Source: an uncultured Acidobacteriota bacterium
Lineage (GTDB): Bacteria > Acidobacteriota > UBA6911
Assembly: GCA_963809485.1 (NCBI GenBank)
Contig: CAWEJX010000008.1
Coordinates: forward strand, 192,001 to 256,000
Length of the DNA stretch: 64,000 bases
Direction: 5' to 3'
Positions within the stretch are counted from its first letter, which is position 1, and each line of letters starts with the position of its first letter. This document shows, one piece after another, positions 1 to 64,000 of this stretch. Made by a program: the position numbers and the translations under genes. The notes under the pieces were generated by a model. That model saw only the letters and a program-made list of their open reading frames with translations. It did not search any database and had not been told where the DNA came from.

Positions 1-2137
1 CTGCAGGCACTGCCTGCGCCGAACCGACATTGAACCGCTGAAGGCCCAGGAAATTATAGGTGTAGAACGGTTTTCCATTCTTGAAATAGAGGCTCCAGCC
101 TCCGAAACGTCCGCCCTGAGCAAGGATCACGCCGTTGGCGCTACCCTGCGGAATTTCAACGATGGCGTTTATGGTTAGAGAGCGGTTCTTTACATTGATA
201 AACACATTCTCCGACATTCCCTTCATGCCCGGGTAAAGTGCAAGCGACATGCGGCCTCCCATGAGGTCCGGCCGGCCGGCCAGTTCAGCATTGACGCGTT
301 CGACGACCCGGTCGTCGATGGGGAGCACACGATATTTCACCGCCTCTTTCATGAAAAGGTCCTGCAATTCCTTCAGCTTCGTTGGATTCTGAGCTGCCAG
401 ATCGTTGGCCTGGCTGAAGTCGACTCGCGTGTCGTAAAGCTCCCACTTGTCGTCAAGAAGCGCCACGCGGGGCTTCATCTCCCACGGGGCTCTGTGGAGG
501 GTTCCCGCAAACCACCCGTCGGCGTAAATGGCGCGGTTGCCGAACATCTCAAAGTACTGGATCTTGTGGCGGCTGTCCGCCTTGGCATCATCGAAGGTAT
601 ACATTATGCTCACGCCCTCGATCGGCGTCTGCGGCGTGCCGTTGACGATCTTGGGCTCAGGCAGGCCTGCCGCTTCCAGCACCGTGGGCGCAACATCGAT
701 GACGTGGTGGAACTGTGAGCGAATTTCGCCCTTGGCTGTGACTCGCTTCGGCCACTGGACTATCATCCCGTTCCGCGTTCCGCCGAAATTCGACGCGACC
801 TGTTTGGTCCATGTGAACGGCGTATCGCCTGCAACCGCCCAGCCCGCAGCCATGTGCGGATACGACATCGGCCCGCCCAGATCGTCATAGTGCTTCAGGA
901 TGTCCGCCACGTTTTCCTGAACGCCATTGAAATAGGTCATCTCACTGAACATGCCGCTCATGCCGCCTTCGGCACTCGTGCCGTTGTCGCCGAGGATGTA
1001 GAACACCAGCGTGTTTTCAAGTTGGCCAATTTCCTGGACTGCGTCTACAAGCCGGCCGATCTCAGTATCGGCGTATTCGCCAAAACCCGCGAAGATTTCC
1101 ATCTGGCGCGTGAAGAGCTTCTTTTCGTCCGCGGAAAGCGTGTTCCAGTCTTTAATCGCTTCAGGCTTTGGTGCGAGCTTCGTCCCCGGCGGCACGACGC
1201 CCAGCTTGATCTGGCGCGCAAGGACCTCTTCGCGCATCACGTCCCAACCCTGGTTAAACTTGCCTTTGTACTTGGCGATCCATTCCTTCGGCACGTGGTG
1301 CGGGGCGTGCGTTGCGCCCGGGGCGAAGTACATAAAAAACGGTTTGTCCGGCGTCAGAGACTTCTGGAACCGCATCCAATCAACGGCTTTGTTTGTCATG
1401 TCGGTCATGAAGTGGTAGTTCGGGTCCTTTGGGATTTCGACCGGATTCATTCCGTGGTAGAGGAACGGCGCCCACTGGTTGGTCTCGCCGCCGAAGAAGC
1501 CATAGAACTCGTCGAAGCCGGACCGTGTCGGCCAGCGGTTGGTGGGACCGGAGGGGCTGACTTCCCAGGGCGCGGTCTCGTGGTTTTTGCCGAAGAAGCC
1601 CGTGCTGTAGCCGTTCAGCCGCAGCATCTCCGCAAGCGGCGCCACGTTGTTCGGGCGCTGCCCCGTGTTCCCCGGGAACGCGGTGGCCGTCTCGGTGATC
1701 CCGCCCATGTTGTTCATGTGGTGGTTGCGGCCGCTAAGCAGCGCCACCCGCGTCGGCGAACTCACCGCGGTTGTGTGGAAGTGGTTATAGCGCAGCCCGG
1801 CCTGAGCCATGCGCTCGGCGGTCGGCATGTGGATCGGTCCGCCGAAAGCGCTCGGCATGCCGAATCCCATGTCATCGATGAGCACAATGAGCACGTTCGG
1901 CGCACCGGCGGGAGGCTTTACCTCGAAGCGCGCCGGCGGTGTGGCCTTCCGGGCATCGAGTTCGGTTTCGTGCGCGTAATCGGGCTCCGCTATGGGCAGC
2001 ACCGTCCGGTCGAGCGAATCGGTCTGGTGTTTCGTCCCCGGTGCGGTGGTTGATTGCTGCCGGTTCTGACAGGCCCATGTGCCGGTCAACCCGACAGCCA
2101 TCATCCCGAGCACTATCGGTTTCTTTCCTCGTTTCAT
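1..2137 (-). CDS. Arylsulfatase (formylglycine-dependent, Ser-type), probable lipoprotein; runs off the left edge of the window
   Basis: Manual translation from ATG 2137: MKRGKKPIVLGMMAVGLTGTWAC..PNVLIVLIDDMGFG..FHTTAVSSPTRVALLSGRNHH..GYSTGFFGKNHE, i.e. the sulfatase [C/S]xPxR and GKxH motifs. AGGAG RBS upstream. Absent from the ORF track because there is no stop in the window. Confidence 0.9.
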   Translation of the reverse strand, partial: MKRGKKPIVLGMMAVGLTGTWACQNRQQSTTAPGTKHQTDSLDRTVLPIAEPDYAHETELDARKATPPARFEVKPPAGAPNVLIVLIDDMGFGMPSAFGGPIHMPTAERMAQAGLRYNHFHTTAVSSPTRVALLSGRNHHMNNMGGITETATAFPGNTGQRPNNVAPLAEMLRLNGYSTGFFGKNHETAPWEVSPSGPTNRWPTRSGFDEFYGFFGGETNQWAPFLYHGMNPVEIPKDPNYHFMTDMTNKAVDWMRFQKSLTPDKPFFMYFAPGATHAPHHVPKEWIAKYKGKFNQGWDVMREEVLARQIKLGVVPPGTKLAPKPEAIKDWNTLSADEKKLFTRQMEIFAGFGEYADTEIGRLVDAVQEIGQLENTLVFYILGDNGTSAEGGMSGMFSEMTYFNGVQENVADILKHYDDLGGPMSYPHMAAGWAVAGDTPFTWTKQVASNFGGTRNGMIVQWPKRVTAKGEIRSQFHHVIDVAPTVLEAAGLPEPKIVNGTPQTPIEGVSIMYTFDDAKADSRHKIQYFEMFGNRAIYADGWFAGTLHRAPWEMKPRVALLDDKWELYDTRVDFSQANDLAAQNPTKLKELQDLFMKEAVKYRVLPIDDRVVERVNAELAGRPDLMGGRMSLALYPGMKGMSENVFINVKNRSLTINAIVEIPQGSANGVILAQGGRFGGWSLYFKNGKPFYTYNFLGLQRFNVGSAQAVPA

Positions 2138-2301
2138 GTCTTTCTCCTGGTATTAGGATTTGTATTTCCGTGTTCACTCAAATACGGGTTTAGATTTTGG
2201 AGACCGCCGCTCGGACGATATTTGCTCTTGCTTAACCCAAACATTCCAAAGACCTTAATTGAGATCTTCGACGTCCTTGCGGGCTGGATCCTTCCGGCGT
2301 C

Positions 2302-3087
2302 CTAAAATTTAAAAGCCGCCCCAAGAACAATGGCTTGGGTAATGACATCGTACTTGAACTGTTGGCCTTCGCTCCCGGTGGCGTAATCCAAACTCAGGAT
2401 TCGATAGCCAATCCCGAGCGTGGCGCGCTTGCCCACATCGACGCCGATTACGGGCCATAGCTGCCATGCGAAATCTGAGCCGGCACCGAATCCGCCGATG
2501 TCTCCCTCAAATGTGAAACTCCATGGGCCACCAAGGCGCTGCTTCAGCTTCAGACCGACGATGGGATCGACCCACTGCTTGGTTGCCTCAAAAACGCCCT
2601 GAAGAGGCGGTTCCTTGAAATCGAGCTTGCCCTGAAGGACGTTCCAGCGTGCACCGAAAATTAGGTCGACCTTCTCGTTCAGCTGGCGCAGTCCCATGAA
2701 CGTATATGCCCCCTGGTTGAAATCCAGGTTTGCAGAAGGCTGGTCCACGTCCGTACCCAACGCCATGTAAACCGCATCTGCCCCTATGCCCCATTGGGCT
2801 TTGCGCGCCTCGAAGTAACCCATCCCCCCGAACTGGAGATTCTTGAAAATATCGATCGCCGATATGTCCACCTCGATCTCATTGCCTCTGATTGCCGTCT
2901 TGCCGTCCATCCGGGCGAACAGAAGGTAGGGGGCCAACGTAAATTTCCATTCATCAGAGCTTGTCCCGCTGCTGCTTGGAGACTGGGCAAACGCAGGAGA
3001 TGGGATGACTGACATAAGCACGAGGGTTGCCAGGATAGCACCCATGATAAACCGGAGTTGCCGCTTTTGGTTCAACACTGTATCCAC
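2302..3087 (-). CDS. Outer-membrane beta-barrel protein, paralogue A
   Basis: Signal peptide (..SPAFAQ), amphipathic strands, C-terminal Phe (AFKF). Closely similar to 8212-8994. Confidence 0.75.
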   Translation of the reverse strand: MDTVLNQKRQLRFIMGAILATLVLMSVIPSPAFAQSPSSSGTSSDEWKFTLAPYLLFARMDGKTAIRGNEIEVDISAIDIFKNLQFGGMGYFEARKAQWGIGADAVYMALGTDVDQPSANLDFNQGAYTFMGLRQLNEKVDLIFGARWNVLQGKLDFKEPPLQGVFEATKQWVDPIVGLKLKQRLGGPWSFTFEGDIGGFGAGSDFAWQLWPVIGVDVGKRATLGIGYRILSLDYATGSEGQQFKYDVITQAIVLGAAFKF

Positions 3088-3175
3088 TGTTTGTCGACCT
3101 CCTTTTTTTCTGCGCAGAGCAGGCGATGCTCAACGCTAGCCCGCAAGGACCGAGGCTTCCAAAGGATCTGGCTGG

Positions 3176-3508
3176 CTAGGCCCCGCTGCTGGTACGTAAC
3201 TGCCGGATTAGGTCCAGGCCCTGAGTATCAGAAACCCGGTGAAACCGGATCTCCGGAGCCTTTCTCGAAAGCTCGGCGGCGGAAAGAATGCGAAGATAGA
3301 GACCCGAACGAATATGCTCATAAAGTGCAGCTTCGCTTTCCCACTGCTCGGAAAACAAAACGGAGCCGCCCATGCCGATTTCAGTGTAAATCTCGCAAGA
3401 CAGGCATCCAGGTTGAGCCCTAACCCGCCCTTGGATCGATTCTAACATTTCGAGCACCTCAGGACGCTGCTTCGCAAGAGGCGCAATTTTGAAAGTTGAG
3501 ATGATCAC
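3176..3508 (-). CDS. Antibiotic-biosynthesis-monooxygenase (ABM/putative quinol monooxygenase) domain protein
   Basis: 110 aa with RAQPGCLSCEIY..EQWESEAALYEHIRS, the typical ABM pattern. Confidence 0.8.
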   Translation of the reverse strand: MIISTFKIAPLAKQRPEVLEMLESIQGRVRAQPGCLSCEIYTEIGMGGSVLFSEQWESEAALYEHIRSGLYLRILSAAELSRKAPEIRFHRVSDTQGLDLIRQLRTSSGA

Positions 3509-3520
3509 GGATAGAATCTA

Positions 3521-3538
3521 AGGCAATAACTGTACCAG
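3521..3538 (-). promoter_or_regulatory. Candidate sigma-54 (-24/-12) promoter for the ABM/OMP/sulfatase genes
   Basis: Minus strand TGGTACAGTTATTGCCT = GG-N10-GC, one mismatch to TGGCAC-N5-TTGC. Next to a sigma-54 activator gene. Confidence 0.65.
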
Positions 3539-3733
3539 CCAATTTTCTGGCAGGCAGAGCAATCCCTATGTCCTTGTCGCGTAAGTTAAAAGAGAAAATC
3601 GGGTGGGAATGGGTAAGAAATCAGGACCTGCAAGAAAAAGACGGAATGCCGCCCTTAAGTTGGGATGCCGTCTTTATTGTCCTGAAAACAAAAAAGTGAC
3701 TCAGAGACACAGGGATTGACCTGAGGTTATTGC

Positions 3734-6115
3734 TTAAGACTCGTTTTCCTTCTGTCGGCGGCCGGGGATGCCCAGTTTCTGCATTCGTGTATAGAGTGTC
3801 GAGGGTTTGACTCCAAGTATATCAGCCGCGCCTTTCGAACCCTTGATGCGCCAATCGGTTCTCTCGAGCGTCCTGATAATGTGCTCGTACTCGATTTCTG
3901 CAAGGCTTTGACCTGGCATGGTGGTTCCCGTGGCAGTATCGTCCACCATCGGCACGATCAGCGTATGACCGGTGGTGAGAATGGCGCCGTGTTCGATCAC
4001 GTTCCGCAACTGGCGCACGTTACCCGGCCAGGGATGACGCTGCAGGGCTTCCATTGTCTTGCGTGAAACCTGGGTTATCTTCTTCCCCATTCGTGAGCAG
4101 AATTCATCGAGGAAAGCCCAGACCAGTAACGGAATGTCTTCGGCCCGCTCGCGCAGAGCCGGCACTCGTATGGGAAAGACATTGAGGCGATAGTAGAGGT
4201 CTTCCCGGAAGCGTCCCTTTCGCATATCTTCGGACAGGTCGCGATTTGTGGCCGCAATCAAGCGGACATTGACTTTGATGGTTTTGGGACTCCCAAGCCG
4301 CTCGAACTGTCCTTCCTGCAACACTTGCAGCAGCTTCGATTGCACTTCGAGCGACAGCTCGCCGACCTCATCGAGAAAGATAGTGGAGCCGTCTGCGACC
4401 TCGAAGCGTCCGACCTGGCGCGTCAATGCCCCGGTGAAGGCGCCTTTTTCGCGGCCGAACAGTTCGCTTTCCACCAGGCCGGACGGCAGAGCGGCGCAGT
4501 TGACCTTGACCATCACGCGGCTTTTGCGAGGCCCAAGCCGGTGAATGGCCTGGGCAATGAGTTCCTTGCCGGTGCCGGTTTCGCCGCAGATGAGCACCGA
4601 GGAATCCGTCGGCGCGACCTGTTCCACCTGGCGCAGCACTTTCTTTATGGCTGCGCTCTGCCCGATAATCTGGTCGTGGGCTATTGTCTGTCTGATCTCG
4701 GCTTTGAGGTAGTCGCTTTCCGCCTGTAACCGGTCTTTCAATCGCTCGATTTCGGCATACGACTGTCGTAGTGCCTCCACGGCCTTCCTGTTCTCAGTGA
4801 TGTCGCGGATAACTCCGATCAGGTGGACTGCCTTTCCGCCGGCGTCGCGAATGTCGATGCGAGCCAGGTGATGCAGCCACCTTAGGCCAAGATCCGGATG
4901 CATATAGCGATACTCCATCGAGATCCGGTCCGTACGCCCATCTTCCAATTGGAGACGCGCATCCAGGATACCCTGGCGGTCGTCGGGGTGCAGGTGCTCC
5001 GTCCAAAATTCAATGAGCTGGGCGCCGTGGCCGGTTCCCGGAGGCATGCCAAGAAGGGTGCGGGCCCGTCCGTCCATGTAAGTAATGCCTTTGCCATAGA
5101 CTATTTCCAGAAAACCCAGACCGGCCAGGTCGACTCCCGAAGCGAGGCGGGCCTCGCTTGCCCGGGATGCCTCTTCCGTATGTTTGCGATCCGTGATGTC
5201 TATGGTGACCCCCATCAGACGCTCCGGCTCACCATCGGCCTTGAAGTAAGGCCGCCCGCGGGAATGGACCCAGCGTACGCATCCGTCACCCCTTAGAATC
5301 CGGTATTGGGCGTTCACCATTTCAGGTTGATTCCTGGACCGTTCGATGGTTTGTTGAACGAGTTCCAGATCCTCCGGCAGGACAGAGGCTTCGAATCGTT
5401 CCATATCGATGGCCTCTTCCGGGCCATACCCGAAGATCGCCCTGGTCCTGTCCGTAACCCAGAAAGCGCGCGCGCTCCAATCAAGGACCCAAAGTCCCGC
5501 CTCGGCGGAATCGGCGGCCAGGGCCAGGCGAGCCTCGCTCTCGCGCAAGACCTCCTCCGAGCGTTTGCGGCCAAGCGCGTTGGCAAACACCTTTGCCGCC
5601 AGTTGAAGCCGATCCACTATCTCCGCCGGCCAGGTGTGTTCCTCCAGCATGCTGTGGAAGGAAACAAGTCCAAAAGGCGGCCCTGTTCCAACCCAGAGCG
5701 GAAAGTTAGCAAGGCTCTTGATCCCAAAGTATTCAAGGGATTCCCGGTCCCGGGCTGCCTCGGCGGGCAACTCTGCAGTGGTAGAAAGAGCCACGACTTT
5801 CCCTGCCAGCAACTGGTTCATGAGCCACGGGAAATAGTCCGAGGCGTTCATCGGATCCGGCACCGGAGGATCTTCAAAGCGCCGAAAAAGGTGGGTAAGC
5901 GTCAAAAAACCCTTGTTCTCGGTCGACCACTGCCAGAGCGCAGACAGGTCCAATCCGAGCTGATCGCAGATCCGGCGCAGAGCCTCTTGGATTTCCCGGT
6001 CCACATCCCCCAGATCGAGACCAGTGAATCGCGACGAGATATCGGCCAGTAGCATTTCGAGCTGCATCCGCGCTTCAAAACCTTCGCGCCTGCCGGTTTT
6101 TTGCGGGGTCATCAA
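3734..6115 (-). CDS. Sigma-54-dependent enhancer-binding regulator (GAF-PAS-PAS-AAA+-HTH, FhlA-like)
   Basis: GETGTGKE Walker A, ESELFGREKGAFTGA, FLDEVG Walker B, FREDLYYRLNVFP, C-terminal Fis-type HTH; N-terminal GAF and PAS repeats. Confidence 0.93.
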   Translation of the reverse strand: MMTPQKTGRREGFEARMQLEMLLADISSRFTGLDLGDVDREIQEALRRICDQLGLDLSALWQWSTENKGFLTLTHLFRRFEDPPVPDPMNASDYFPWLMNQLLAGKVVALSTTAELPAEAARDRESLEYFGIKSLANFPLWVGTGPPFGLVSFHSMLEEHTWPAEIVDRLQLAAKVFANALGRKRSEEVLRESEARLALAADSAEAGLWVLDWSARAFWVTDRTRAIFGYGPEEAIDMERFEASVLPEDLELVQQTIERSRNQPEMVNAQYRILRGDGCVRWVHSRGRPYFKADGEPERLMGVTIDITDRKHTEEASRASEARLASGVDLAGLGFLEIVYGKGITYMDGRARTLLGMPPGTGHGAQLIEFWTEHLHPDDRQGILDARLQLEDGRTDRISMEYRYMHPDLGLRWLHHLARIDIRDAGGKAVHLIGVIRDITENRKAVEALRQSYAEIERLKDRLQAESDYLKAEIRQTIAHDQIIGQSAAIKKVLRQVEQVAPTDSSVLICGETGTGKELIAQAIHRLGPRKSRVMVKVNCAALPSGLVESELFGREKGAFTGALTRQVGRFEVADGSTIFLDEVGELSLEVQSKLLQVLQEGQFERLGSPKTIKVNVRLIAATNRDLSEDMRKGRFREDLYYRLNVFPIRVPALRERAEDIPLLVWAFLDEFCSRMGKKITQVSRKTMEALQRHPWPGNVRQLRNVIEHGAILTTGHTLIVPMVDDTATGTTMPGQSLAEIEYEHIIRTLERTDWRIKGSKGAADILGVKPSTLYTRMQKLGIPGRRQKENES

Positions 6116-6435
6116 ATTCCTCCGGGATTCTGCATGATTTTATCACAGGGAACCCGCAATCCGGATGAGCCCTGAGACTCTGTTTCCCGCGATCGTTTCT
6201 TGGCCCCAAAATCCGCCAAATCACATCTGGATGAATCCCATAGATCACGACGACTCAGAATCGTTTTGAGCTGAACGATTCAAGCTTACGCGTGTCAACC
6301 TCATTCCCGCCAAAACCCAACTTCACCAAAGTGCAGTATCCTTAGGCCGGCAGATCTGCAATATTTCAATTTTCGGCGGTAGCGCGACAACCGGTCCAAT
6401 TGCCGCCGGGATCCCAAAACGAAGGAGGTCATTTC

Positions 6436-6558
6436 ATGAAGGCAATCACAGTAGAACCAAAGTAGCCAGGATCCGCATGTCTTGAAGATATCCCGGAGCC
6501 TGACATAGATAACGGCTCCGTGCTGGTTCAAGCCAATAGAATTGGACACGGATTTTAA
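6436..6558 (+). pseudogene. 5' remnant of a Zn-dependent glucose 1-dehydrogenase gene
   Basis: AAGGAGG RBS, then [32 protein letters not shown], matching the N-terminus of 24348-25398 ([33 protein letters not shown]). In-frame TAG, then truncation. Confidence 0.85.
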
Positions 6559-6606
6559 CGGATTATCATGGATACAAATCCGTGAGGATCAGTGAAAGCC
6601 TGTAGC
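6546..6606. repeat. CACGGAT..ATCCGTG palindromic intergenic repeat
   Basis: cacggattttaacggat..atccgtgaggatcagtg; related copies at about 51064-51120, 57918-57968 and 61937-61979. Confidence 0.6.
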
Positions 6607-6673
6607 CAAATCGCTTTTCGGAATCTCAGCGTAAATTATACCGCCCAACAACTCCGGGCTGATTATTTCCGGG

Positions 6674-7447
6674 TCAGAAGTAAAGGTTGACCACTGCTCC
6701 CACGGCATTCACCGTCCGGTTCGGACTCCCGCCAGAGTCATTCTGATGCTCAAAATACCCCTCGAGTTCGACATGTTTGGTTATGGGAAAAGCCGAACCG
6801 CAGATCAGCGACGTCCGGCTCACTTTGTCATGCCTGCTGTCATAGTAGATTTCACCCCGGGCGTAGGGATTGAACCTGAACTGCTTGATCGTGAACTCCT
6901 TTTCGACAGTCAGCCTATTGCGATAGCGCCAGGAGAATTCTCCTTCAATGGACCGCAAATCCATGCGATGTCGATCAGAGACGAGTACTCCAAGCGCCAA
7001 AGGGTGGCGAGTCGTTGCCTCCAGCACTCCACGGTGCTCAACGGAAGCGTCACCCGTGTACGGCCGTATAAAACGGTACCCGATCCTCAGCATCAGTAGC
7101 CGGTTCTTGGATTCATCCAGGGAGAACATGCCCCACCTTTTCGCCTTCCGCAGCGGCTTGAGGTAGAAATCAAAATTCGGGCCGTATTCTCCTTCCGTAG
7201 AATCGGTATCTTCTTTGACGGTCGTTGCCAGGAAGTAGAAGCGCATCTGATCCGTCAGCTTTACGAACGTGCTGACCTCAGGCCAGACCTGGTTGCTTTG
7301 CGCCCGGGCAGGAATCTCCAAGAGCAGGATCAGTAGCGCAACCCGTATCGGCCAGCGCCAAGCTACCGTGATTGCCGCCGCAGACAGCCCATCCCTGCGA
7401 AGAGCTGCGCGGCTGATGCCGTTCGCCATAAATTCGCTCGAACTCAT
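6674..7447 (-). CDS. DUF2490-like outer-membrane protein
   Basis: Signal-like segment, DRHRMDLR..WRYRNRLTVE pattern, terminal LYF. Confidence 0.65.
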   Translation of the reverse strand: MSSSEFMANGISRAALRRDGLSAAAITVAWRWPIRVALLILLLEIPARAQSNQVWPEVSTFVKLTDQMRFYFLATTVKEDTDSTEGEYGPNFDFYLKPLRKAKRWGMFSLDESKNRLLMLRIGYRFIRPYTGDASVEHRGVLEATTRHPLALGVLVSDRHRMDLRSIEGEFSWRYRNRLTVEKEFTIKQFRFNPYARGEIYYDSRHDKVSRTSLICGSAFPITKHVELEGYFEHQNDSGGSPNRTVNAVGAVVNLYF

Positions 7448-7480
7448 CGTAACCTGAAGTCCGCTCCCGAAGGACGATGT

Positions 7481-8008
7481 CTATGCGCCCAGCGGCGCTA
7501 CACCGTAGGTTCGTGCCAGGTCGTTAATGGCGCTGCGAAGCACTCCCCAGTAGCGCTCAGCTTGCGTTCCATAATTGCCTCGGACCATGACTTGATTGAT
7601 GCGTCGGCCATCCTCCACCACCTGTTCTACCTGGACTTTGGTCTCCATCCACTTGTCGGTGGCGTCGAATTTGCGCCGCAACCGGTTGGTGGAGCGGTTC
7701 ATATCATCCAGCGCGTCCTCAAGATCATCCTTTGTATCCTTAGCTTGATCCTTGCGTGCTTCTGTATTGGATGGATTCGTGCGCGTACGGCGCGTTGTTT
7801 TGCCACTGCTTTGAGCCGATTCCGCGCGGCTCTTCGCGTCCTCTCCGCGCTTTTTTGCCCAATCCCGGAACTCGTCCAAACCATCTTCGACTTTGCGGAT
7901 ACGGTCGGCGACATACACCTTGGTAAAGGTGCCTTGTCCCAGAACGGGCCATGCAAACGACACTGCAAATACAAGTAAGGCCAGACTTATTTTTGTAATG
8001 CGACTCAT
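7481..8008 (-). CDS. Secreted helical hypothetical protein
   Basis: Signal peptide followed by a charged coiled region; GAGG RBS upstream. Confidence 0.65.
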   Translation of the reverse strand: MSRITKISLALLVFAVSFAWPVLGQGTFTKVYVADRIRKVEDGLDEFRDWAKKRGEDAKSRAESAQSSGKTTRRTRTNPSNTEARKDQAKDTKDDLEDALDDMNRSTNRLRRKFDATDKWMETKVQVEQVVEDGRRINQVMVRGNYGTQAERYWGVLRSAINDLARTYGVAPLGA

Positions 8009-8082
8009 ACTTTTTCCCCCCTCAAGTAGGAGTATAGCTTTTTCCCTTCCCGCATGGATGTCAGAAACAATCCCGTGGGCAT

Positions 8083-8178
8083 AGACGTGGATGTAGACAT
8101 ATTCGGATTATGTCTTTGCCATCCATTCCGTCTGAAAAGGCCGTCCACGTTCACAACTATGTCAACGTCTCCCTCTAC
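8083..8178. repeat. Degenerate GTGGAC/GTCCAC hairpin element
   Basis: gacgtggatgtagac..aaaaggccgtccacgttcacaac; same family as 37770-37866 and 38008-38112. Confidence 0.6.
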
Positions 8179-8211
8179 GCTCTAGGAACAAGGACCATAG
8201 TTCCGGGCGTC

Positions 8212-8994
8212 CTAAAAATTAAAGGACAGCCCAAAAACCATGGCTTGAGTGATGACATCGTACTTGAAGTACTGGTTGTCGCTCCCGGTGTCATAATCCT
8301 CACTCAGGACCCGGTAGCCGACCTTGACCGCCGTTCGCTTGCCTATGTCAATGCCGATTGTCGGAAACAGATTCCATGCGAAGTCTGAGCCGGCGCCGAA
8401 TCCGCCGATGTCTCCCTCAAATGCGAAGCTACATGGTCCGCCGAGGCGCTGCTTGAGCTTCAGGCCGACGATGGGATTGACCCACTGCTTGGTTGCTTCG
8501 AATTTGCCCGTAAGCGGCGGTTCCTTGAAATCGAGCTTTCCCTGAAGTATATTCCATCGCGCCCCGAAGACGAGGTCAACCTTCTCGTTCAGCTGGCGCA
8601 GCCCCAGGAACGTGTATGCATGCTGGTTGAAATCAACGTTTGCGGAAGGTCTGTCTAAATCGGTGCCCAACGCCATATAGACCGCATCCACGCCTATCCC
8701 CCATTGGGCCTTGCGCGCTTCAAAATATCCCATCGCACCGAACTGGAGATTTTCGAAAATCTTGCTTGGCGGAACGTCTACTTCATGTTGAAGGCCTCTA
8801 ACTGCAACCTTGCCGTCCATCCAGGGAACCAGAACGTAGGGAGCCGCCGTAAACTTCCATTCATCCGGGCTCGTCCCGCTGTTTGTCGACTGGGCAAGTG
8901 CGGGAGCTGGGATGACTGGCAGAAGCACAAGAATTGTCAGGATGACGCCCAGAATGAACTGGAATCGCCGATATGGATTCAACGCAATATTCAT
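8212..8994 (-). CDS. Outer-membrane beta-barrel protein, paralogue B
   Basis: Near-duplicate of 2302-3087 (shared NLQFG.MGYFEARKAQWGIG and FEGDIGGFGAGSDFAW). Confidence 0.75.
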   Translation of the reverse strand: MNIALNPYRRFQFILGVILTILVLLPVIPAPALAQSTNSGTSPDEWKFTAAPYVLVPWMDGKVAVRGLQHEVDVPPSKIFENLQFGAMGYFEARKAQWGIGVDAVYMALGTDLDRPSANVDFNQHAYTFLGLRQLNEKVDLVFGARWNILQGKLDFKEPPLTGKFEATKQWVNPIVGLKLKQRLGGPCSFAFEGDIGGFGAGSDFAWNLFPTIGIDIGKRTAVKVGYRVLSEDYDTGSDNQYFKYDVITQAMVFGLSFNF

Positions 8995-9027
8995 TTTCTT
9001 TTGATCACCTTTCTTTATGGGTTGAAA

Positions 9028-9225
9028 CTAGACTCTCTGTGTTTCCAGCGTGCTCTGGGCAAGAGCGGGATTGATGCTGTACACGGCATCATATTGAGCA
9101 AGATGGACCCCACCGGTTAGCTCTTCGAGAAGGTGCGACCGTTTCAGACGGTCCATGACCGGGACCTTCACCTCGGACAGGTGCAGCGTGAACCCCCCTT
9201 CCTTGAGCCGCTGATTGATGGCGCC
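9028..9225 (-). pseudogene. C-terminal STAS remnant of a second SulP-family gene
   Basis: Manual translation AINQRLKEGGFTLHLSEVKVPVMDRLKRSHLLEELTGGVHLAQYDAV..*, a typical SulP STAS tail. No start codon; lies just downstream of the full-length SulP. Confidence 0.75.
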
Positions 9226-9243
9226 GAAGCCTCGAGCTTGGCA

Positions 9244-11086
9244 TCAGGCGCCTCCTTCATCACGCCTTCCTCCCCCAATTGCGTCGGGCTCCGCGGCCGC
9301 GCTCTCTGGAGACTGGCGAAAGGCTTGAGCCGCGTGCCGGTTGGTCGGGTAGAATCGGCCCGGGTCGATCAGTTCCATCAGACTCGTACCTCTCGAGCCA
9401 CGAGCGGAAGGACCGGTCGGCGCGGCTGACGGCGAAGGTGATGTTCTCGCTTCGTCAGCAGGGTGATCGCCTGACGCAGGACCTCCGCACCGGTCGTGTC
9501 GACGTCGACCATCGCCTCGCGCATCCAGCACGAACCCAGCGGACAGGGGTGGGCGCCTGCGTGACCAGCCGCTCGACGTCGTCGAGGAACAGGGTCGCAT
9601 TGGCGAAGTAGAGCGGGGCGCCGAAGCGGTACACCATCAGGCCCGAAGAACCGGAGACCTGCCCGGCGTCCCCGGGGACGAAGTGACTGCCGTCGGGCGC
9701 TTCCACGAGCGCCGAGGTGTCCGGACGGGACGCCCGGCGGATGACATCGATGGTCGACATGAGAAAGGCGATGAGGACGGCGCGCAGCGGGCCCAGGGCC
9801 AGCACGCTCAGCAGGCAGACCGCGGCGATCCAGAACTCCGAACGGCGCATCCGCCACAGCTCGCGGAACTCGTGGACCTCGATCAGCGAAAGCACCGCGT
9901 TGGCGACGATCCCGGCCAGGGCCGCATTCGGCAGATACGCCAGGAGGTTGGTGAAGAAAAGCATCACCAGTGTGATCGTCCCGGCCGCCACCAGGCTGGG
10001 CAACTGGCTGCGCGCGCCCGCGGCATCCATCGCCGCCGAGCGGGACGGGCTGTTGCCCGTGACGATGGACCCGGTGAAGGCTGCTGCCAGGTTGGCCGCA
10101 CCGTAGGCGAACAACATCTGGTCGCCGTCGGCCTTGTAGCCGTACTTGTTGCTGTAGCTGCGGACCACCAGCAGACCTTCGCACAGGAGAATGGCCACGA
10201 TGGCCAGGGCGCCCGGCAGGAGCCGCAGGTAGTCGGCCAGAGGGATCGTGGGCAGGGTCAACGCCGGGAATCCCGAGGGGATCGTGTTGCCGAGCACGGC
10301 GACGCCTTTCGCCGGGAGGTCGAGCATTGCGACGAGGGTCGTCAGCAGCACCAGGGCCACCAGCGCCCCGGGGACTTTGGGCGCATACCGTTTCATCAGC
10401 CGGATGATCAGGAAGGCGCTCACCCCGACCGCCACCGAGTAGAGGTTAGCGAGCGGAATGGAGTGGATCAGGGCCAGGACCTCCACGAAGTAGCCCTCGG
10501 TGCTGCACCGAGGTCGCCAAGGTCTCCTTGAGGTGCTCCGCCGCTGCCAGCAGGCCCGACGTGGCTTCGCCCACATGGGGAGCGGCGAGGATCTTCCTGA
10601 CCTGGTTGGTGAACACCTCGACGCCGAGCCCGGTGATGAAGCCCGCCATCACGGCGCGCGAGAGGAAGTTGGCGAGGAACGCCAGCCGGAAGATCCAGAA
10701 GATGAAGAACAGCAACGCGCAGACCACGGCCAGGGCCAGGGCGTACTGCATGCGAAGCGGATCCCCGGGCGCGGCGAAGGCGACGAGGGCGGCCCCGACC
10801 AGGGTGGCCATGGAAGCGTCGGGGCTCGTCACCAGGTGGCGCGAGCTGGCCGAGCAGGGCAAAGACCACCAGCGGGATGATGGCCGCGTAGAGACCGGCC
10901 GCGGGGGGCAGGCCGGCCACCTGCGCGTAACCGATGTTCAGCGGGATCATCAGGGCGGCCAGCGTGACGCCCGCCGAGACCTCCCGCGGGACGTCGGCCA
11001 GCGTGATCCCCCGCAGGCCCGCGAACGGGCGGGGCCAGCGGATCTTGGCGAGAATGGATTTATTGCCTCCCCGCGCCGGAAGTCAT
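9244..11086 (-). CDS. SulP/SLC26 anion transporter with STAS domain (several frameshifts)
   Basis: AGVTLAALMIPLNIGYAQVAGLPPAAGLYA, NSPSRSAAMDAAGARSQL, YRFGAPLYFANA, spread over several frames. ATGA overlap with the upstream gene. Confidence 0.88.
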
Positions 11087-11949
11087 GCCGCCCCTCCTGC
11101 ATCGATCAGGCCGGCCTGCTTGGCGAATATTTTGGCTCCAATGGCCGCGAGGACAACCGACCACAACGTCCACATGATGGTCATCACCACGATGCGCGGG
11201 TCCGCGTTCGGAATGGCAAGAGCCGCCGCCAACACCGCTGCGACGTTACGCGTGCCCATCCCGAGCGCCATGACGCTTCGCTGATTCTGTTTCATGCCGA
11301 AGCCGAAGCGATACGTGATCAGGCCCATCCCGACCATGAACAGGGTCATTGAAAGGAGGGCAAGTTCGCCCGCCGTGTTGAGCATCCCCCGGCCGTAGAT
11401 CACAAGGCACCACACGATCGTCAGCAATGTGGAGAGTAGGGCCAATCCCTTGACCGCCGGGAAGATCTTGGTTGCCCCAGTTCCGGCGTAATGCCGGATC
11501 GCCGCTCCGATCATCAGCGGCAGGAGTATGGTCAGGAGGAGCGGTTTCGCGAGCGACCAGGTGCTGATCGTCACCCCCTTGATCAGCAGGGGTGCCATCA
11601 ATGGCATCAACACCACCGTGCCGACCGCCACCAGCGGTATGAGGGCTCCCGCGAAGCCCATGTCTCCGCGGGCTTTTCCCACCATCTGCTGGAGGAACGG
11701 CGCGCAGGGCGCCAGGCTGGCGAGGAGCACCACGACTACGTAGGGCTCCGCCAGCGGAAGAACCCTGGTGATCAGATAGCCGAACGCCGGCCCCAACACC
11801 CAGCCCCACACGAAGATCAGCGCCAGGGATTTCTTATTCCGCAACGCCACGACAACCTCGGGCATCTTCACTTGGAGGCCCATGGCCGCCAGGTTCGACA
11901 CGGTGAAGATGAACACCAATGGGCCGAATGTGGTCTGAAGAAACTGCAT
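11083..11949 (-). CDS. Bile acid:sodium symporter (BASS/SBF) family transporter
   Basis: About 9 TM helices, LAPCAP and GTRNVAA motifs. Confidence 0.8.
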   Translation of the reverse strand: MQFLQTTFGPLVFIFTVSNLAAMGLQVKMPEVVVALRNKKSLALIFVWGWVLGPAFGYLITRVLPLAEPYVVVVLLASLAPCAPFLQQMVGKARGDMGFAGALIPLVAVGTVVLMPLMAPLLIKGVTISTWSLAKPLLLTILLPLMIGAAIRHYAGTGATKIFPAVKGLALLSTLLTIVWCLVIYGRGMLNTAGELALLSMTLFMVGMGLITYRFGFGMKQNQRSVMALGMGTRNVAAVLAAALAIPNADPRIVVMTIMWTLWSVVLAAIGAKIFAKQAGLIDAGGAA

Positions 11950-11996
11950 GACACTCGTTCATAGTCTGTTTCCTTTCAAGCAAACCGGTGTTGTTG

Positions 11997-13732
11997 TCAG
12001 AGCTGTTGACATAAGGAGTTCTCCGTCATTTCGATTCCGCGATCGAGCGCATCGCGCGGCGACAGCATGCCGCCGGAGATGTTTTTCGCCTTGAACCCGT
12101 TCTGCAGACAGGATGCGCGTCGCGTAGTAGGCGCGCTGGGCGGAACGGCAGATGACGTGGATCTCGCGGTCGCGGGGAAGTTCGCCCAGGCGGCTGCGGA
12201 GTTGCGGCAGCGGAATGTTGACCGCGCCCGGCACGCTCTCCACGACCAGTTCGACCGGCTCGCGCACGTCGAGCAGGAACGCGCCGTCCAGCGAATCCCA
12301 GTGACTGAGCGGCATGTCGCCGCGCAGGACATTCGCGGCCATCATCCCGGCGAAGTTGACCGGATCCTTGGCGCTGCCGAACTGGGGCGCATAGCACAGC
12401 TCGGATTCTTCCAGGTCGTAGATCGTCGCGCCCATCTGGATGGCCATGGCCAGGGCGCTGATCCGCTTGTCCACCGCCGGGCCATCCTCGCCCAGCGCCT
12501 GCGCGCCGAGGACTTTTCCGTTGGATTTGCGGAAGATGAATTTCAACCCGAGCATCTTGGCGCCCGGGTAGTATCCGGCGTGCGAATTCGGGAACAGGTA
12601 GATCTTCTCGTAGTCCGTGTCTCCGAGCTTCTTGAGCGTTTTCTCGCTGACGCCGGTCCAGGCGGCGGCGCCCCCGAACAGCCCGATGATCGAGGTGCCC
12701 TGCGTGCCGCGGTAACGGGAATCGCGCCCGCAAATCACATCGGCCGCGATCCGGCCCTGCCGGTTCGCCGGCCCGGCCAGCGCAATCAGGCTCCACTGGC
12801 CGGTCCCGAAGTCCTTGACTTCGATGGCATCGCCGACGGCGAAGATGTCCGGGTCGCTCGTGCGCATGTGCTCGTCCACGCGGATGCCGCCGCGCTCGCC
12901 GATCGCGAGGCCGGCCGACTTGGCCAGGGTGGTGTCCGGCTTCACGCCAATCGCGAGGATGACGATGTCCGCCGGAAACGTTTTGCCGGAGCTGGTCAGG
13001 ACCTCGATCGCGCCGCCGTCCAACTGCTTGAATCCGACCACGCCGTCATTGGCGACAACCTGGACGCCATGTCTTGTCATGTGGCCCTGGACGAGGCACG
13101 CGATCTCCGGGTCCAGCGGGGACAGGACGTGATCGGGCTTCTGGATGAGGGTCACATCGAACCCGAGATGGACCAGGTTCTCCGCCGTCTCCAGACCGAT
13201 GAATCCGCCGCCGACGACCACCGCGCGCGGTCACTGGCTTGACCATCTGAATCCCCGAGTAGCTGAACATCCCCGCGAGAAACGTCGTGCCTTTTTCAAT
13301 CCACTCGCGGATCGTCCTCGCGTCGGGCACGGTTCGCACATGGAAGATCCCCGGCAGATCAATGCCCGGCAGGGGCGGATGAACCGAGGCCGCCCCGGGC
13401 GACAGCACGAGCTTGTCGTAGGACTCGGTCGTGACCTCGCCGGTCTTGACATTGCGCAGATTCACGGTTTTCTTCTTCGGATCAATCGCGATCGCCTCGC
13501 AGTTCGTGCGCGCATCGATCGCGAACATGGCGCGAAACATCTGTTCGGTCCCCACCAGGAGGCTCGATTCCTTTTCAATCACGCCGCCGACGTGGTAGGG
13601 CAGTCCGCAGTTCGCGTACGAAACGTACGGTCCGCGTTCGACCATGAGGATTTCGGCCTTTTCATCCAGCCTGCGCAGGCGCGCCGCACACGACGCTCCG
13701 CCGGCAACTCCGCCAACGATGATGACTTTCAT
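11997..13732 (-). CDS. CoA-disulfide/persulfide reductase with C-terminal rhodanese domain (Cdr/Npsr-like), frameshifted
   Basis: VGGVAGGASCAARLRR, SYANCGLPY redox Cys, VGGGFIGLE, LCYAPQFGSAKD, LLDVREP..CRSAQR. Confidence 0.9.
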
Positions 13733-13913
13733 CTGTGAACCCCCTGTCCGACTAATAAGCTGCTGTTTCGCCGCAGGTCCAGCGTCCCAATAAACCTCCT
13801 CATTGCCTTGGAGTTTCCAGTTTCCAGTTTGAAGGGCTTTAACTGGGAACGCTAAACGGGTAAAGGCGTCAGCAAGCTGCCGCACTCCAAAGCATGTGCG
13901 CCAAAAAGCTCAC

Positions 13914-15346
13914 TTACCTGTCCTCCTCGAATTCAGCTTCGACTTTGCCGGCCCGGATGGCGCGCTTCAGCGCCGCGTGGTCCTTCTCGTTCTGGTCCGC
14001 GTAGGCGACGGAAAAGGATGCGAGCGCCCGGTCGAAAGTGTCGCTCGTCCCCATATACCCGCTGAGCTGGACCGACAATCCCGCGCGCGCGTGGGAGAGC
14101 GCGAGCGCCCTGCCGCACCAGGTGGCGTAGAGTTCCATCTCGGAGGAGCCGAAGGTCTCGACGCGGATGCTGATTTTGATGTCCCTCAATTGGCGGACGA
14201 AGTAGTGGCGCTTGTCGTATTGCCCATGGTCCAGCCGAGGAACATGTCGCTGGCGGGCTGCATGCGCCGGTAGCCATCCACGACGCGCTGGCCGTGGTTG
14301 GGAAAGACGCTCGCGCCGGCGTACGGCTCCAGCACCGAGGCGCGCGCCTCCTTGACCTGAAGGAAGAGTGGATCCCCTTCGCCAGCCAGAAGAGCATCAC
14401 CCAGCAGAGGTCCCGACGCTTCCGATTCCAACTACTTTGATGGCGGCATCCTTAATCTCGTATCGGTCCAGCAGAGACCGGTAGGAGGACGGCAAGGTGT
14501 CGCGGTACCGTGCGAATGCGTCCATGAGATTTTTTGGATTATGCCCGGAGGGTGGCCTTCGCGCGTGAAAGATTGTCGGGAGTTGTCCTTGATGAGGGGC
14601 ATTTCCCCTTTGTGCTCCACCAGCTTCGGAAAGATGTCCTCGGCAATGCTGCGCGCACGCTCCTTCTGGAGACGCATCAGGGCTCGCTTACGGAGCCTGG
14701 GATTCTTGATGCTCGCCACCAGGTCGTCCGCATCCAGCGCCAGGTACCACAGCTCCAGCGTATTCATCTGGCTGAACTCGGCCATGGACTCGCGGTAAGT
14801 GCGAACGCAAGTCATAACCACATCCTTCGCCACAGCATTCGCTCAGGCCGTTGTCCCGGCAGGCCACCACGAAGCTTGCGGCGAGGCGCTTGACGTCCCA
14901 CTCCCATGGCCCCGGGAGCGTCTCGTCGAGGTCGTTGATGGAGAAGATGACCCGCCTCTCCGGCGTGGCGAATCCGCCGAAGTTGCACAGGTGTGCGTCC
15001 CCGCAGCACTGGACACGGATGCCCGAGACCGGCGTGGACGCGAGGTCCGAGGCCATGGTGAGCGCCGCGCCCCTGTAAAAGGTGAACGGCGATCGCGCCA
15101 TGCGCCCGTGGCGCAAGGGAAGCAGTTCGGGCAATCGCCCCTTCTCCGCCTTAAGGACCAGCTGGACCGCATCGGGACGGTCTTTGGGCGCCTTCCAGAT
15201 GGCGTGGGAGCTCCTCGGGCAGGCATCCCGCAATCGCTTACCGAGGGCGCGGGCCTCGTCACTGCGAAAGCCCCTTCGCTGAGGCTGGATTCCGCGCGGG
15301 GGGTGGGGCTGCACTTTGCGTTTCTCTCTTGGGTTTCGTGGTCCAT
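13914..15346 (-). CDS. DUF2252 family protein (kinase-like fold), frameshifted
   Basis: LRHGRMARSPFTFYRGAA, CGDAHLCNFG, NDLDETLPGPWEWDVKRLAAS, FLQVKEARASVLE, CGRALALSHAR. Confidence 0.88.
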
Positions 15347-15380
15347 GACGACCTGTCCCTTCATTGTTGCGCTCCCTGAC

Positions 15381-15471
15381 GTAGTGAGGACGGCTCTCCA
15401 GAGCCGTCCAGGCAACGTCTATCGGACGGGTCTGCGAGACCCGTCCTCACAGGCTTGCTATCCCTCGCTAC
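15381..15471. repeat. GTAG-type REP-like inverted doublet
   Basis: gtagtgaggacggctctccagagccgtcc and ggacgggtctgcgagacccgtcctcac, two hairpins in opposite orientation. Confidence 0.65.
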
Positions 15472-15507
15472 AAAACGTGGAAGCCTCCAATTCGTTCATC
15501 AGCTCAG

Positions 15508-16023
15508 CTACAGGGCCTTAGGAAGTATCATCCGTTCGGGAGTGAGGTTGTAGGTCCACGGACAGCCCGAGTTCTTCCAGCCGTTCTTCAACCGCTGGCC
15601 CTGAAAAACGCTGCCAGGATCCTCGACCGTATCGCCTTCCATGCCATCGGTGATGTTGTAAGCATGCTTGAATCCCGCCTGGGCGAGCAGGTTGACAGCG
15701 ATGGCGCTGCGGCCGCCGGACCGGCACATCACCAGGATCGTGTCGTCGGGCTTGGCCACTTCCTTCACGCGGGATACGAAATCCAGGAGGAGCTTCATGG
15801 GGAACTTCCCCTTTTCAGCGTCCCACTCGTACACCTGAGCAGCGATAGGAATTTTCCAGGCCATGGCCGGATGGCCTACAAAGAGAAATTCCTCAGGGGT
15901 TCGGACGTCGAGAATTTTCACCTTTTCAGGATCGGCCTTCCACTTCTCGTAGGCCTCCTTCGACGTCACATAGAGTCCCAGCACCGTCTGCTTTTCTTTG
16001 GGGATTTTATTGGGTTCAGTCAT
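15508..16023 (-). CDS. Rhodanese-like sulfurtransferase, copy 1
   Basis: ILDVRTPEEF, active loop MCRSGGRS, GWKNSGCPW. Confidence 0.9.
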   Translation of the reverse strand: MTEPNKIPKEKQTVLGLYVTSKEAYEKWKADPEKVKILDVRTPEEFLFVGHPAMAWKIPIAAQVYEWDAEKGKFPMKLLLDFVSRVKEVAKPDDTILVMCRSGGRSAIAVNLLAQAGFKHAYNITDGMEGDTVEDPGSVFQGQRLKNGWKNSGCPWTYNLTPERMILPKAL

Positions 16024-16090
16024 ATTCAGTTCCTCTTTTCAATTCCTCGGTCTTCACTGTTTGTCGCGCTTGATTTTGCCTTGTGTGGCT

Positions 16091-16121
16091 GACGGCGCCC
16101 TCCGGCTTAGAGGGCGCCGTC
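16091..16121 (-). terminator. GC-rich stem-loop downstream of the DszB-like gene
   Basis: gacggcgccctc-cggctta-gagggcgccgtc, a perfect 12-bp stem without a clear U-tract. Confidence 0.5.
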
Positions 16122-16215
16122 GGAAATTCCTGCTCTGGATGCCGATGCATAGATTCTTTGCCGCGAAATACCAGGAAGAGCACACTCGCAAGGCTTTAAT
16201 TGCCTTTCCTTCCGG

Positions 16216-17385
16216 CTAGCCAATCCGTTGGCCTGACTTCAGCAGCTCAGTCGCATCGGGAAGCTTTGCCGTGGTGACCTTCTTCCATTGTTGCTCGAGC
16301 AGTTCCTTAGCTGCCTGTTCCAGGAATTCCGGCGCGGCCCACTTCTGCACATCGAAGTCGTGCTTGATGTAGCCGTGGCTCAGCATGAAGTCCTTGCCTA
16401 TCTCAACAGAAACAAGGTTCTGGGGCGACAGGTTGGGAACCATATCGATGTGCTCTATGCCCCTGAAAGTATGGTCGACGTCGAGGTAGAAGGTTTGCTT
16501 ATCAAGGATAGCTGCAGCAGCACGCTTGTGTTCATTGGCCCAGCGCCCTACTTTGATCATACCTTTCATGAATGTTACGGCGAGCTCAGGATGCTTCTCA
16601 GCCATCACGTCGGAGCAGGTGATGGCGGCAGGGATGTTGGCCACCTGCAGCGTCCAGTCGGGATACCTCGACAGGTCTTCGATAGCCTTGAACTTGCCGG
16701 TTGCTTCAGAAAGCTGCTGCAGCGGGCCGGTCTGCATATACATCGCATCTATGACGCCCTTCTCCAGCGCCGTCTCCAGCGGACGGAAAGCCAGGTCGTG
16801 CTTGTGGTCACGCCTCAGCCACAATTCTGACGGATTTTCCATGAGCGGACCCATCATTTCGGGCTTATCGTACCAGTCGTCGGGGTAGGGGAATTCCACG
16901 ATTTTTACATCCTTGCGGGTCATGCCGTTCAGCCTCAGCATCAGCTCTATGCCCTGTTCCTCCTGAATGCCCCACCAGTCGGTCTTGATGTTATTCTGGC
17001 TTCTTGAAAGCCCGATCTTCTTGCCTTTCAGATCGGCCATCCGGTAGATATCGTCCCTGGAGCGAACCAGCATGACGCCGCCTTCGCGCGGTGCATGTGT
17101 TACACCCAATAATCGTGTCCTGCGTATATCCGCCTGAACATGAATGGGTGGGAAAAGACCGCCAAAGCGGATGAGGTTGTCGAGGTTGTGAACGTAGTGC
17201 GGGTACCAGTCGTTCTCGGCACGGCAGCGGAGATAAAGGTAATTTACACCCATCTTCTTATACTCTTCCTTGGTCCAACCCAGTTCCTGGTCGACATTGC
17301 TGGCGGACACGAGGGGACAATTGGTGTAGTAGACCTCTTTCCAGTTCAACGGAACCGTGCTGAGTTTTTTAGCTTCCTTAGTCAT
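16216..17385 (-). CDS. DszB-like (aryl-sulfinate desulfinase / SsuA-fold) cytoplasmic protein
   Basis: YYTNCP (Cys27 equivalent), HYVH..IRFGGLFPP (His60/Arg70 region), RTRLLGVT, DLKGKKIG. No signal peptide. Confidence 0.75.
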   Translation of the reverse strand: MTKEAKKLSTVPLNWKEVYYTNCPLVSASNVDQELGWTKEEYKKMGVNYLYLRCRAENDWYPHYVHNLDNLIRFGGLFPPIHVQADIRRTRLLGVTHAPREGGVMLVRSRDDIYRMADLKGKKIGLSRSQNNIKTDWWGIQEEQGIELMLRLNGMTRKDVKIVEFPYPDDWYDKPEMMGPLMENPSELWLRRDHKHDLAFRPLETALEKGVIDAMYMQTGPLQQLSEATGKFKAIEDLSRYPDWTLQVANIPAAITCSDVMAEKHPELAVTFMKGMIKVGRWANEHKRAAAAILDKQTFYLDVDHTFRGIEHIDMVPNLSPQNLVSVEIGKDFMLSHGYIKHDFDVQKWAAPEFLEQAAKELLEQQWKKVTTAKLPDATELLKSGQRIG

Positions 17386-17507
17386 GACTGTGTTCCTTTC
17401 GTTTTTTACGCATTCCGCGGACAGCGGTAATGGCAAGTTGTTTTAAACCAGGCCCGGCTTTGTGCCTGGATTGTTGAGTTGTCTCTGATTCCTATCTTGT
17501 CTCTGTG

Positions 17508-17900
17508 TCATTGTTTTTTTGCGCCGGATATGGTTTCGGAGATGGCGGACAGCAGGACATCGCGATCCACTGGTTTCCTCAGACATACGGAGGCTCCAAG
17601 CGCAAGCACCCGCTCGGCCGTGCCGGGTTCGTCATGAGCGGTGATGACGACGACCGGCACGGGCATCTGTTGGAAGCGGAAATCCCCCAGCAAATCAAAG
17701 CCATTGAGATCCGGCATGTGCAGGTCCAGCAACAGGCAATCCGGCGCATGTAAGCCCAGTGCAGCGAGGAACTCCTCACCGCCCGCATACTCCTCGACAC
17801 GGAAGCCGCAGCAGGAAAGCAATCGTCGAAGCGCCTTCCGCATTTCCGGCTCGTTGTCCAGCACGGCAATCACTGGTTGTGTCATTTGCGTCTTTGGCAT
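17508..17900 (-). CDS. Single-domain response regulator receiver
   Basis: VLDNE..LLLDLHMP..VITAHD..RKP. Confidence 0.9.
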   Translation of the reverse strand: MPKTQMTQPVIAVLDNEPEMRKALRRLLSCCGFRVEEYAGGEEFLAALGLHAPDCLLLDLHMPDLNGFDLLGDFRFQQMPVPVVVITAHDEPGTAERVLALGASVCLRKPVDRDVLLSAISETISGAKKQ

Positions 17901-17904
17901 CGCA

Positions 17905-17970
17905 GCAAAAGCCTATAGGAAATCGGTAATGCTATGCTACTAGACCTTAGTGTAGTCCCCTATTTCAGGG
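17905..17970 (-). promoter_or_regulatory. Conserved promoter cassette, copy 1 (box CTAGAC-CTTA-GTGTAG)
   Basis: aagcctataggaaatcggtaatgc.atgctactagaccttagt.tagtcccctatttcag occurs three times in the window. Confidence 0.8.
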
Positions 17971-18098
17971 GCCTAACCCGGCGGACGTGGACGTAATCGG
18001 CTTATTTTTTCGCAGTCCACGGAATCCAAACCATGCCCAGGCGTGCGAAAATTTTGAGTCAGACTTTTCGGCATCGCGTGTCCCACTCAAAGACTCGG

Positions 18099-18617
18099 CT
18101 AGGGAACCTTAGGAAGTATCATCCGGTCGGGAGTGAGGTTGTAGGTCCAGGGACAACCCGAATTTTTCCAGCCATTCTTCAGCCGCTGGCCCTGGAAAAC
18201 GCTGCCCGGTTCCTCGACCGTATCTCCCTCCATGCCATCGGTAATGTTGTAAGCATTCCTGAATCCGGCTTGGGCGAGCATATTGACGGCTATAGCGCTG
18301 CGGCCGCCGGACCGGCACATGATCAGGATCGTGTCGTCGGGTTTGGCCACTTCTTTCACCCTCGAGACGAAATCCGGCAAGGGTTTAATCGGGAAAGCCT
18401 TCTTTTCGGCGTCCCATTCATACAGCTGAACGGCGATGGGAATTTTCCATGCCATCGCCGGATGGCCGACGAAGAGAAATTCCTCGGGTGTGCGGACGTC
18501 GAGGATCATGACCTTTTCGGGATCGGCCTTCCACTTCTCGTAGGCCTCCTTCGACGTAACATAAAGTCCAAGCACCGTCTGCTTTTCTTTAATAAGAGTT
18601 TCATTCGATTCAGTCAT
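18099..18617 (-). CDS. Rhodanese-like sulfurtransferase, copy 2
   Basis: Near-identical to 15508-16023; MCRSGGRS loop. Confidence 0.9.
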   Translation of the reverse strand: MTESNETLIKEKQTVLGLYVTSKEAYEKWKADPEKVMILDVRTPEEFLFVGHPAMAWKIPIAVQLYEWDAEKKAFPIKPLPDFVSRVKEVAKPDDTILIMCRSGGRSAIAVNMLAQAGFRNAYNITDGMEGDTVEEPGSVFQGQRLKNGWKNSGCPWTYNLTPDRMILPKVP

Positions 18618-18668
18618 ATTATGTCCCTCCGTTAATCGTTCTTACCCTTGTCCGACAGCGCAGCGGCC

Positions 18669-21633
18669 TCACCCCGTATGGATGCCCGCTCCCACGGCAG
18701 GACGATCGGCCCGTCGGCGCGCGCACGACGGGCAGAGCTCGCGGTCTAGAAGAGCCGCCATATGATCCGGCAGGCGCAGCCGGACGAAATCCCGGTGTGC
18801 AGGAGTCTGGGTCGGCGCTCCACATTCGCTGCAAACCAGCAGCGGCTGTTCGCGCACAACGGTTCCCGTGATAATCGTGCGCCGCACTCCATCCCGATCC
18901 TCAATTCGGATCGCGCCCGTCGGGCAGACCTGCGTGCAGGCGCCGCAGCCGATGCATAGCTCCGCAGGCCGCGTGAAGTCGAAGTAGGCAAGCCGGCCGG
19001 CCGGCGTGTCGGCCATGCGCAGCGCCTCGACCCCCATCTCGCTGCAGGCGGCCATACACAGGCCGCAGCCGATGCACAGGTCGCAGCGCAGGCAGCGGCG
19101 GGCCTCGTCATGAGCCATCGCGTCGGTCAGGCCCTCCTCGATCCGGACGTAGTTGCCCTCGCCGAGAACTTCTTCGACACTCCTCTCGGGCATCGCGGCA
19201 CGGCGCAGGCTGTGTGCGATGGCCGGCCGCGATGTCCAGGGGCGACACCTCGGCGCGGCGCACCGGCTTGCCGGTGGCGGCGTCCATAACCGACCCGCGC
19301 AGCCAGGCGTCGATGGAAGCCGCGGCGATCTTTCCGGAGCGGATAGCCTCAACGGCCGTCCGCGGGCCGTGCTCCACGTCGCCGCCGGCGAAGACGCCCG
19401 GGACCTTTGTCATCAGGGTCTTCCGGTCCGTGACAAGGAAGCCGCGGTTGGTCTCGACCCCGCTGCCTTCAACGATCGTCAAGTCCGTGCCCTGGCCGAC
19501 GGCGAGGAGCACGTGATCGGCCTCGAGCGTCAGCAGGCGTCTGGAGTCGAACTTCGGGTCGAAGCGGCCGCTCGCGTCCTTGACCTGCTCGCAGAGCTGG
19601 AAGACGACGGCGCCGTCCTCCCCGACGCTGACCGGGCCCCAGCCGGGATGCAGGTTTACCCCTTGCGCCACGGCGGTCTCTATCTCGCCCGGGCTGGCCG
19701 GCATCTCGCGGCGTTTCTCCAGGCAGACCATGTCCACATGCTTCGCGCCCTCCCGCAATGCCGTCAAGGCGACGTCGATGGCGACGTTGCCGCCGCCGAT
19801 GACCACGGCCCGCGGCCCGACCCGCACGGTTTCGCCGCTGCGCACGGCGCGCAGGAAGTCGATGCCGCCGAGCACGAAGGGTTGATGGACGCCTTCGATC
19901 GGGATGTGGCGTGAGCGCTGAATGCCGAGGCCGAGAAACACCGCGTCGTAGCCCTTGCGGAAAGCCTCGATGCTCTCCACCTTGGAGTTGGTGTGAATTT
20001 GAACTCCCAGCAGCCCGGATCTGGTCGAGTTCCTTCTCGAGCAGATCGGGCGGCATGCGGTACGCCGGGATGCCGTAGCGCAGCATACCGCCGGCCTTCT
20101 CCTGCGCCTCGAAGACTTCGACCTGGTGACCGAGGGTGCGCAGGAAATAGGCCGCCGTGAGACCGGCTGGGCCGGAGCCGATGATGCCGATCCGCTTGCC
20201 CGTATCGGGCGCCAGTTCGGGTTTTGGGTAGCCGTCCTCGGCGAGGCAGTGCTCGGCCGCCTTGGCCTTCATCGGCCGGATGAAGACGGCACCGTCGCTG
20301 CCGCCGCGCACGCAGGCTGATTCGCACGGCGCCGGGCAGACCAGGCCACAGGTCAGCGGCAGCGGATTATCCCGCCTGATGACCTCGATGGTGGAACGAT
20401 AATCCCCATGACCGAGGTGGGCCAGGAAACTCGGGATATCGATGTTAGCCGGACAGGTGCGGTGGCAGGGCGCCGGATTGAGCTCCAGGCAGAGCCCTTC
20501 CGGGCAGGACTCACGCCGGACATGACGTTCCCACTGCTCTCGGTAGTAGCGCAGCGAACTGCCGAGCGGCCAGGCGGCCGCCAGCCCTTGCGTGGCCATC
20601 TCGAGCGCCACGCCGTCGAGTGCGGCCAGGTGGGACTGCTTCACCTCGGCCGAGGGTGATCTCGGCCACGAGACGCGCGCCGCGCGCCAGCAAACCGCGC
20701 ACCGGCGCCTCTTCGCCTTCGGCCAGCTGCCAGTGGCGATAGAGTGCGCGCCGGGTCTGTTTGACGACGCACACGCCCTCGGCCATCACCATAAGGCTGG
20801 ATGGCACAGGGACGATGCCCATGGATGCAAATGAGTGTGGCTCGCATGAAACGTTCGTCCTGGAGAACGGCAGGAAGCCACCCAGACCGTCGTCGAAAAC
20901 GAGCACGGCGTCCTGGCCTTCCACTTCGACGCCGCCCCCCCAGTTGCTCGATCTGGCTTCGCAGATTCCCGGAACGCCCAAGCTCGACCAGGCCGCGCTG
21001 CTTCATGCCGCGCCGGAGCGTCAGCAGCGACCCATCGAGGTCCGCCGCGCCAGCGAACAAAAGGGCAATCCGGCACCAGGTTTCCGGCGTGTGGATCAGC
21101 CGTGACCGGTCGGCGGCATTTGCTTCCGCCCAGCAACTGCGCCGGCAATTGCGCTGTACCTCCACCTGCATACGGGGAGTGGTGATTTGGGCGAGCGAAC
21201 GGATGGCATCGACCGTATTTAGGAAGGCGGCTTCCCGGCCGGTCAGCTCCGCCGGCAGAAGCAGCTCGACCTTGCGGCTGTCGCGCAGCCCGGCAGCGAT
21301 CAGGACGCCCTCGGCCAGCTGCCAGGGAGCTCCATCGAGAACGGCGGCCGTGCCGCGTTCCTGCGCGTCGAAAGTGGTCGCGTCGATCACCAGCACCGAC
21401 GGCCCGTGGCCGCGCAGGAATTGCCGCCAGGCAATATGGATCGGTTCACCCGCGGCGCCACATTCGGCCATGCCGGATTCCCGCAGTCGCTGCAACCGCT
21501 GCAGGGGCGCCAACGCCCGGGCCAGGGCCAAACCGGGCAGAGCGCTGTCAAGAGTCGGCGCCGGCGGGACGTCACCCGCAAGGGCAGCCCCCCCCGCATC
21601 GAGCCAGGCCGGCAGCATCTGGAGTTCGCTCAT
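18669..21633 (-). CDS. Fusion of degenerate NuoF/HydB-like region, GltD/NfnB-like FAD-NAD(P)H oxidoreductase and C-terminal ferredoxin domains (frameshifted)
   Basis: APCHRTCPANIDIP, NPLPLTCGLVCPAPCESAC, IIGSGPAGL, GGMLRYGIPAYR, VIGGGNVAID, EARRCLRCDLCIGCGLCMAAC, CIGCGACTQVCP. The N-terminus aligns by eye to NuoF. Confidence 0.8.
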
Positions 21634-22157
21634 GCCCCCTCCTTAGCGACACCCGGAGGCTCGGCGATGAGATAACGGGCGTAACGCTCGCGACGCGGGT
21701 CCGGCGCGTCGGTGGCGAGACCAAAGGATAGGCAACCGGTCACGCACTTGGTGACGCAGGCCGGCTGGAGCCCGCCATCGAGCCGATCCATGCAATAGTC
21801 GCACTTGATCACTTTTTGGGTTGCCGGATTCCACTGGGGCGTGCCCCAGGGGCACGCAGCCATGCAGCTCTTGCAGCCGACACACACACTGGACTGGACG
21901 AAGACGATGCTGTCCTTCTCGCGCCGCTGCATGGCGCCGGTCGGGCAGGCTTTCATGCACCACGCCTCCTCGCAGTGGAAGCAGGGCATGAAGACGAAAC
22001 GCATGCGCGGATGCCCGTCGACATTAAGCGGGCCGAAGGTGACGATTTTGCACGGGGCCGGGCCGGCGCCGAGATCCTTGTTGGACTTGCAGTGAACCTC
22101 GCAAGCCTGGCAGGCGATGCAGTTGGCCTCATCGTGGCGCAGGATGTAATTGCTCAT
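21630..22157 (-). CDS. 4Fe-4S dicluster electron-transfer subunit (DmsB/PhsB-like)
   Basis: CIACQACEVHC, CFHCEEAWCMKACP, CVGCKSCMAACPW, KCDYC..PACVTKC. Confidence 0.92.
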   Translation of the reverse strand: MSNYILRHDEANCIACQACEVHCKSNKDLGAGPAPCKIVTFGPLNVDGHPRMRFVFMPCFHCEEAWCMKACPTGAMQRREKDSIVFVQSSVCVGCKSCMAACPWGTPQWNPATQKVIKCDYCMDRLDGGLQPACVTKCVTGCLSFGLATDAPDPRRERYARYLIAEPPGVAKEGA

Positions 22158-24310
22158 TGTTGCCCTCCCCCCGTCTGCGCGGGCTTGATTCGGACGATGG
22201 TCTCGGTCAGGGCACAACCGCCGCCGGCCGGGTCGAATTCGTAGAGCTTGCCGTGCTGAAGGCGCTGGTCGGCGACACCGACGCCGTGGGCGCGTGTGGC
22301 GAGCGGCACGGTGGCGCCATAGCCGTGAAGCATGAAGACCGCCTCGGGATGGATCCACGGCGTCACCCTGGCCTTGATGCGGCCGGAATAGCTTCCGCCG
22401 CCGTTGATCTCCACCTCATCGCCGTCGGCTATGCCGAGCGGCCTGGCACGGTCGGGGTGAACCCACAGTTCCTGTTTCGGCGCGATCTCATTCAGGATCG
22501 GATTGTTGAGGGACTGGCCGTGCGCCAGCGTCGCCGGGCGTCCGAACAGCAGGTGGAAGCGGTCGCCTGTCGGCGCCGCTTTTGGCTCGTAGGGCGGCAG
22601 GCTGGGCAACCCGGCCTTCTTCAGCACCTCGCTCTCGATCTCGATCTTGCCGGAGGGCGTTGGGAATCTGAGCTTCTCGCGCGGCGTCAGCGTCGCCGCG
22701 TCGGCCAGGCTGACGATCCCCGCCTCGCGCATCTCGGCGACCGTGACGCCGGTGCCCTCGAGCTGGTAGTTCCAGAGCTCCTCGATCGTTTCAAAGTCCA
22801 GGGCCTGCTTGATGCCCATGCGGCGCAGGATCTCGCGGAAGATCCACCAGGCCGGGCGGCTGTCGAAGCGCGGCGCGATTGCCTGGTCGCGCATGGCAAA
22901 GACCGGAATCGGGCCGTTCATCTGGCACAGGATGTTGGCGCGCTCAAGGTAGGACGACTCGGGGAGTATGACGTCAGAGAACCAGCCGGTCTCCGAGTAG
23001 CGGACGTCGATGGAGACGAGCAGCTTCAGTTTGTCCAGCGCACGTTGCATTGCCTCCGGATCGGGCATGCTGGTGAGCGGATCGTGGCGGTAGGCGAAGT
23101 AGGCGCCGATCCCGTACGGCTGCGCCGTCTCCATGGCGGCGAACAGTTGATGCAGCATGCCGATGGCCGGATCCCACTGCGGTCTGTCGGTGCCGGCGCC
23201 GTCCACCCGCGGTTCCCCAACCTTGGGCACACGGCCGGTCAGCGGCTTCAAGCCCTTGCGGCCGTAGTATTCCGGTGACTTCCCCAGCGCGCAACCGCCC
23301 GGGATTTCGATGTTGCCCATCAGCGCATTCAGGATCAGCGCCGTGCGGCTGACATAGAATGACTGCTTGTGTCGCGCCGTCATCCAGCCCGGATGGAAGA
23401 TCACGTGCGGCGCGTCGGCGGCGATCTCCTTGACGAAAGCGCGAATCTGCCCGGCGGGAAGGCCGGTGTGGCTCTCCTGCCATTCCGGCGTCGTGTCTCT
23501 GACTGCCTTACGCAGGTAGTCCATGCCGGAAACGAAGCCGGCGACGAAGTCTTTGTCATAGGCTTCCTGCTTCAGGACTTCGTGGATGATGGCAAGGTTC
23601 AGCGCATAATCGCTGTTCGGGCGCACTTGCCAGTAACGGGTGGCCTTGCATGCGGTGATGCTGGCGCGCGGATCGATGTAGGTGCAGCGCATCCCGTTTG
23701 CCATCGCACCCATGAACGCCTTGGCCTCCTTCACCATGAGCGATTCGACGATGTTGCGGCCATAAAGCACGAGGTGTTTTGTGTTCTTCAGATCGAGGAT
23801 TAGTCCGGCGTGGCTGAAACCGTAGATCGTGCGCGCGGCGTTGTGGACGTTGCCGCCGCAGGTGGCGTCGTGGTTGAAGTAGTTCGGAGAGCCGAGCGCC
23901 TGCACAAAGGTCCGGGTCAGGTCGGTGAAGAAGCCGCCGCGATCGGAAAGCGCGATGCCGCGCCCGCCGAAGGAGTCGATTGTCTCGTGCAGCTTGTCGG
24001 CGACGTAATCCAGGGCCTCGTCCCAGGACGCCCGCCGCCAACGGCCTCCGCCACGCGGGCCCATGCGGATCAGCGGCGTCTGCGGCCGCTGGTCGTCGCC
24101 GTACTGGAACGACAGGCCGGCCGAACCCTTCGCGCACAGGCTGGCGCCGATCGCCTGGTCGTGCGGATTTCCCTGCAGCCAGACAACCCGGCCGTCCTCA
24201 ACCGTCACCTCGATGGGGCAGCGCACCGCGCACATGCCGCACATGCTGTAGACCGTTCGCCGGCCCGGGACGCCCACGCCGCGCACGTTTGGTGCCATGA
24301 CAGAACTCAT
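22154..24310 (-). CDS. Molybdopterin oxidoreductase catalytic subunit (DMSO-reductase family, PhsA/PsrA-like), no Tat signal
   Basis: CGMCAVRC..CAKG FS0 cluster, SWDEALD, HDATC putative Cys ligand, SDVILPESSYLER, VHPDRA..GIADGD. Confidence 0.9.
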   Translation of the reverse strand: MSSVMAPNVRGVGVPGRRTVYSMCGMCAVRCPIEVTVEDGRVVWLQGNPHDQAIGASLCAKGSAGLSFQYGDDQRPQTPLIRMGPRGGGRWRRASWDEALDYVADKLHETIDSFGGRGIALSDRGGFFTDLTRTFVQALGSPNYFNHDATCGGNVHNAARTIYGFSHAGLILDLKNTKHLVLYGRNIVESLMVKEAKAFMGAMANGMRCTYIDPRASITACKATRYWQVRPNSDYALNLAIIHEVLKQEAYDKDFVAGFVSGMDYLRKAVRDTTPEWQESHTGLPAGQIRAFVKEIAADAPHVIFHPGWMTARHKQSFYVSRTALILNALMGNIEIPGGCALGKSPEYYGRKGLKPLTGRVPKVGEPRVDGAGTDRPQWDPAIGMLHQLFAAMETAQPYGIGAYFAYRHDPLTSMPDPEAMQRALDKLKLLVSIDVRYSETGWFSDVILPESSYLERANILCQMNGPIPVFAMRDQAIAPRFDSRPAWWIFREILRRMGIKQALDFETIEELWNYQLEGTGVTVAEMREAGIVSLADAATLTPREKLRFPTPSGKIEIESEVLKKAGLPSLPPYEPKAAPTGDRFHLLFGRPATLAHGQSLNNPILNEIAPKQELWVHPDRARPLGIADGDEVEINGGGSYSGRIKARVTPWIHPEAVFMLHGYGATVPLATRAHGVGVADQRLQHGKLYEFDPAGGGCALTETIVRIKPAQTGGGQQ

Positions 24311-24347
24311 TACAATCTCCTTCCCTCCGATCGCTCAGCCCCAACGA

Positions 24348-25398
24348 TTACACCTCGGAAAACTGAATGACGACCTTGATATCATCGGGCTCTCGCGCCA
24401 ACGCCTGCTCGAAATTCTCCGGTTTTTCACGCCGTGTAATGAGGCCCTTCAGCCACGTTCGATCCGCGTGGGCCAGGGCTTCACCGGCCTTGTACCAGTG
24501 CCGCTTGTTGGCATTCACACTGCCGACCAGCACCAGGTTTCTCAGGACTATTGCTGCCGAGGCGTCTGCTACGGACATTCGGCTGGTAATACCGCCGCTT
24601 CCAACCCCCGTGAGGCAGAGGACCCCGCCCGCTCTGAGCTTCTGCATCGAATCGCCGATCACCGCTCCGACACCGGTACACTCGATGATGACTTCCGGCT
24701 CGAATCCGAGATCAGTAGCCCTCCCGGAGTGATACGTCGCACCGAGCGCTCTTCACCAGATCCGGCTTGGGACCCGAAGTGACGCGGTCCAGCACGTGGA
24801 CGTCCAATCCGCGCTGCACACCCAGGAGGGCGGCGAGAAGGCCGATCGGCCCGGCACCGGTCACCAGCACGCTCCGCGGTTCCCAGAACGAGCGCTGGCC
24901 AACCGCCATCACCATCTCCCAGGCTTTGGTCACGACTGTCGTCGGCTCGAGCAGCACGCCCAGGATTCCCAGTGTGGAATCCACTTTGATCGTGTATTCG
25001 GGCTCAATCCGCCATCGCTCCGACATGTACCCGTCAATCTGTTTGATGCCGCGTTCGGTATACTGACCGTTGTGGCACATGTCCCACTCCCCCACCGCAC
25101 AGCTGGAACACGGAACCGGGTCAGGGCGGCGAACGATGCCGACGACGAGATCGCCCGGCCTCAAACCCTTGACCGGACCCGGGTCGATCACTCGGCCGAG
25201 AGATTCGTGCCCCAACACGAGCCGTGATTTGCCCTCGGGCGCCCAGCCGTATTTGCCTTCGACAATTTCGACGTCGGTTCCACACACCCCGACGGCGATA
25301 GCCTCCACGAGCACCGAGCCGTTCTGCGGATCCGGTTCCGGGATATCTTCCCACCGTGCGGTTCCCGGTTTCTTTGGTTCTACAGTGATGGCTTTCAT
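24348..25398 (-). CDS. Zn-dependent glucose 1-dehydrogenase (MDR family), one frameshift
   Basis: [52 protein letters not shown]. Confidence 0.88.
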
Positions 25399-25658
25399 TT
25401 GAGTTCCTCCTTCGGTTGACTCAGTAAAGCGACGAATAGAGAGGTGTCGTCATCGGATATGCCCGCCAGCCCATCTTCGCCCCAGCGATATGCCCGCGAG
25501 CGGGCGTGGTCATGCGTGAAGTAATTCCAGGCATCTCCGCTTTCGCTGTAGTCTTCGCGTACGGTTCCCCATTGCCGCTCGCTCAGGTAGGGCCCCCATT
25601 TTTTCCAGGGAGCTAGTTTCGTCCGGGCTTCTTCAAGTCTTGTCGCTTCAGCGTTCAT
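25395..25658 (-). pseudogene. N-terminal fragment of an MGH1/GH63-like glucosidase
   Basis: [43 protein letters not shown], then an abrupt end. Full-length family members are far longer. Confidence 0.85.
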
Positions 25659-25719
25659 AAAGAGTTCCTCTAAAAAGCGGGGGGAATCCGGGGACACTGG
25701 TGACTGTCCCTTTCCATAC

Positions 25720-26864
25720 CTACTTCGTTGATGCCCGATTCTGCAGACGCATCTCTTCCCATTCCACCATGCTGGAAGGAACGTGGAACCATTCTTCTTC
25801 CGATACGGGCACCATCACGATCGCCTCGGTTGCGCATCCAATCACGCACACGCCGCAACCGATGCACTTGGCTCGTTCTACCTTCGCCTTGCCATTCTCA
25901 TCCTCAGCGATGGCGTCCACCGGGCAACGCTCGATGCAGGCGCCGCAGGCAATGCACTCTTCCGGATCGATGACGGCGCGGTAGTTCGATCTCTGCGGCC
26001 CTTCCGCCAGACCGGCGAGCTGTCTTGGCCGTGTAAATATCCCACAGCAGCAGGCGCAGCAGTTGCACGTGCCGACGAACTGAGGCGTCTCCGCGCACAT
26101 GGTGAAGCCATAGAACGCGAGGTGGACGTGCCCCATCTGCTCGAGCTTACCAAGGAGCTTCGACGCCTCCTCCCGGCCAATGACGGTTTCGCCGAGCGGG
26201 GTCTGAGGCGGCAGCCCGACGAATCCGCAACGCTTCATGGGCAGATTGCAGCTGTAGTCCGTGCAGTAACTCCCTCTCCCTTTTGCACACGCAGGGAATC
26301 ACGAGAAAACGCTCGTGCCGTTTGAAGTGGGCGTCGATGTCAAGGTGGGGTTCGCGCTGCGATATACTCGGGCTTGAGTGATCCTCGCACCGGAACGACG
26401 CCCAGCAACCCGGGCCGCGGGCGAAAGGATCCGCTCGCCGCCGCCCTCGATCACGTATTGCTCGAAGAGCTCGGCGAACTCCTTGTCCAGCAGCCGCATG
26501 TTGGCTTCATACCAGCCGACCATGAACGGGCCCAGCCGGTACCTCTTCTCGCCTTCGACCTCAGGCTTCAGACCGGGTGCCGCCATGCCGGGAGAGTCGA
26601 GGCGAACCAGACGCCGCGGTATCAGGCTCTCGAGCGTCGCCGTGACCTCGCCGACATCGCGGCCCACCCGTTTCGCAATCTCGGCACGCGGTTTCGGGAA
26701 AGCGGGTCAATTGGCCGGCCAGCCAGACCTCCTCTGGTGTGAACGACTTCTTGATAAGGTTTATTTCCACCCCGGAGGGCGTCCGGGGAAAGCCATGCGG
26801 GAGCGCCTCCAGCGCAGCCGCCAGTCGTTCGTAAATGTCTTCTGGATTTGTCAGAATTGCTCAT
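25720..26864 (-). CDS. 4Fe-4S binding protein with Cys-rich CNCCxCCC motif and C-terminal 2x[4Fe-4S] ferredoxin (frameshifted)
   Basis: [41 protein letters not shown] across several frames; GGAG RBS before 26864. Confidence 0.8.
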
Positions 26865-26908
26865 TGATAATCTCCTTTTTGCAGCTGCTTGGCCTGCCTT
26901 AAAAGGCG

Positions 26909-26974
26909 AACGGCAAAGACCTCAAAGATCGCCAAGCACAAGGTTCTTTGCGGTCTTGGCGATCTCTGCGGTTT
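26909..26974. repeat. Imperfect palindrome (GCAAAGA..CGCCAAG / CTTGGCG..TCTCTGCGGTT)
   Basis: Inverted 9-mer-like repeats in an intergenic gap. Confidence 0.55.
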
Positions 26975-27034
26975 ATATTTCCACTGGCCGGTTTCCATCC
27001 GACATACTCTTGGACAACCGGCTGAACATGTACC

Positions 27035-28012
27035 TCATTTCAAACCCGGGGCTGTTTGGCCACCGCGGCCAAAAGCTTCGTCGATGATGGATTGCAGGTA
27101 CTGGACCAGTTCATCGGACGGTGTTTTATAATCGTCCAGTTCGTACACAACACCCAGGTGTTCGTACTTGCCCAGGCCAAAGCGGTGATACGGTAACAGC
27201 TCATAATCAATCACGTTCTTGTGCGGGCGAATGAACGCCAGGACCGCCCGGATGTGCTCTTCGTCGGCATTGATGCCGGGAATCAGCGGCGTGCGCGCGA
27301 TAAAGTCGATGTCCGGGAACGTCTCGTACGCTCGCTTGAAGTTCGCCAGGATCCGCTCGTTGCTCACACCGGTCCACTTCTTGTGCCGCTCCGGGATCGA
27401 GAGCTTATGATCGTGAAGCATCGTATCCACATGAGGCAATACCTTTTCCACGAAAGCCCAGGGCACATTGCACGCCGTTTCGATGGCTGTATTGAAGCCG
27501 CGCTCGTGGGCTTCCTCGAGCAGCGCGGCGCTGAAATCCGGCTGCAGCAAGCACTCGCCGCCGCTCAGGGTAATGCCGCCGCCGGTCGAGCGATAGAAGG
27601 AGGCGTCCTTTTCCACCTCGTCCAGCACCTCGTTTAAGGTCATCTTCTTGCCGTACATGGAGAGCGCTTTCGGCGGGCAGAGAGAAACTAACGCCTCGTC
27701 GCAGTCGCCGGCCAGGTCCCAGTTGACGCGGACCTTGTCATCGTCGGCGCCCTCCACTACGAAGAACGCCCCTTCCGGGAAGGGAGGCTTGAGGCACACG
27801 CCGCATGCCTTCTTTCCGGTGCACAACTTGGGGTCGTAGGCCAATTCCGATTTGAAGCGGATGCTTTCGGGATTGCCGCACCATTTGCAGCGCAGCGAGC
27901 AGCCTTTGAGGAAAACCGTTGTACGGATGCCAGGACCGTCGTGGCTGCAATAGCGCTGGATATTCAAAACGATTCCGCTTGGGGCGGATGTGTCGGCTGA
28001 CTGGTTCTTCAT
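27035..28012 (-). CDS. Glycyl-radical enzyme activating enzyme (radical SAM)
   Basis: HDGPGIRTTVFLKGCSLRCKWCGNPES, GGITLSGGE, IET, RTPLIPGIN, LLPYHRFG..KY. Confidence 0.95.
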   Translation of the reverse strand: MKNQSADTSAPSGIVLNIQRYCSHDGPGIRTTVFLKGCSLRCKWCGNPESIRFKSELAYDPKLCTGKKACGVCLKPPFPEGAFFVVEGADDDKVRVNWDLAGDCDEALVSLCPPKALSMYGKKMTLNEVLDEVEKDASFYRSTGGGITLSGGECLLQPDFSAALLEEAHERGFNTAIETACNVPWAFVEKVLPHVDTMLHDHKLSIPERHKKWTGVSNERILANFKRAYETFPDIDFIARTPLIPGINADEEHIRAVLAFIRPHKNVIDYELLPYHRFGLGKYEHLGVVYELDDYKTPSDELVQYLQSIIDEAFGRGGQTAPGLK

Positions 28013-29184
28013 AGTTCCCTCCCCAGGCAAATGCCAAGTGACCGCGCGATCTGCATGAATTCGCTGTTCGCGGGCACAGTTCTGACTTTGTTGATCGCTT
28101 CCGCCAGCGGCACGAAGGTGATGTCCGGCGGGACGAATGCCATCATCACGCCATATTTGCCGGCTTGAATTGCACGTATGGCGCCGGCCCCGTAACCCAA
28201 TCCCAGTTGACGATCAACCGCAGAGGGGGTGCCGCCCCGAACCCAGGGGCCCAGGACCATTGGAAAAGTCTCCTCGGCGATCAGCAACTGCAGCCTGGTC
28301 GCCACAGACTCGGCTGCCTGACCGGATTTCTGGATGACAAATTCACTCGCATCACCGGTTGCCAGCGGAGACAGAGATGCTTTGAACGTGGATTCTTTTG
28401 CCTGTGGTTGCGGACCGTCCGTAAATCTTGCTCCTTCGGCCACCACCACCAGCCCGTAAGGCCGCCGGGGGCTAACCTTGTCCTTCAACCTCGCAGCTAT
28501 CACCCGCAGATCGCAGGGGATCTCCGGGATCAGGACCGCATCGGCACACACGGCGATGCCGGCCTGAAGAGCCAGCCAGCCGGCCTGCGCGCCCAGGACC
28601 TCGACCACGCCAATCTTCCGGGCTGACTGGGCAGCCTGGCGGGCCTTGTCGAGCATTTCAATGGTGAAGCTGAGGGCGCTGTTGAACCCGAAGGAGACCG
28701 CGGTGGCGGCGATGTCGTTCTCGATCGTGCGGGGGATACAGACAGCATTGAGCCCTTTGCGGTGGAGTCTATGGAAAATGCTCATCCCCCGGCCGCCAAC
28801 AACCGCAATCAGGCCATCAATTCGTTCCGCCTGTAGTCTTTTCAGAAGTTCATCGGACATGTCCACTTCCTCGACCATGCCGTCTTCATTCACCGTGCGC
28901 ACATGAAACGGGTCCACCCGGGCCGATTGGCCGAGGATCCCCCCGGCGGCCGGATCCAGGTTCTCGGCCAACTGGGGACTGAGTGGCACCAACCCGCCAT
29001 CGGGGTATCGATCGGGGTGAAGCAACCCGTCAAACCCATCCCGGATGCCGAGTATCTCCCATCCCAGTCTTCCTGCCGCCAGAGCCGCACCCTTGACCAC
29101 GGAATTCATCCCTGGAACGTAGCCGGCCCCTACCACAATGGCAATGCGTCTAAGAAAACCGGCATGACCTACTTCAATACTCAT
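28009..29184 (-). CDS. 6-phosphofructokinase (PfkA)-fold protein with divergent active site
   Basis: PGMNSVV, GIRDGFDGL, GGILG, IPRTIENDI, SFGFNSA, LIPEIP, VVAEGA, RGGTPSAVDR. Several canonical catalytic residues are replaced. Confidence 0.88.
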   Translation of the reverse strand: MSIEVGHAGFLRRIAIVVGAGYVPGMNSVVKGAALAAGRLGWEILGIRDGFDGLLHPDRYPDGGLVPLSPQLAENLDPAAGGILGQSARVDPFHVRTVNEDGMVEEVDMSDELLKRLQAERIDGLIAVVGGRGMSIFHRLHRKGLNAVCIPRTIENDIAATAVSFGFNSALSFTIEMLDKARQAAQSARKIGVVEVLGAQAGWLALQAGIAVCADAVLIPEIPCDLRVIAARLKDKVSPRRPYGLVVVAEGARFTDGPQPQAKESTFKASLSPLATGDASEFVIQKSGQAAESVATRLQLLIAEETFPMVLGPWVRGGTPSAVDRQLGLGYGAGAIRAIQAGKYGVMMAFVPPDITFVPLAEAINKVRTVPANSEFMQIARSLGICLGREL

Positions 29185-29267
29185 GACGTACCTCCTCTAT
29201 TAAAGCGTCGCGTGTCAGACTTCATAGCGTTCCATCTTCCTGCCTCGTGATGCGGGCAAGGAGCGGC

Positions 29268-29300
29268 CGGTGCGGCGTGGCGGAGCGCCACGCGCACCGG
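29268..29300 (-). terminator. Stem-loop right after the GRE gene (partial terminator or mRNA stabiliser)
   Basis: ccggtgcg-g-cgtggcg-gag-cgccacg-cgcaccgg hairpin. Confidence 0.55.
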
Positions 29301-29318
29301 CGCCACCTTTCCTCAGCA

Positions 29319-31733
29319 CTAGCCGAAACTCTGCTCCGTGCGTGCGATGATTTCGTTCTGAACGCCAGGATGCAGCCTTGTGAAGAAAGCGCTGAAACCG
29401 GCTACCCGAACCACGAGGTCAGGGTACTTTTCCGGGTGTTTCTGCGCGTCCCTCAGGATGTTGGTGTCCAGCACATTGAACTGAATGTGATAGCCGTCGT
29501 GGTCCATGTAGGTCTTGACGAGGTTCAGGACATTCTCCCGGCCCTTGCGGGTTTTGAGCTGATTGGGGGGGAGCTTCAAGTTCATGTGCGTCGCGGTGAA
29601 CTTGATCGCGTCCGCACCCTTCGCTGCGGACATGACCAGCGCGGTCGGCCCGGTGACGTCGGTTCCGGGCATGGCCGACAGGCTGCCATCGGTGAGCGCC
29701 ACGCCGGCCTTTTTGCCGGTGGGCAGGGCCCCGGTCATCAGACCCATCAGGTTGTGGATGCTCTTAGTGTAGGAGTCAGGCGCCGATCTGATGTCCCGGC
29801 TGATGTAATTGCCGCCCCCCTCCACGTTCTGGAAGGCTTGGAAGATGGTCTCGTACACCCGGTGGACGAGCTTGTTGACCTCGGGGATGTCGTTTCCATG
29901 CTTGGGCGCTTCGAAGCACATCTTCCCGACGCGCTCGTATTCCCCCTCGAAGTTGGCCGCCAGGGCCTTCTTGAGCTCGGCCATGGTCAACTTCTTCGTG
30001 TCGTACACGAGGTGCTTCACCGCCATAAGCCCGTTGGCGGCGTCGACGCCGCCAACCGTGATCTGGGCGACCGTGTAGTAGTTGGCTCCACCGTTCCAGA
30101 CCTCGGTGCCGGTTTCGATGCAGCCCCCGGTGAGGATGGAGCGCCAAGTGACCGGCAGATACTCGGCACACAGAATGCTCGCGATCCACGCCTCGCGGCG
30201 GAGCGTGTCCTCGCAGAACTGGAGCTGCTTCTCGAAGGCCGCGTACAGCTCCTCGAAGTCCTTGAAGGACTCTGGATCGCCGGTCTTAGGTCCGATCTGC
30301 TGCTTGGTGCGAGGGTCAAACCCGTTGTTCAGGGTGAGCTCGAGGACCTTCCCCAGGTTGGGCTGCCCCTCCACGGGATGCCCCGTCTCGTAAGGGATGT
30401 AGCTTCCCACGCACGCCCCGATGCAGGTCCGTCGTGCCTTCTCGAGGGTGAGCCCCTTTTTGCTGTTCGCGAAGAGGTTCAAGGCTCGCTTGATCATCAC
30501 GTCGCCGTTGACGAACTGCGGCATGCCGACCCCGGTATCGATGACGTCGAGGACCTTTTCGAGGAACTTGCCGCTCATCTTCTCGGTGTAGCAGCAGGAC
30601 AGCGGCGGCTGGGGCAGCTTCAGGTACTTGGCGGCATCGAGGATCAGGTAGTCCATCTCCGCCGTGGCGTCGTCTCCATCCTCGGTGAAGCCTCCGAGGG
30701 TGATGCTCTGGCCGAGGTCCGCGGAGTTCTGGATCTTGACATACTCACCGTAGTAATAACCGATCTCGTTCAGCTTGATGAACAGGTGCTTCAGCAGGGT
30801 GGTGGCTTCCTCCGGACCGATCCGGCCGGCCGCCTTGTCACTCTGATAGAACGGCTCGAGGTTCTGGCCCAGGTAGGCCTCCGAGTAGCCGCATCCGACC
30901 TGCTCGATCTCCGCGCAGATGTGGCACAGGAAGTGGCACTGAAGGGCCTCCCGCAGCGTCCGGGCAGGATGCTCGGGCACGTGTTCGCAGACCTCGGCGA
31001 TGTCGAGCAGCTCCTGCTTCCGCTCGCCGTTCTTTTCCTTCGCCGCCATCTCCCGGGCCAGCTCGGCGTACCGGTTGGCCAGTCGGATGATGGCCCTCAT
31101 CGTGATCAGACAGGCCTCGTAGAAGTAGAACTTGGAAGCATTCGGCAGCCGCATGTCGAGGGCCTTCTGCCGCTCCTCGACTTCCTTGATCATGCTGGCC
31201 AGGCCTTCTCTGTAGACGCGGGGGTAGTTCAGGTTGCCTCCGCCGCCCGGCCACGACATGAACTCGGCGATGAGGCCGGACTTGTAGACCGGGTCCGGAT
31301 CGAAGCCGTACTTCTTGATGAAGATCTCATCGGCCCGCGGCCGCAGCGCCCACTTGTCCCAGTACTCGAGCGCCCACTGGTTCGCCTTCCGGTCCTCCGG
31401 GGTCTTCGAGTTCTCGACCGTCTTCTCCTGCTTCATCCACTCCACGTTCCATTCCGGATACGTGTAGACTGCATTGACGCTGCTCGCCATGCTGCCCACG
31501 ATGAGGTTGTCATCGATGTACAGCTTCTTCCTCTCAATCAACTGTTCGAAGAACTTTGCCCGGCGGATGATTTGCTGATAGCCGGCTGTGCCCTCGTAGA
31601 CCTCCGCCATGATGCGGACCCGCTCGTTGTCGATCTCCTGGGGCGTGTTTATGAGCTGAGCCTTCAGCCGATCGATCCGCGCGTCATCGGCTTTAATCTT
31701 ACCGGTGGATTGCTTGCTGGTTTCCGTTTTCAT
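29319..31733 (-). CDS. Glycyl-radical enzyme (PFL superfamily) of unknown specificity
   Basis: 804 aa from ATG 31733 with GGAGA RBS. Gly loop HIQFNV..DAQKHPEKYPDLVVRVAGFSAFF..QNEIIART; Cys loop TCIGACVGS; PARTLREALQ; GMPQFVN. Confidence 0.95.
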   Translation of the reverse strand: MKTETSKQSTGKIKADDARIDRLKAQLINTPQEIDNERVRIMAEVYEGTAGYQQIIRRAKFFEQLIERKKLYIDDNLIVGSMASSVNAVYTYPEWNVEWMKQEKTVENSKTPEDRKANQWALEYWDKWALRPRADEIFIKKYGFDPDPVYKSGLIAEFMSWPGGGGNLNYPRVYREGLASMIKEVEERQKALDMRLPNASKFYFYEACLITMRAIIRLANRYAELAREMAAKEKNGERKQELLDIAEVCEHVPEHPARTLREALQCHFLCHICAEIEQVGCGYSEAYLGQNLEPFYQSDKAAGRIGPEEATTLLKHLFIKLNEIGYYYGEYVKIQNSADLGQSITLGGFTEDGDDATAEMDYLILDAAKYLKLPQPPLSCCYTEKMSGKFLEKVLDVIDTGVGMPQFVNGDVMIKRALNLFANSKKGLTLEKARRTCIGACVGSYIPYETGHPVEGQPNLGKVLELTLNNGFDPRTKQQIGPKTGDPESFKDFEELYAAFEKQLQFCEDTLRREAWIASILCAEYLPVTWRSILTGGCIETGTEVWNGGANYYTVAQITVGGVDAANGLMAVKHLVYDTKKLTMAELKKALAANFEGEYERVGKMCFEAPKHGNDIPEVNKLVHRVYETIFQAFQNVEGGGNYISRDIRSAPDSYTKSIHNLMGLMTGALPTGKKAGVALTDGSLSAMPGTDVTGPTALVMSAAKGADAIKFTATHMNLKLPPNQLKTRKGRENVLNLVKTYMDHDGYHIQFNVLDTNILRDAQKHPEKYPDLVVRVAGFSAFFTRLHPGVQNEIIARTEQSFG

Positions 31734-31904
31734 TGTGTTGTCTCCTATCGCTGAATTTTGAAGTAGCTTGTTTGGGTATTGTTGCTCATTATGTGACCGG
31801 CGATGATGGCTGTTTCCCATTGAATGCAGGACCGGCCTCCTGCATAAACTGCGCCGAGGTTTATTGAAACCGCTTGCCAACGATTCGATCCTCTGTTACG
31901 AAAT

Positions 31905-31920
31905 AGCATGTTTGTTTCCA
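31905..31920 (-). promoter_or_regulatory. Possible sigma-54 promoter upstream of the GRE
   Basis: Minus strand TGGAAACAAACATGCT = GG-N10-GC; weak match to consensus. Confidence 0.35.
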
Positions 31921-31923
31921 TGG

Positions 31924-32315
31924 TCATTTACTCCTGTCGTGGGATGTGGCTGCCGCAATGGCAAGTAGCAGGGCATCCCGATCGACCGGTTTCTTCATGT
32001 AAGCCGAAGCGCCGAGTACCCGCGCCCGCTCTGCCGCACCGAGCTCGTCATGAGCGGTGATGACAATGACTGGCACATTGATGTGGCTTGAGTTGAAAGC
32101 CTCCAGCACGTCGAAACCACTAACCTGCGGCATCTGCAGGTCCAGCAGCAATAGATCGAGTGAGTGTGAATCCAGGGACGGCAAGGAGAGTTCGCCCCCT
32201 CATACTCCTCGACATGAAAATCCCGGCCGGTCAGCAATCGGCGAAGGGCCTTTCGCATTTCCGGCTCGTTGTCCGGAACCGCAATAACTGGTGGTGTAGT
32301 TTGCGCCTTTGGCAT
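31924..32315 (-). CDS. Single-domain receiver, paralogue of 17508-17900 (frameshifted, possibly a pseudogene)
   Basis: MPKAQTTPPVIAVPDNEPEMRKALRRLL, then in another frame LLLDLQMP..ITAHD..KKPVDRD. Confidence 0.8.
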
Positions 32316-32319
32316 TGCA

Positions 32320-32383
32320 GCAAAAGCCTATAGGAAATCGGTAATGCCATGCTACTAGACCTTAGTATAGTCCCCTATTTCAG
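32320..32383 (-). promoter_or_regulatory. Conserved promoter cassette, copy 2
   Basis: Near-identical to 17905-17970; box CTAGAC-CTTA-GTATAG. Confidence 0.8.
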
Positions 32384-32531
32384 GCTCTTTCACCCGCTGG
32401 ACGAATCCATCCGCTGGACGTAATCCATCCGCTGGACGTAATCGGCTCTTTTTGCAGCCCACGGAATCCGAAATCGCCGACCCCGTGCACGGCAACGGCT
32501 GCGTCCATGGGGCTCATCCGGTATTTCCGGC

Positions 32532-33912
32532 TTAAAGGCCAAGGTAGTACAGCCACATATCCATTCTCAACATGATGCGGCCGATTATGTGAAACGAGGT
32601 GACGTACTTTGTTAAAATGACCATCTCGCCGGTCGCGCCCAGATTGAGCGGCAGCGCTTTCCGGGACTCCTCATCCAGTGCCACCTTCACCGCAAAAAGC
32701 TGCAGGTCGGACTCGCTCGGCGTCACCGGAGTCACCATCCCATTGATCGGAAGTTGGCCCTGGCCGACAGCCCGGACGACGTGCTCCACCTTGCCTCGGA
32801 AGACGCGGCCCGGATAGAACCGGAAGATCATCTCGACCTGATCCCCAGCCTCGACCAACCCCAGCTTGCTCTGTTCGAACAGCCCGTAAATCCACCAATC
32901 GTCCGTGCTTACCAGGCTCAGAACCGGCTGGTTCAATCCCGCAATGTACCCTTCCTTCAATTGCACGTCGGGGATGAAACCATTGGCGGGCGCGTAGACT
33001 ATGGACTCCTTCATTTTCCACTCGGCGCCGGCGAGGTTCGCTTTAACCTGGACGACACTGGAATGCTCTCCCTCAATTGTCGAATTGACGTTGAGCGCCG
33101 CGATGTCCTGCTGATTCTTAGCCTGACGAATCGCCTGTTCGGAGAGCGTTACCTTTTCAAGGGACTGTTTGAGGCCCTGTTCGGCCATCTCCTTGTTCCG
33201 GATCGCCTGTTGCATGTTCAGCTCAGCCACAGCCTGCTGGCCGATCGCCTGGTTGAGCGCCTCCTGGCTGATATCGCGCTTGGCTTTGGCGCTGTCCAGG
33301 TCCTGGGCCGCGACGGCCCCCTCCTCGAATGACTTTTGCATCCGTTCCAGCGTAGACCGGGCGAGCGCCAGGTCTACCTCGCGCTGCTTTACGCCCAAGC
33401 GGGCCACCTCGACATTCTTCTCGCTCTGCTCGATGGCGGCCTGGGCTTGGGCGACGTCCTTTTCGGCCTGGCTCGCGGCCAGTTCGGCAACCGCCAGATC
33501 CTTCTGCCGCTGAATCACGGCGGATCTGGCCGAATCGAGGGTTGGGGTTAGCTGCCGCGCTTTCTGCTGCGTATCTACCAGCGCACCTTTCAACGATTCG
33601 ACATCGTACCGGTACGGATCGGAGTCGACCTCAAACAGCTTATCGCCCATTTTCACAGCTTGCGACCCTTTGACGTAGACCTTGGTGACGCGTCCGCCGG
33701 ACCGCGATCCGAGCGGAATGACGTAGGTGGTGACCCGCAGGTTGCTGGTCATCGGCGATGTACGCTGAATGGTGAACCAGATAGCCAGTATCGCAATCAG
33801 GCCGATGCACAGCGACAATGATCTGGCGGGTCCTCGTGAACTCCATCAATTTCAGTTTGTAGAAGGCCAACCAGACAAAGCCGGCGTAAATCAGGGCTAG
33901 CATGATCAGCAT
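32532..33912 (-). CDS. HlyD-family membrane fusion protein (YiaV/YibH-like), frameshift near 33815
   Basis: N-terminal TM segments, GRVTKVYVK..VKMGDKLFEVD, long coiled coil, VYAPANG, GRVFRGKV. Confidence 0.88.
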
Positions 33913-33962
33913 TGTCGAGTTCCTCCATGGGCGTATGCGGCGGCGTTATCACGCCGCTGGCT

Positions 33963-34229
33963 TCAATTGGCCTCGGCCGATTCCGGCTCCTCGGGCGGCG
34001 AAGCAATCGGTGCAGGCCTGGGCCTGATGTAGGCCCAGACCAATGCCACGGCCCACACGATTCCACCCGTCAACAGTCCCAGCCATCCCATTACCCTGAT
34101 GGCATCCGCCTGCCGATGTTGGCGCTGCCTGGCAATCCGGCCCGGCAAACCCCCGAGGCGGACGAGCACATAAATCACAGACACGGTGACAAAGAGCAGA
34201 ACGAGCAATGCCATGATGTTCAGCGCCAT
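33963..34229 (-). CDS. DUF3302 (YiaW/YibI-like) membrane protein
   Basis: LPGRIARQRQHRQADAIRVMGWLG..W..ALVWAY. Confidence 0.88.
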   Translation of the reverse strand: MALNIMALLVLLFVTVSVIYVLVRLGGLPGRIARQRQHRQADAIRVMGWLGLLTGGIVWAVALVWAYIRPRPAPIASPPEEPESAEAN

Positions 34230-34297
34230 AACGCCCTCTTTATCCGGATGATCGAAGCAAATATCTTCAAGGCTATATCGAACTTCATTGCTTGAAA

Positions 34298-35786
34298 CTA
34301 AAAACCTCCGCCCAAAGCCTTGTAAAGCTGGGTCACAGCCACGACCTGGGCTAACCTGATGCGCGCCTCGCCGAGTTGAGCGCTATAAAGCTCCCGCTGA
34401 GAGTCGAGCACGGGGAGGAAGCTCGACAAGCCGCTGCGGAAACGAGACTCCGCAACCTGGCTGGCCCGGCGGAAGGCGGCCACATAGGCCTCCTGCTGAA
34501 GGAGCGATTCCCGCGCCTTACGGTGGGCCACCAGCGAATCCTCCACCTCCCGGAATGCCTGCTGGATCACCTGCTCGTACTGGATCAGCGACTGTTGCCG
34601 CAGCGCCTCAGCCGCCTTCACGGACGATTTGATCGCCCCGCCTGCGAAGAGGGGCTGGGCAATCTTGAGGGGAAATTGGTAAAAACCGCTTCCGCCGGTG
34701 AACAGGCCTGACAATTGCGAACTCTCCGTTCCCAGCGGCCCGGTCAGGCTGATCGCGGGGAAATAGGCCGCCTTAGCCACGCCGATCTGCGCATTGCTCG
34801 CAACCAGGATCTGTTCTGCTGAGCGGATATCGGGGCGCCGCTCGATCAATGACGAGGGCAAACCCGCCGGCACATCGGGCGGCACGGTGAAATCCTTCAG
34901 CTCGAAGCCGCGCCCGATGGGGCCGGGATACTGTCCGACCAGGATGCTGAGCGCGTTTTCGGTCTGGGAAATCGCGCGCTCGAGATCGGGAAGCGCGGCG
35001 GCGGTCGCAGCTACTGCGCCTTCGGCCTGCCGCAGATCCAGCTCGTTGGTAAGACCATTGCCATAGAGCACTCCCACGATCCGGGCCGTCTCCTGCCGGG
35101 TGGCGAGCGTGTTTCGGGTGATCTGCAGTTCGAGATCGAGTTCGCGCAGCTGGAGATAGGTCTGCGCAACGCTGCTCACCAGCGATATCGCGACCGCCTG
35201 GCGCACCTCTTCCGTCGCAAGCAATTCGCGCCCGAGCCGCCTCGGTCGCCCGGCGGTATTTGCCCCATAGATCTATCTCCCAGGCAAAGGTGAACCCGAC
35301 CCGGTACAACTGGGTCCTGCGGTCTTCTCCTTCCGGGACCGGACGGCCGCCGGTCTCGCTGCCGAGAGTGCCCGTGGCGCTGGCAGCCGCGCCGACCTGC
35401 GGATATCGGCCCGCGCCCACGATGCCCAATTGCGCGCGGGCCGCGTCAACTCGCGCGACAGCCAGCCTCAGGTCTTTGTTCTGATCAAGCGCAAGGCGAA
35501 TCAGTACTTGCAGTTGCGGGTCCTTGAAGAGGTCCCACCATTTCATGTCAACCAGCGGCGCCTGGTCTTTCGCAATCGTCGCCGCGCGGTAATCGGCGGG
35601 GATTTCCACCTTGGGACGCTTATAGTTGGGTCCGACCAAACAGCCGTTTTGCACAAGCATCAGAACCAGAAACGCTGCGCACAGTCTCTTTCCATCGATC
35701 CGTGCAATTACGCCCTCTAAACATGCCCCGACACGCTTCTTTGCCCCATAGTTCATCGCTGCGATCATTGGTGGTGTTGTTTGCAT
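34298..35786 (-). CDS. NodT/OprM-type outer-membrane efflux lipoprotein, frameshift near 35225
   Basis: GCLVGPNYKRP lipobox, WWDLFKDPQL, WEIDLWGK, RRPDIRSAE, LYKALGGG. Confidence 0.9.
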
Positions 35787-35793
35787 CGCGTCA

Positions 35794-35853
35794 GAAGCCT
35801 ATAGGAAATCGGTAATGCAATGCTACTAGACCTTAGTGTAGTCCCCTATTTCA
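35794..35853 (-). promoter_or_regulatory. Conserved promoter cassette, copy 3
   Basis: Near-identical to copies 1 and 2. Confidence 0.8.
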
Positions 35854-36184
35854 GTCTCTCTCATCCAGCAGACGTGGACGTTGACGTGGTCTTGGGCGTA
35901 ACCGGTTTATTGTTTCGCAGTCCATTGAACCCAAACCACGGTCCCCGTCTACGGCAACGCGCACGCCCACCTCCAGGAGATCAGGCACGGATTTTAAGAG
36001 AATACCCTCGAGGTAGTTCGGTCAAAATCACAGCCACTTGTGCGAGAAAGGGAGCAAAAGGATCGGCGATTTAGGCAGCTTCAACAGGCGAGGCGCTGGG
36101 ATTCCTATCCAGGGATGACATCAGGTCTGCCGGGAAAATGACGACGAGCCAACGATCCCCCGCAATTCTCCCGTCATTCATTTC

Positions 36185-36988
36185 TCATTTAATAAACAAC
36201 ATCTCGGACAGGAAATCGCGGGTCAGAAGGGCTGCGTCCTGCGGCCGATCCAGGAATGGACGGACATCGGCCGCGACGGCCTTCATATCGAGCGATGCCA
36301 ATTTGTCTTCCACCAGCTGCCGCCATTCGTGGGCTTTGCATTTGCCGGCCCCATAAGTTTGGTTCAAGGCTTTCTGAAGCAATTTCACGTTCACCTCGAT
36401 TGGCGGACGCTGCGTCAGGTACCACATGAGATCGTACCAGTCTCGCCCCTTGGCGTATTTTCGGGTGATGACTGCATGGATCTTACCGGCCAGCATGGAC
36501 GGCAGGTCGTAATATTGCAGCAGGAAGGTCACATTGCGCGTGATAATCCGTCGTTCGCAATGCGCCCCCGCCGGCGGACGCGTATCGATTTCCAATTTGA
36601 TGGCCAGCTTTTGCTCCGGCATTGCGGATAGCCCGGCCTCGTAAAGGAGGCCGGCCAGCCGGATCCACCCTGTATGGACGGCCTTGCGGTCATTCCAGGT
36701 TACCAGCGGATCGAATCCTGCCAGCGACATATCGCGCTTCACCTTCGCCATCCATTCCATTCCCGAGTAGCCTTTTGCTGAAACCATCGAGAAATCCAGA
36801 TCTTCTGAAAACCGTGGCAGGCCGTGCAGGAAACGCAAAGCCGTGCCTCCGACAAATGCCAAAGGTCGAAAGGCTTCGCACTCATGTAACGATCTCAATG
36901 CAAGCGTTTGCAGATACTCCCTCAAGAGGTTGAGAGCCTGTCCGGGGTCCCTGGCCGTGCGTGCTAATGCCAGCGCCTGCTCCTTCAT
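36185..36988 (-). CDS. abiEii: AbiEii-family nucleotidyltransferase toxin (type IV toxin-antitoxin)
   Basis: FVGGTAL..LPRFSEDLDFS, IKLEID, GKIHA..KGRDWYDL. Confidence 0.9.
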   Translation of the reverse strand: MKEQALALARTARDPGQALNLLREYLQTLALRSLHECEAFRPLAFVGGTALRFLHGLPRFSEDLDFSMVSAKGYSGMEWMAKVKRDMSLAGFDPLVTWNDRKAVHTGWIRLAGLLYEAGLSAMPEQKLAIKLEIDTRPPAGAHCERRIITRNVTFLLQYYDLPSMLAGKIHAVITRKYAKGRDWYDLMWYLTQRPPIEVNVKLLQKALNQTYGAGKCKAHEWRQLVEDKLASLDMKAVAADVRPFLDRPQDAALLTRDFLSEMLFIK

Positions 36989-37626
36989 ACTGTTACCGTT
37001 CCCTTCTCCTCTTCGGCTGCTAATAGGATCCATCGCTCAACCGTCCGGCAAAGGCGGGGACTTTGAAAACGGTCTGCGTAAGCTCTGAGTTTGTCTTCGC
37101 ATACCTGTTGACAATTCTGGTATCGCATTTCCTCAAGACGCTCTTGAGTCCACTCTCCAGGAGTGAGATGCCAGTGATCCAATAATGCCTTTTCCGGTTC
37201 CGCCACCAGAACCTCCTTCCCGCTATATTGAACCGTTACGTATCCGAAAAAAACCTTCTGTTTAATGCTGCGGTAATCGAAAGTCCCGAACGGATTTTCA
37301 AAACGTCGCGGGACGCGCGGCGTCGCACTCGTCAACCACACCACACGCTCAGGAATCAGGTCATAGTAACCCAGAGCCCACAAGCCGCTCAGGTATGACG
37401 GGCGATACAGCTGATTTGCCAGCCTCGCCGGAACAAGCGATGCCCGGCGATAGGTGTCGGACAGCGTGTATATTCCGCGCCGTAAGCCGATGACCTTGCC
37501 ATCCTTCATCCAGCGGGACAGTTGCACCCGGATTCCCTCGCGTGGTCCCTTAAATCCCTGAACCAGCAACGGCAAATCGAAGCATTCCATCGCTCCCACG
37601 AGTTCCACAAGCGCTTCGTATTTCAT
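36985..37626 (-). CDS. abiEi: AbiEi-family antitoxin/transcriptional regulator
   Basis: QLSRW..LRRGIY..PSYLS..ALGYYDLIPE, AEPEKALLD; 4-bp overlap with the toxin. Confidence 0.88.
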   Translation of the reverse strand: MKYEALVELVGAMECFDLPLLVQGFKGPREGIRVQLSRWMKDGKVIGLRRGIYTLSDTYRRASLVPARLANQLYRPSYLSGLWALGYYDLIPERVVWLTSATPRVPRRFENPFGTFDYRSIKQKVFFGYVTVQYSGKEVLVAEPEKALLDHWHLTPGEWTQERLEEMRYQNCQQVCEDKLRAYADRFQSPRLCRTVERWILLAAEEEKGTVTV

Positions 37627-37635
37627 ATGTAAAAG

Positions 37636-37668
37636 ATAACATATATGTTATTTATTGTATATAAATAA
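37636..37668. promoter_or_regulatory. Probable AbiE autoregulatory operator
   Basis: Perfect 16-bp palindrome ATAACATATATGTTAT plus overlapping TTATTTAT-N5-ATAAATAA just upstream of abiEi. Confidence 0.65.
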
Positions 37669-37769
37669 TCAGAGGGTTTGAGCCTGATACCGTCAACATC
37701 TTCAGGGATTGCGCCACAATAAATAACTGAAAGCAATACCGATAGATACAATATTATATGCAAAAATCC

Positions 37770-37866
37770 CGGACGTGGACGTAGTCGGATTTTTGTTTTG
37801 CAGTCCCTTTAGCCCGAAACGGCCGTCCACGTCTACGTTCACGTGCACGTCAACGTCCACGTTCAC
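37770..37866. repeat. (GTGGAC)n-core-(GTCCAC)n hairpin element
   Basis: Inverted hexamer arrays around the conserved core tcggatttt..gcag.cccttt..cccgaaacggcc. Confidence 0.8.
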
Positions 37867-37889
37867 GAAATCTGGCCTGCCGCGTCCCA

Positions 37890-37985
37890 TCAGATCCTCA
37901 TCATTTTGGATAGCATCGAGACGATTCGTTCGAGGAGATCGTGGCCTTTATCCAGAATTTCGGCATTGGCTGGACCGTGCAGGCA
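37890..37985 (-). pseudogene. C-terminal remnant of a four-helix-bundle (23S IVS/bAvd-like) protein
   Basis: AEILDKGHDLLERIVSMLSKM resembles the last helix of that family; sits between two hairpin repeats. Confidence 0.55.
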
Positions 37986-38007
37986 TCTTGGGCGATATTT
38001 TCTTTGT

Positions 38008-38112
38008 GTGGACGTGGTCGTGGACGTGGACGTAATCGGATTTTTGTCCCGCAGCCCTTTGGGCCCGAAACGGCCGTCCACGTCCACGTGCACGACCACG
38101 TCTACGTCCACG
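38008..38112. repeat. (GTGGAC)n-core-(GTCCAC)n hairpin element
   Basis: Direct copy of 37770-37866. Confidence 0.8.
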
Positions 38113-38164
38113 AACCTGCGAAACTTTGTGGGAAATTCGATGGGAACTGGGCTGGAAGGTGCGG

Positions 38165-38782
38165 CTATTTTCCGATGCCGAGTCGCTCGGCAACGCGCAC
38201 AAGATCCGCGAGCGAGTCGACTCCCATCTTCCTCATGATCTGAGCGCGGTGCAGCTTGATATTCTGTTCTCCGGTTCCGAGGTCGAAAGCAATTTGCTTA
38301 TTGAGTTGCCCGGCGACGACATGCTTCATGACTTCGCGCTGCCGTGGCGTGAGGCTGGCCAGTCTGGCCGCCAATGCCGCGGTTTCAGCGGCCGCCTGAC
38401 GCCGGGTCTCGGCCATCTGCAGGGCTGCGCGCACAGCCTGGACCAGTGCGGCCGCGTCGACCGGCTTGGTCAGAAACTCCGTCGCGCCGGCCTTGATCGC
38501 GCGCACGCTCATGGGAATGTCACCGTGACCGGTGAGAAATATGATGGGTATGAGAATGCCCTGGTGTGTGAGACGCCGCTGCAACTCCAATCCGTCCAAC
38601 TCCGGCATCGACACGTCCAGCACAAGACAAGCGTTGTTCCCCGGGCGGCACGTTTCCAGGAATGCGCTCACGGATGTAAAACCAAGCGTCTCGAATCGCC
38701 TCGCCCGCAGCAAGCGCATAAGCGCCTTGACCATTTCAGGCTCGTCGTCGAGAACATATACCACACCGTCTGGAGTGCTCAT
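38165..38782 (-). CDS. FixJ/NodW/TodT-family response regulator (REC + LuxR HTH)
   Basis: VLDDE, LDVSMP, FLTGHGDIPMSVRAIKAGA, LTPRQREV..NKQIA..HRAQIMRKM. Confidence 0.93.
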   Translation of the reverse strand: MSTPDGVVYVLDDEPEMVKALMRLLRARRFETLGFTSVSAFLETCRPGNNACLVLDVSMPELDGLELQRRLTHQGILIPIIFLTGHGDIPMSVRAIKAGATEFLTKPVDAAALVQAVRAALQMAETRRQAAAETAALAARLASLTPRQREVMKHVVAGQLNKQIAFDLGTGEQNIKLHRAQIMRKMGVDSLADLVRVAERLGIGK

Positions 38783-41214
38783 GGCTTCTCCGAGGACCCG
38801 GCGACGGGCAGTTCAAAGTGGAAAACGGCGCCGCCCTCCGGGTGTGGCTCCGCCCAAAGGCGGCCGTGATGCGCGTCCACGATGGAGCGGCAGATGGTCA
38901 AGCCTATGCCCAGTCCCTGGGTTTTGGTGGTGTAGAACGGCTGGAAGATCCGCTCCACGTCCCCGGGTAATCCGGCGCCCTCATCTCGCACGGAGGCACG
39001 AACGCGGTCCTGAAGCAGCATCGTTTGAAGATGGAGCCGGCGCGTGCCGGGCGGATTGCCGGCCATGGCATCGGCCCCGTTGAGGATGAGGTTGAGCACG
39101 AGTTGCTGCAGTTGCACGCGATCGCCGGCGATCTGCGGCAAACCGGGAGCCAGTTCGCGAATAACTTTGACGCCGCGCTCGATGAGATCGGTATTGGTGA
39201 GGCGCAGCACCTCCTCGATGACGTCGTTGAGCGGGAGCGGTTGCAGGGACAAATGGCCGCGCTTGAGCAACGCACGCAGCCGCTGGATGACCTCGCCTGC
39301 GCGGTGGTCCGCCGCTACGATGTCCGAGAGGATGGACTGCACTTCGGCTACATCCGGCGGTTCCTGGAGGAGCAGTTCCTGCGCGGCCTGGGCATTGCTG
39401 AGGATGATGCTCAGCGGTTGGTTCAACTCATGAGCCAGCGAGCCGGACAGCACGCTCATTGTGTTCACGCGCGTCAGGTGCGTCAGGTTGTCACGCAGTT
39501 CCTGGGTTTCCCTCTCTGCCCGTTTGGCTTCGGTGATGTCTCTCGTGACTTGAACTGCACCATGGATGTTCCCGGCAGGATCCCGAATGGGGTCCGTCGA
39601 GATTGACAGCCATTTGCCGCTGCCGGCGTGTAACAACTCGAGTTTCGAGCTCAGCCCTGTCTGAAAGGTCTTCTGACAGGGGCATCCATCCATCGGGCCA
39701 CTGGCTCCGTGCAGCACGGAATAGCATGCGCTTCCAACAATCCGCTCCATGGGTAGGCCAAGGAACCGCGTAGTCGCAGCGTTGAACCGGGTGATGCGAT
39801 ACTCAGGATCGACGATCATGACTGAATCCTGGATGGAATCGAAAGTTGCCTGCCATTCTTCGGCGGCGGATTGGAGCCGTTCCGATAATAACTTCCTGTC
39901 GGTGATATCGCGAATCACGCCGAACGTTCTGACGCCACTTCCGTTCGCCGTTCGGCTTGCGAGCCGGGCGAGGTGATGAACCCACTTCTGCCCCTGAGCC
40001 GGATGCAGATAGCGATACTCTTCCGAGATGCGTTCAACCTTTCCGTCGTGCAGCTTCTGTCGTTCGTCCAACAATCGTTGTCGGTCGTCGGGATGGACAT
40101 GCTCCAACCAGAAATTAGCCGGCTCAAGCTCCTGCCGCAGTTCGGGGGGGACACCGCAAATTTCCCGAAACCGCTCGTCCATGAAGCAGTTGCGTTCACC
40201 GTAGTCCACTTCATAATACCCGAGGCCGGCCAGATCCGTTCCCGCCGCTAAGCGAGCCTGGCTCATATGGAACGCCTCTTCGGCACTCTTGCGGTCGGTG
40301 ATGTCAAGGGAAACGCCCATGATGCGCTCCACTTCACCGTCCGGCGTGAAATAGGGCAGCCCACGGGATGCGATCCAGCGCATGCTGTCATCACTCAACC
40401 GAATGCGGTATTCCACATTCACGGGTTCACCTGCCCGCACGGATCGATCGAGGATCCCCTGAACGAGATGCAGATCGTCGGGATGAACCGAGGCTTCGAA
40501 ACGCCTCATGCTGATGATTTCGTCCGGCGAATACCCGAAGATCGCCCGAGCCTTCTCAGTAGCCCAAAAGATACCGGTGCGGCAATCCAACTCCCAGAGC
40601 CCCACTTCTGCGGAGGACGTCGCAAGGATCAGGCGCTGTTCGCTTTCGCGCAAGGACTGGTCCGCGTGTTTCCGGGCAAGCGCATTGGTGATGATTTGGG
40701 CCACCAGTTGCAGGCGTTTCACCAGGGCGTCCGGCCAATCGCGCTCCGCACGCATGGTATTCAGGCAAAAAGCGCCAATAGGAGGCTCGCCTCCCACCGA
40801 GAGCGGAAGGCTCAGATTTGACTTGATGCCCAATTGGCTGGAAGTTTCCCGGTCGCGGGCGGCCTCCGTCGGCAGACACTCCAGCGAATCAACGACAACC
40901 ATACGGCCGGCCGCTAATTGCTGTCCGACCCAAGGAAAATCTTCCTGGCTTATCTGTCTGGCAGACAGCGGACCTTGCTGGGCGCTGTAAAGGTGGGTAA
41001 GCATGAAGGAACCCGGGGTTGCGTCCGACCATTGCCAAAGTGCCAGGAGATCGAGGTCAAGGAACTCGCATATGCGGCGCAGGGCATCCATGATTTCACG
41101 GTCGACCTCGCCGGCGGGCAGATTGACGAATTTCGATGAAAGATCGGCAATCAGCGTCTCAAAGCGCAGCCGTTCTTCAAGTTCCGCATTCGGGTCGATC
41201 TTTCCCATTTCCAT
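38779..41214 (-). CDS. Cytoplasmic GAF-PAS-PAS-PAS sensor histidine kinase
   Basis: SLAHELNQPL H-box, QLVLNLILNGADA, DEGAG, FYTTKTQGLGIGL; no TM helix. Confidence 0.93.
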   Translation of the reverse strand: MEMGKIDPNAELEERLRFETLIADLSSKFVNLPAGEVDREIMDALRRICEFLDLDLLALWQWSDATPGSFMLTHLYSAQQGPLSARQISQEDFPWVGQQLAAGRMVVVDSLECLPTEAARDRETSSQLGIKSNLSLPLSVGGEPPIGAFCLNTMRAERDWPDALVKRLQLVAQIITNALARKHADQSLRESEQRLILATSSAEVGLWELDCRTGIFWATEKARAIFGYSPDEIISMRRFEASVHPDDLHLVQGILDRSVRAGEPVNVEYRIRLSDDSMRWIASRGLPYFTPDGEVERIMGVSLDITDRKSAEEAFHMSQARLAAGTDLAGLGYYEVDYGERNCFMDERFREICGVPPELRQELEPANFWLEHVHPDDRQRLLDERQKLHDGKVERISEEYRYLHPAQGQKWVHHLARLASRTANGSGVRTFGVIRDITDRKLLSERLQSAAEEWQATFDSIQDSVMIVDPEYRITRFNAATTRFLGLPMERIVGSACYSVLHGASGPMDGCPCQKTFQTGLSSKLELLHAGSGKWLSISTDPIRDPAGNIHGAVQVTRDITEAKRAERETQELRDNLTHLTRVNTMSVLSGSLAHELNQPLSIILSNAQAAQELLLQEPPDVAEVQSILSDIVAADHRAGEVIQRLRALLKRGHLSLQPLPLNDVIEEVLRLTNTDLIERGVKVIRELAPGLPQIAGDRVQLQQLVLNLILNGADAMAGNPPGTRRLHLQTMLLQDRVRASVRDEGAGLPGDVERIFQPFYTTKTQGLGIGLTICRSIVDAHHGRLWAEPHPEGGAVFHFELPVAGSSEKP

Positions 41215-41465
41215 CCTATCACCACTTCGCCGGGGGTGACCCTATTGCCTCACTCCCCATTGCGCGAGCTGGTTTCATTCGCAAAAAAAACTTAAGCAGT
41301 TCACCAGCCAGAGTCGGCTAATTGTGACAAGCCAATATCGAAAAGCTTTAAGCTCCTGCCAGGCTAACCCTTTATACTACTCAGATTAGCGGCGTTGGTC
41401 AATGATTAGGGAGGGGGTCATTAGAGGGGGACAGAATTGAGCGTTCACTGGGTGGACTCACATTC

Positions 41466-41872
41466 GAAGTCAGGCGACTCCGGCAAAGCCGGAGGCTTGA
41501 AAGATTGGAACCGCTCAAAGCGGTTGGAGGAGTTACGGTGGTCTTGAACGCTGACTTACGCGGGCAAAAGCCGATGAGGCGCTTCCGATCCCCCGCAGGG
41601 GCCAGCGCTCCGCCGCTGGACAGTTTTCTGCGGCGGCACTGTGGCAAACGCCCGCTTTCTCATACCCTACGTCTCCTTGCCGCACGGCGCTTGCCACAGT
41701 GCCGCCGCAGAAAACTCCATCGGAAGCACCTCATCGGCTTTTGCTCGCCGACCCTCGCTGAACAAAACGGCGTTTGTCAGCGCTTTTGTCAGCGTATCTC
41801 AGCGTTTCAAAATGCGGAGCTGTTAAACTCTATGAGTCCCCCTGGCTCTGCCGGGCTTTACCAATAGAATCA
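41466..41872. mobile_element. Non-autonomous IS200/IS605-like miniature element, long copy
   Basis: Terminal hairpins ctccggcaaagccggagg and cctggctctgccggg, plus aaccgctcaaagcggtt; no transposase; second copy at 44079-44308. Confidence 0.65.
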
Positions 41873-42208
41873 AAGAAAGAACCTCTGTATCGCATCCCGA
41901 ACGCTTCTTCGTTCTTTCTCGCAGAGACGGCCGATCCTCTTCACGATAATTTCCTGATCGATCGTGGCGAACTTCATGCGAAGGAGCGAGGCTTTGGGCA
42001 ATCCCGACTCCTGCCAGAATCGGATCCGATAGTCACCCAAACCTGGAGAGACGTCCAATCGACTGGTGAGAAAGACGATGACGACATCCTGCCCCGACTT
42101 GTTATAGCTGCCCGGTGAAATGACAAGTGCGGGCCGCTTCTTGACCGTAGTCAGGTCCGTGAATGGGAAGGGAACAATAACAATGTCCCACTTCCTATAG
42201 GGTGTCAT
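41870..42208 (-). CDS. PemK/MazF-family toxin
   Basis: DIVIVPFPFTDLTTVKKRPALVIS..TS..GLPKAS..KRIGRL. Confidence 0.9.
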   Translation of the reverse strand: MTPYRKWDIVIVPFPFTDLTTVKKRPALVISPGSYNKSGQDVVIVFLTSRLDVSPGLGDYRIRFWQESGLPKASLLRMKFATIDQEIIVKRIGRLCEKERRSVRDAIQRFFL

Positions 42209-42437
42209 ACACCTCGTCCTCCTCGTTGTCCCATTCATCAAAAGACGATTCCGAAAGCTTCATCGCAGCCCAGGTCTCGGCAGACTTGCCCGATCGGATC
42301 AGTTGCGCTTGCCGCTTCCGGACGTACTCGCCCAGAAGCTCGGAGACAACCTCGGTCATTGTGCGCCCCTCCAGCGAGGCAAGAGCCTTTAGGAGTTTCC
42401 GCTCCTCATCCTTGATCCTGATACTCATCACTGCCAT
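42195..42437 (-). CDS. Ribbon-helix-helix antitoxin
   Basis: MSIRIKDEERKLLKALASLEGRTM, acidic tail SESSFDEWDNEEDEVYDTL; overlaps the toxin gene. Confidence 0.8.
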   Translation of the reverse strand: MAVMSIRIKDEERKLLKALASLEGRTMTEVVSELLGEYVRKRQAQLIRSGKSAETWAAMKLSESSFDEWDNEEDEVYDTL

Positions 42438-42446
42438 AAGGCATGC

Positions 42447-42476
42447 TCCTACATTCCTACATATCATAATGTAGGA
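42447..42476. promoter_or_regulatory. Probable toxin-antitoxin operator
   Basis: TCCTACAT twice in direct orientation and TCCTACAT-N6-ATGTAGGA inverted, just upstream of the antitoxin. Confidence 0.6.
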
Positions 42477-42689
42477 TATCTGGCTAATCCTGTCAACATG
42501 AACCCTTCTCTGATATTGGAGCCTGCGTTTATGATAGATCAGAAAGCTCTGTTTCAGCTGTCTGCTTTATGGCCCTATCAATTTCGCATTTTTCCAGCTT
42601 CGAGCTGGTAATGGTTGCCGCCTGTGCAAAGTGTGTGTTCCGGCATTCTGCCTTTCGATTCTGTTGACCGGCCACTGCCTACTGTTCAA

Positions 42690-43988
42690 TCAGAATGCCT
42701 CGGCGATCCCCATGCTGAATGTGTGGCCGACTCTTCCAATTCCATAGTCGACCCGGAAGTTGACCCGCTCCTTGTTCGTCAGCCTGAAACGGATGCCGCC
42801 TCCGCCGGCCGGCAGTAAATCTCCCCAACCGATCTCGGAGTATTTGGCGCCTACTCCGCCGAATCCGCCGAAGAAGACGAGGCCGAACCTGTCGAGGATT
42901 TTCTTGGGCGGCATGTTCAGGCGATATTCCGCTTGAGTCGCGAACATCCGCCGATCCTGGTAGCGCCCCCCGGTGTAACCGCGCAAATCGGCGCCGGTTC
43001 CAAACAGGCACAGGTCATAAATGGGAACGTGGTCTCCCGTAGCCAGACACGCCATGCCTCGAAAAGCAAAGACGTCGCGCTTACGCACTGTCTGGTATCT
43101 GTTAATTGCGATTTTCGTGTACTGATAAGTCCACCTGCTCCCAATGCCTTCCCCGAACAAGTCAATTCCTGAATCCAGATAAAATCCCCGCAACGGGTAG
43201 TAGTTGTTGTCGCGCGTGTCCCACTGGAAGCGAGGCCCGAGCGATACCGTCCGCTGTTTAAAAAAATCCGCAATTTCGTTTTTGATTTCCTCTAATCCCG
43301 GCGGCAGCTCGACGCCGCCTTCCGGAAGATCCAATTCCTCTTTATTCAGCGACAGAGTCAGATCGCGATATTGGAACCGGGCACCGAGATAGAATCCTTT
43401 TCTTAAACGGAAGAAAAGCGGCTCAAAGAATGACGCCGATCCATCAATTGTTAATGGCAGATAAAGCCCCCGGTCGCCGGCGCCTTTGCCGACTCCGTAA
43501 ATGTCTGCGTTGATCTTCGCCCTCCCGCCCGCCACGGTAAGCCGATACTTGTCATCCTTGAAGTACAGCCGCCCACCCGCTCCCAGGGCACGGCTCCCAT
43601 TGTTTGTGAACAGTCCCCCGACGCCCACAACTGACTTCGACGTGACCTTGTCCTCCTTGTTGAGGCGGAAAAGGTATCCCACCGCCCACTCCAGGCCGGA
43701 ACCGATCGCAGGGCTGGAAACCGGGATTGGCGCCGCAACCCATTCCGAATCTTTCTCTTTCTTCTCCTTCTTTTCCTCCTGATTCTGTTGCCGTGAACCC
43801 GCGGGGGCCGCCTCAGGCGATGACTCCTGCATTCCGCCGAATAAGGGAAAAGTGAAGGCAACGGCTGCGAAGAGGGGCAGGATCAGGCTGGTTTGAAATC
43901 GGCGTCGACCGCCGGCCGGATTGTCCGCCGTCCGGTCCCGGCGCTGCCTCTCACCTGTCCATGATGCGGCCATTAGAATTCCCTCCAT
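42690..43988 (-). CDS. Omp85/BamA-TamA family barrel without POTRA domains
   Basis: WDTRDN..YPLRG, LRGY..GRYQDR, AEYR, GGGIRF..NFRVDYG..GIAEAF. Confidence 0.85.
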   Translation of the reverse strand: MEGILMAASWTGERQRRDRTADNPAGGRRRFQTSLILPLFAAVAFTFPLFGGMQESSPEAAPAGSRQQNQEEKKEKKEKDSEWVAAPIPVSSPAIGSGLEWAVGYLFRLNKEDKVTSKSVVGVGGLFTNNGSRALGAGGRLYFKDDKYRLTVAGGRAKINADIYGVGKGAGDRGLYLPLTIDGSASFFEPLFFRLRKGFYLGARFQYRDLTLSLNKEELDLPEGGVELPPGLEEIKNEIADFFKQRTVSLGPRFQWDTRDNNYYPLRGFYLDSGIDLFGEGIGSRWTYQYTKIAINRYQTVRKRDVFAFRGMACLATGDHVPIYDLCLFGTGADLRGYTGGRYQDRRMFATQAEYRLNMPPKKILDRFGLVFFGGFGGVGAKYSEIGWGDLLPAGGGGIRFRLTNKERVNFRVDYGIGRVGHTFSMGIAEAF

Positions 43989-44078
43989 GTGTCAGTCTGG
44001 AACCAGCGGTTCATCAAACGCTTATATCATGGCTGTTGATTATAGTCATGCCGGCAACGAAATCCCATTGAAAATCCG

Positions 44079-44308
44079 GAAGTCAGGCGGCTCCGGCAAA
44101 GCCGGAGGCTTGAAAGAGTGGAACCGCTCAAAGCGGTTGGAGGAGTTACGCTGGTCTTGAACGCTGACTTACGCGGGCAAAAGCCGACCCTCGCCGAACA
44201 AATCGGCGTATGTCAGCGCTTTTATCAGCGTATCTCAGCGTTTCAAAATACGGAGCTGTCAAACTCTATGAGTCCACCGGCAGAGCCGGGGATTTACCAA
44301 TAGAATCA
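44079..44308. mobile_element. Non-autonomous IS200/IS605-like miniature element, short copy
   Basis: Same orientation and near-identical to 41466-41872, but lacks the internal 41575-41751 segment. Confidence 0.65.
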
Positions 44309-44458
44309 TCGCGGCCGCCCTGCAGGCGAAAAGGTACCCGCTGCATTCGTTTTGAAAACCTTGCAGCTGATCCGGCCGAAGGAGATGAAGCCGATGTTCG
44401 CTTCCAGGCCAGGCGGAGCAAGGATTTTGGGGACACTGATGATTGTCCTCTTCAACCC

Positions 44459-48060
<3,602 letters not shown>

Positions 48061-48148
48061 GGCTCTCTCCTTCAAGGCGAGGTCTTTTGGGGAGGGGCGC
48101 AAATGCACCGGCCCCTCCAGCCTCTGTCTATGTGTGGGTCGGTGAAGG

Positions 48149-48646
48149 TTATTCCAGCGGCTCCGTTACGCTCCACTCCGCATCCTCTAATCCCTGCTGA
48201 GGTTCCAGAATGAAGTTGATGAGGTGCTCGAGCGAAAATTGGTGTTTCCGCTGTTCTTCGGCAACCTCCAGGAATGCCTGCTTGAGTCGAGGATCTTTTA
48301 CCCGTGCGGCTCTTTTCCTGTAGAAGTCCTCACATTCCCTGTCCAACTCTTGACCGCTCCGATAAAGCTCAGCGGGCGGAAGATTCTCGTTTACCTTTTC
48401 CTCGCGGTCCAACCGCTTCAGCCTTCGGGAGAAGGGATTAAGGGCTCCAGCCAGGTTCTTGGCGTCCGGAAGCATCCTCCCCTCTGCCTTCTTCATCTTC
48501 TCAAAGTCGCGGCGGTGGGTCGCCTGGTCGTCGGCAAGCAAGACCATGATCTTGCGCAGGCCGGGTTTCTTCACCTTTTTGGCAAGGCCATGGAAAAACT
48601 TCTCTCCGTCGCGACTCATCTGAACGGCAAAGTCATAAGGGTTCAT
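48149..48646 (-). CDS. Ferritin/rubrerythrin-like protein
   Basis: FAVQM..GEKFF..LADDQATH and EDFY..VAEEQRKH two-helix-pair repeat; the ExxH motifs are partly changed to QxxH. Confidence 0.75.
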   Translation of the reverse strand: MNPYDFAVQMSRDGEKFFHGLAKKVKKPGLRKIMVLLADDQATHRRDFEKMKKAEGRMLPDAKNLAGALNPFSRRLKRLDREEKVNENLPPAELYRSGQELDRECEDFYRKRAARVKDPRLKQAFLEVAEEQRKHQFSLEHLINFILEPQQGLEDAEWSVTEPLE

Positions 48647-48666
48647 CCCTCTTCCTCCCTTTGGGA

Positions 48667-48778
48667 GGGGGACAGTCACCAGTGTCCCCCGTTTACGGGC
48701 CCGGATCTTTGAGAGCCCTCGCGGAGCGGAGGTATGGGCGACACGCCGCTGCTTCGGGGACACTGGTGACTGTCCCCC
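48667..48778. repeat. Inverted pair GGGGACAGTCACCAGTGTCCCC / GGGGACACTGGTGACTGTCCCC
   Basis: Exact reverse-complement 22-mers; further copies at 25690-25710 and (degenerate) about 44429-44450. Confidence 0.75.
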
Positions 48779-48783
48779 TCACC

Positions 48784-49878
48784 TCATTGTACTTGGGGCG
48801 GCAACAGGTAAAGCGTCATGGCGAAGATCAAATACACCATCAGCACCAACACTCCGACGAACCATGCCGAGCGCCCGCTGTTGGTCACGAATGTTGCTGT
48901 AACCGTCGCAAGGAGCATCATCACCACAGCTCCCGGCCAGAACTGCAGGTTCATCGGCGTCGGACCCAGGACGTAGCTGCACAGCACAAGCACCGGCGCA
49001 ACGAAGAGGGCAATTTGAGACGCGCTCCCCAGGGCGATGCCCACGCTCAGGTCCAGCCGGTTCTTTCGCGCGCCGGAGAAAGCCGAAGCCATCTCCGCAG
49101 CCCCGCCGACTAGCGCCACGACGATGAAGCCCACGAACGCGGGGGTCATCCCGAACGCCTCCGCCGCCTTTTGAACTGACTCGACGAACACTTCGCTCAC
49201 CAATGCTACCAGCACCGTCACTCCGGCCAGGGTGGACAGGGCCAGGCCTATGGGCCACGGCACCTCGCCTTCTTCCGCGTGCTCGGCGGTGCCGAACAAT
49301 TCGCGATGCGTTTTGAGCGAGAACACCAAACCGAGCGCGTACGCAATGATGAGCAGCACGGCCAGGCCTACGCTTAAAGTGTTTGTGAACTCCACCTCCG
49401 TCCCAGAGCTTTTTTCGGCAACCGCCGAAGGAATCAGGATCGCAACCGTAGCAAGGAAGAGCATCCCCGCCTGGGTGCGGGCGCCGACACGGTTGAATTC
49501 CTGCACATGGTGTTTGAGGCCGCCGAGCAGGAACGACGCGCCCAACATGAACAGCGTGTTGGTGACAATCGCGCCGGCGATGGAAGCCTTCACCAGCATG
49601 TATTGCCCCGCCCGCAAAGCGGCGAGCGCGATGACGAGTTCGGTCAGGTTTCCCAGCGTGGCGTTGAGCAAGCCCCCAACCGCATCGCCCGTCTTGGCCG
49701 ACACCGATTCGGTCGCGTGACTGAGCAGCGTCGCCAGCGGCACGATGGCCAGCACAGACAGCACAAACAGCATTGTGTGCGCTTCGGGCTTGAGCATTTC
49801 GCTTACGAACAGCGCAGGCACGAATACCAGTAGCCACAACAGCGGATTGTGACGGATTGCGGAAAGCAGCAGTTTCAT
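48784..49878 (-). CDS. cax: Ca2+/H+ antiporter (CaCA family)
   Basis: GGLLNATLGNLTELVIA, GGAAEM, LGSASQIALFVAP. Confidence 0.92.
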   Translation of the reverse strand: MKLLLSAIRHNPLLWLLVFVPALFVSEMLKPEAHTMLFVLSVLAIVPLATLLSHATESVSAKTGDAVGGLLNATLGNLTELVIALAALRAGQYMLVKASIAGAIVTNTLFMLGASFLLGGLKHHVQEFNRVGARTQAGMLFLATVAILIPSAVAEKSSGTEVEFTNTLSVGLAVLLIIAYALGLVFSLKTHRELFGTAEHAEEGEVPWPIGLALSTLAGVTVLVALVSEVFVESVQKAAEAFGMTPAFVGFIVVALVGGAAEMASAFSGARKNRLDLSVGIALGSASQIALFVAPVLVLCSYVLGPTPMNLQFWPGAVVMMLLATVTATFVTNSGRSAWFVGVLVLMVYLIFAMTLYLLPPQVQ

Positions 49879-49913
49879 GAGCGTTTCCCCTTTCCCGGCG
49901 GATTGTTCCAGCG

Positions 49914-50861
49914 TCAGTTTGGTCGCCCCAGCCATGAATATTGCCACGCCACGCTGAGGTTGTGATAATCGCCGCCGAACCTGATGTAAGTGCCCCTGTT
50001 GTAACTCATCTTGATGGAATGGTTGCGGGTCAGCGGAATCGAGCCGGTCACTCCAAGACGCGAATTTTTCTGCAGCGTTGCAGGGTTTTCAACACCGTTC
50101 AGGCTGGTCCGGCCGCCGTACCAGAAGTTTCCGTCCAGCGAAACCCAGAACCGCGGTTTCACATCGTAACTCAGGTGCCCCTCAAGGGCCACGATGGGTT
50201 CCTGGGTTTGAGACTGGACGTAAGGAACGTATTCGTTCTGCGAAAAAAACTCCGGATTGCGGGTATAGAGCCAGACACCGCAGTACCCGTCCAGGATCCA
50301 GTGGCCCATTCTCCGCGAGTAGCCGAACTCCGGTTTGAATGCCCAGCGGTTGGCCCCATAGTTGATCAGCTTCCTGGGATCATACTGACCGGTTGGAGCG
50401 ACTACTTTCAGACTGGCTCCGAGTACCGTCTTCTGCTGGTACTTCCTGAACTCGCCGATGTCCATCGCCGGCCCGCCCTTCAGGTTCACGGCGAAGCGGA
50501 ACATCGTATCGAACAGGCCGGAGCGGTAGACGTTGGTCTCCTTGCCGAGGACGTTGCCCTCGAAGTTGCCGACCCCATAGGGCAGTGAGGCGGTGATATT
50601 GGCGGATCGGCCAAACAGGTTTAGCGAATGATACAGACTGAATATGGGCACGTTGACATCCGCAGTCGCATCGGTGATGGGCACCGTACCGTTGAACGCC
50701 AAATTGCCGGAAAAGAAGGAGTTCGTCAGGACGACCGCATTGGAGTGGATCGGGGTGATCACATAGGCCCGCGGCGAGAGGTCCTGCCCCTGGCAGACCA
50801 AGCAGGCCATAAAAGCACCAAAGAGGCAGCAGGCCAATCTCATTCCCAAGTGTTTTTTCAT
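49914..50861 (-). CDS. Outer-membrane transporter (MetA-pathway of phenol degradation/COG4313-like)
   Basis: Signal peptide + QDLSPRAY, APTGQYD..LINYGANRWAFKPE, terminal WQYSW. Confidence 0.75.
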   Translation of the reverse strand: MKKHLGMRLACCLFGAFMACLVCQGQDLSPRAYVITPIHSNAVVLTNSFFSGNLAFNGTVPITDATADVNVPIFSLYHSLNLFGRSANITASLPYGVGNFEGNVLGKETNVYRSGLFDTMFRFAVNLKGGPAMDIGEFRKYQQKTVLGASLKVVAPTGQYDPRKLINYGANRWAFKPEFGYSRRMGHWILDGYCGVWLYTRNPEFFSQNEYVPYVQSQTQEPIVALEGHLSYDVKPRFWVSLDGNFWYGGRTSLNGVENPATLQKNSRLGVTGSIPLTRNHSIKMSYNRGTYIRFGGDYHNLSVAWQYSWLGRPN

Positions 50862-51256
50862 TTTCCTTCCTGTTTGAACATGATACGCAGCTGTGCCCAT
50901 GTTCTAACACATTTTCTGATTGCCTGAAACCCGGCTCTGGATTCCGAATCGAGCATCAGCCAAGACTACGCTGTCGGTGGAACACCCGGAGGACAATATT
51001 TTCTGTTTCTCGCCTCCCCCGACACAACTGTAAATATGTACAGTATCGGGAAATCATTGGAAATACGGTTTTTCACGGATCTCCACAGATTTGTATCCGT
51101 GAAGATCCGCGCGAATCTATGGCCGATTCCCATTGCAGCTCAGCCCGATCCGTGCGGCACGTTGTCCGGGATTGGTTAACACGTATAATGTAATGCGCGT
51201 TCGACTTCACATAGAAAAATGCTATATAGTCAATTGTTGGCTGATCGGTATCCTCG

Positions 51257-51955
51257 GTGCAACAACAAACTAATGAGTCGGGAAGCGACGCTATGTTCTT
51301 AGACCACTCTCAGAATCCCAAACGCCTCCTGGATCCTATGGATCGCGTATCGGAAGTGCTGTTTGGGCTGATCATGGTGCTTACGTTCACCGGTTCGTTC
51401 AGCGCCGCCCAGGCGGGCCGTGCCGATATCCGCGAATTGCTGATCGGGGCGCTGGGCTGCAATCTTGCCTGGGGAATTATTGACGCCATCATGTATCTGA
51501 TGGCTTGTCTCAGCGAACGCGGACAGGGAATCCTCACTTTGCGCGCGGTACGCGGCGCCGGAATGGCTGCGGAAGCTCATCGCGCGATTGTCAGCGCGCT
51601 GCCCGAGGGCGTCGCGAGTGTACTTCAACCAACGGAACTGGAAACGATCCGCCAGAGGTTGAACCAACTGCCCGAACCCCCGGCGCGCCCGCGTCTGCAA
51701 AAGGATGACTGGCTTGGCGCTTTTGCGGTGTTCCTGTGGGTGTTTGCCTTCACCTTTCCTGTGGTCATCCCGTTTATATTCATGCACGATGCCCTGTTCG
51801 CTCTTCGGATCTCAAACATCATTGCCGTAGCGATGCTGTTTCTGACGGGGCACGCCTTCGGGCGTTGCGTTGGCTACCGCCCGTTAGTACTTGGATTCTC
51901 CATGGTCTTGCTTGGCATAGTGCTGGCAGGATTAGCCATCGCCCTTGGAGGATAA
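51257..51955 (+). CDS. VIT1/CCC1-like membrane protein
   Basis: LDPMDRVSEVLFGLIMVLTFT, LGCNLAWGIIDA, FPVVIPF, C-terminal IALGG. Confidence 0.7.
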   Translation: MQQQTNESGSDAMFLDHSQNPKRLLDPMDRVSEVLFGLIMVLTFTGSFSAAQAGRADIRELLIGALGCNLAWGIIDAIMYLMACLSERGQGILTLRAVRGAGMAAEAHRAIVSALPEGVASVLQPTELETIRQRLNQLPEPPARPRLQKDDWLGAFAVFLWVFAFTFPVVIPFIFMHDALFALRISNIIAVAMLFLTGHAFGRCVGYRPLVLGFSMVLLGIVLAGLAIALGG

Positions 51956-51984
51956 GATTCAGGGGTTGTGTCCGGACATAATCC

Positions 51985-52266
51985 CTTCAGGGTAGTGATA
52001 CAGCATGCCCGAATCCATTGGGCCACCGGCTCTGCCGGTGACAGTTTGACAAATACCGGAGCATGCCTTTTACCCGGTTTTCTGACAGCAACCGGAAGAT
52101 AAGCAACGCAAACACTGAATATCGAATATCGAATGTCGAACCGCAGAAGTAATGACCTCGAAATTCATCCTTCGTTATTCGACATTCGATATTCAGTATT
52201 TCTGTCCAGTATTTGTCAAACGGATACTGCCTCACCGGCAGAGCCGAGGGATCTCCCGATGGATTA
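51985..52266. mobile_element. IS200/IS605-like end pair enclosing a heptamer-repeat palindrome
   Basis: caccggctctgccggtg..tttgac and gtcaaac..caccggcagagccg ends; internal gaatatcgaatatcgaatgtcgaa / ttcgacattcgatattc. Confidence 0.55.
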
Positions 52267-54792
52267 GCGCCGGCGACGGCTCATCCCGCCTCCCGAAAAA
52301 TTGCGGTTAGAGGTTGTCCGCGTCTGTCCCATGGACCGGGCATCCCACTGGCGATTCAGGTTCTGGATTTCCTGACTACCAAGCATTTGCTGGGACTGCA
52401 TTTGCGCCGCTTGGCGATTCTGTTGGGTCCCGCGCTGCGCGGCAGCGTCCCGTGCCGCCCCGGTTCTGCTCTGCGCGTCGGCGCCGGCCGCGGACCTGTC
52501 CACTGAATTCCAGCCGCTTCCGGAGTTTTGCTCCCAACCGTCCGCCCCTTTTCGGTAGACGGTGCCGTCTTTTGCCGCATATACGCTGTCGCCAACCCTG
52601 GCAACAGCGCCGTTTTCACCGCGAAGGTAGGCGGCGCTGCCGCTCTCGCCCGAATCCGCGTTGCCCATGGTGATGCGGCCGCCTGTAACTGTATTTCCCG
52701 TGGCGCCGCTCGTGACCGAACCCCTGCTTCCATAGGCATAGTTGTCTGTATAGACGTTGTAAACGCCGGCACGCTGACCCGCGGCGATGTTGCCGTTTCT
52801 CGAGTTATAGGACATCCCCACCTGATTCGCCCACTGGTTTCCGGTCCAGGCATTGAAGCCCTGTGAGGTGCGCGTGACCGCGCCCGTATCGCCGTAACGG
52901 TGGTAGACGTTCCCTGTGGTCGCGGCAAAACCGCCGGGTCCCCATGCTACTGCCCCTCCGGGCCCCCACGCTACCCCGCCGTAAACGGGCACATAGTACG
53001 GGTAGGGGTAGTAGTATCCCCAACCTACCGGTCCCCACCAGGGGTATGGTCCCCAGCCCCAGCCCATCGGATACATGGGATAACCCCAAGACCAGCCGAA
53101 GCCGTAGCTGACCGCCCAACCGTTCCAGGGCGTGTAGGTGATGCTGCTTCCGCAGCCATAGGTAACCGGAGGCCCGAACCAGGTCGCACCCACCCATGGG
53201 GTATATGTGTAGCCCGTTCCGTACACCACGACGTATCCGGAACCCTGGGTCACTACGGTTCCGTAATATCCGGGCGTATAGCCGACATCCACTGTGGTCG
53301 TAGTGGAGCCGTAAACTTTCACATATGTGACATAATGCAGCGGCGCACTTGGCGGAATCTCATAAATCACGCCTGGAACGGAATCCGCGACAATCCAGGG
53401 ACCTTTGACGGATTCCGCCTTGAACCAGACGCCATTCTCAACGGCGTAGAACGTTTTGGCATCTACCCGGATTATGGGGGTGGCCGTATTGGCCGCATAT
53501 TGGAGGGGGGTGTCTTCCAACGGCTTGAGCTGAGGCTCGCCGTCGAATTGCGGCGGATTGAGCTTGACATCGCTGCGGCTGACTGTGGCGGTTTGCGGGA
53601 TATGAGCCGCTATCACCGCCTCCAACGCCTGCTGTGTGCCGGGAATGCTCGCCTTTACGTTTTCCTTCGGGCTGTCATCGGGAATTTTCAAAAAATCCGC
53701 CGGAAGCTTTCCCCCGGGAACAAATTCCCATGATCCCTTGCCGGAATCCGAGCGGAACCATCGTCCCGAGATTAAGGCATAGAGCTTGCTTTCCTGGTTG
53801 TCCCTGAAGAGGTGACCCGTGGTATTTTCTGCATAGGTCAGGTTGGTTCCAGGTATGGATACGAATTTCGGCGCTCCTTCGGTGACGATCAGTTCGGTCG
53901 GCGTGGTGGCCATGTAAACCACGGGAACGGGCTTCTTGGAAAGCGACGGCGGCGGCAGCTTGCTCTCCGGATCCGCTTTTCCTTCGAGGAGATCGACCTG
54001 GCCGGCCGCAATCGCTTCCTTCATGACCGCTGCAAGTACCTCCGGGGGCTTTTTGCACACTTTCCACGGACCCCCGAAAGCCTTCGATTCCATCCATCCG
54101 TCAAAAAGATGGAAATAGAATTTCCCGACCGTGTCCTTCAGGATCAGCGGGCGCGCGTTGACTACTCGAGTCAATGCCAGGTTCCCTACCGGGCGGTATG
54201 CCGGCGGACCATCCACATAGACGAGAATGGCCGGGACTTCAGAGTGAATGATCGCGGGCGGATCATTTTTCAAGGGGTATGCTTTGAATTTGTGCTCCGC
54301 TTCCATGACTGTGAGCGCAGTCTCGAAGCGGTCGAGCGAGATCTGCCGGACTTTCGGTATCACGTTGCTTTGCAGGATCCCAAGGTAGGATTCCTCACTA
54401 TCAGGGCTGGAGGGGAAAATTGCCTTAACGATTTTCACATCCACGAACTCGACCATGCGGGTTGATTTGTCAATGCTGGCACCGGCCGTCGCCCGCACTG
54501 CGCCATACAGCGTCTTGTCGCGTCCCTCGACCTTAACCTCGACGGCGGACAGCACCTCGACATTGCGGCCATCCCATGAATCTAACTGCGGCTGATGGAC
54601 TATAAACGTTGCATCGCCGCTTTTGATTTCCCGCGGCCAGGTGTCTTCGTCCGGAACCTGATCGGCCGGTTGCTGGGCTTTTGCCGCGCCGTTGACCTGA
54701 GAGGCTCCGTGTATCCATTCCCAGTTGAAAGCGCCAAGGAGCAAACTTCCTGTTGCCAGCATGATGAGAGCGAAACGCGGATGATTTAACAT
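52264..54792 (-). CDS. Large secreted protein with Tyr/Trp/Gly/Pro-rich repeats and low-complexity tail
   Basis: Signal peptide, WPREI..QPQLDSW, SGRWFR, VGYTPGY, WGWGPYPWWGP segment. Confidence 0.75.
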   Translation of the reverse strand: MLNHPRFALIMLATGSLLLGAFNWEWIHGASQVNGAAKAQQPADQVPDEDTWPREIKSGDATFIVHQPQLDSWDGRNVEVLSAVEVKVEGRDKTLYGAVRATAGASIDKSTRMVEFVDVKIVKAIFPSSPDSEESYLGILQSNVIPKVRQISLDRFETALTVMEAEHKFKAYPLKNDPPAIIHSEVPAILVYVDGPPAYRPVGNLALTRVVNARPLILKDTVGKFYFHLFDGWMESKAFGGPWKVCKKPPEVLAAVMKEAIAAGQVDLLEGKADPESKLPPPSLSKKPVPVVYMATTPTELIVTEGAPKFVSIPGTNLTYAENTTGHLFRDNQESKLYALISGRWFRSDSGKGSWEFVPGGKLPADFLKIPDDSPKENVKASIPGTQQALEAVIAAHIPQTATVSRSDVKLNPPQFDGEPQLKPLEDTPLQYAANTATPIIRVDAKTFYAVENGVWFKAESVKGPWIVADSVPGVIYEIPPSAPLHYVTYVKVYGSTTTTVDVGYTPGYYGTVVTQGSGYVVVYGTGYTYTPWVGATWFGPPVTYGCGSSITYTPWNGWAVSYGFGWSWGYPMYPMGWGWGPYPWWGPVGWGYYYPYPYYVPVYGGVAWGPGGAVAWGPGGFAATTGNVYHRYGDTGAVTRTSQGFNAWTGNQWANQVGMSYNSRNGNIAAGQRAGVYNVYTDNYAYGSRGSVTSGATGNTVTGGRITMGNADSGESGSAAYLRGENGAVARVGDSVYAAKDGTVYRKGADGWEQNSGSGWNSVDRSAAGADAQSRTGAARDAAAQRGTQQNRQAAQMQSQQMLGSQEIQNLNRQWDARSMGQTRTTSNRNFSGGGMSRRRR

Positions 54793-54867
54793 GCATACCT
54801 CCCGATGAGGGTAGAACTATATCAGTTTTACAGGAATAGGGATCCTTCACATTTCAATCCTCTGCGC

Positions 54868-56584
54868 TTACAGTTTTTGAGGATCGGGCGGGGCCTCAGG
54901 TTCGGTGTAAAACTCGTGGTCCGGCAGTTTGTCTTCTTCACGCCACTTGCGCACCTTCATTGCAGCCTCGTCAGCCTTCCCGGAATCGAGCGGCTCATCT
55001 CTGGTAACGTAAGTGGTTTGGGACGGGAAAGCGATGCTCGTTCCGCTCTTAGCTATTATGTCCATAATCCGAAACAGAAGGTCTTCCTGGACTGCGAGGA
55101 ACTCGGGCACTCCGGCCGCCTTGATATAGGCGAAGATTTCAAGATCCAGAGAAGAGCTGCTCAACCCGACGAACCGGATCCTGGCATCATCCGGATCCAC
55201 CTTCGAATGCCCGCGGAGCATTGTGCGAACCTCGCCAAGCACATATCGCAGCTGGTCCGCCGAGGTTTCATATCGGAGCCCGATCATGTGACGGAACCAG
55301 AATTTATCCCGCATGGAATAGTTCTCGATATTCATTACGGCCAATTGACCATTCGGGATTGCGACAACCGTACGCGAGGGCGTACGGATGCGCGTGGACC
55401 GAATGCCGATGTCCTCAACGGTTCCCAGTTGATCCCCAATCCTGCAGAAGTCGCCCACGCGTATGGGTTCGTCGGAGATGATCATCATGCCGCCGAACAG
55501 GTTCTCGAGCGTCTTTTGGGCCCCCAATGCAACCGCAATACCTCCGACGCCGAGCCCGGTCAGGACTGCGGTCAGGTTTGCGCCCGCGCTATGCAAAAGA
55601 AGGAGGCCTGCCATTACGACTACGGCTGCCTTCAGCAGCCGGCCTAAAAGAGCCCACATTGCGATCTTGCCCTGCATCTGCCGCATCACCAGGTGCCTTG
55701 CGTGCAACGCCGACAGGATTCCTATAAGCTTGATCGCCAGCCATGCCGTACCGACCAGGGCTACCGTGCCGCCCGCGTTTCTCCAGAATTGGCGCATATA
55801 GAGCGTCGCGGACAGGTTTGAAAAAAGAAAAATGACAACGGAGATGAGCACCACACGTATCGGGGCTTTTATGGATGCAAGCCCGCGTTCATCTTCCTCC
55901 CCCGTCAGGCGTCGAAGCGCACGGCGAAGCAACGGGGAAAGCGCACGTGTAACCATCGAGCCGATGGCAATAGCAATGACGAGCGCCAGTACAAAGGCGA
56001 TCCAGCGATAGAGGGGAATCGAAAACAGCTTTGTCTGCACCAGCGACTGTGGAATATGTTTCTCAATCGCCCAATGTGTTGGTCTCTTCGGCCGCTCCGG
56101 GGATGAGGGCCAATGTTTCAGACGCAAACAGCCATATTGCGCCCTGCCCTTCACGTTCCACCCGATCCAGGAGGATATCCAGTTTGCCGGAACTTGTGTC
56201 GATGGTCCCGACCCGTTCCTGCGCATTTTCAAGTCCGTCTGCAAGTTCTCCCTCGGGTTTTCTGCTGAGCCTGGCAAGATCAACCTTCAAATGCCAATCC
56301 AGGACGGTCTGGAGCTGTTGCGCGAGTTTCTGCGCCTGCTCGCCTTTCTTTCGTGTGTGCAGGTATTGCGCGGCCTGAACGTAGTCGCCGAGTTCGGCGG
56401 ATCGGACGAAACCCTTCACCGCGCCGTAGGGCGTGGACCGGCCCAGGAGATCCTCGCCCGCCTTCTGCTTGGAGGCATCGGGCTGGATCCCAAGTGTCTT
56501 TGAAAGCTGTGCAGGGACAGGCCGGACCAGAATCGCGCTCATAACAATTATGAACACCGGCGCGAAAATCCATAACCGTTTCAT
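54868..56584 (-). CDS. MscS-family mechanosensitive channel with periplasmic N-domain (frameshift near 56075)
   Basis: GLGVGGIAVALGAQKTLENLFGG, IRVGD..GTVEDIGIRSTRIRT..IPN, AFPSQT. Confidence 0.92.
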
Positions 56585-56773
56585 ATCTGCCTCATTTATT
56601 GTTTTTATAAGCTTACTGCAATGTCTTGCCAATTCGTCCGTGTTCCTCAGCGCTTTTGTCAGCGTAGGTCAGCGTTGCTGATTTGCTGGAGCTATTACGC
56701 TTCATCAATCCCGCATAATGTGCTCCGGCATATTTGCCCTCTCTGCACCGATCTGAATCTTCTGCATTGGCCC

Positions 56774-57541
56774 CTATTTTGCCTGCTCTTTAAAGAATCG
56801 ACGTTGGTCACTTTCAAAATGATAGAGTTTCGCTACCTCGATTCGCTTGGCCAGGAAGCTGCAGCATAGGATACCAGCCAACATACCCAGTAGTGGACCC
56901 GCCCAATAGATCCACCATCCTTGCCACTGCCCCGAGATTACGGCCGGACCGAAGCTGCGGGCCGGATTTGTGCTTGTCCCTGAAATAGACGCCTCCAAAG
57001 GCACCATGACGGCATAAAGGACTGGCATCATCAGGGGCGTGAACGGACGAATTACTCTGAAACCAAGAAAAAGACACAAGGTGACTATCAACGCCATCGT
57101 TGTGACAGCCTCGCCCATCAGCACCGTAACTGTGCCGTAGCCCTGGCCGGGCAGCGTGGCACCGAACGCAACACTCCTTCCCATGGAGCCCCAGATCATC
57201 AGCGGCAGGCAGCCGATAAACGCTCCTGCCAGTTGCACTATGATATAGGCCAGAGTGGTACGCAAGTTAAGCTTGCCCATAAGACGGAATGCGAGAGTGA
57301 CGGCCGGATTAATATGAGCACCGCTGACTTTGCCGATAGGGGATATGGCAATCGACGCCCCGATACATCCAAACAGGAAACCGGTGATCATCTGCCTGAC
57401 TTTAATATTCGGGATGATTTGGGCTGCAAGGCTGCCCTCGCCAAACATAATTATTACCAGCGAAAGCCCAAAAAACAGCAGGAGCGCTGTGCCGACAAAC
57501 TCAGCCAGATATTCTCGCCAATGCAAGGTCCAGTTCGTCAT
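56774..57541 (-). CDS. Aquaporin/MIP family channel
   Basis: AEFVGT, SGAHINPAVT, GTSTNPARSFGP, WIYWAGP. Confidence 0.93.
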   Translation of the reverse strand: MTNWTLHWREYLAEFVGTALLLFFGLSLVIIMFGEGSLAAQIIPNIKVRQMITGFLFGCIGASIAISPIGKVSGAHINPAVTLAFRLMGKLNLRTTLAYIIVQLAGAFIGCLPLMIWGSMGRSVAFGATLPGQGYGTVTVLMGEAVTTMALIVTLCLFLGFRVIRPFTPLMMPVLYAVMVPLEASISGTSTNPARSFGPAVISGQWQGWWIYWAGPLLGMLAGILCCSFLAKRIEVAKLYHFESDQRRFFKEQAK

Positions 57542-57995
57542 ATATGTCACCCGGTTGACGGTCCAGTGAACGACGGAACCAGCAATCATCCGTCTATTTT
57601 GAATTTTTTCAGCAGGTGAAAATCGGCTGCCGGCCGCATTCACAGGGGTTTCCTTCCCGCGCCCTTTGTCCGCCGTTGTGGACTTTCACCTGCCTTATAT
57701 TATCCGATCATTTCCAGGGCGACGAACTGTAACTTATGACAGTAGCTTTATGACCCTGCCAGGATTTATCAAGATGCCGTGGCAAGCGGAGATATCGGCA
57801 GCGCATGATGCGCCCTGAATTGCACTCATTGGAGCGTCAATCGGCTGGTGATGCAAACGAAGCCCGGGCGCGATCAGCAGTGAAACGAGCCGGATGCAAT
57901 AGGAACAGTCTCGCGAATACGGATCTCCATGGATTTCGAACCGTGAAAATCCGTGCAAATCTGTGTCCTGAAAATCGATACTAAAGCGGAATTCC

Positions 57996-58667
57996 ATGAA
58001 AAAAGTCTGGACACATCTTTTCCTGTTGATGTTGGTGGGGAGCTCCGCGGTTCTGGCGGAGGATTTCAAACGATTCGAATTCCAGCCTTTTGGCGGATAC
58101 ACCGTCAGCGGAAGCATCCCTCTGATGGGCGATGACGATGTTCAGCACGGATCCATCCATGTGAATAGTTCGTATAATGCCGGCGCAGCCTTTGCCATCA
58201 ATCTCAATGCGCTGGATGCGGTGGAATTGTTCTGGCAAAGACAATTTACGGAAGGCCGGCTGCCGGCGGAAATAATTGTCCCTGTTTCATCGGGAGACCC
58301 CGCCGCGTTCAATCTGAAAATCGACCAGTATCACTGCAATTTCCTGCATCACTATGAAATTTCCGTTCCCAATGCGCTGCCTTATGTCATGGCGGGCGTG
58401 GGGATAACCACCTACTATGCCCATCGCAGCGTGCAGAGCGGTTCAAGGTCATATTTCTCTTTTTCCCTGGGAGGGGGGATAAAATACTTTGTCACCCGCC
58501 ATATCGGATTTCGCGGCGAAGCCCGCTGGAGCCCGACGCTGGTGTCGGCCTCGGACAGCAGCTTTTGGTGCAGTATCGGCGGTGCGGGCGGCGCCTGCGT
58601 GATTCATCTGAAAACCGCTATGCAGGACCAACTGGATGTGACGGGAGGCATTATATTTCGGTTCTAG
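57996..58667 (+). CDS. OmpA-like/8-stranded outer-membrane beta-barrel
   Basis: Signal peptide, PYVMAGVG, LGGGIKYF, GFRGEAR, terminal GIIFRF. Confidence 0.8.
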   Translation: MKKVWTHLFLLMLVGSSAVLAEDFKRFEFQPFGGYTVSGSIPLMGDDDVQHGSIHVNSSYNAGAAFAINLNALDAVELFWQRQFTEGRLPAEIIVPVSSGDPAAFNLKIDQYHCNFLHHYEISVPNALPYVMAGVGITTYYAHRSVQSGSRSYFSFSLGGGIKYFVTRHIGFRGEARWSPTLVSASDSSFWCSIGGAGGACVIHLKTAMQDQLDVTGGIIFRF

Positions 58668-59009
58668 CGGGTCCAACGTGTCGTCCACGCCGTAACGGCC
58701 GCGCAATTGCGGTGACAGGTGTCTCCCGGTCCACATCGACAATGGAGAGGCCTGTAAATCTTGACAGTACGCAGTTTCACACCTAACCACTAGGATATGG
58801 AATTGATTTGTGATAGGTTTGGAGCTACTCCTTTAGCCATAAATGGAAAATGGTGATTGAGTTTTAGTAAAAGCAGCAAAATTATGCCAGAAGGCTTTGG
58901 AGCCTGCGTGCCACAGCCTGAAGCATCGATCAAACGCAGGACGGCAGTCGGGCGTCAGCGCCGACAAAATCATCCGGTGCGAAGCGATCCAAGGCGGAGC
59001 AAATTACCT

Positions 59010-60230
59010 ATGAAACTATTTAGACCGATATGGATGGCACTTGCCATGATTGGAGCCGTGCATGTTCTCCTGTGGACTCCGGTGGGGAGGGCTCAGGAGA
59101 GTCGCGCGAATTCCATAGCAAAACAGCAGGAAGACAAATCCAAGCAACTCCAGCCCGAGGTGCAGGATCGGGTCGAGCTGTTCATAAAAAAGTTGACGGA
59201 GGGTGGGTGGTTCTTCAGCGCGACTCCTCGGGGCTTATACCCGTATTTCGACAGCGTCTACTCGGGCGGCGGCTTCACCCTGGGCGCGGGTTACCGGAAA
59301 TATGTCGGGGATTACGCGTTCACGGAGGCGCGCGGCTTATACTCCTTCAAAAACTACAAGAGGATCGAGTTGCGGGCAGTATCGCCGAATCATGCGGCGG
59401 GGCTTCTCGACCTTGAAGCCACAGGCGGATGGATGGATGCCACGCAGATTCCTTACTACGGGCTGGGAATCGATTCGAGCAAAGACGCCGCGTCCAACTT
59501 CCGATTGCAGCAGACTTACATGAAAGGGGGGGTCACCCTGAAGCCGGCCCAGTGGTTTCACTTCCGGGCGACGACGGGCTATGACAAGTATTCGGAGAAG
59601 GAAGGCACGGGCGAATCTCCCACTGTTGGGGATCTTTACGGGCCCGCGACGGCGCCTGCCTTTAACGCCGATCCTTCGTACGTTCACACGGAAGCATCCG
59701 CATCCATTGTAACGGCGCCAGCAGAAGGGTATGCGCGCCGAGGCGGCGTTTACCGGTTCACATTGCACGATTACAGGAATGTGGCGGGGGAGCTTGATAG
59801 CTTCCAGGTGACGCGCGCAGAGGCGGTGCAGCACATCCCGATTCTGCGGGAAACATGGGTTCTCTCGTTTCGTGGCCGGCTGGAATCGGCGCATGGGCCT
59901 TACGAGGACATGCCTTATTACTTGTTGCCGTGGATTGGCAGCGGATCGACCCTGCGCGGCTATGGCACGGGCCGGTTTCGCGACAAGCACAGCCTGCTGA
60001 TGTCGGGTGAATGGAGGTGGATCCCGAACCGCTTCGCGGTGGACATGGCTCTGTTCTGCGATGCGGGAATGGTTGCTCCCCGTTTCAAGGACCTTCACTT
60101 CAGCGATCTGAAATACGACTACGGCGTCGGCATTCGATTTCACGGCCCGGCCATGACTCCGTTGAGATTCGACATTGCACACGGCGACGAGGGATTTCAC
60201 TTCGTTATCTCTTCCTCAGCCCCTTTCTAA
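59010..60230 (+). CDS. Omp85/BamA-TamA family barrel without POTRA domains
   Basis: Signal peptide, TLRGYGTGRFRD, GEWRW, FCDAG, YGVGIRF..LRFDIA, terminal F. Confidence 0.82.
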   Translation: MKLFRPIWMALAMIGAVHVLLWTPVGRAQESRANSIAKQQEDKSKQLQPEVQDRVELFIKKLTEGGWFFSATPRGLYPYFDSVYSGGGFTLGAGYRKYVGDYAFTEARGLYSFKNYKRIELRAVSPNHAAGLLDLEATGGWMDATQIPYYGLGIDSSKDAASNFRLQQTYMKGGVTLKPAQWFHFRATTGYDKYSEKEGTGESPTVGDLYGPATAPAFNADPSYVHTEASASIVTAPAEGYARRGGVYRFTLHDYRNVAGELDSFQVTRAEAVQHIPILRETWVLSFRGRLESAHGPYEDMPYYLLPWIGSGSTLRGYGTGRFRDKHSLLMSGEWRWIPNRFAVDMALFCDAGMVAPRFKDLHFSDLKYDYGVGIRFHGPAMTPLRFDIAHGDEGFHFVISSSAPF

Positions 60231-60251
60231 GGACAACCGGGAGATCTATAT

Positions 60252-61928
60252 ATGAATACTCAAACATTTATGAAACATGGAAGGCTGACACAGGCTGCAG
60301 CAATTATGCTGCTTGTGCTTGCCTCGCTGGCGAGCCCGGTTGGTGCGCAGCAGCCTAAATTCTACGATGATGACCCGATCGCGACGGAACCCAACATGTT
60401 CGACGCCTCCGGCGCTCTGGATCGCGACATTGACCTCATGTACGATCTGGCCAGGAACCTTTTTGCGGTGCCGCGAAATCCCACCCTGGTTCGGGCCAAG
60501 AACATCAATTCCATCGACGAAGTGCCCGATTCCGAATGGTTCACCAACCGTATCCTGGCCAGGCCGGTGAGTATTGATGAAGCGGTGAAAGGTCCCGACA
60601 CCAGCCAGGGCCCGGCGCCTGGTAAATTGATTGTTACACGTGCCAAGCGCTCCGGTGTAACCCCGGGATTCACGGTTAAAGACAGCGCCGGCGAGACATG
60701 GTTTATTCAGTTCGATGCTCCAGGACAGTCGGAGGCCGCAAGCGGCGCAACCGTCGTCGCTACAAAGCTATTTCATGCCCTGGGCTACTTCCAATCGGAA
60801 AACTACATCGGCTATCTCGATCCGTCCAACCTGGAAATCGACGCGAAGGCCAAGGTCGATACGCCCTCGGGGCGAGTGCGGGCCATGAAGATGGATGACA
60901 TTAGCAAGGTCCTCTCTCGAGCGGATAAACGGCCGGATGGCACGTACCGCATGCTTGCCAGCCGCAGCATTCCTGGCAGGATTATAGGCGGGTTCAAGTA
61001 TGCAGGGACGCGGAAGGACGATCCCAACGACATCGTGCCGCATGAGCACAGGCGCGAGTTGCGCGCTCTCAAGGTGTTTGGGGCGTGGACGAACCTTGTG
61101 GATATGAAGGCCGGCAATACTCTGGATACGGTGCTGACGCAAAACGGGCGCGGCATTATCCGGCATTATCTGCAGGACGTCGGTTCCACGTTTGGTACCG
61201 GTGCCCTCGCTCCTCGCGAATGGGACGAGGGGTATGAGTATATCTCTGAAAGTGACAAGGCAATAAAGCGCCTCTATACTTTAGGCTTCTATCTCCAGCC
61301 CTGGCAGACCATCCCATACACGGAATACAAGTCCATTGGCCGCTTCGAGGGTGACTACTTCAAGCCGGAGGAGTGGAAGTCGCGCATACCTACGGCAGCC
61401 GCGCTCAACGCGCGCGCGGACGATAATTTCTGGGCTGCCCGCCGTGTGATGGCATTCACCGACGAAATGATCCGGGCTATTGTCAAGACGGGCCAATACA
61501 GCGATCCCGCTGCCGAGAAACACCTGGCGGATGTCCTGATAAAGCGTCGTGACAAAATTGGACAAGCCTACCTGCCGGCCGTGAATCCTCTGGTGAATTT
61601 CCGGCTGGATGAATCGGGTGTTCTGACGTTCGAAAATGCCGCTGTAAGCGCCGGATTTGTGACCGCCCCGCGCGGAGGATACGAAGCACGCTGGTACCGT
61701 TTCGATAACAATACGGGTGCGACCACTCCCATCAGCTCGACCACGGCGCCGCAAGGTTTAAAAATGCAGGCTCCTGCCGCTCTTCCCTCGGGCAACACCG
61801 AGTTCGTCAAGGTTGAAGTGGCCGCAATAGATCCACCCAACAGCTCATGGACTGTTCCCGTGCAAGCTTATTTCCGTAGGCTCGCAGCCGGGTGGAAACT
61901 TGTCGGCCTGCAGCGCCTGCCGGATTAG
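60252..61928 (+). CDS. Secreted hypothetical protein with atypical kinase-like motifs
   Basis: Signal peptide (..VGAQ), KRSGVTP loop, KLFHALGY, DMKAGNT, DVGSTFG. Confidence 0.65.
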   Translation: MNTQTFMKHGRLTQAAAIMLLVLASLASPVGAQQPKFYDDDPIATEPNMFDASGALDRDIDLMYDLARNLFAVPRNPTLVRAKNINSIDEVPDSEWFTNRILARPVSIDEAVKGPDTSQGPAPGKLIVTRAKRSGVTPGFTVKDSAGETWFIQFDAPGQSEAASGATVVATKLFHALGYFQSENYIGYLDPSNLEIDAKAKVDTPSGRVRAMKMDDISKVLSRADKRPDGTYRMLASRSIPGRIIGGFKYAGTRKDDPNDIVPHEHRRELRALKVFGAWTNLVDMKAGNTLDTVLTQNGRGIIRHYLQDVGSTFGTGALAPREWDEGYEYISESDKAIKRLYTLGFYLQPWQTIPYTEYKSIGRFEGDYFKPEEWKSRIPTAAALNARADDNFWAARRVMAFTDEMIRAIVKTGQYSDPAAEKHLADVLIKRRDKIGQAYLPAVNPLVNFRLDESGVLTFENAAVSAGFVTAPRGGYEARWYRFDNNTGATTPISSTTAPQGLKMQAPAALPSGNTEFVKVEVAAIDPPNSSWTVPVQAYFRRLAAGWKLVGLQRLPD

Positions 61929-61936
61929 GATTCGGA

Positions 61937-61979
61937 AACACGGACCTTCATGGAGACAAATCCGTGAAGGTCCGTGTTC
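61937..61979 (+). terminator. Hairpin after 60252-61928 (CACGGA-family palindrome)
   Basis: acacggaccttca..gga-gacaaa-tccgtgaaggtccgtgt. Confidence 0.5.
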
Positions 61980-62300
61980 CATCTCAGTTTTTGGCCTGAG
62001 CCAATCGACCCAAAATCCTTTGAAAAGCTGTAATGTATGATATTCATGCCGCGCTTCGCGGCGTCCAGGTTCGTTTCAGCGATTAGGCAGGGCGGCTATG
62101 CCGGCGTGCCTCGCCGGAAAAATCTGCATTAATCTGCGCTTTTTTCTCTTTGCCATTTCCCAAAAACCTTCGCTTCCCTATAAGTCTTAACGAGTTCCGA
62201 AGGTCCCGCACAGCAGTTTGCGGATTACAGCAGGGACCGGATCTGCTATATTTGCGACCACCCGGGCTTTTTAAGGGCATGAACTTTGGGAGGAAAACCG

Positions 62301-63827
62301 ATGAAGCGGCATGCAGCATTACCGGCCTTTCTAGTCACATCTCTGCTTCTGTTGGCAGCAGCCTGCACGAAAGATTCCACAGAACCGGCCGCCACGCCCC
62401 AAAAGGCAGAGAAACCGCCGGCCGCGGTCCCGAGCGAAACCCCGAGCGGGACGGAGGAAAGCGGCGCTGCGCTGCAAAGGCTAACTGCGCGCGAGCGTAT
62501 CCTCAACAAGTGGACGGGCGACCTGGACGGAATGATCCAGCGGCGCATCATTCGCGTCCTTACAACCTACTCTAAGACGCAATACTTTGTCGACCAGGGC
62601 ACCCAGCGCGGACTCGTCTTCGATACCGCCACCCAGTTCGAGGAAAACCTGAACAAAAAGCTCAAACAAAAGAACATCCGGGTGCACGTAATGATGCTTC
62701 CGGTCTCGCACGATGACCTCATTCCGGCATTGCTCGAAGGGCGGGGGGACATCGTGGCGGCCGGCACGATGATCACGGACCCGCGCAAGGAAAAGGTCGA
62801 CTTCACCAATCCGACCAGAACCGGTGTTTCGGCTATTGTCGTCACCGCACCCGATGCTCCCCCCGTTGCCAAAGTGGAAGACCTCGCGGGCAGGGAGGTG
62901 TACCTCCAGCTGTCCATGGTCTCCTCTCAGGGAATCAAACGCTTCAACGACCAGCTCGCCGGTAAAGGCCTGGCGCCCGTTAAGATCAAACCTGCACCCG
63001 AAGTTCTTGCCGAAGAGGACATTCTCGAGATGGTCAACGCCGGCCTCGTCAAAACAACCATCGCGTTCGACTACATCGCCGAGTTCTGGCAGCAGATATT
63101 CCCGAAGCTTGTCCTAAACAAGGGTGCAGCCGTCAAAACGGACGGCCAGATCGCCATGATGATTCGAAAGAACAGCCCTAAGCTCAAAACCGAATTGAAC
63201 GAGTTTATCGCCCTTTTCCCCGAAGGCTCCGCCCAACGCAACATGCTGCTTCAAAGGTATCTGAAGAGTGTCAAGTACGCGAAGGCCGCAACAGCCCGAA
63301 CGGAGGCAGCCAAGCTTGAGCGCACTCTCGCTTTCTTCCGCAAATACGGTGACAAATATGCCCTCGATTACCTGTTGATGATGGCACAGGGATACCAGGA
63401 ATCGCAGCTCGACCAGAATGCAAAGAGCCACGTAGGGGCGATCGGCGTGATGCAGGTTATGCCCGAAACCGGAAATGAATTGAAGGTCGGAGACATTACG
63501 AAACTTGAACCCAATATCCATGCCGGAGTAAAGTACATCCGCTTCATGATGGACAAGTATTATGCGAACGAGCCCATGGATCGTCTTAACAAGGGATTGT
63601 TCACCTTCGCATCCTACAATGCGGGCCCGGCGCGAATCAGCAAGCTGCGCACACAGGCGGCTGAACGCGGCTTCGATCCCAACAAATGGTTCAACAATGT
63701 GGAAGTCCTGGCAGCGGAATCCATCGGGCGCGAGACGGTGCAATACGTCGCCAGCATATATAAATACTATCTAGCCTACCAGATGTACGCGGAAGAGCAG
63801 GAACGCCGGCTTAAGGCGAAGCAGTAA
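62301..63827 (+). CDS. mltF: MltF-like lytic transglycosylase (substrate-binding + SLT domain), lipoprotein
   Basis: LAAAC lipobox, LLEGRGDIVAA, YQESQL, GAIGVMQVMP, ASYNAGP, ETVQYV. Confidence 0.85.
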   Translation: MKRHAALPAFLVTSLLLLAAACTKDSTEPAATPQKAEKPPAAVPSETPSGTEESGAALQRLTARERILNKWTGDLDGMIQRRIIRVLTTYSKTQYFVDQGTQRGLVFDTATQFEENLNKKLKQKNIRVHVMMLPVSHDDLIPALLEGRGDIVAAGTMITDPRKEKVDFTNPTRTGVSAIVVTAPDAPPVAKVEDLAGREVYLQLSMVSSQGIKRFNDQLAGKGLAPVKIKPAPEVLAEEDILEMVNAGLVKTTIAFDYIAEFWQQIFPKLVLNKGAAVKTDGQIAMMIRKNSPKLKTELNEFIALFPEGSAQRNMLLQRYLKSVKYAKAATARTEAAKLERTLAFFRKYGDKYALDYLLMMAQGYQESQLDQNAKSHVGAIGVMQVMPETGNELKVGDITKLEPNIHAGVKYIRFMMDKYYANEPMDRLNKGLFTFASYNAGPARISKLRTQAAERGFDPNKWFNNVEVLAAESIGRETVQYVASIYKYYLAYQMYAEEQERRLKAKQ

Positions 63828-63898
63828 AGATTATCGTTCGTCCGTGCCTTTTTCAGCGTATGGATGGGTTCGTTGGCCGGAGGAATGCAATCTCCGCC

Positions 63899-64000
63899 CT
63901 AATCTTCGGTGCGGGTCCAGGTCTTGTCGGGATTGTATCTCTCGATCTGCTTGGCGATGTTGACAGAATCCGGACCCAGGTCCTTCTGGTAGACGATGCC
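63899..64000 (-). CDS. C-terminus of a DUF2950-family protein (gene starts beyond the window)
   Basis: Manual translation GIVYQKDLGPDSVNIAKQIERYNPDKTWTRTED*. Confidence 0.75.
   Translation of the reverse strand, partial: GIVYQKDLGPDSVNIAKQIERYNPDKTWTRTED

Follow-up and report, generated by a model that had tools for sequence, protein, structure and literature searches.

A glycyl radical enzyme of an unstudied clade and its degenerate phosphofructokinase-like partner

The 64,000-nt stretch of DNA analysed here (the window, in whose numbering all coordinates are given) encodes an intact, oxygen-sensitive glycyl radical enzyme (GRE) of a widespread but unstudied type. Because its pseudo-phosphofructokinase partner is fixed and its neighbours frequently include sulfur-handling genes, the enzyme probably carries out anaerobic chemistry that is so far undescribed. 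Our preferred reading, to which we assign a probability of roughly 0.45 with the mechanism set out below included, is that of a horizontally spread four-gene glycyl-radical system belonging to an uncharacterised GRE clade.

The GRE gene (29319..31733, minus strand) encodes 804 amino acids from an ATG at 31733, with AGGAGA placed 8 nt 5′ of this start, and its product contains the Pfam domains PFL-like (6e-149) and Gly_radical (4.8e-27). The Gly loop, RVAGFSAFFTRLHPGVQNEIIAR, holds Gly779 within RVAGF and matches the fingerprint of the PFL-like division, RVxG[FWY]x6-8[FL]x4Qx2[IV]x2R, which includes the radical glycine and is quoted in the available part of a June 2026 review of GREs. Next comes a PFK-like gene (28009..29184, minus strand), preceded by GAGGAGG and encoding a 391-residue protein of PfkA fold with degenerate ATP-Mg and fructose-6-phosphate (F6P) motifs, a pseudo-phosphofructokinase. 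Its TGA overlaps the ATG of a radical-SAM GRE activase (27035..28012, minus strand) in the ATGA at 28012-28009, an overlap already reported in the initial annotation. The activase carries the motif C38-x3-C42-x2-C45 (CSLRCKWC) and the Pfam domains Radical_SAM and Fer4_12, and scores 312.7 bits against TIGR02494 (PFLE_PFLC), for which the cut-off is 174. The open reading frames and Pfam matches bear out the earlier description of an intact GRE, a PfkA-fold gene and an activase in one direction. With its Gly loop, its Cys loop and barrel, and its activase all present, the GRE is, judged from sequence, a member of the PFL-like division. The Fe-S protein of the initial annotation is likewise encoded, but the frame assigned to it (25720..26238, matched by several Fer4 models of Pfam) proved to be only the C-terminal part of a frameshifted gene (25720..26842, minus strand), which is broken by at least three frame switches over about 25723-26842 in the window assembly. 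A relative is intact as a 385-aa ORF in another locus (L001:12719-13876). The encoded protein combines Cys-rich motifs with two domains, one N-terminal and of unknown fold, the other a C-terminal 2x[4Fe-4S] ferredoxin domain resembling that of RnfB.

This gene order is a property of the clade. A check of GRE-pfk-activase synteny, proposed with the initial annotation, found the PFK-like gene and activase downstream of the GRE in every one of the 48 related loci that could be assessed, a conservation that puts the arrangement far beyond chance; the PFK-like gene stands ahead of the activase in 47/47, and loci L126 and G026 have an identical GRE/PFK-like/activase arrangement. Two apparent PFK-like/activase fusions were set aside as frameshift artefacts or doubtful. 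The related loci, with GREs of 62-92% identity, carry MAG labels from at least 12 phylum-level groups, nearly all of the relatives being MAGs whose taxon labels are used as deposited. The PFK-like gene is specific to the present GRE clade: it occurs in 0/18 loci of the Desulfovibrio type (42% identity), 0/8 loci of the sister clade (about 50% identity) and 0/53 non-family metagenome loci. The Fe-S gene, which in relatives comes after these three, was found in 30 of the 62 family loci and in none of the 18 non-family loci. No substrate-defining enzyme (aldolase, aldehyde dehydrogenase or CoA-transferase) is consistently present across the family loci.

The Cys loop of the GRE, RRTCIGACVGSY, follows the pattern C437-I-G-A-C441-V-G. 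In phmmer alignments the catalytic cysteine, C441, pairs with Cys434 of HypD and Cys433 of glycerol dehydratase (GD), and the GCVE of both enzymes pairs with ACVG, so that the Glu at Cys+2 becomes Gly. Among 33 family GREs this position is Gly in 25 (C-V-G), Pro in 8 (C-V-P) and Glu in none. The atypical loop that had been singled out earlier, with no acidic residue at Cys+2 and a further Cys four residues upstream, thus recurs in these alignments, with Gly or Pro in 33/33. C437 is retained in 29 of the 33 enzymes, while C441, V442, C281, K657, H660, N661 and the loop WPxGGGNLN, which begins at Trp161 (W161-P-x-G-G-G-N-L-N), are kept in all of them. Residue equivalences were derived by alignment: His164 of GD and His160 of HypD both align with Gly, and Asp278 of HypD aligns with C281, an additional cysteine placed by alignment at an active-site position. 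By these equivalences the GRE lacks the Glu (Cys+2)/His acid-base pair of the 1,2-eliminases and isomerases, and has Cys281, Lys657, His660 and a Gly-rich loop instead.

HypD (PDB 6vxc, E 6e-125) is the best-matching solved structure, aligned over its full length, and shares with the GRE, as do the GRE eliminases and isomerases in general, the PFL-like barrel, the Gly loop, a single catalytic Cys and the type of activase. It differs in its CXE Glu (Gly/Pro here), its GH-motif His (Gly) and its Asp278 (Cys), and the GRE scores 491 bits against the HypD model, for which 1100 are required. Indeed the GRE falls under every cut-off in the NCBIfam equivalog scan (bits/cut-off: CutC 384/1050, HpsG 416/1000, HpfG 399/1000, PflD 352/1109), and reaches 484 bits with the PFL2-3 subfamily model against a cut-off of 678. 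Among the nearest 50%-cluster representatives, of which 60 were scanned, only P0159 (HypD, 36% identity) passes an equivalog cut-off, and none of the 35 nearer than P0159 does so; the nearest (52-42% identity to the GRE) also lack the Glu and matched no equivalog. With no clustering alongside any characterised enzyme and with the pfk neighbour conserved at homologous loci, the earlier proposal of a GRE class with uncharacterised chemistry withstands both of the refutations set out for it and is supported.

Assignment to the known classes fails on particular residues. The CXE motif, whose Glu hydrogen-bonds the substrate, is kept by all eliminases and isomerases according to the available part of the June 2026 review, and we reject that class for the GRE on its C-V-G (25/33) or C-V-P (8/33) and on the unreached cut-offs of HypD, CutC, HpsG, HpfG and PflD. 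Two Cys on the loop are restricted to PFL and TdcE in the same text; a formate lyase is rejected, as C437 and C441 are four apart rather than adjacent and TIGR01255 gives 83 bits against 994. The names HypD and formate C-acetyltransferase, attached to some family members in JGI records, find no support in the motifs.

The known decarboxylases HPAD, IAD and PAD were rejected on the Gly/Pro at Cys+2 and the Val at Cys+13, PAD being compared through its reviewed residues; the sections of the review at hand give Gln484 and Trp495 for PAD and a Glu at Cys+2 for HPAD and IAD. The likeness to the arylacetate decarboxylase branch suggested in the initial annotation is possibly right at a distance, but the PAD-critical residues are not kept in the GRE. 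PAD (PhdB) likewise has no Glu at Cys+2, and in a FastTree phylogeny of 146 GREs a C-V/T-Q clade joins the Glu-less super-clade with support 0.94, as its next relative. One member of this C-x-Q clade, P0144, has a Trp 13 residues after the Cys, the spacing of Gln484/Trp495 in the reviewed PAD, and it is from this spacing that we infer the clade to be PAD. A PAD-related decarboxylase would abstract hydrogen from, or oxidise, a carboxylate held by the invariant Lys657 through its thiyl radical, with loss of CO2, and the sulfur genes would be bystanders or the acid itself would bear sulfur. We regard this as unlikely: Gly/Pro and Val stand in the GRE family at the positions of the PAD Gln and Trp, the NCBIfam scores are far from their cut-offs (IAD 427/1100, HPAD 366/1150 bits), and PAD, like the other decarboxylases in the portion of the review available, has no PFK-like partner.

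X-succinate synthases also lack the Glu at Cys+2, and a hydroalkylase of this type, adding its substrate to fumarate, might find some favour in the DauA-related SulP transporter (80 bits, cut-off 614) and in the enoyl-CoA hydratase seen near the GRE in some loci. The alpha chains of BSS and MASS (4pkc 7e-82, 9o8u 4e-79) are, however, more distant from the GRE than the eliminases are, and no beta-oxidation module recurs among the loci. Moreover, genes for the small beta/gamma subunits are missing from the cluster: neither the 134-nt gap between the GRE and PFK-like genes nor the DNA after the activase holds a BssB/C- or HpdC-type small ORF, as had been noted at the outset. The class was rejected for the GRE, and we think this reading highly improbable.

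The PFK-like protein matches PF00365 over 277/277 profile positions (2e-61, 208 bits), and thus shares its full-length fold with the PfkA 6-phosphofructokinases (the 'mixed' group TIGR02483), but it stays under all NCBIfam cut-offs (TIGR02483 245 vs 430; PRK03202 221 vs 253). The genome holds two ordinary PFKs elsewhere, and the PFK-like protein is 35% identical to both. Where these have GGGD, GGDG, PKTIDND, MGR/MGH, TR and GHxQRGG, all PFK-like paralogues have GAG[YF], GG[RQK]G, P[RK]SIEND, LG[EA], F/Y and GPWxRGG. The replacements fall on GGD, D103, R171, R243 and H249, several of these positions being variable within the family; we take GGD, GGDG (D103) and R171 to serve nucleotide-Mg binding, and R243 and H249 to serve F6P. 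The position of the catalytic Asp127 carries Glu for Asp ([ST]IEND), D129 is mostly retained, R252 and E222 are kept, and the protein contains no Cys motif. Given the loss of the ATP-Mg and F6P motifs, the PFK-like protein is probably a non-kinase accessory subunit, and because E/D at D127/D129, R252 and E222 are retained, it may have a changed catalytic or ligand-binding function. To our knowledge, non-catalytic PFK subunits are known only from eukaryotic enzymes.

The same retained residues and fold could be put to the account of an active kinase, which would phosphorylate a sugar-like compound for the GRE to isomerise or cleave, as in the anhydroglycolysis of YbiW/PflD on sugar 6-phosphates. 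Sugar-phosphate GRE isomerases do exist, as described in the available part of the review, and a GH63-like glycoside hydrolase, whose ORF cluster occurs in 10 loci including the window, gave tblastn matches in 7/62 family loci. We find this a poor fit to a protein in which GGD, D103, R171, R243 and H249 are replaced and partly variable, in a genome with two ordinary PFKs, beside a GRE without the CXE used by YbiW and PflD; no aldolase or sugar isomerase recurs near the family GREs, and the kinase is accordingly improbable.

If the PFK-like protein is an accessory subunit, it has parallels in the beta/gamma subunits of BSS, the gamma of HPAD and the delta of MASS, each an extra, clade-specific, non-catalytic protein whose gene stands between those of the GRE and its activase. 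Those known are small, Fe-S or rubredoxin-like and bind the GRE (section 4.2 of the review, in the text available), whereas the present protein has 391 residues and a PFK fold, and is placed on the activase by a weak prediction. The word 'phosphofructokinase' has 0 occurrences in the part of the review consulted. Complex prediction for the activase and PFK-like pair gave 0.53 (runs 0.56, 0.41 and 0.53), with the best of three controls at 0.06; the runs share at least 41% of contacts and the partner pLDDT is at least 81. The mark used is passed by 116/157 solved complexes and 2/215 mismatched pairs, and scores of up to 0.60 past it belong to 18/157 solved complexes and both passing mismatches, counts that are only approximate here because the alignments were our own. 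The prediction thus lends weak support to an activase-PFK-like complex. In the family activases the ferredoxin-like insert is cut down to 4 invariant Cys, and two full CX2CX2CX3C motifs are found in five sister-type and two Desulfovibrio-type activases.

The sulfur-linked neighbourhood, like the catalytic degeneracy of the PFK-like protein, was absent from the initial annotation. A DszB-like protein (16216..17436, minus strand; 406 aa, SsuA/NMT1 fold, no obvious signal peptide) is a candidate sulfinate desulfinase. Its sole significant PDB match is DszB, the 2′-hydroxybiphenyl-2-sulfinate desulfinase (2de2, E 1.3e-11; next E 0.051), and overall similarity is weak (47 bits; SsuA_fam 58 bits), with the motif residues in common: the Cys (YSNCPV against YTNCPL), the His and RFGG are aligned and kept, and TNCP, His and RFGG are invariant in 18/18 relatives. 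In DszB, Cys27 is presumably the active-site residue, with His60, Arg70 and Gly73 binding the sulfinate. The gene occurs in 25/62 family loci, 0/18 non-family loci and 0/53 non-family metagenome loci. Beyond it lie a single-domain rhodanese (15508..16023, minus strand; Pfam Rhodanese 4.4e-13), in 14/62 family and 0/18 non-family loci, and a CoA-disulfide reductase with a C-terminal rhodanese domain (11959..13885, minus strand), split in the window into two overlapping ORFs and present as a 582-aa ORF in L001. The latter scores 427 bits against TIGR03385, under the cut-off of 579, and is found in 29/62 family, 0/18 non-family and 1/53 non-family metagenome loci. A BASS/SBF-family transporter (11083..11949, minus strand) accompanies 21/62 family and 0/18 non-family loci, and a SulP-family anion permease is represented by a partial ORF (9455..10576, minus strand) whose STAS/SulP cluster spans 20 loci, tblastn with one representative finding 7/62.

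Enrichment of these five neighbours points to organosulfur chemistry for the GRE system. The sulfur genes in the window lie 9-20 kb from the GRE, past an inserted molybdopterin-oxidoreductase cluster, and none of them reaches half of the 62 family loci, in part because many loci are short; instead of being pathway partners, they could make up a module for sulfide stress or sulfur respiration that travels with the GRE system. The C-S cleaving GREs IslA, IseG and HpsG have sulfur-linked gene neighbourhoods too, but these enzymes keep CXE and an Arg/Gln/Arg sulfonate triad, as given in the available review text, and their structures are distant from the GRE (7kq3 3e-76, 5ymr 2e-87, 6lon 2e-87). 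In the Desulfovibrionaceae clade (42% identity to the GRE), a TauE sulfite exporter adjoins in 9/18 loci.

The disulfide reductase admits a further reading, in which the GRE would be reductive, as class III ribonucleotide reductase is: each turnover would leave a disulfide between Cys441 and either Cys281 or Cys437, which the neighbouring CoA-disulfide reductase-rhodanese and Fe-S proteins would re-reduce. Such a scheme would agree with Cys281, an invariant additional cysteine at an active-site position, with the retention of Cys437 in 29/33, and with the occurrence of a pyridine-nucleotide disulfide reductase in 29/62 loci and of a dedicated Fe-S protein in 30/62. Against this, more than half of the loci are without the reductase, cysteines placed by sequence alone need not lie within bonding distance, and no GRE reductase of the PFL-like division is described in the part of the review available to us, so we hold out little prospect for it.

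Under the preferred four-gene system, the RnfB-like Fe-S protein would supply electrons to the activase, which would use SAM to generate the Gly779 radical and, from it, that of Cys441. The Cys441 thiyl radical would attack an anionic substrate in chemistry without a general base, possibly by homolytic beta-scission or a Kolbe-type fragmentation, with Cys281 perhaps taking part as a second partner, redox or covalent. The PFK-like protein would be an accessory or regulatory subunit, most likely bound to the activase, whose ferredoxin insert is remodelled in exactly the present clade. The substrate or product would be an organosulfur compound, from which sulfur oxyanion or sulfane sulfur would be released and processed.

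On the other side of the GRE, the window encodes a GAF-PAS histidine kinase (38779..41214, minus strand), a candidate regulator since its ORF cluster is found again close to the GRE in 22 loci.

The genes of the system all lie on the minus strand, and the first three described here are intact in the window. The glycyl radical enzyme (GRE, 804 aa) runs from an ATG at 31733 to 29319, with an AGGAGA placed 8 nt 5′ of this ATG; the longer, TTG-started reading frame reaching up to 31880 is not needed. After a 134-nt spacer follows the gene for a 391-aa protein with a PfkA fold, the PFK-like protein (29184-28009, preceded by a GAGGAGG site), whose TGA overlaps the ATG of the radical-SAM activase (28012, ending at 27035) as ATGA at 28012-28009, so that these two genes are translationally coupled. 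An Fe-S gene lies 3′ of the activase (about 26842-25723) and is broken in the window copy, which has at least three frame switches (about 26842 to 25723) and an in-frame stop relative to the intact 385-aa ORF of a homologous locus (L001:12719-13876). The initial annotation had placed an Fe-S protein at 25720-26238; that stretch is no more than the C-terminal ferredoxin part of a gene of the 385-aa type. The N-terminal 290 residues of the Fe-S protein have no match in Pfam, NCBIfam or the PDB. Further split or truncated genes are a GH63-like N-terminal fragment (25395-25697), a truncated zinc-dehydrogenase stub of 228 aa (24712-25398), a CoA-disulfide reductase divided into two overlapping ORFs (11959-13885), an outer-membrane efflux protein likewise divided in two (34298-35786) and what is left of a response regulator immediately upstream of the GRE (31940-32315). 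Either the assembly is rich in indels or these genes are truly decaying. The stretch 36185-37626, 4.5 kb upstream of the GRE, holds a 282-aa toxin gene of the AbiEii type and, upstream of it, a 213-aa ORF that could encode its antitoxin.

The PFK-fold partner of the GRE is fixed and confined to its clade. Scanning species-representative genomes yielded 80 homologous loci, 62 with a GRE of the same family (62-92% identity over the best segment) and 18 with a 42%-identical, Desulfovibrio-type enzyme. The PFK-like gene and the activase lie 3′ of the GRE in all 48 family loci that can be assessed, the other 14 lacking the GRE C-terminus or having less than 1300 nt downstream, and the PFK-like gene comes before the activase in 47 of the 47 loci carrying both. 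The PFK-like gene is absent from all 18 loci of the Desulfovibrio type. A metagenome scan with a sister protein, P0122, as query gave 54 loci; the eight of them that belong to the sister clade also lack the gene, their GRE being directly followed by the activase (L084, L085, L086, L089) or the Fe-S gene (L091), and the sole PFK-like gene among the 54 belongs to a true family member of 84% identity (L126). Two apparent fusions of the PFK-like protein with the activase were set aside: in P0272 (712 aa; the one match in a longer-protein search) the PFK part is out of frame over a stretch of about 60 residues ahead of the activase part, and the single ORF of L025 seems to stem from an indel where the two genes overlap.

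The family loci, nearly all from metagenome-assembled genomes and labelled as deposited, carry in their record titles the names Acidobacteriota, Pirellulales, Bacteroidales and other Bacteroidota, Balneolaceae, Ignavibacteria, Gemmatimonadota, Actinomycetota, Kiritimatiellia, Verrucomicrobiota, Aminicenantes, Nitrospiraceae, Chloroflexia, and delta-, beta- and gammaproteobacteria. Within 300 sampled genomes of the window's phylum there is one PFK-like orthologue (G026, 77% identity, with an 82%-identical GRE directly upstream on the same contig), the next match standing at 45%, and three genomes of the window's genus have neither the family GRE nor the PFK-like gene. That identity is high across phyla while the distribution is patchy indicates that the system has spread horizontally. 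The window's own genome has one copy each of the family GRE and the PFK-like gene, two ordinary PFKs 35% identical to the PFK-like protein, and seven other PFL-like loci, including the canonical PFL type. Its PFL-like loci include C8:177013, C12:60886-65758, C12:96712, C20:7405, C7:669114 and C4:228026-230439; of the eight, one is of the canonical PFL type and lies 15 kb ahead of the window, two stand in tandem on C12, and the copy on C4 is broken. This assembly measures 6.0 Mb with 7.3% contamination, and the three same-genus genomes 2.9-3.9 Mb.

The window GRE is genuine (Pfam PFL-like, 6e-149, and Gly_radical; a Gly loop matching the superfamily fingerprint given in the June 2026 GRE review), yet it fits no characterised type and has no characterised close relative. 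It misses every NCBIfam equivalog cut-off by a wide margin and falls below that of the PFL2-3 subfamily model (484 vs 678 bits). Its closest solved structures are trans-4-hydroxy-L-proline dehydratase (HypD, 6e-125) and glycerol dehydratase (GD, 4e-116); PD, CutC, HpyG, HpzG, AAD, YbiW, PflD, IseG, HpsG, HplG, BSS, MASS, IslA, HPAD and PFL match less strongly. In the alignment, the G-C-V-E of HypD and GD falls over A-C-V-G of the window GRE, their GH (His160 in HypD, His164 in GD) over GG, and Asp278 of HypD over Cys281. [quoted passage not shown] The active site thus departs from the CXE rule as worded there for eliminases and isomerases.

Across 33 full-length family GREs from the fetched loci, C441, V442, G439 and C281 (in QVGCGYSE) are invariant, as are W161-P-x-G-G-G-N-L-N, I446-PYETGHPVE-455, D653, Y655, K657, S658, H660 and N661; C437 is present in 29, and position Cys+2 holds Gly in 25 of the sequences and Pro in the other 8. 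The active site is therefore one without the eliminase acid/base pair and with an extra invariant Cys, Lys and His; an RNR-like reductive cycle is one rival reading of the enzyme and a hydroalkylase another.

A word-indexed search that scored 8000 candidates returned 1139 proteins at E <= 0.001, the best 120 of them 77-91% identical to the window GRE; family members go by the names 'formate C-acetyltransferase', 'pyruvate formate lyase family' and hydroxyproline dehydratase, the last of which is wrong. One member, with a 79% identical GRE, is recorded from Flavihumibacter profundi, a cultured carrier. An exhaustive search of 50%-identity representatives gave 7689 proteins at the same threshold (E <= 0.001), the closest full-length ones being P0122 (52%), P0124 (47%), P0125 (43%) and P0126 (42%), all with CVS or CVP in place of a Glu at Cys+2 and all keeping the Cys281 equivalent. 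Of the 138 full-length representatives, 60 were scanned against NCBIfam, and the sole equivalog pass is P0159, a HypD 36% identical to the window GRE; none of the 35 scanned representatives nearer than P0159 passes a cut-off. In a midpoint-rooted FastTree of 146 sequences and 786 columns, with no representative shorter than 740 aa, support for the family is 1.0, and the family is joined in turn by P0124 (0.98), P0122 (1.0), P0125 (0.996) and P0126 with P0130 (0.92). Next to join (0.94) is a C-x-Q clade with a Trp 13 residues past the Cys, the spacing of Gln484 and Trp495 in phenylacetate decarboxylase (PAD) as given in the review; the clade may therefore be PAD-like. A PAD-like decarboxylase is accordingly among the rival readings of the family. 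The Desulfovibrionaceae clade (42% identity; L057-L072, e.g. L061:8001-10361), which includes Desulfovibrio piger, lacks the Glu at Cys+2, keeps the extra Cys and matches no NCBIfam equivalog, and the sister clade (L083-L089, L091; about 50% identity) has C-V-S at the Cys loop and keeps Lys657.

The PFK-like protein has a whole PFK fold (Pfam, 208 bits) and misses all NCBIfam cut-offs. In an alignment of all PFK-like copies, of both paralogue types, against the two PFKs of the genome itself, the nucleotide motif GGGD becomes GAG[YF], the D103 motif GGDG or GGGG becomes GG[RQK]G, the catalytic PKTIDND becomes P[RK]SIEND, MGR or MGH at the R171 position becomes LG[EA], TR or SR at the R243 position becomes Phe or Tyr, and the H249 motif G[HY]xQRGG becomes GPWxRGG. 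Several of these degenerate positions vary within the family. We take D103, D127, R171, R243, H249 and R252 to be functional residues of classical PFK structures. The rival here is a true kinase that feeds a sugar-phosphate GRE; judged by these motifs, the protein is probably not a kinase. R252 and E222 are kept, as is R162 in paralogue 1, so the protein may still have a ligand site. A second paralogue with the same degenerate motifs follows the activase in 17 of the 62 family loci (L011, L012, L016, L025, L026, L029, L030, L032, L036-L038, L044, L045, L056, L075, L077 and L079), two of which have a third, and this hints at a hetero-oligomer.

The activase also differs in this clade. Family activases keep CX3CX2C and have a ferredoxin-like insert with only four invariant cysteines (C64, C70, C73, C112), whereas two complete CX2CX2CX3C motifs are found in those of five sister-type and two Desulfovibrio-type loci; by this comparison the insert has been remodelled in the same clade that gained the PFK-like gene. 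Complex prediction for the activase and the PFK-like protein scored 0.53 (runs 0.56, 0.41 and 0.53) against 0.06 for the best of three controls, with at least 41% of contacts shared between runs and partner pLDDT of at least 81. Among solved complexes, 116 of 157 attain the mark for such predictions, and among mismatches 2 of 215; 18 of the 157, and both of the mismatches that pass, do so at 0.60 or under. These counts hold only roughly here because our own alignments were used. The model thus faintly suggests a contact between the two proteins, which we treat as a lead.

Genes for sulfur handling are enriched around the family GRE. By tblastn with one representative per recurrent ORF cluster, the 62 family loci contain the Fe-S protein in 30 (46-100% identity), a CoA-disulfide reductase with a rhodanese domain in 29 (66-100%), a 406-aa DszB-like protein in 25 (65-94%), a BASS/SBF transporter in 21 (28-100%), a rhodanese in 14 (55-77%), an ABM-domain protein in 13 (31-100%), a SAM synthetase in 10 (45-100%) and an enoyl-CoA hydratase in 8 (39-100%); more than half of the loci lack any given sulfur gene, and many loci are short. 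None of these eight occurs in the 18 Desulfovibrio-type loci, where a TauE sulfite exporter (9/18) and an amino-acid permease (7/18) lie nearby. Among 53 non-family metagenome loci, the DszB-like protein is absent and the CoA-disulfide reductase has one weak match; in the sister clade, rhodanese-like genes are found in L084 and L085 and Fe-S genes in L084 and L091. The neighbours stand directly upstream of the GRE and co-directional with it in many loci (e.g. L005, L008, L023). In the window they lie at 9455-17436, separated from the GRE by a cluster at 18669-24310. This cluster encodes a 718-aa molybdopterin oxidoreductase with a 4Fe-4S subunit, a GltD-like protein, a ferredoxin and a 330-aa product that Pfam does not match, and it looks like a candidate polysulfide/thiosulfate-reductase-type module.

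The sole significant PDB match of the 406-aa protein is the desulfinase DszB (E 1.3e-11): its YTNCPL aligns over YSNCPV of DszB, together with the His and RFGG, and all three are invariant in 18 of 18 relatives. Outside the window's genome, DszB-like matches in the 300-genome sample are limited to G042, where the copy is broken, and G264, where it is a fragment; neither genome has a family GRE. NCBIfam found nothing substrate-specific for the transporters, the enoyl-CoA hydratase, the ABM-domain protein or a nitroreductase-ferredoxin, and the neighbourhood appears to point to sulfur compounds without naming a particular substrate. In Bacteroidales, a 180-aa cytosolic protein (U180) lies directly upstream of the GRE in 15 loci (e.g. 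L012:6122-6664) and a 166-aa protein with a signal-peptide-like start (U166) occurs in 10 (e.g. L014:13560-14060); neither matches Pfam, NCBIfam or the PDB. A 532-aa ORF upstream of the Desulfovibrio-type GRE proved to be an artefact, read antisense to the gene of a sigma-54 regulator, and two further ORFs (U213, U442) are spurious as well.

We infer that the enzyme fragments an anionic, probably sulfur-bearing substrate by base-independent radical chemistry, that the PFK-like protein is an accessory subunit, most likely of the activase, and that the Fe-S protein is the electron donor. The most far-reaching reading, to which we would give roughly one chance in five, is a new functional class of GRE performing such chemistry on an otherwise inert organosulfur anion and depending on a dead phosphofructokinase as accessory subunit. 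It might, for example, split off sulfinate or sulfite in a homolytic or Kolbe-type step, the substrate being a sulfonate, sulfone or sulfinate with no hydroxyl group next to it. To our knowledge, GRE classes are defined by chemistry and every new class has revealed a new anaerobic pathway. If the far-reaching reading is true, anaerobes of soil and sediment would have a hitherto unknown route of desulfonation, and no GRE/activase pair before this one would have had a large accessory subunit that is not an Fe-S protein. A real sulfur link would bear on how organosulfur compounds are degraded anaerobically; failing that, the system still offers a clear instance of a PFK fold put to new use and a sharply delimited goal for the discovery of new GREs. 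The clade is large and strongly conserved, with labelled members from many phyla. The constant companion of its GRE is a pseudo-enzyme from a glycolytic family, and accessory proteins of that type do not figure in the parts of the 2026 review consulted. The literature searched connects neither a PFK-like protein nor a desulfinase nor a CoA-disulfide reductase with a GRE; papers on GREs and phosphofructokinase describe no such operon in title or abstract. Nothing relevant was found in it on glycyl radicals with sulfinate or with Acidobacteria and rhodanese, the passages of the D-cysteinolate paper that were searched yielded nothing on the GRE clade, and no paper on Sulfotelmatobacter with formate lyase was found.

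Each of the 23 sequencing runs listed contains a fraction of 0.08 or less of the sampled words. Four runs were examined with a likeness threshold of 85%: X2 (sediment), X3 (a sediment metatranscriptome library) and X5 (wetland) have contigs of relatives in 30 of 30 bins, and X1 (freshwater sediment) in 28 of 30; RNA libraries can contain DNA, so the coverage in X3, which may be DNA, does not establish transcription. One contig of 1624 nt from X2 reaches across the PFK-like gene and the start of the activase.

Follow-up and report, generated by a model that had tools for sequence, protein, structure and literature searches.

A phosphofructokinase fold without kinase motifs

What does a protein with the fold of a phosphofructokinase (PFK) and without the motifs of the kinase do between an oxygen-sensitive glycyl radical enzyme (GRE) and its activase? 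The question is raised by a gene, here denoted PFKL, in the 64,000-nucleotide stretch of an uncultured Acidobacteriota genome that was analysed (the window). Most likely, its product is a helper protein of the radical-enzyme system and not a glycolytic enzyme. The more specific reading that we favor, with a probability of roughly 55%, is a non-catalytic pseudo-enzyme, a PFK-fold protein partner of the GRE activase. Our literature search found no paper describing PFKL.

PFKL lies at 28009..29184 on the minus strand; its ORF begins with an ATG at 29184, 7 nt downstream of the ribosome-binding site GGAGG, and continues in an intact frame of 391 aa. The translation matched Pfam PF00365 with 208 bits over profile positions 1–277 of 277, i.e., over the full-length fold. 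Bacterial PFKs were also the best Foldseek matches of its AF2 model (TM 0.86–0.88, normalised to the targets), a monomer model of moderate quality (pLDDT 71.9) that falls below 50 at residues 154–167, the former catalytic loop. The protein scored far below the cut-off of every NCBIfam PFK model, the best being TIGR02483 (245 vs 430.55), with NF002872 (221 vs 253) and NF010674 (212 vs 544) as further examples. The sources that name PFKL-type genes label them 6-phosphofructokinase, and a search of the ESM Atlas returned PFK-named clusters only. Two PFKs with canonical motifs are encoded elsewhere in the same genome, on contigs C19 and C16.

In PFKs, the Asp of the GGDG(S/T) loop (Mg-ATP) and the Asp of the N-terminal GGD motif have a role in catalysis. 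We read the corresponding motifs of PFKL from HMMER alignments to the solved PFKs 1zxx and 4i4i. In the window copy, sGGDaPGMN has become gAGYvPGMN, GGDGS has become GGRGM, P-G-TIDND reads P-R-TIEND, vMGR reads vLGA, and etRvtvLGHvqRGG is replaced by etFpmvLGPwvRGG, whereas the equivalents of R72, D129, R162, E222, and R252 are retained. The residue numbers are those of E. coli PFK, which we take to apply to these positions and which passages of PMC12203962 and bioRxiv 10.64898/2026.02.05.704047 back in part. The former passages describe Asp127 as the general base and Arg162 as touching fructose 6-phosphate (F6P), and the latter have R162 and H249 coordinate the phosphate of F6P and R243 bind the fructose. 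Among the features of an active PfkA kinase, PFKL retains the fold and lacks Asp127, both aspartates of GGD and GGDG, a score above an NCBIfam cut-off, and a complete set of F6P ligands (R162, R243, H249, R252).

All of the loci that were fetched (80/80) showed the same motif state, and the labels of their MAGs name more than 10 phyla. Homologue representatives with at least 43% identity were all non-canonical, and canonical motifs appeared solely at 40% identity or less. Residues were counted in 73 activase-paired copies, i.e., in the window and 72 of the 80 loci, leaving out eight in which the ORF was called as a fusion or came out shorter than 340 aa. The position of the GGD Asp held an aromatic residue or His (Y 50, F 21, H 2). 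At position 103, the Asp of GGDG was never present (0/73), and R (36), Q (21), K (12), or another residue (4) stood in its place, the full set of replacements being R, Q, K, A, E, L, and V. Position 171 varied likewise among residues that include E, A, and Q (E 40, A 13, R 3, other 17), as did position 222 between E (52) and Q (21). Position 127 was E in 67 copies and D in 6. Two of the F6P ligands were kept, R162 in 71/73 and R252 in 73/73 copies; the other two were exchanged, R243 for an aromatic residue in 69/73 (F 39, Y 30, other 4) and H249 for P in 66 (H 1, other 6). R124 was invariant (73/73), and R72 and D129 were mostly retained. Thus, the kinase chemistry is not conserved in the PFKL clade, and positions 103, 171, and 222 are held to no one residue, whereas elsewhere in the cleft a new form has become fixed (the aromatic residue at the GGD Asp, R124, W250, and R252). 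In the numbering of the window copy, residues of the former cleft are Y22, R152, E155, F307, W314, and R316. Of the four cysteines in the window copy, C149 alone is invariant.

PFKL is at the same time a well-conserved protein: conservation reaches 95% or more in 152 of its 391 columns and is highest in the former active-site segments, and its median dN/dS of 0.127 (79 pairs) is close to the 0.110 of the activase (68 pairs). A decaying pseudogene, or a sequencing artefact of a glycolytic pfk, could have been suspected from the frameshifts in several neighbours within the window. This explanation is refuted by the shared motif state, the synteny, the dN/dS, and the residue counts, in addition to the intact frame and the canonical PFKs elsewhere in the genome, and its probability is practically nil; since the motif changes are common to a large clade, they are neither private decay nor sequencing error. 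These results bear out what the preliminary description had proposed from the window alone, namely a full-length, uninterrupted ORF with real changes in the GGD, GGDGS, TIDND, MGR, and R243/H249 segments that looked selected rather than decayed. The checks it suggested gave a dN/dS indicative of purifying selection (0.13), substitutions shared throughout the clade, and closest homologues that are non-canonical as well.

Pairing of PFKL with Fe-S protein genes

The gene downstream of PFKL (27035..28012, minus strand) encodes a radical SAM GRE activating enzyme with Radical_SAM and Fer4_12 domains (TIGR02494, 312.7 bits vs a cut-off of 174). Translation of the activase probably begins with an ATG at 28012, and its invariant cysteines comprise a CX3CX2C motif and four more (C64, C70, C73, and C112). 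Read directly in the window, the stop of PFKL overlaps the activase start as ATGA. The order GRE, PFKL, activase was found in 80/80 loci fetched, with the activase directly downstream and the ATGA overlap present in all of them. In a second scan, covering 10 loci with non-canonical PFKL, the activase was present in 9/10 (the tenth reached the contig end) and the GRE in 8/10. By comparison, neither a GRE nor an activase was located within ~6 kb of any of 70 PFKs with canonical motifs (0/70), a control set taken from the alignment-based scan for the context of distant representatives, which returned mostly canonical PFKs. A locus search with the distant representative P0133 alone gave one unrelated locus.

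The pair also occurs by itself: loci L093 and L094 have the order transporter, PFKL, activase, with no GRE within 12 kb. Furthermore, in 25 of 26 cases the gene following a later PFKL paralogue encodes a second Fe-S protein, denoted f4, which in other loci comes after the activase or after a further PFKL copy. In the window, f4 (25723..26842, minus strand) is frameshifted, as the intact 382-aa f4 of locus L002 aligned to it by tblastn in frames -1 and -2. Its description as a winged-helix protein with a Cys run and two [4Fe-4S] clusters is based on Fer4 domains and an AF2 model, of which Foldseek matched the ferredoxin and winged-helix parts alone. The f4-paired PFKL paralogues carry Y, K, or F in place of R162.

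Pairwise distances in 26 loci were correlated between PFKL and the activase (r = 0.84) and far less between PFKL and the GRE (r = 0.21); the partial correlations were 0.84 for PFKL and activase given GRE and -0.03 for PFKL and GRE. These values carry no significance test, and adjacent overlapping genes are co-inherited, so that correlation and synteny are not proof of contact. By these sequence comparisons, PFKL shares its evolutionary history with the activase and not with the GRE. Fusions of PFKL and activase were given no weight, since a single indel within a 4-nt overlap produces one: P0274, from one contig, was the sole such fusion among 15 "longer" matches, and a 717-aa ORF in L010 is similar.

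In complex predictions of activase plus PFKL, ipSAE reached 0.60, 0.64, and 0.43 (median 0.60), compared to 0.13 for the best of three controls, with a partner pLDDT of at least 81 and contacts agreeing by at least 63%. For calibration, 58/80 solved complexes and 2/110 mismatched pairs attained the mark; just 7 of the 80 solved complexes, but both passing mismatched pairs, did so with values of 0.60 or lower. The predicted complex lends weak support to binding between PFKL and activase.

The orphan GRE and recurrent neighbours

Upstream of PFKL, the GRE gene (29319..31733, minus strand) encodes 804 aa with PFL-like and Gly_radical domains, counted from an ATG at 31733 as the probable start; the open frame extends back to a TTG at 31880. 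The protein is below every NCBIfam equivalog cut-off, the best being HypD (491 vs 1100). Its Cys loop reads GACVGS vs GCVETG in HypD, i.e., C-V-G replaces C-V-E and the eliminase Glu is missing. An assignment to the phenylacetate decarboxylase PhdB, which reportedly came from Acidobacteria-rich sediments, was rejected on a crude offset test made without the PhdB sequence: no Gln stands two residues past the Cys, and the distance from Cys to Gly is 338 vs 333. According to passages of PMC13450708, PhdB has Gln484 two residues after Cys482, and GRE 1,2-eliminases and isomerases have a Cys-loop Glu motif, which the orphan GRE does not share.

Clustering of ORFs from the 80 loci and the window region revealed several recurrent neighbours: a CoA-disulfide reductase with a rhodanese domain (37), an SBF transporter (31), an SsuA-like binding protein (29), SulP (17), and a rhodanese (16). 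These point to an organic sulfur anion as the putative substrate of the GRE. Among those recurrent families that were annotated with Pfam/NCBIfam, a part of all families, neither an aldolase nor an isomerase that would fit sulfoglycolysis was present, including the sulfofructose-1-phosphate aldolase and sulfoquinovose isomerase that accompany a SqiK-type kinase.

Possible roles of PFKL

As an activase partner, PFKL would be synthesised in coordination with the glycyl-radical activating enzyme and bind to it, while its paralogues would bind f4. The remodelled cleft, with aromatic residues at the GGD Asp and at position 243, R124, E127, P249, W250, and R252, may be occupied by a small anion as ligand or by part of the partner protein. 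PFKL could thereby assist, or gate, the step in which the orphan GRE acquires its glycyl radical. This is close to the pseudo-kinase sensor or scaffold suggested in the preliminary description, which gains from the clade-wide motif loss, the unconstrained positions 103, 171, and 222, the activase pairing in 80/80 loci, the pair without GRE in two loci, distances that follow the activase, and the complex prediction that the description had called for (median ipSAE 0.60, weak support). The check it suggested for a constant link to the GRE showed a GRE upstream in 80/80 loci and none in L093 and L094.

The conservation pattern argues in part against a non-catalytic partner. The best conserved segments of PFKL are those of the former active site, Glu is a conservative exchange for Asp127, Asp is kept in 6/73 copies, and R72, D129, R162, and R252 are mostly unchanged, so that a rewired catalytic site is possible. 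PFKL would then phosphorylate, or transfer another group to, a non-phosphorylated or sulfonated substrate or product of the GRE pathway, with Glu127 as the base and the invariant Arg124 and Arg252 replacing the Mg-Asp machinery. A kinase for such a substrate had also been envisaged in the preliminary description; PFK-family sulfofructose kinases do exist, as passages of PMC9594981 describe SqiK, a PF00365 kinase for a sulfonated sugar, and sulfur-handling neighbours recur near the PFKL cassette. On the other hand, the GGDG Asp is lost without a conserved replacement, 171 and 222 vary, R162 is exchanged in the f4-paired paralogues, no sulfoglycolysis-type aldolase or isomerase recurs among the annotated neighbour families, and PFKL pairs with genes for Fe-S proteins, not with transport or catabolic genes. 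We consider a rewired enzyme unlikely on this evidence. Doubtful, too, is a subunit of the GRE, comparable to HPAD gamma or BSS beta/gamma, that tunes stability or radical transfer and is linked to the activase by gene order alone. PFKL indeed lies between GRE and activase, the GRE is upstream in 80/80 and 8/10 loci, and one database ORF (P0180) encodes the C-terminus of a GRE together with the N-half of a PFK-like protein, without a change of frame. The hpdB-hpdC-hpdA operon has this same order of GRE, additional gene, and activase. However, such a subunit fits poorly with the PFKL-activase pairs that lack a GRE, with distances that do not follow the GRE, and with paralogues paired with f4 rather than with further GREs. 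Moreover, the known small GRE subunits are small Fe-S proteins in the passages of PMC13450708, and PFKL has one invariant Cys.

Beyond the activase partner proposed here, one may speculate that PFK-fold pseudo-kinases form a general, undescribed class of partners for Fe-S proteins with ferredoxin domains, one paralogue serving the radical SAM activase and others the winged-helix/Cys-run protein. A cleft binding a nucleotide or the anionic substrate of the pathway would then gate low-potential electron delivery or SAM cleavage, and the glycyl radical would be installed just when substrate or energy is present, as at a ligand-gated checkpoint of the activation step. We hold this extension to be rather improbable.

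Comparison with known systems

The nearest sequence relatives of PFKL are the bacterial mixed-substrate PFKs (TIGR02483 group, PF00365), which have the same fold and length class. Those among the representatives that share 40% identity or less with PFKL have the motifs GGGD[AC]PGLN, GDG[ST], PKTIDND, MGR, and LGHxQRGG, whereas PFKL lacks the GGD and GGDG aspartates, Asp127, Arg171, Arg243, and His249. In addition, in no case was PFKL found apart from a gene for an Fe-S protein, whereas none of the canonical relatives is near a GRE or activase (0/70). [quoted passage not shown] That half is fused to the active PFK half which it regulates, whereas PFKL stands alone and is linked to a radical SAM activase, not to a kinase.

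Non-catalytic extras within GRE operons, with debated roles, are described in passages of PMC13450708 (HPAD gamma, BSS beta/gamma, and MASS beta/gamma/delta). PFKL resembles them in being encoded within a GRE operon. According to the same passages, they bind the GRE and are small metal proteins of a HiPIP-like or rubredoxin-like type, whereas PFKL has a 391-aa Rossmann-type kinase fold and tracks the activase. SqiK of the sulfo-EMP2 pathway (passages of PMC9594981), compared here by description and not by alignment, is likewise a PfkA-family member in a sulfur-related setting. It is an active kinase encoded with the aldolase SqiA and an isomerase; PFKL lacks the kinase residues, and no such neighbours recur among the annotated families.

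Known GRE systems have no accessory protein or have small Fe-S subunits, and with a conserved, activase-tied pseudo-kinase of 391 aa the machinery that installs the radical would gain a component of a new kind. Among pseudoenzymes, PFKL would be a bacterial case of a glycolytic fold that has lost catalysis and become a protein partner. It also offers a direct experimental handle on an orphan GRE that has reached many phyla and in which the customary Cys-loop Glu is absent. Metabolic reconstructions of anaerobes from soil, peat, and sediment would be misled by the label 6-phosphofructokinase on PFKL genes.

Further observations in the window

In addition to f4, genes for a Zn-ADH and an outer-membrane channel are frameshifted in the window. 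The frameshift sites that were read are not obvious homopolymers, and they may reflect either sequencing error or real decay. The spacer between GRE and PFKL (29185..29318, minus strand) contains a GC-rich hairpin (RNA fold -60.6 kcal/mol, z = -1.76); 11/200 shuffles fold as well, and it has no T tract and was not called a terminator. Matches to the sigma-54 -24/-12 consensus with up to two mismatches were as frequent in the window as expected (31 vs 31.5), none of them upstream of the GRE, and the window scan for sigma-70 promoters and terminators gave nothing above shuffles. One sediment metatranscriptome, the pieces of which come mostly from relatives and, with DNA carry-over possible, were not counted as proof of transcription, contained 0.07 of the sampled words and 1210 contig pieces of at least 85% likeness, covering 29/30 bins and including 59 pieces of at least 99%.

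PFKL and its motif state

PFKL, a protein with the phosphofructokinase (PFK) fold and no kinase motifs, is encoded on the minus strand (29184..28009) by an uninterrupted ORF of 391 aa with an ATG start, 7 nt downstream of a GGAGG ribosome-binding site. It covers the entire Pfam PFK profile (PF00365, 208 bits), and the top Foldseek matches of its AF2 model (pLDDT 71.9) are bacterial PFKs (TM 0.86-0.88, normalised to target). None of the NCBIfam PFK models reached its cut-off (top score 245 vs 430.55). HMMER alignments to solved PFKs bore out every motif substitution that the preliminary description had listed, namely those in the GGD, GGDGS, TIDND and MGR motifs and at Arg243 and His249 (E. coli PfkA numbering), and added Gly124 to Arg. 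The GGD and GGDG aspartates of PFKs have known roles. Asp127 is the general base and Arg162 contacts F6P, according to PMC12203962; R162 and H249 are phosphate ligands and R243 is a fructose-binding residue, according to bioRxiv 10.64898/2026.02.05.704047.

When 1.84 billion representatives were searched exhaustively, 7354 matched; the alignment covers the 76 full-length sequences among the best 150. All nine aligned representatives with at least 43% identity have non-canonical motifs; the preliminary description had named canonical motifs in the closest homologues as the finding that would speak against it. At 40% identity or less, the motifs of nearly all aligned representatives are the canonical ones found in mixed-substrate PFKs. 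A FastTree phylogeny of 137 sequences set 104 non-canonical apart from 33 canonical ones; the stem is 1.08 substitutions per site long. Because the node splitting the two has a printed support of only 0.375 after re-rooting, we relied on a core node that unites 98 sequences with support 1.0. PFKL probably lies outside the active PfkA kinases. The window's own genome contains five PF00365 matches, two of them with canonical motifs (contigs C19 and C16); therefore, the glycolytic PFK is supplied elsewhere.

A word-indexed search found 4923 relatives, and the 120 listed among them share 77-94% identity and are mostly 391-394 aa long. Scanning a single genome for each species gave 136 relatives, from which 80 loci with 64-83% identity were kept. 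Their MAGs are labelled Acidobacteriota, Bacteroidota, Verrucomicrobiota, Chloroflexia, delta-, beta-, gamma- and alphaproteobacteria, Nitrospiraceae, Actinomycetota, Gemmatimonadota, Ignavibacteria and others. Motifs were counted in 73 activase-paired copies, i.e., the window and 72 of the 80 loci, leaving out eight with fused or short ORF calls. The losses are common to the clade, yet several former catalytic positions vary: 103 (R 36, Q 21, K 12, other 4), 171 (E 40, A 13, R 3, other 17) and 222 (E 52, Q 21). Elsewhere in the cleft, residues are held in a new state: the GGD aspartate is replaced by Y/F/H, and R124, W250 and R252 are present, in 73/73 copies; position 127 is E in 67 and D in six, position 243 is F/Y in 69, and P249 occurs in 66. 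The median dN/dS was 0.127 for PFKL (79 pairs, dS < 1.5) and 0.110 for the activase (68 pairs). Together with the intact ORF and the shared losses, this agrees with the earlier view that the gene is selected rather than decayed.

Gene order and pairing

Upstream of PFKL lies a glycyl radical enzyme (GRE) gene with PFL-like and Gly_radical domains (29319..31733, minus strand), and downstream a GRE-activating radical SAM enzyme (27035..28012, minus strand; TIGR02494, 312.7 bits vs a cut-off of 174), whose likely ATG overlaps the PFKL stop codon as ATGA. According to tblastn, all 80 loci have the GRE upstream and the activase directly downstream of PFKL on the same strand. A second scan provided a control set of 80 further loci. 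None of its 70 canonical-motif PFKs had a GRE or activase within ~6 kb, and nine of its ten non-canonical copies adjoin an activase, the tenth stopping at a contig edge. A GRE is present at eight of these ten. The other two, a Verrucomicrobia and a Planctomycetales locus (L093 and L094; identity 62-65%), have the order SBF transporter, PFKL, activase and, further downstream, DUF2254, with no GRE in the DNA fetched for either. Unlike that of the main clade, their activase retains the full two-cluster ferredoxin insert.

Among titles and abstract beginnings on glycyl radicals and phosphofructokinase, we found no paper describing a GRE-PFKL-activase module, and further literature searches turned up nothing relevant. 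A 2026 GRE review (PMC13450708) does not mention 'phosphofructo' and has 'kinase' only in a reference; the 2025 PFK superfamily review (PMC12203962) contains none of 'inactive', 'non-catalytic', 'radical', 'pseudo' or 'unknown function'.

The own genome has ~8 GRE genes on contigs C8, C12, C20, C7 and C4, including a PFL-type gene (704 bits), two adjacent GREs within one 1471-aa open frame (C12) and one broken in three pieces (C4); of these, the one in the window is alone in having a PFK-like partner. The GRE-PFKL spacer (29185-29318, minus strand) forms a GC-rich hairpin (-60.6 kcal/mol, z -1.76) with no T tract, which may allow the GRE and the downstream genes to be expressed at different levels.

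PFKL as a probable partner of the activase

We consider PFKL to be a non-catalytic partner of the activase, with a probability of roughly 55%. Over 26 loci its distances follow those of the activase (r 0.84) and not those of the GRE (r 0.21), though linked genes share history anyway; as partial correlations, the two values become 0.84 and -0.03. A role as GRE subunit, to which the constant upstream GRE in the 80 loci would lend itself, appears doubtful beside these values and the two loci with an activase only. ESMFold2, run with custom alignments, scored activase plus PFKL at 0.60, 0.64 and 0.43 (best of three controls 0.13; partner pLDDT at least 81, contact agreement at least 63%), a result that counts as 'weak support'. 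In calibration, the mark was reached by 58/80 solved complexes and 2/110 mismatched pairs; seven of the solved complexes and both passing mismatched pairs did so at scores of 0.60 or less. Given the synteny, a score in this weak band raises the odds of binding modestly.

The preliminary description had offered a pseudo-kinase serving as scaffold or sensor for GRE activation, or a kinase for another substrate; the first half is the better supported. That PFKL is a rewired, still catalytic enzyme seems unlikely, if somewhat less so than a GRE subunit: the cleft positions held in a new state are compatible with it, and the variable former catalytic positions argue against it. An artefact, which broken genes nearby might bring to mind, is next to inconceivable for an ORF under such constraint in so many genomes. 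As a non-catalytic partner, PFKL would work most like an accessory protein, the closest precedent being the dead C-terminal half of eukaryotic PFK-1.

Paralogues, neighbours and possible substrate

Extra PFKL copies (identity 61-73%), one or two per locus, occur in about 20 loci and are followed in 25/26 cases by f4, a second Fe-S protein that combines a winged helix with a Cys run and two [4Fe-4S] motifs. In the FastTree phylogeny, the f4-paired copies group together, making up 22 of the 23 members of a clade that arises among the activase-paired copies. The ferredoxin part of f4 resembles the GRE activase insert, with weak matches to HypD and CutC activase models. Elsewhere f4 is an intact gene of 375-400 aa; the window's copy (25723-26842, minus strand) is disrupted by at least two frame changes, its parts lying in frames -1 and -2.

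The Cys loop of the GRE is C-V-G; eliminases and isomerases have C-x-E (PMC13450708, section 30) and PhdB C-x-Q (section 22). ORF clustering of the 80 loci and the window region revealed as recurrent neighbours a CoA-disulfide reductase with rhodanese domain (37), an SBF transporter (31), an SsuA-like binding protein (29), SulP (17), rhodanese (16) and sigma-54 activators, which would point to an organic sulfur anion as the putative substrate of the cassette. Clustering with annotated members of other loci would make the ORFs at 15508-17900 and 38779-41214 (minus strand) a rhodanese, an SsuA-like binding protein, a response-regulator receiver and a sigma-54 activator with PAS/GAF domains, all of them families that repeatedly neighbour the cassette in other loci. 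The cassette is followed at 19469-24310 (minus strand) by a PhsA-like molybdopterin oxidoreductase (500 bits vs a cut-off of 694), a 4Fe-4S subunit, a 330-aa protein of no family and a GltD-like Fe-S flavoprotein, a set that looks thiosulfate/polysulfide-reductase-like.

In a few loci a GH63-like hydrolase and a Zn-ADH stand beside the cassette, the GH63/MGH1-like hydrolase (~904 aa) preceding the ADH. In the window, the Zn-dependent alcohol dehydrogenase (24351-25398, minus strand) is frameshifted near 24750, and just upstream a remnant (25425-25658, minus strand) retains the first 78 residues of the hydrolase. A NodT-type outer-membrane efflux channel (34298-35786, minus strand) comprises two overlapping ORFs and is apparently frameshifted as well. 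At least three genes are broken next to an intact GRE-PFKL-activase core, which indicates either an assembly prone to indels or decay of the accessory genes. Finally, an AbiEii-type nucleotidyltransferase toxin gene (36185-37033, minus strand; Pfam 97.8 bits), whose start is overlapped by a 213-aa ORF, probably forms with it a type IV toxin-antitoxin pair.
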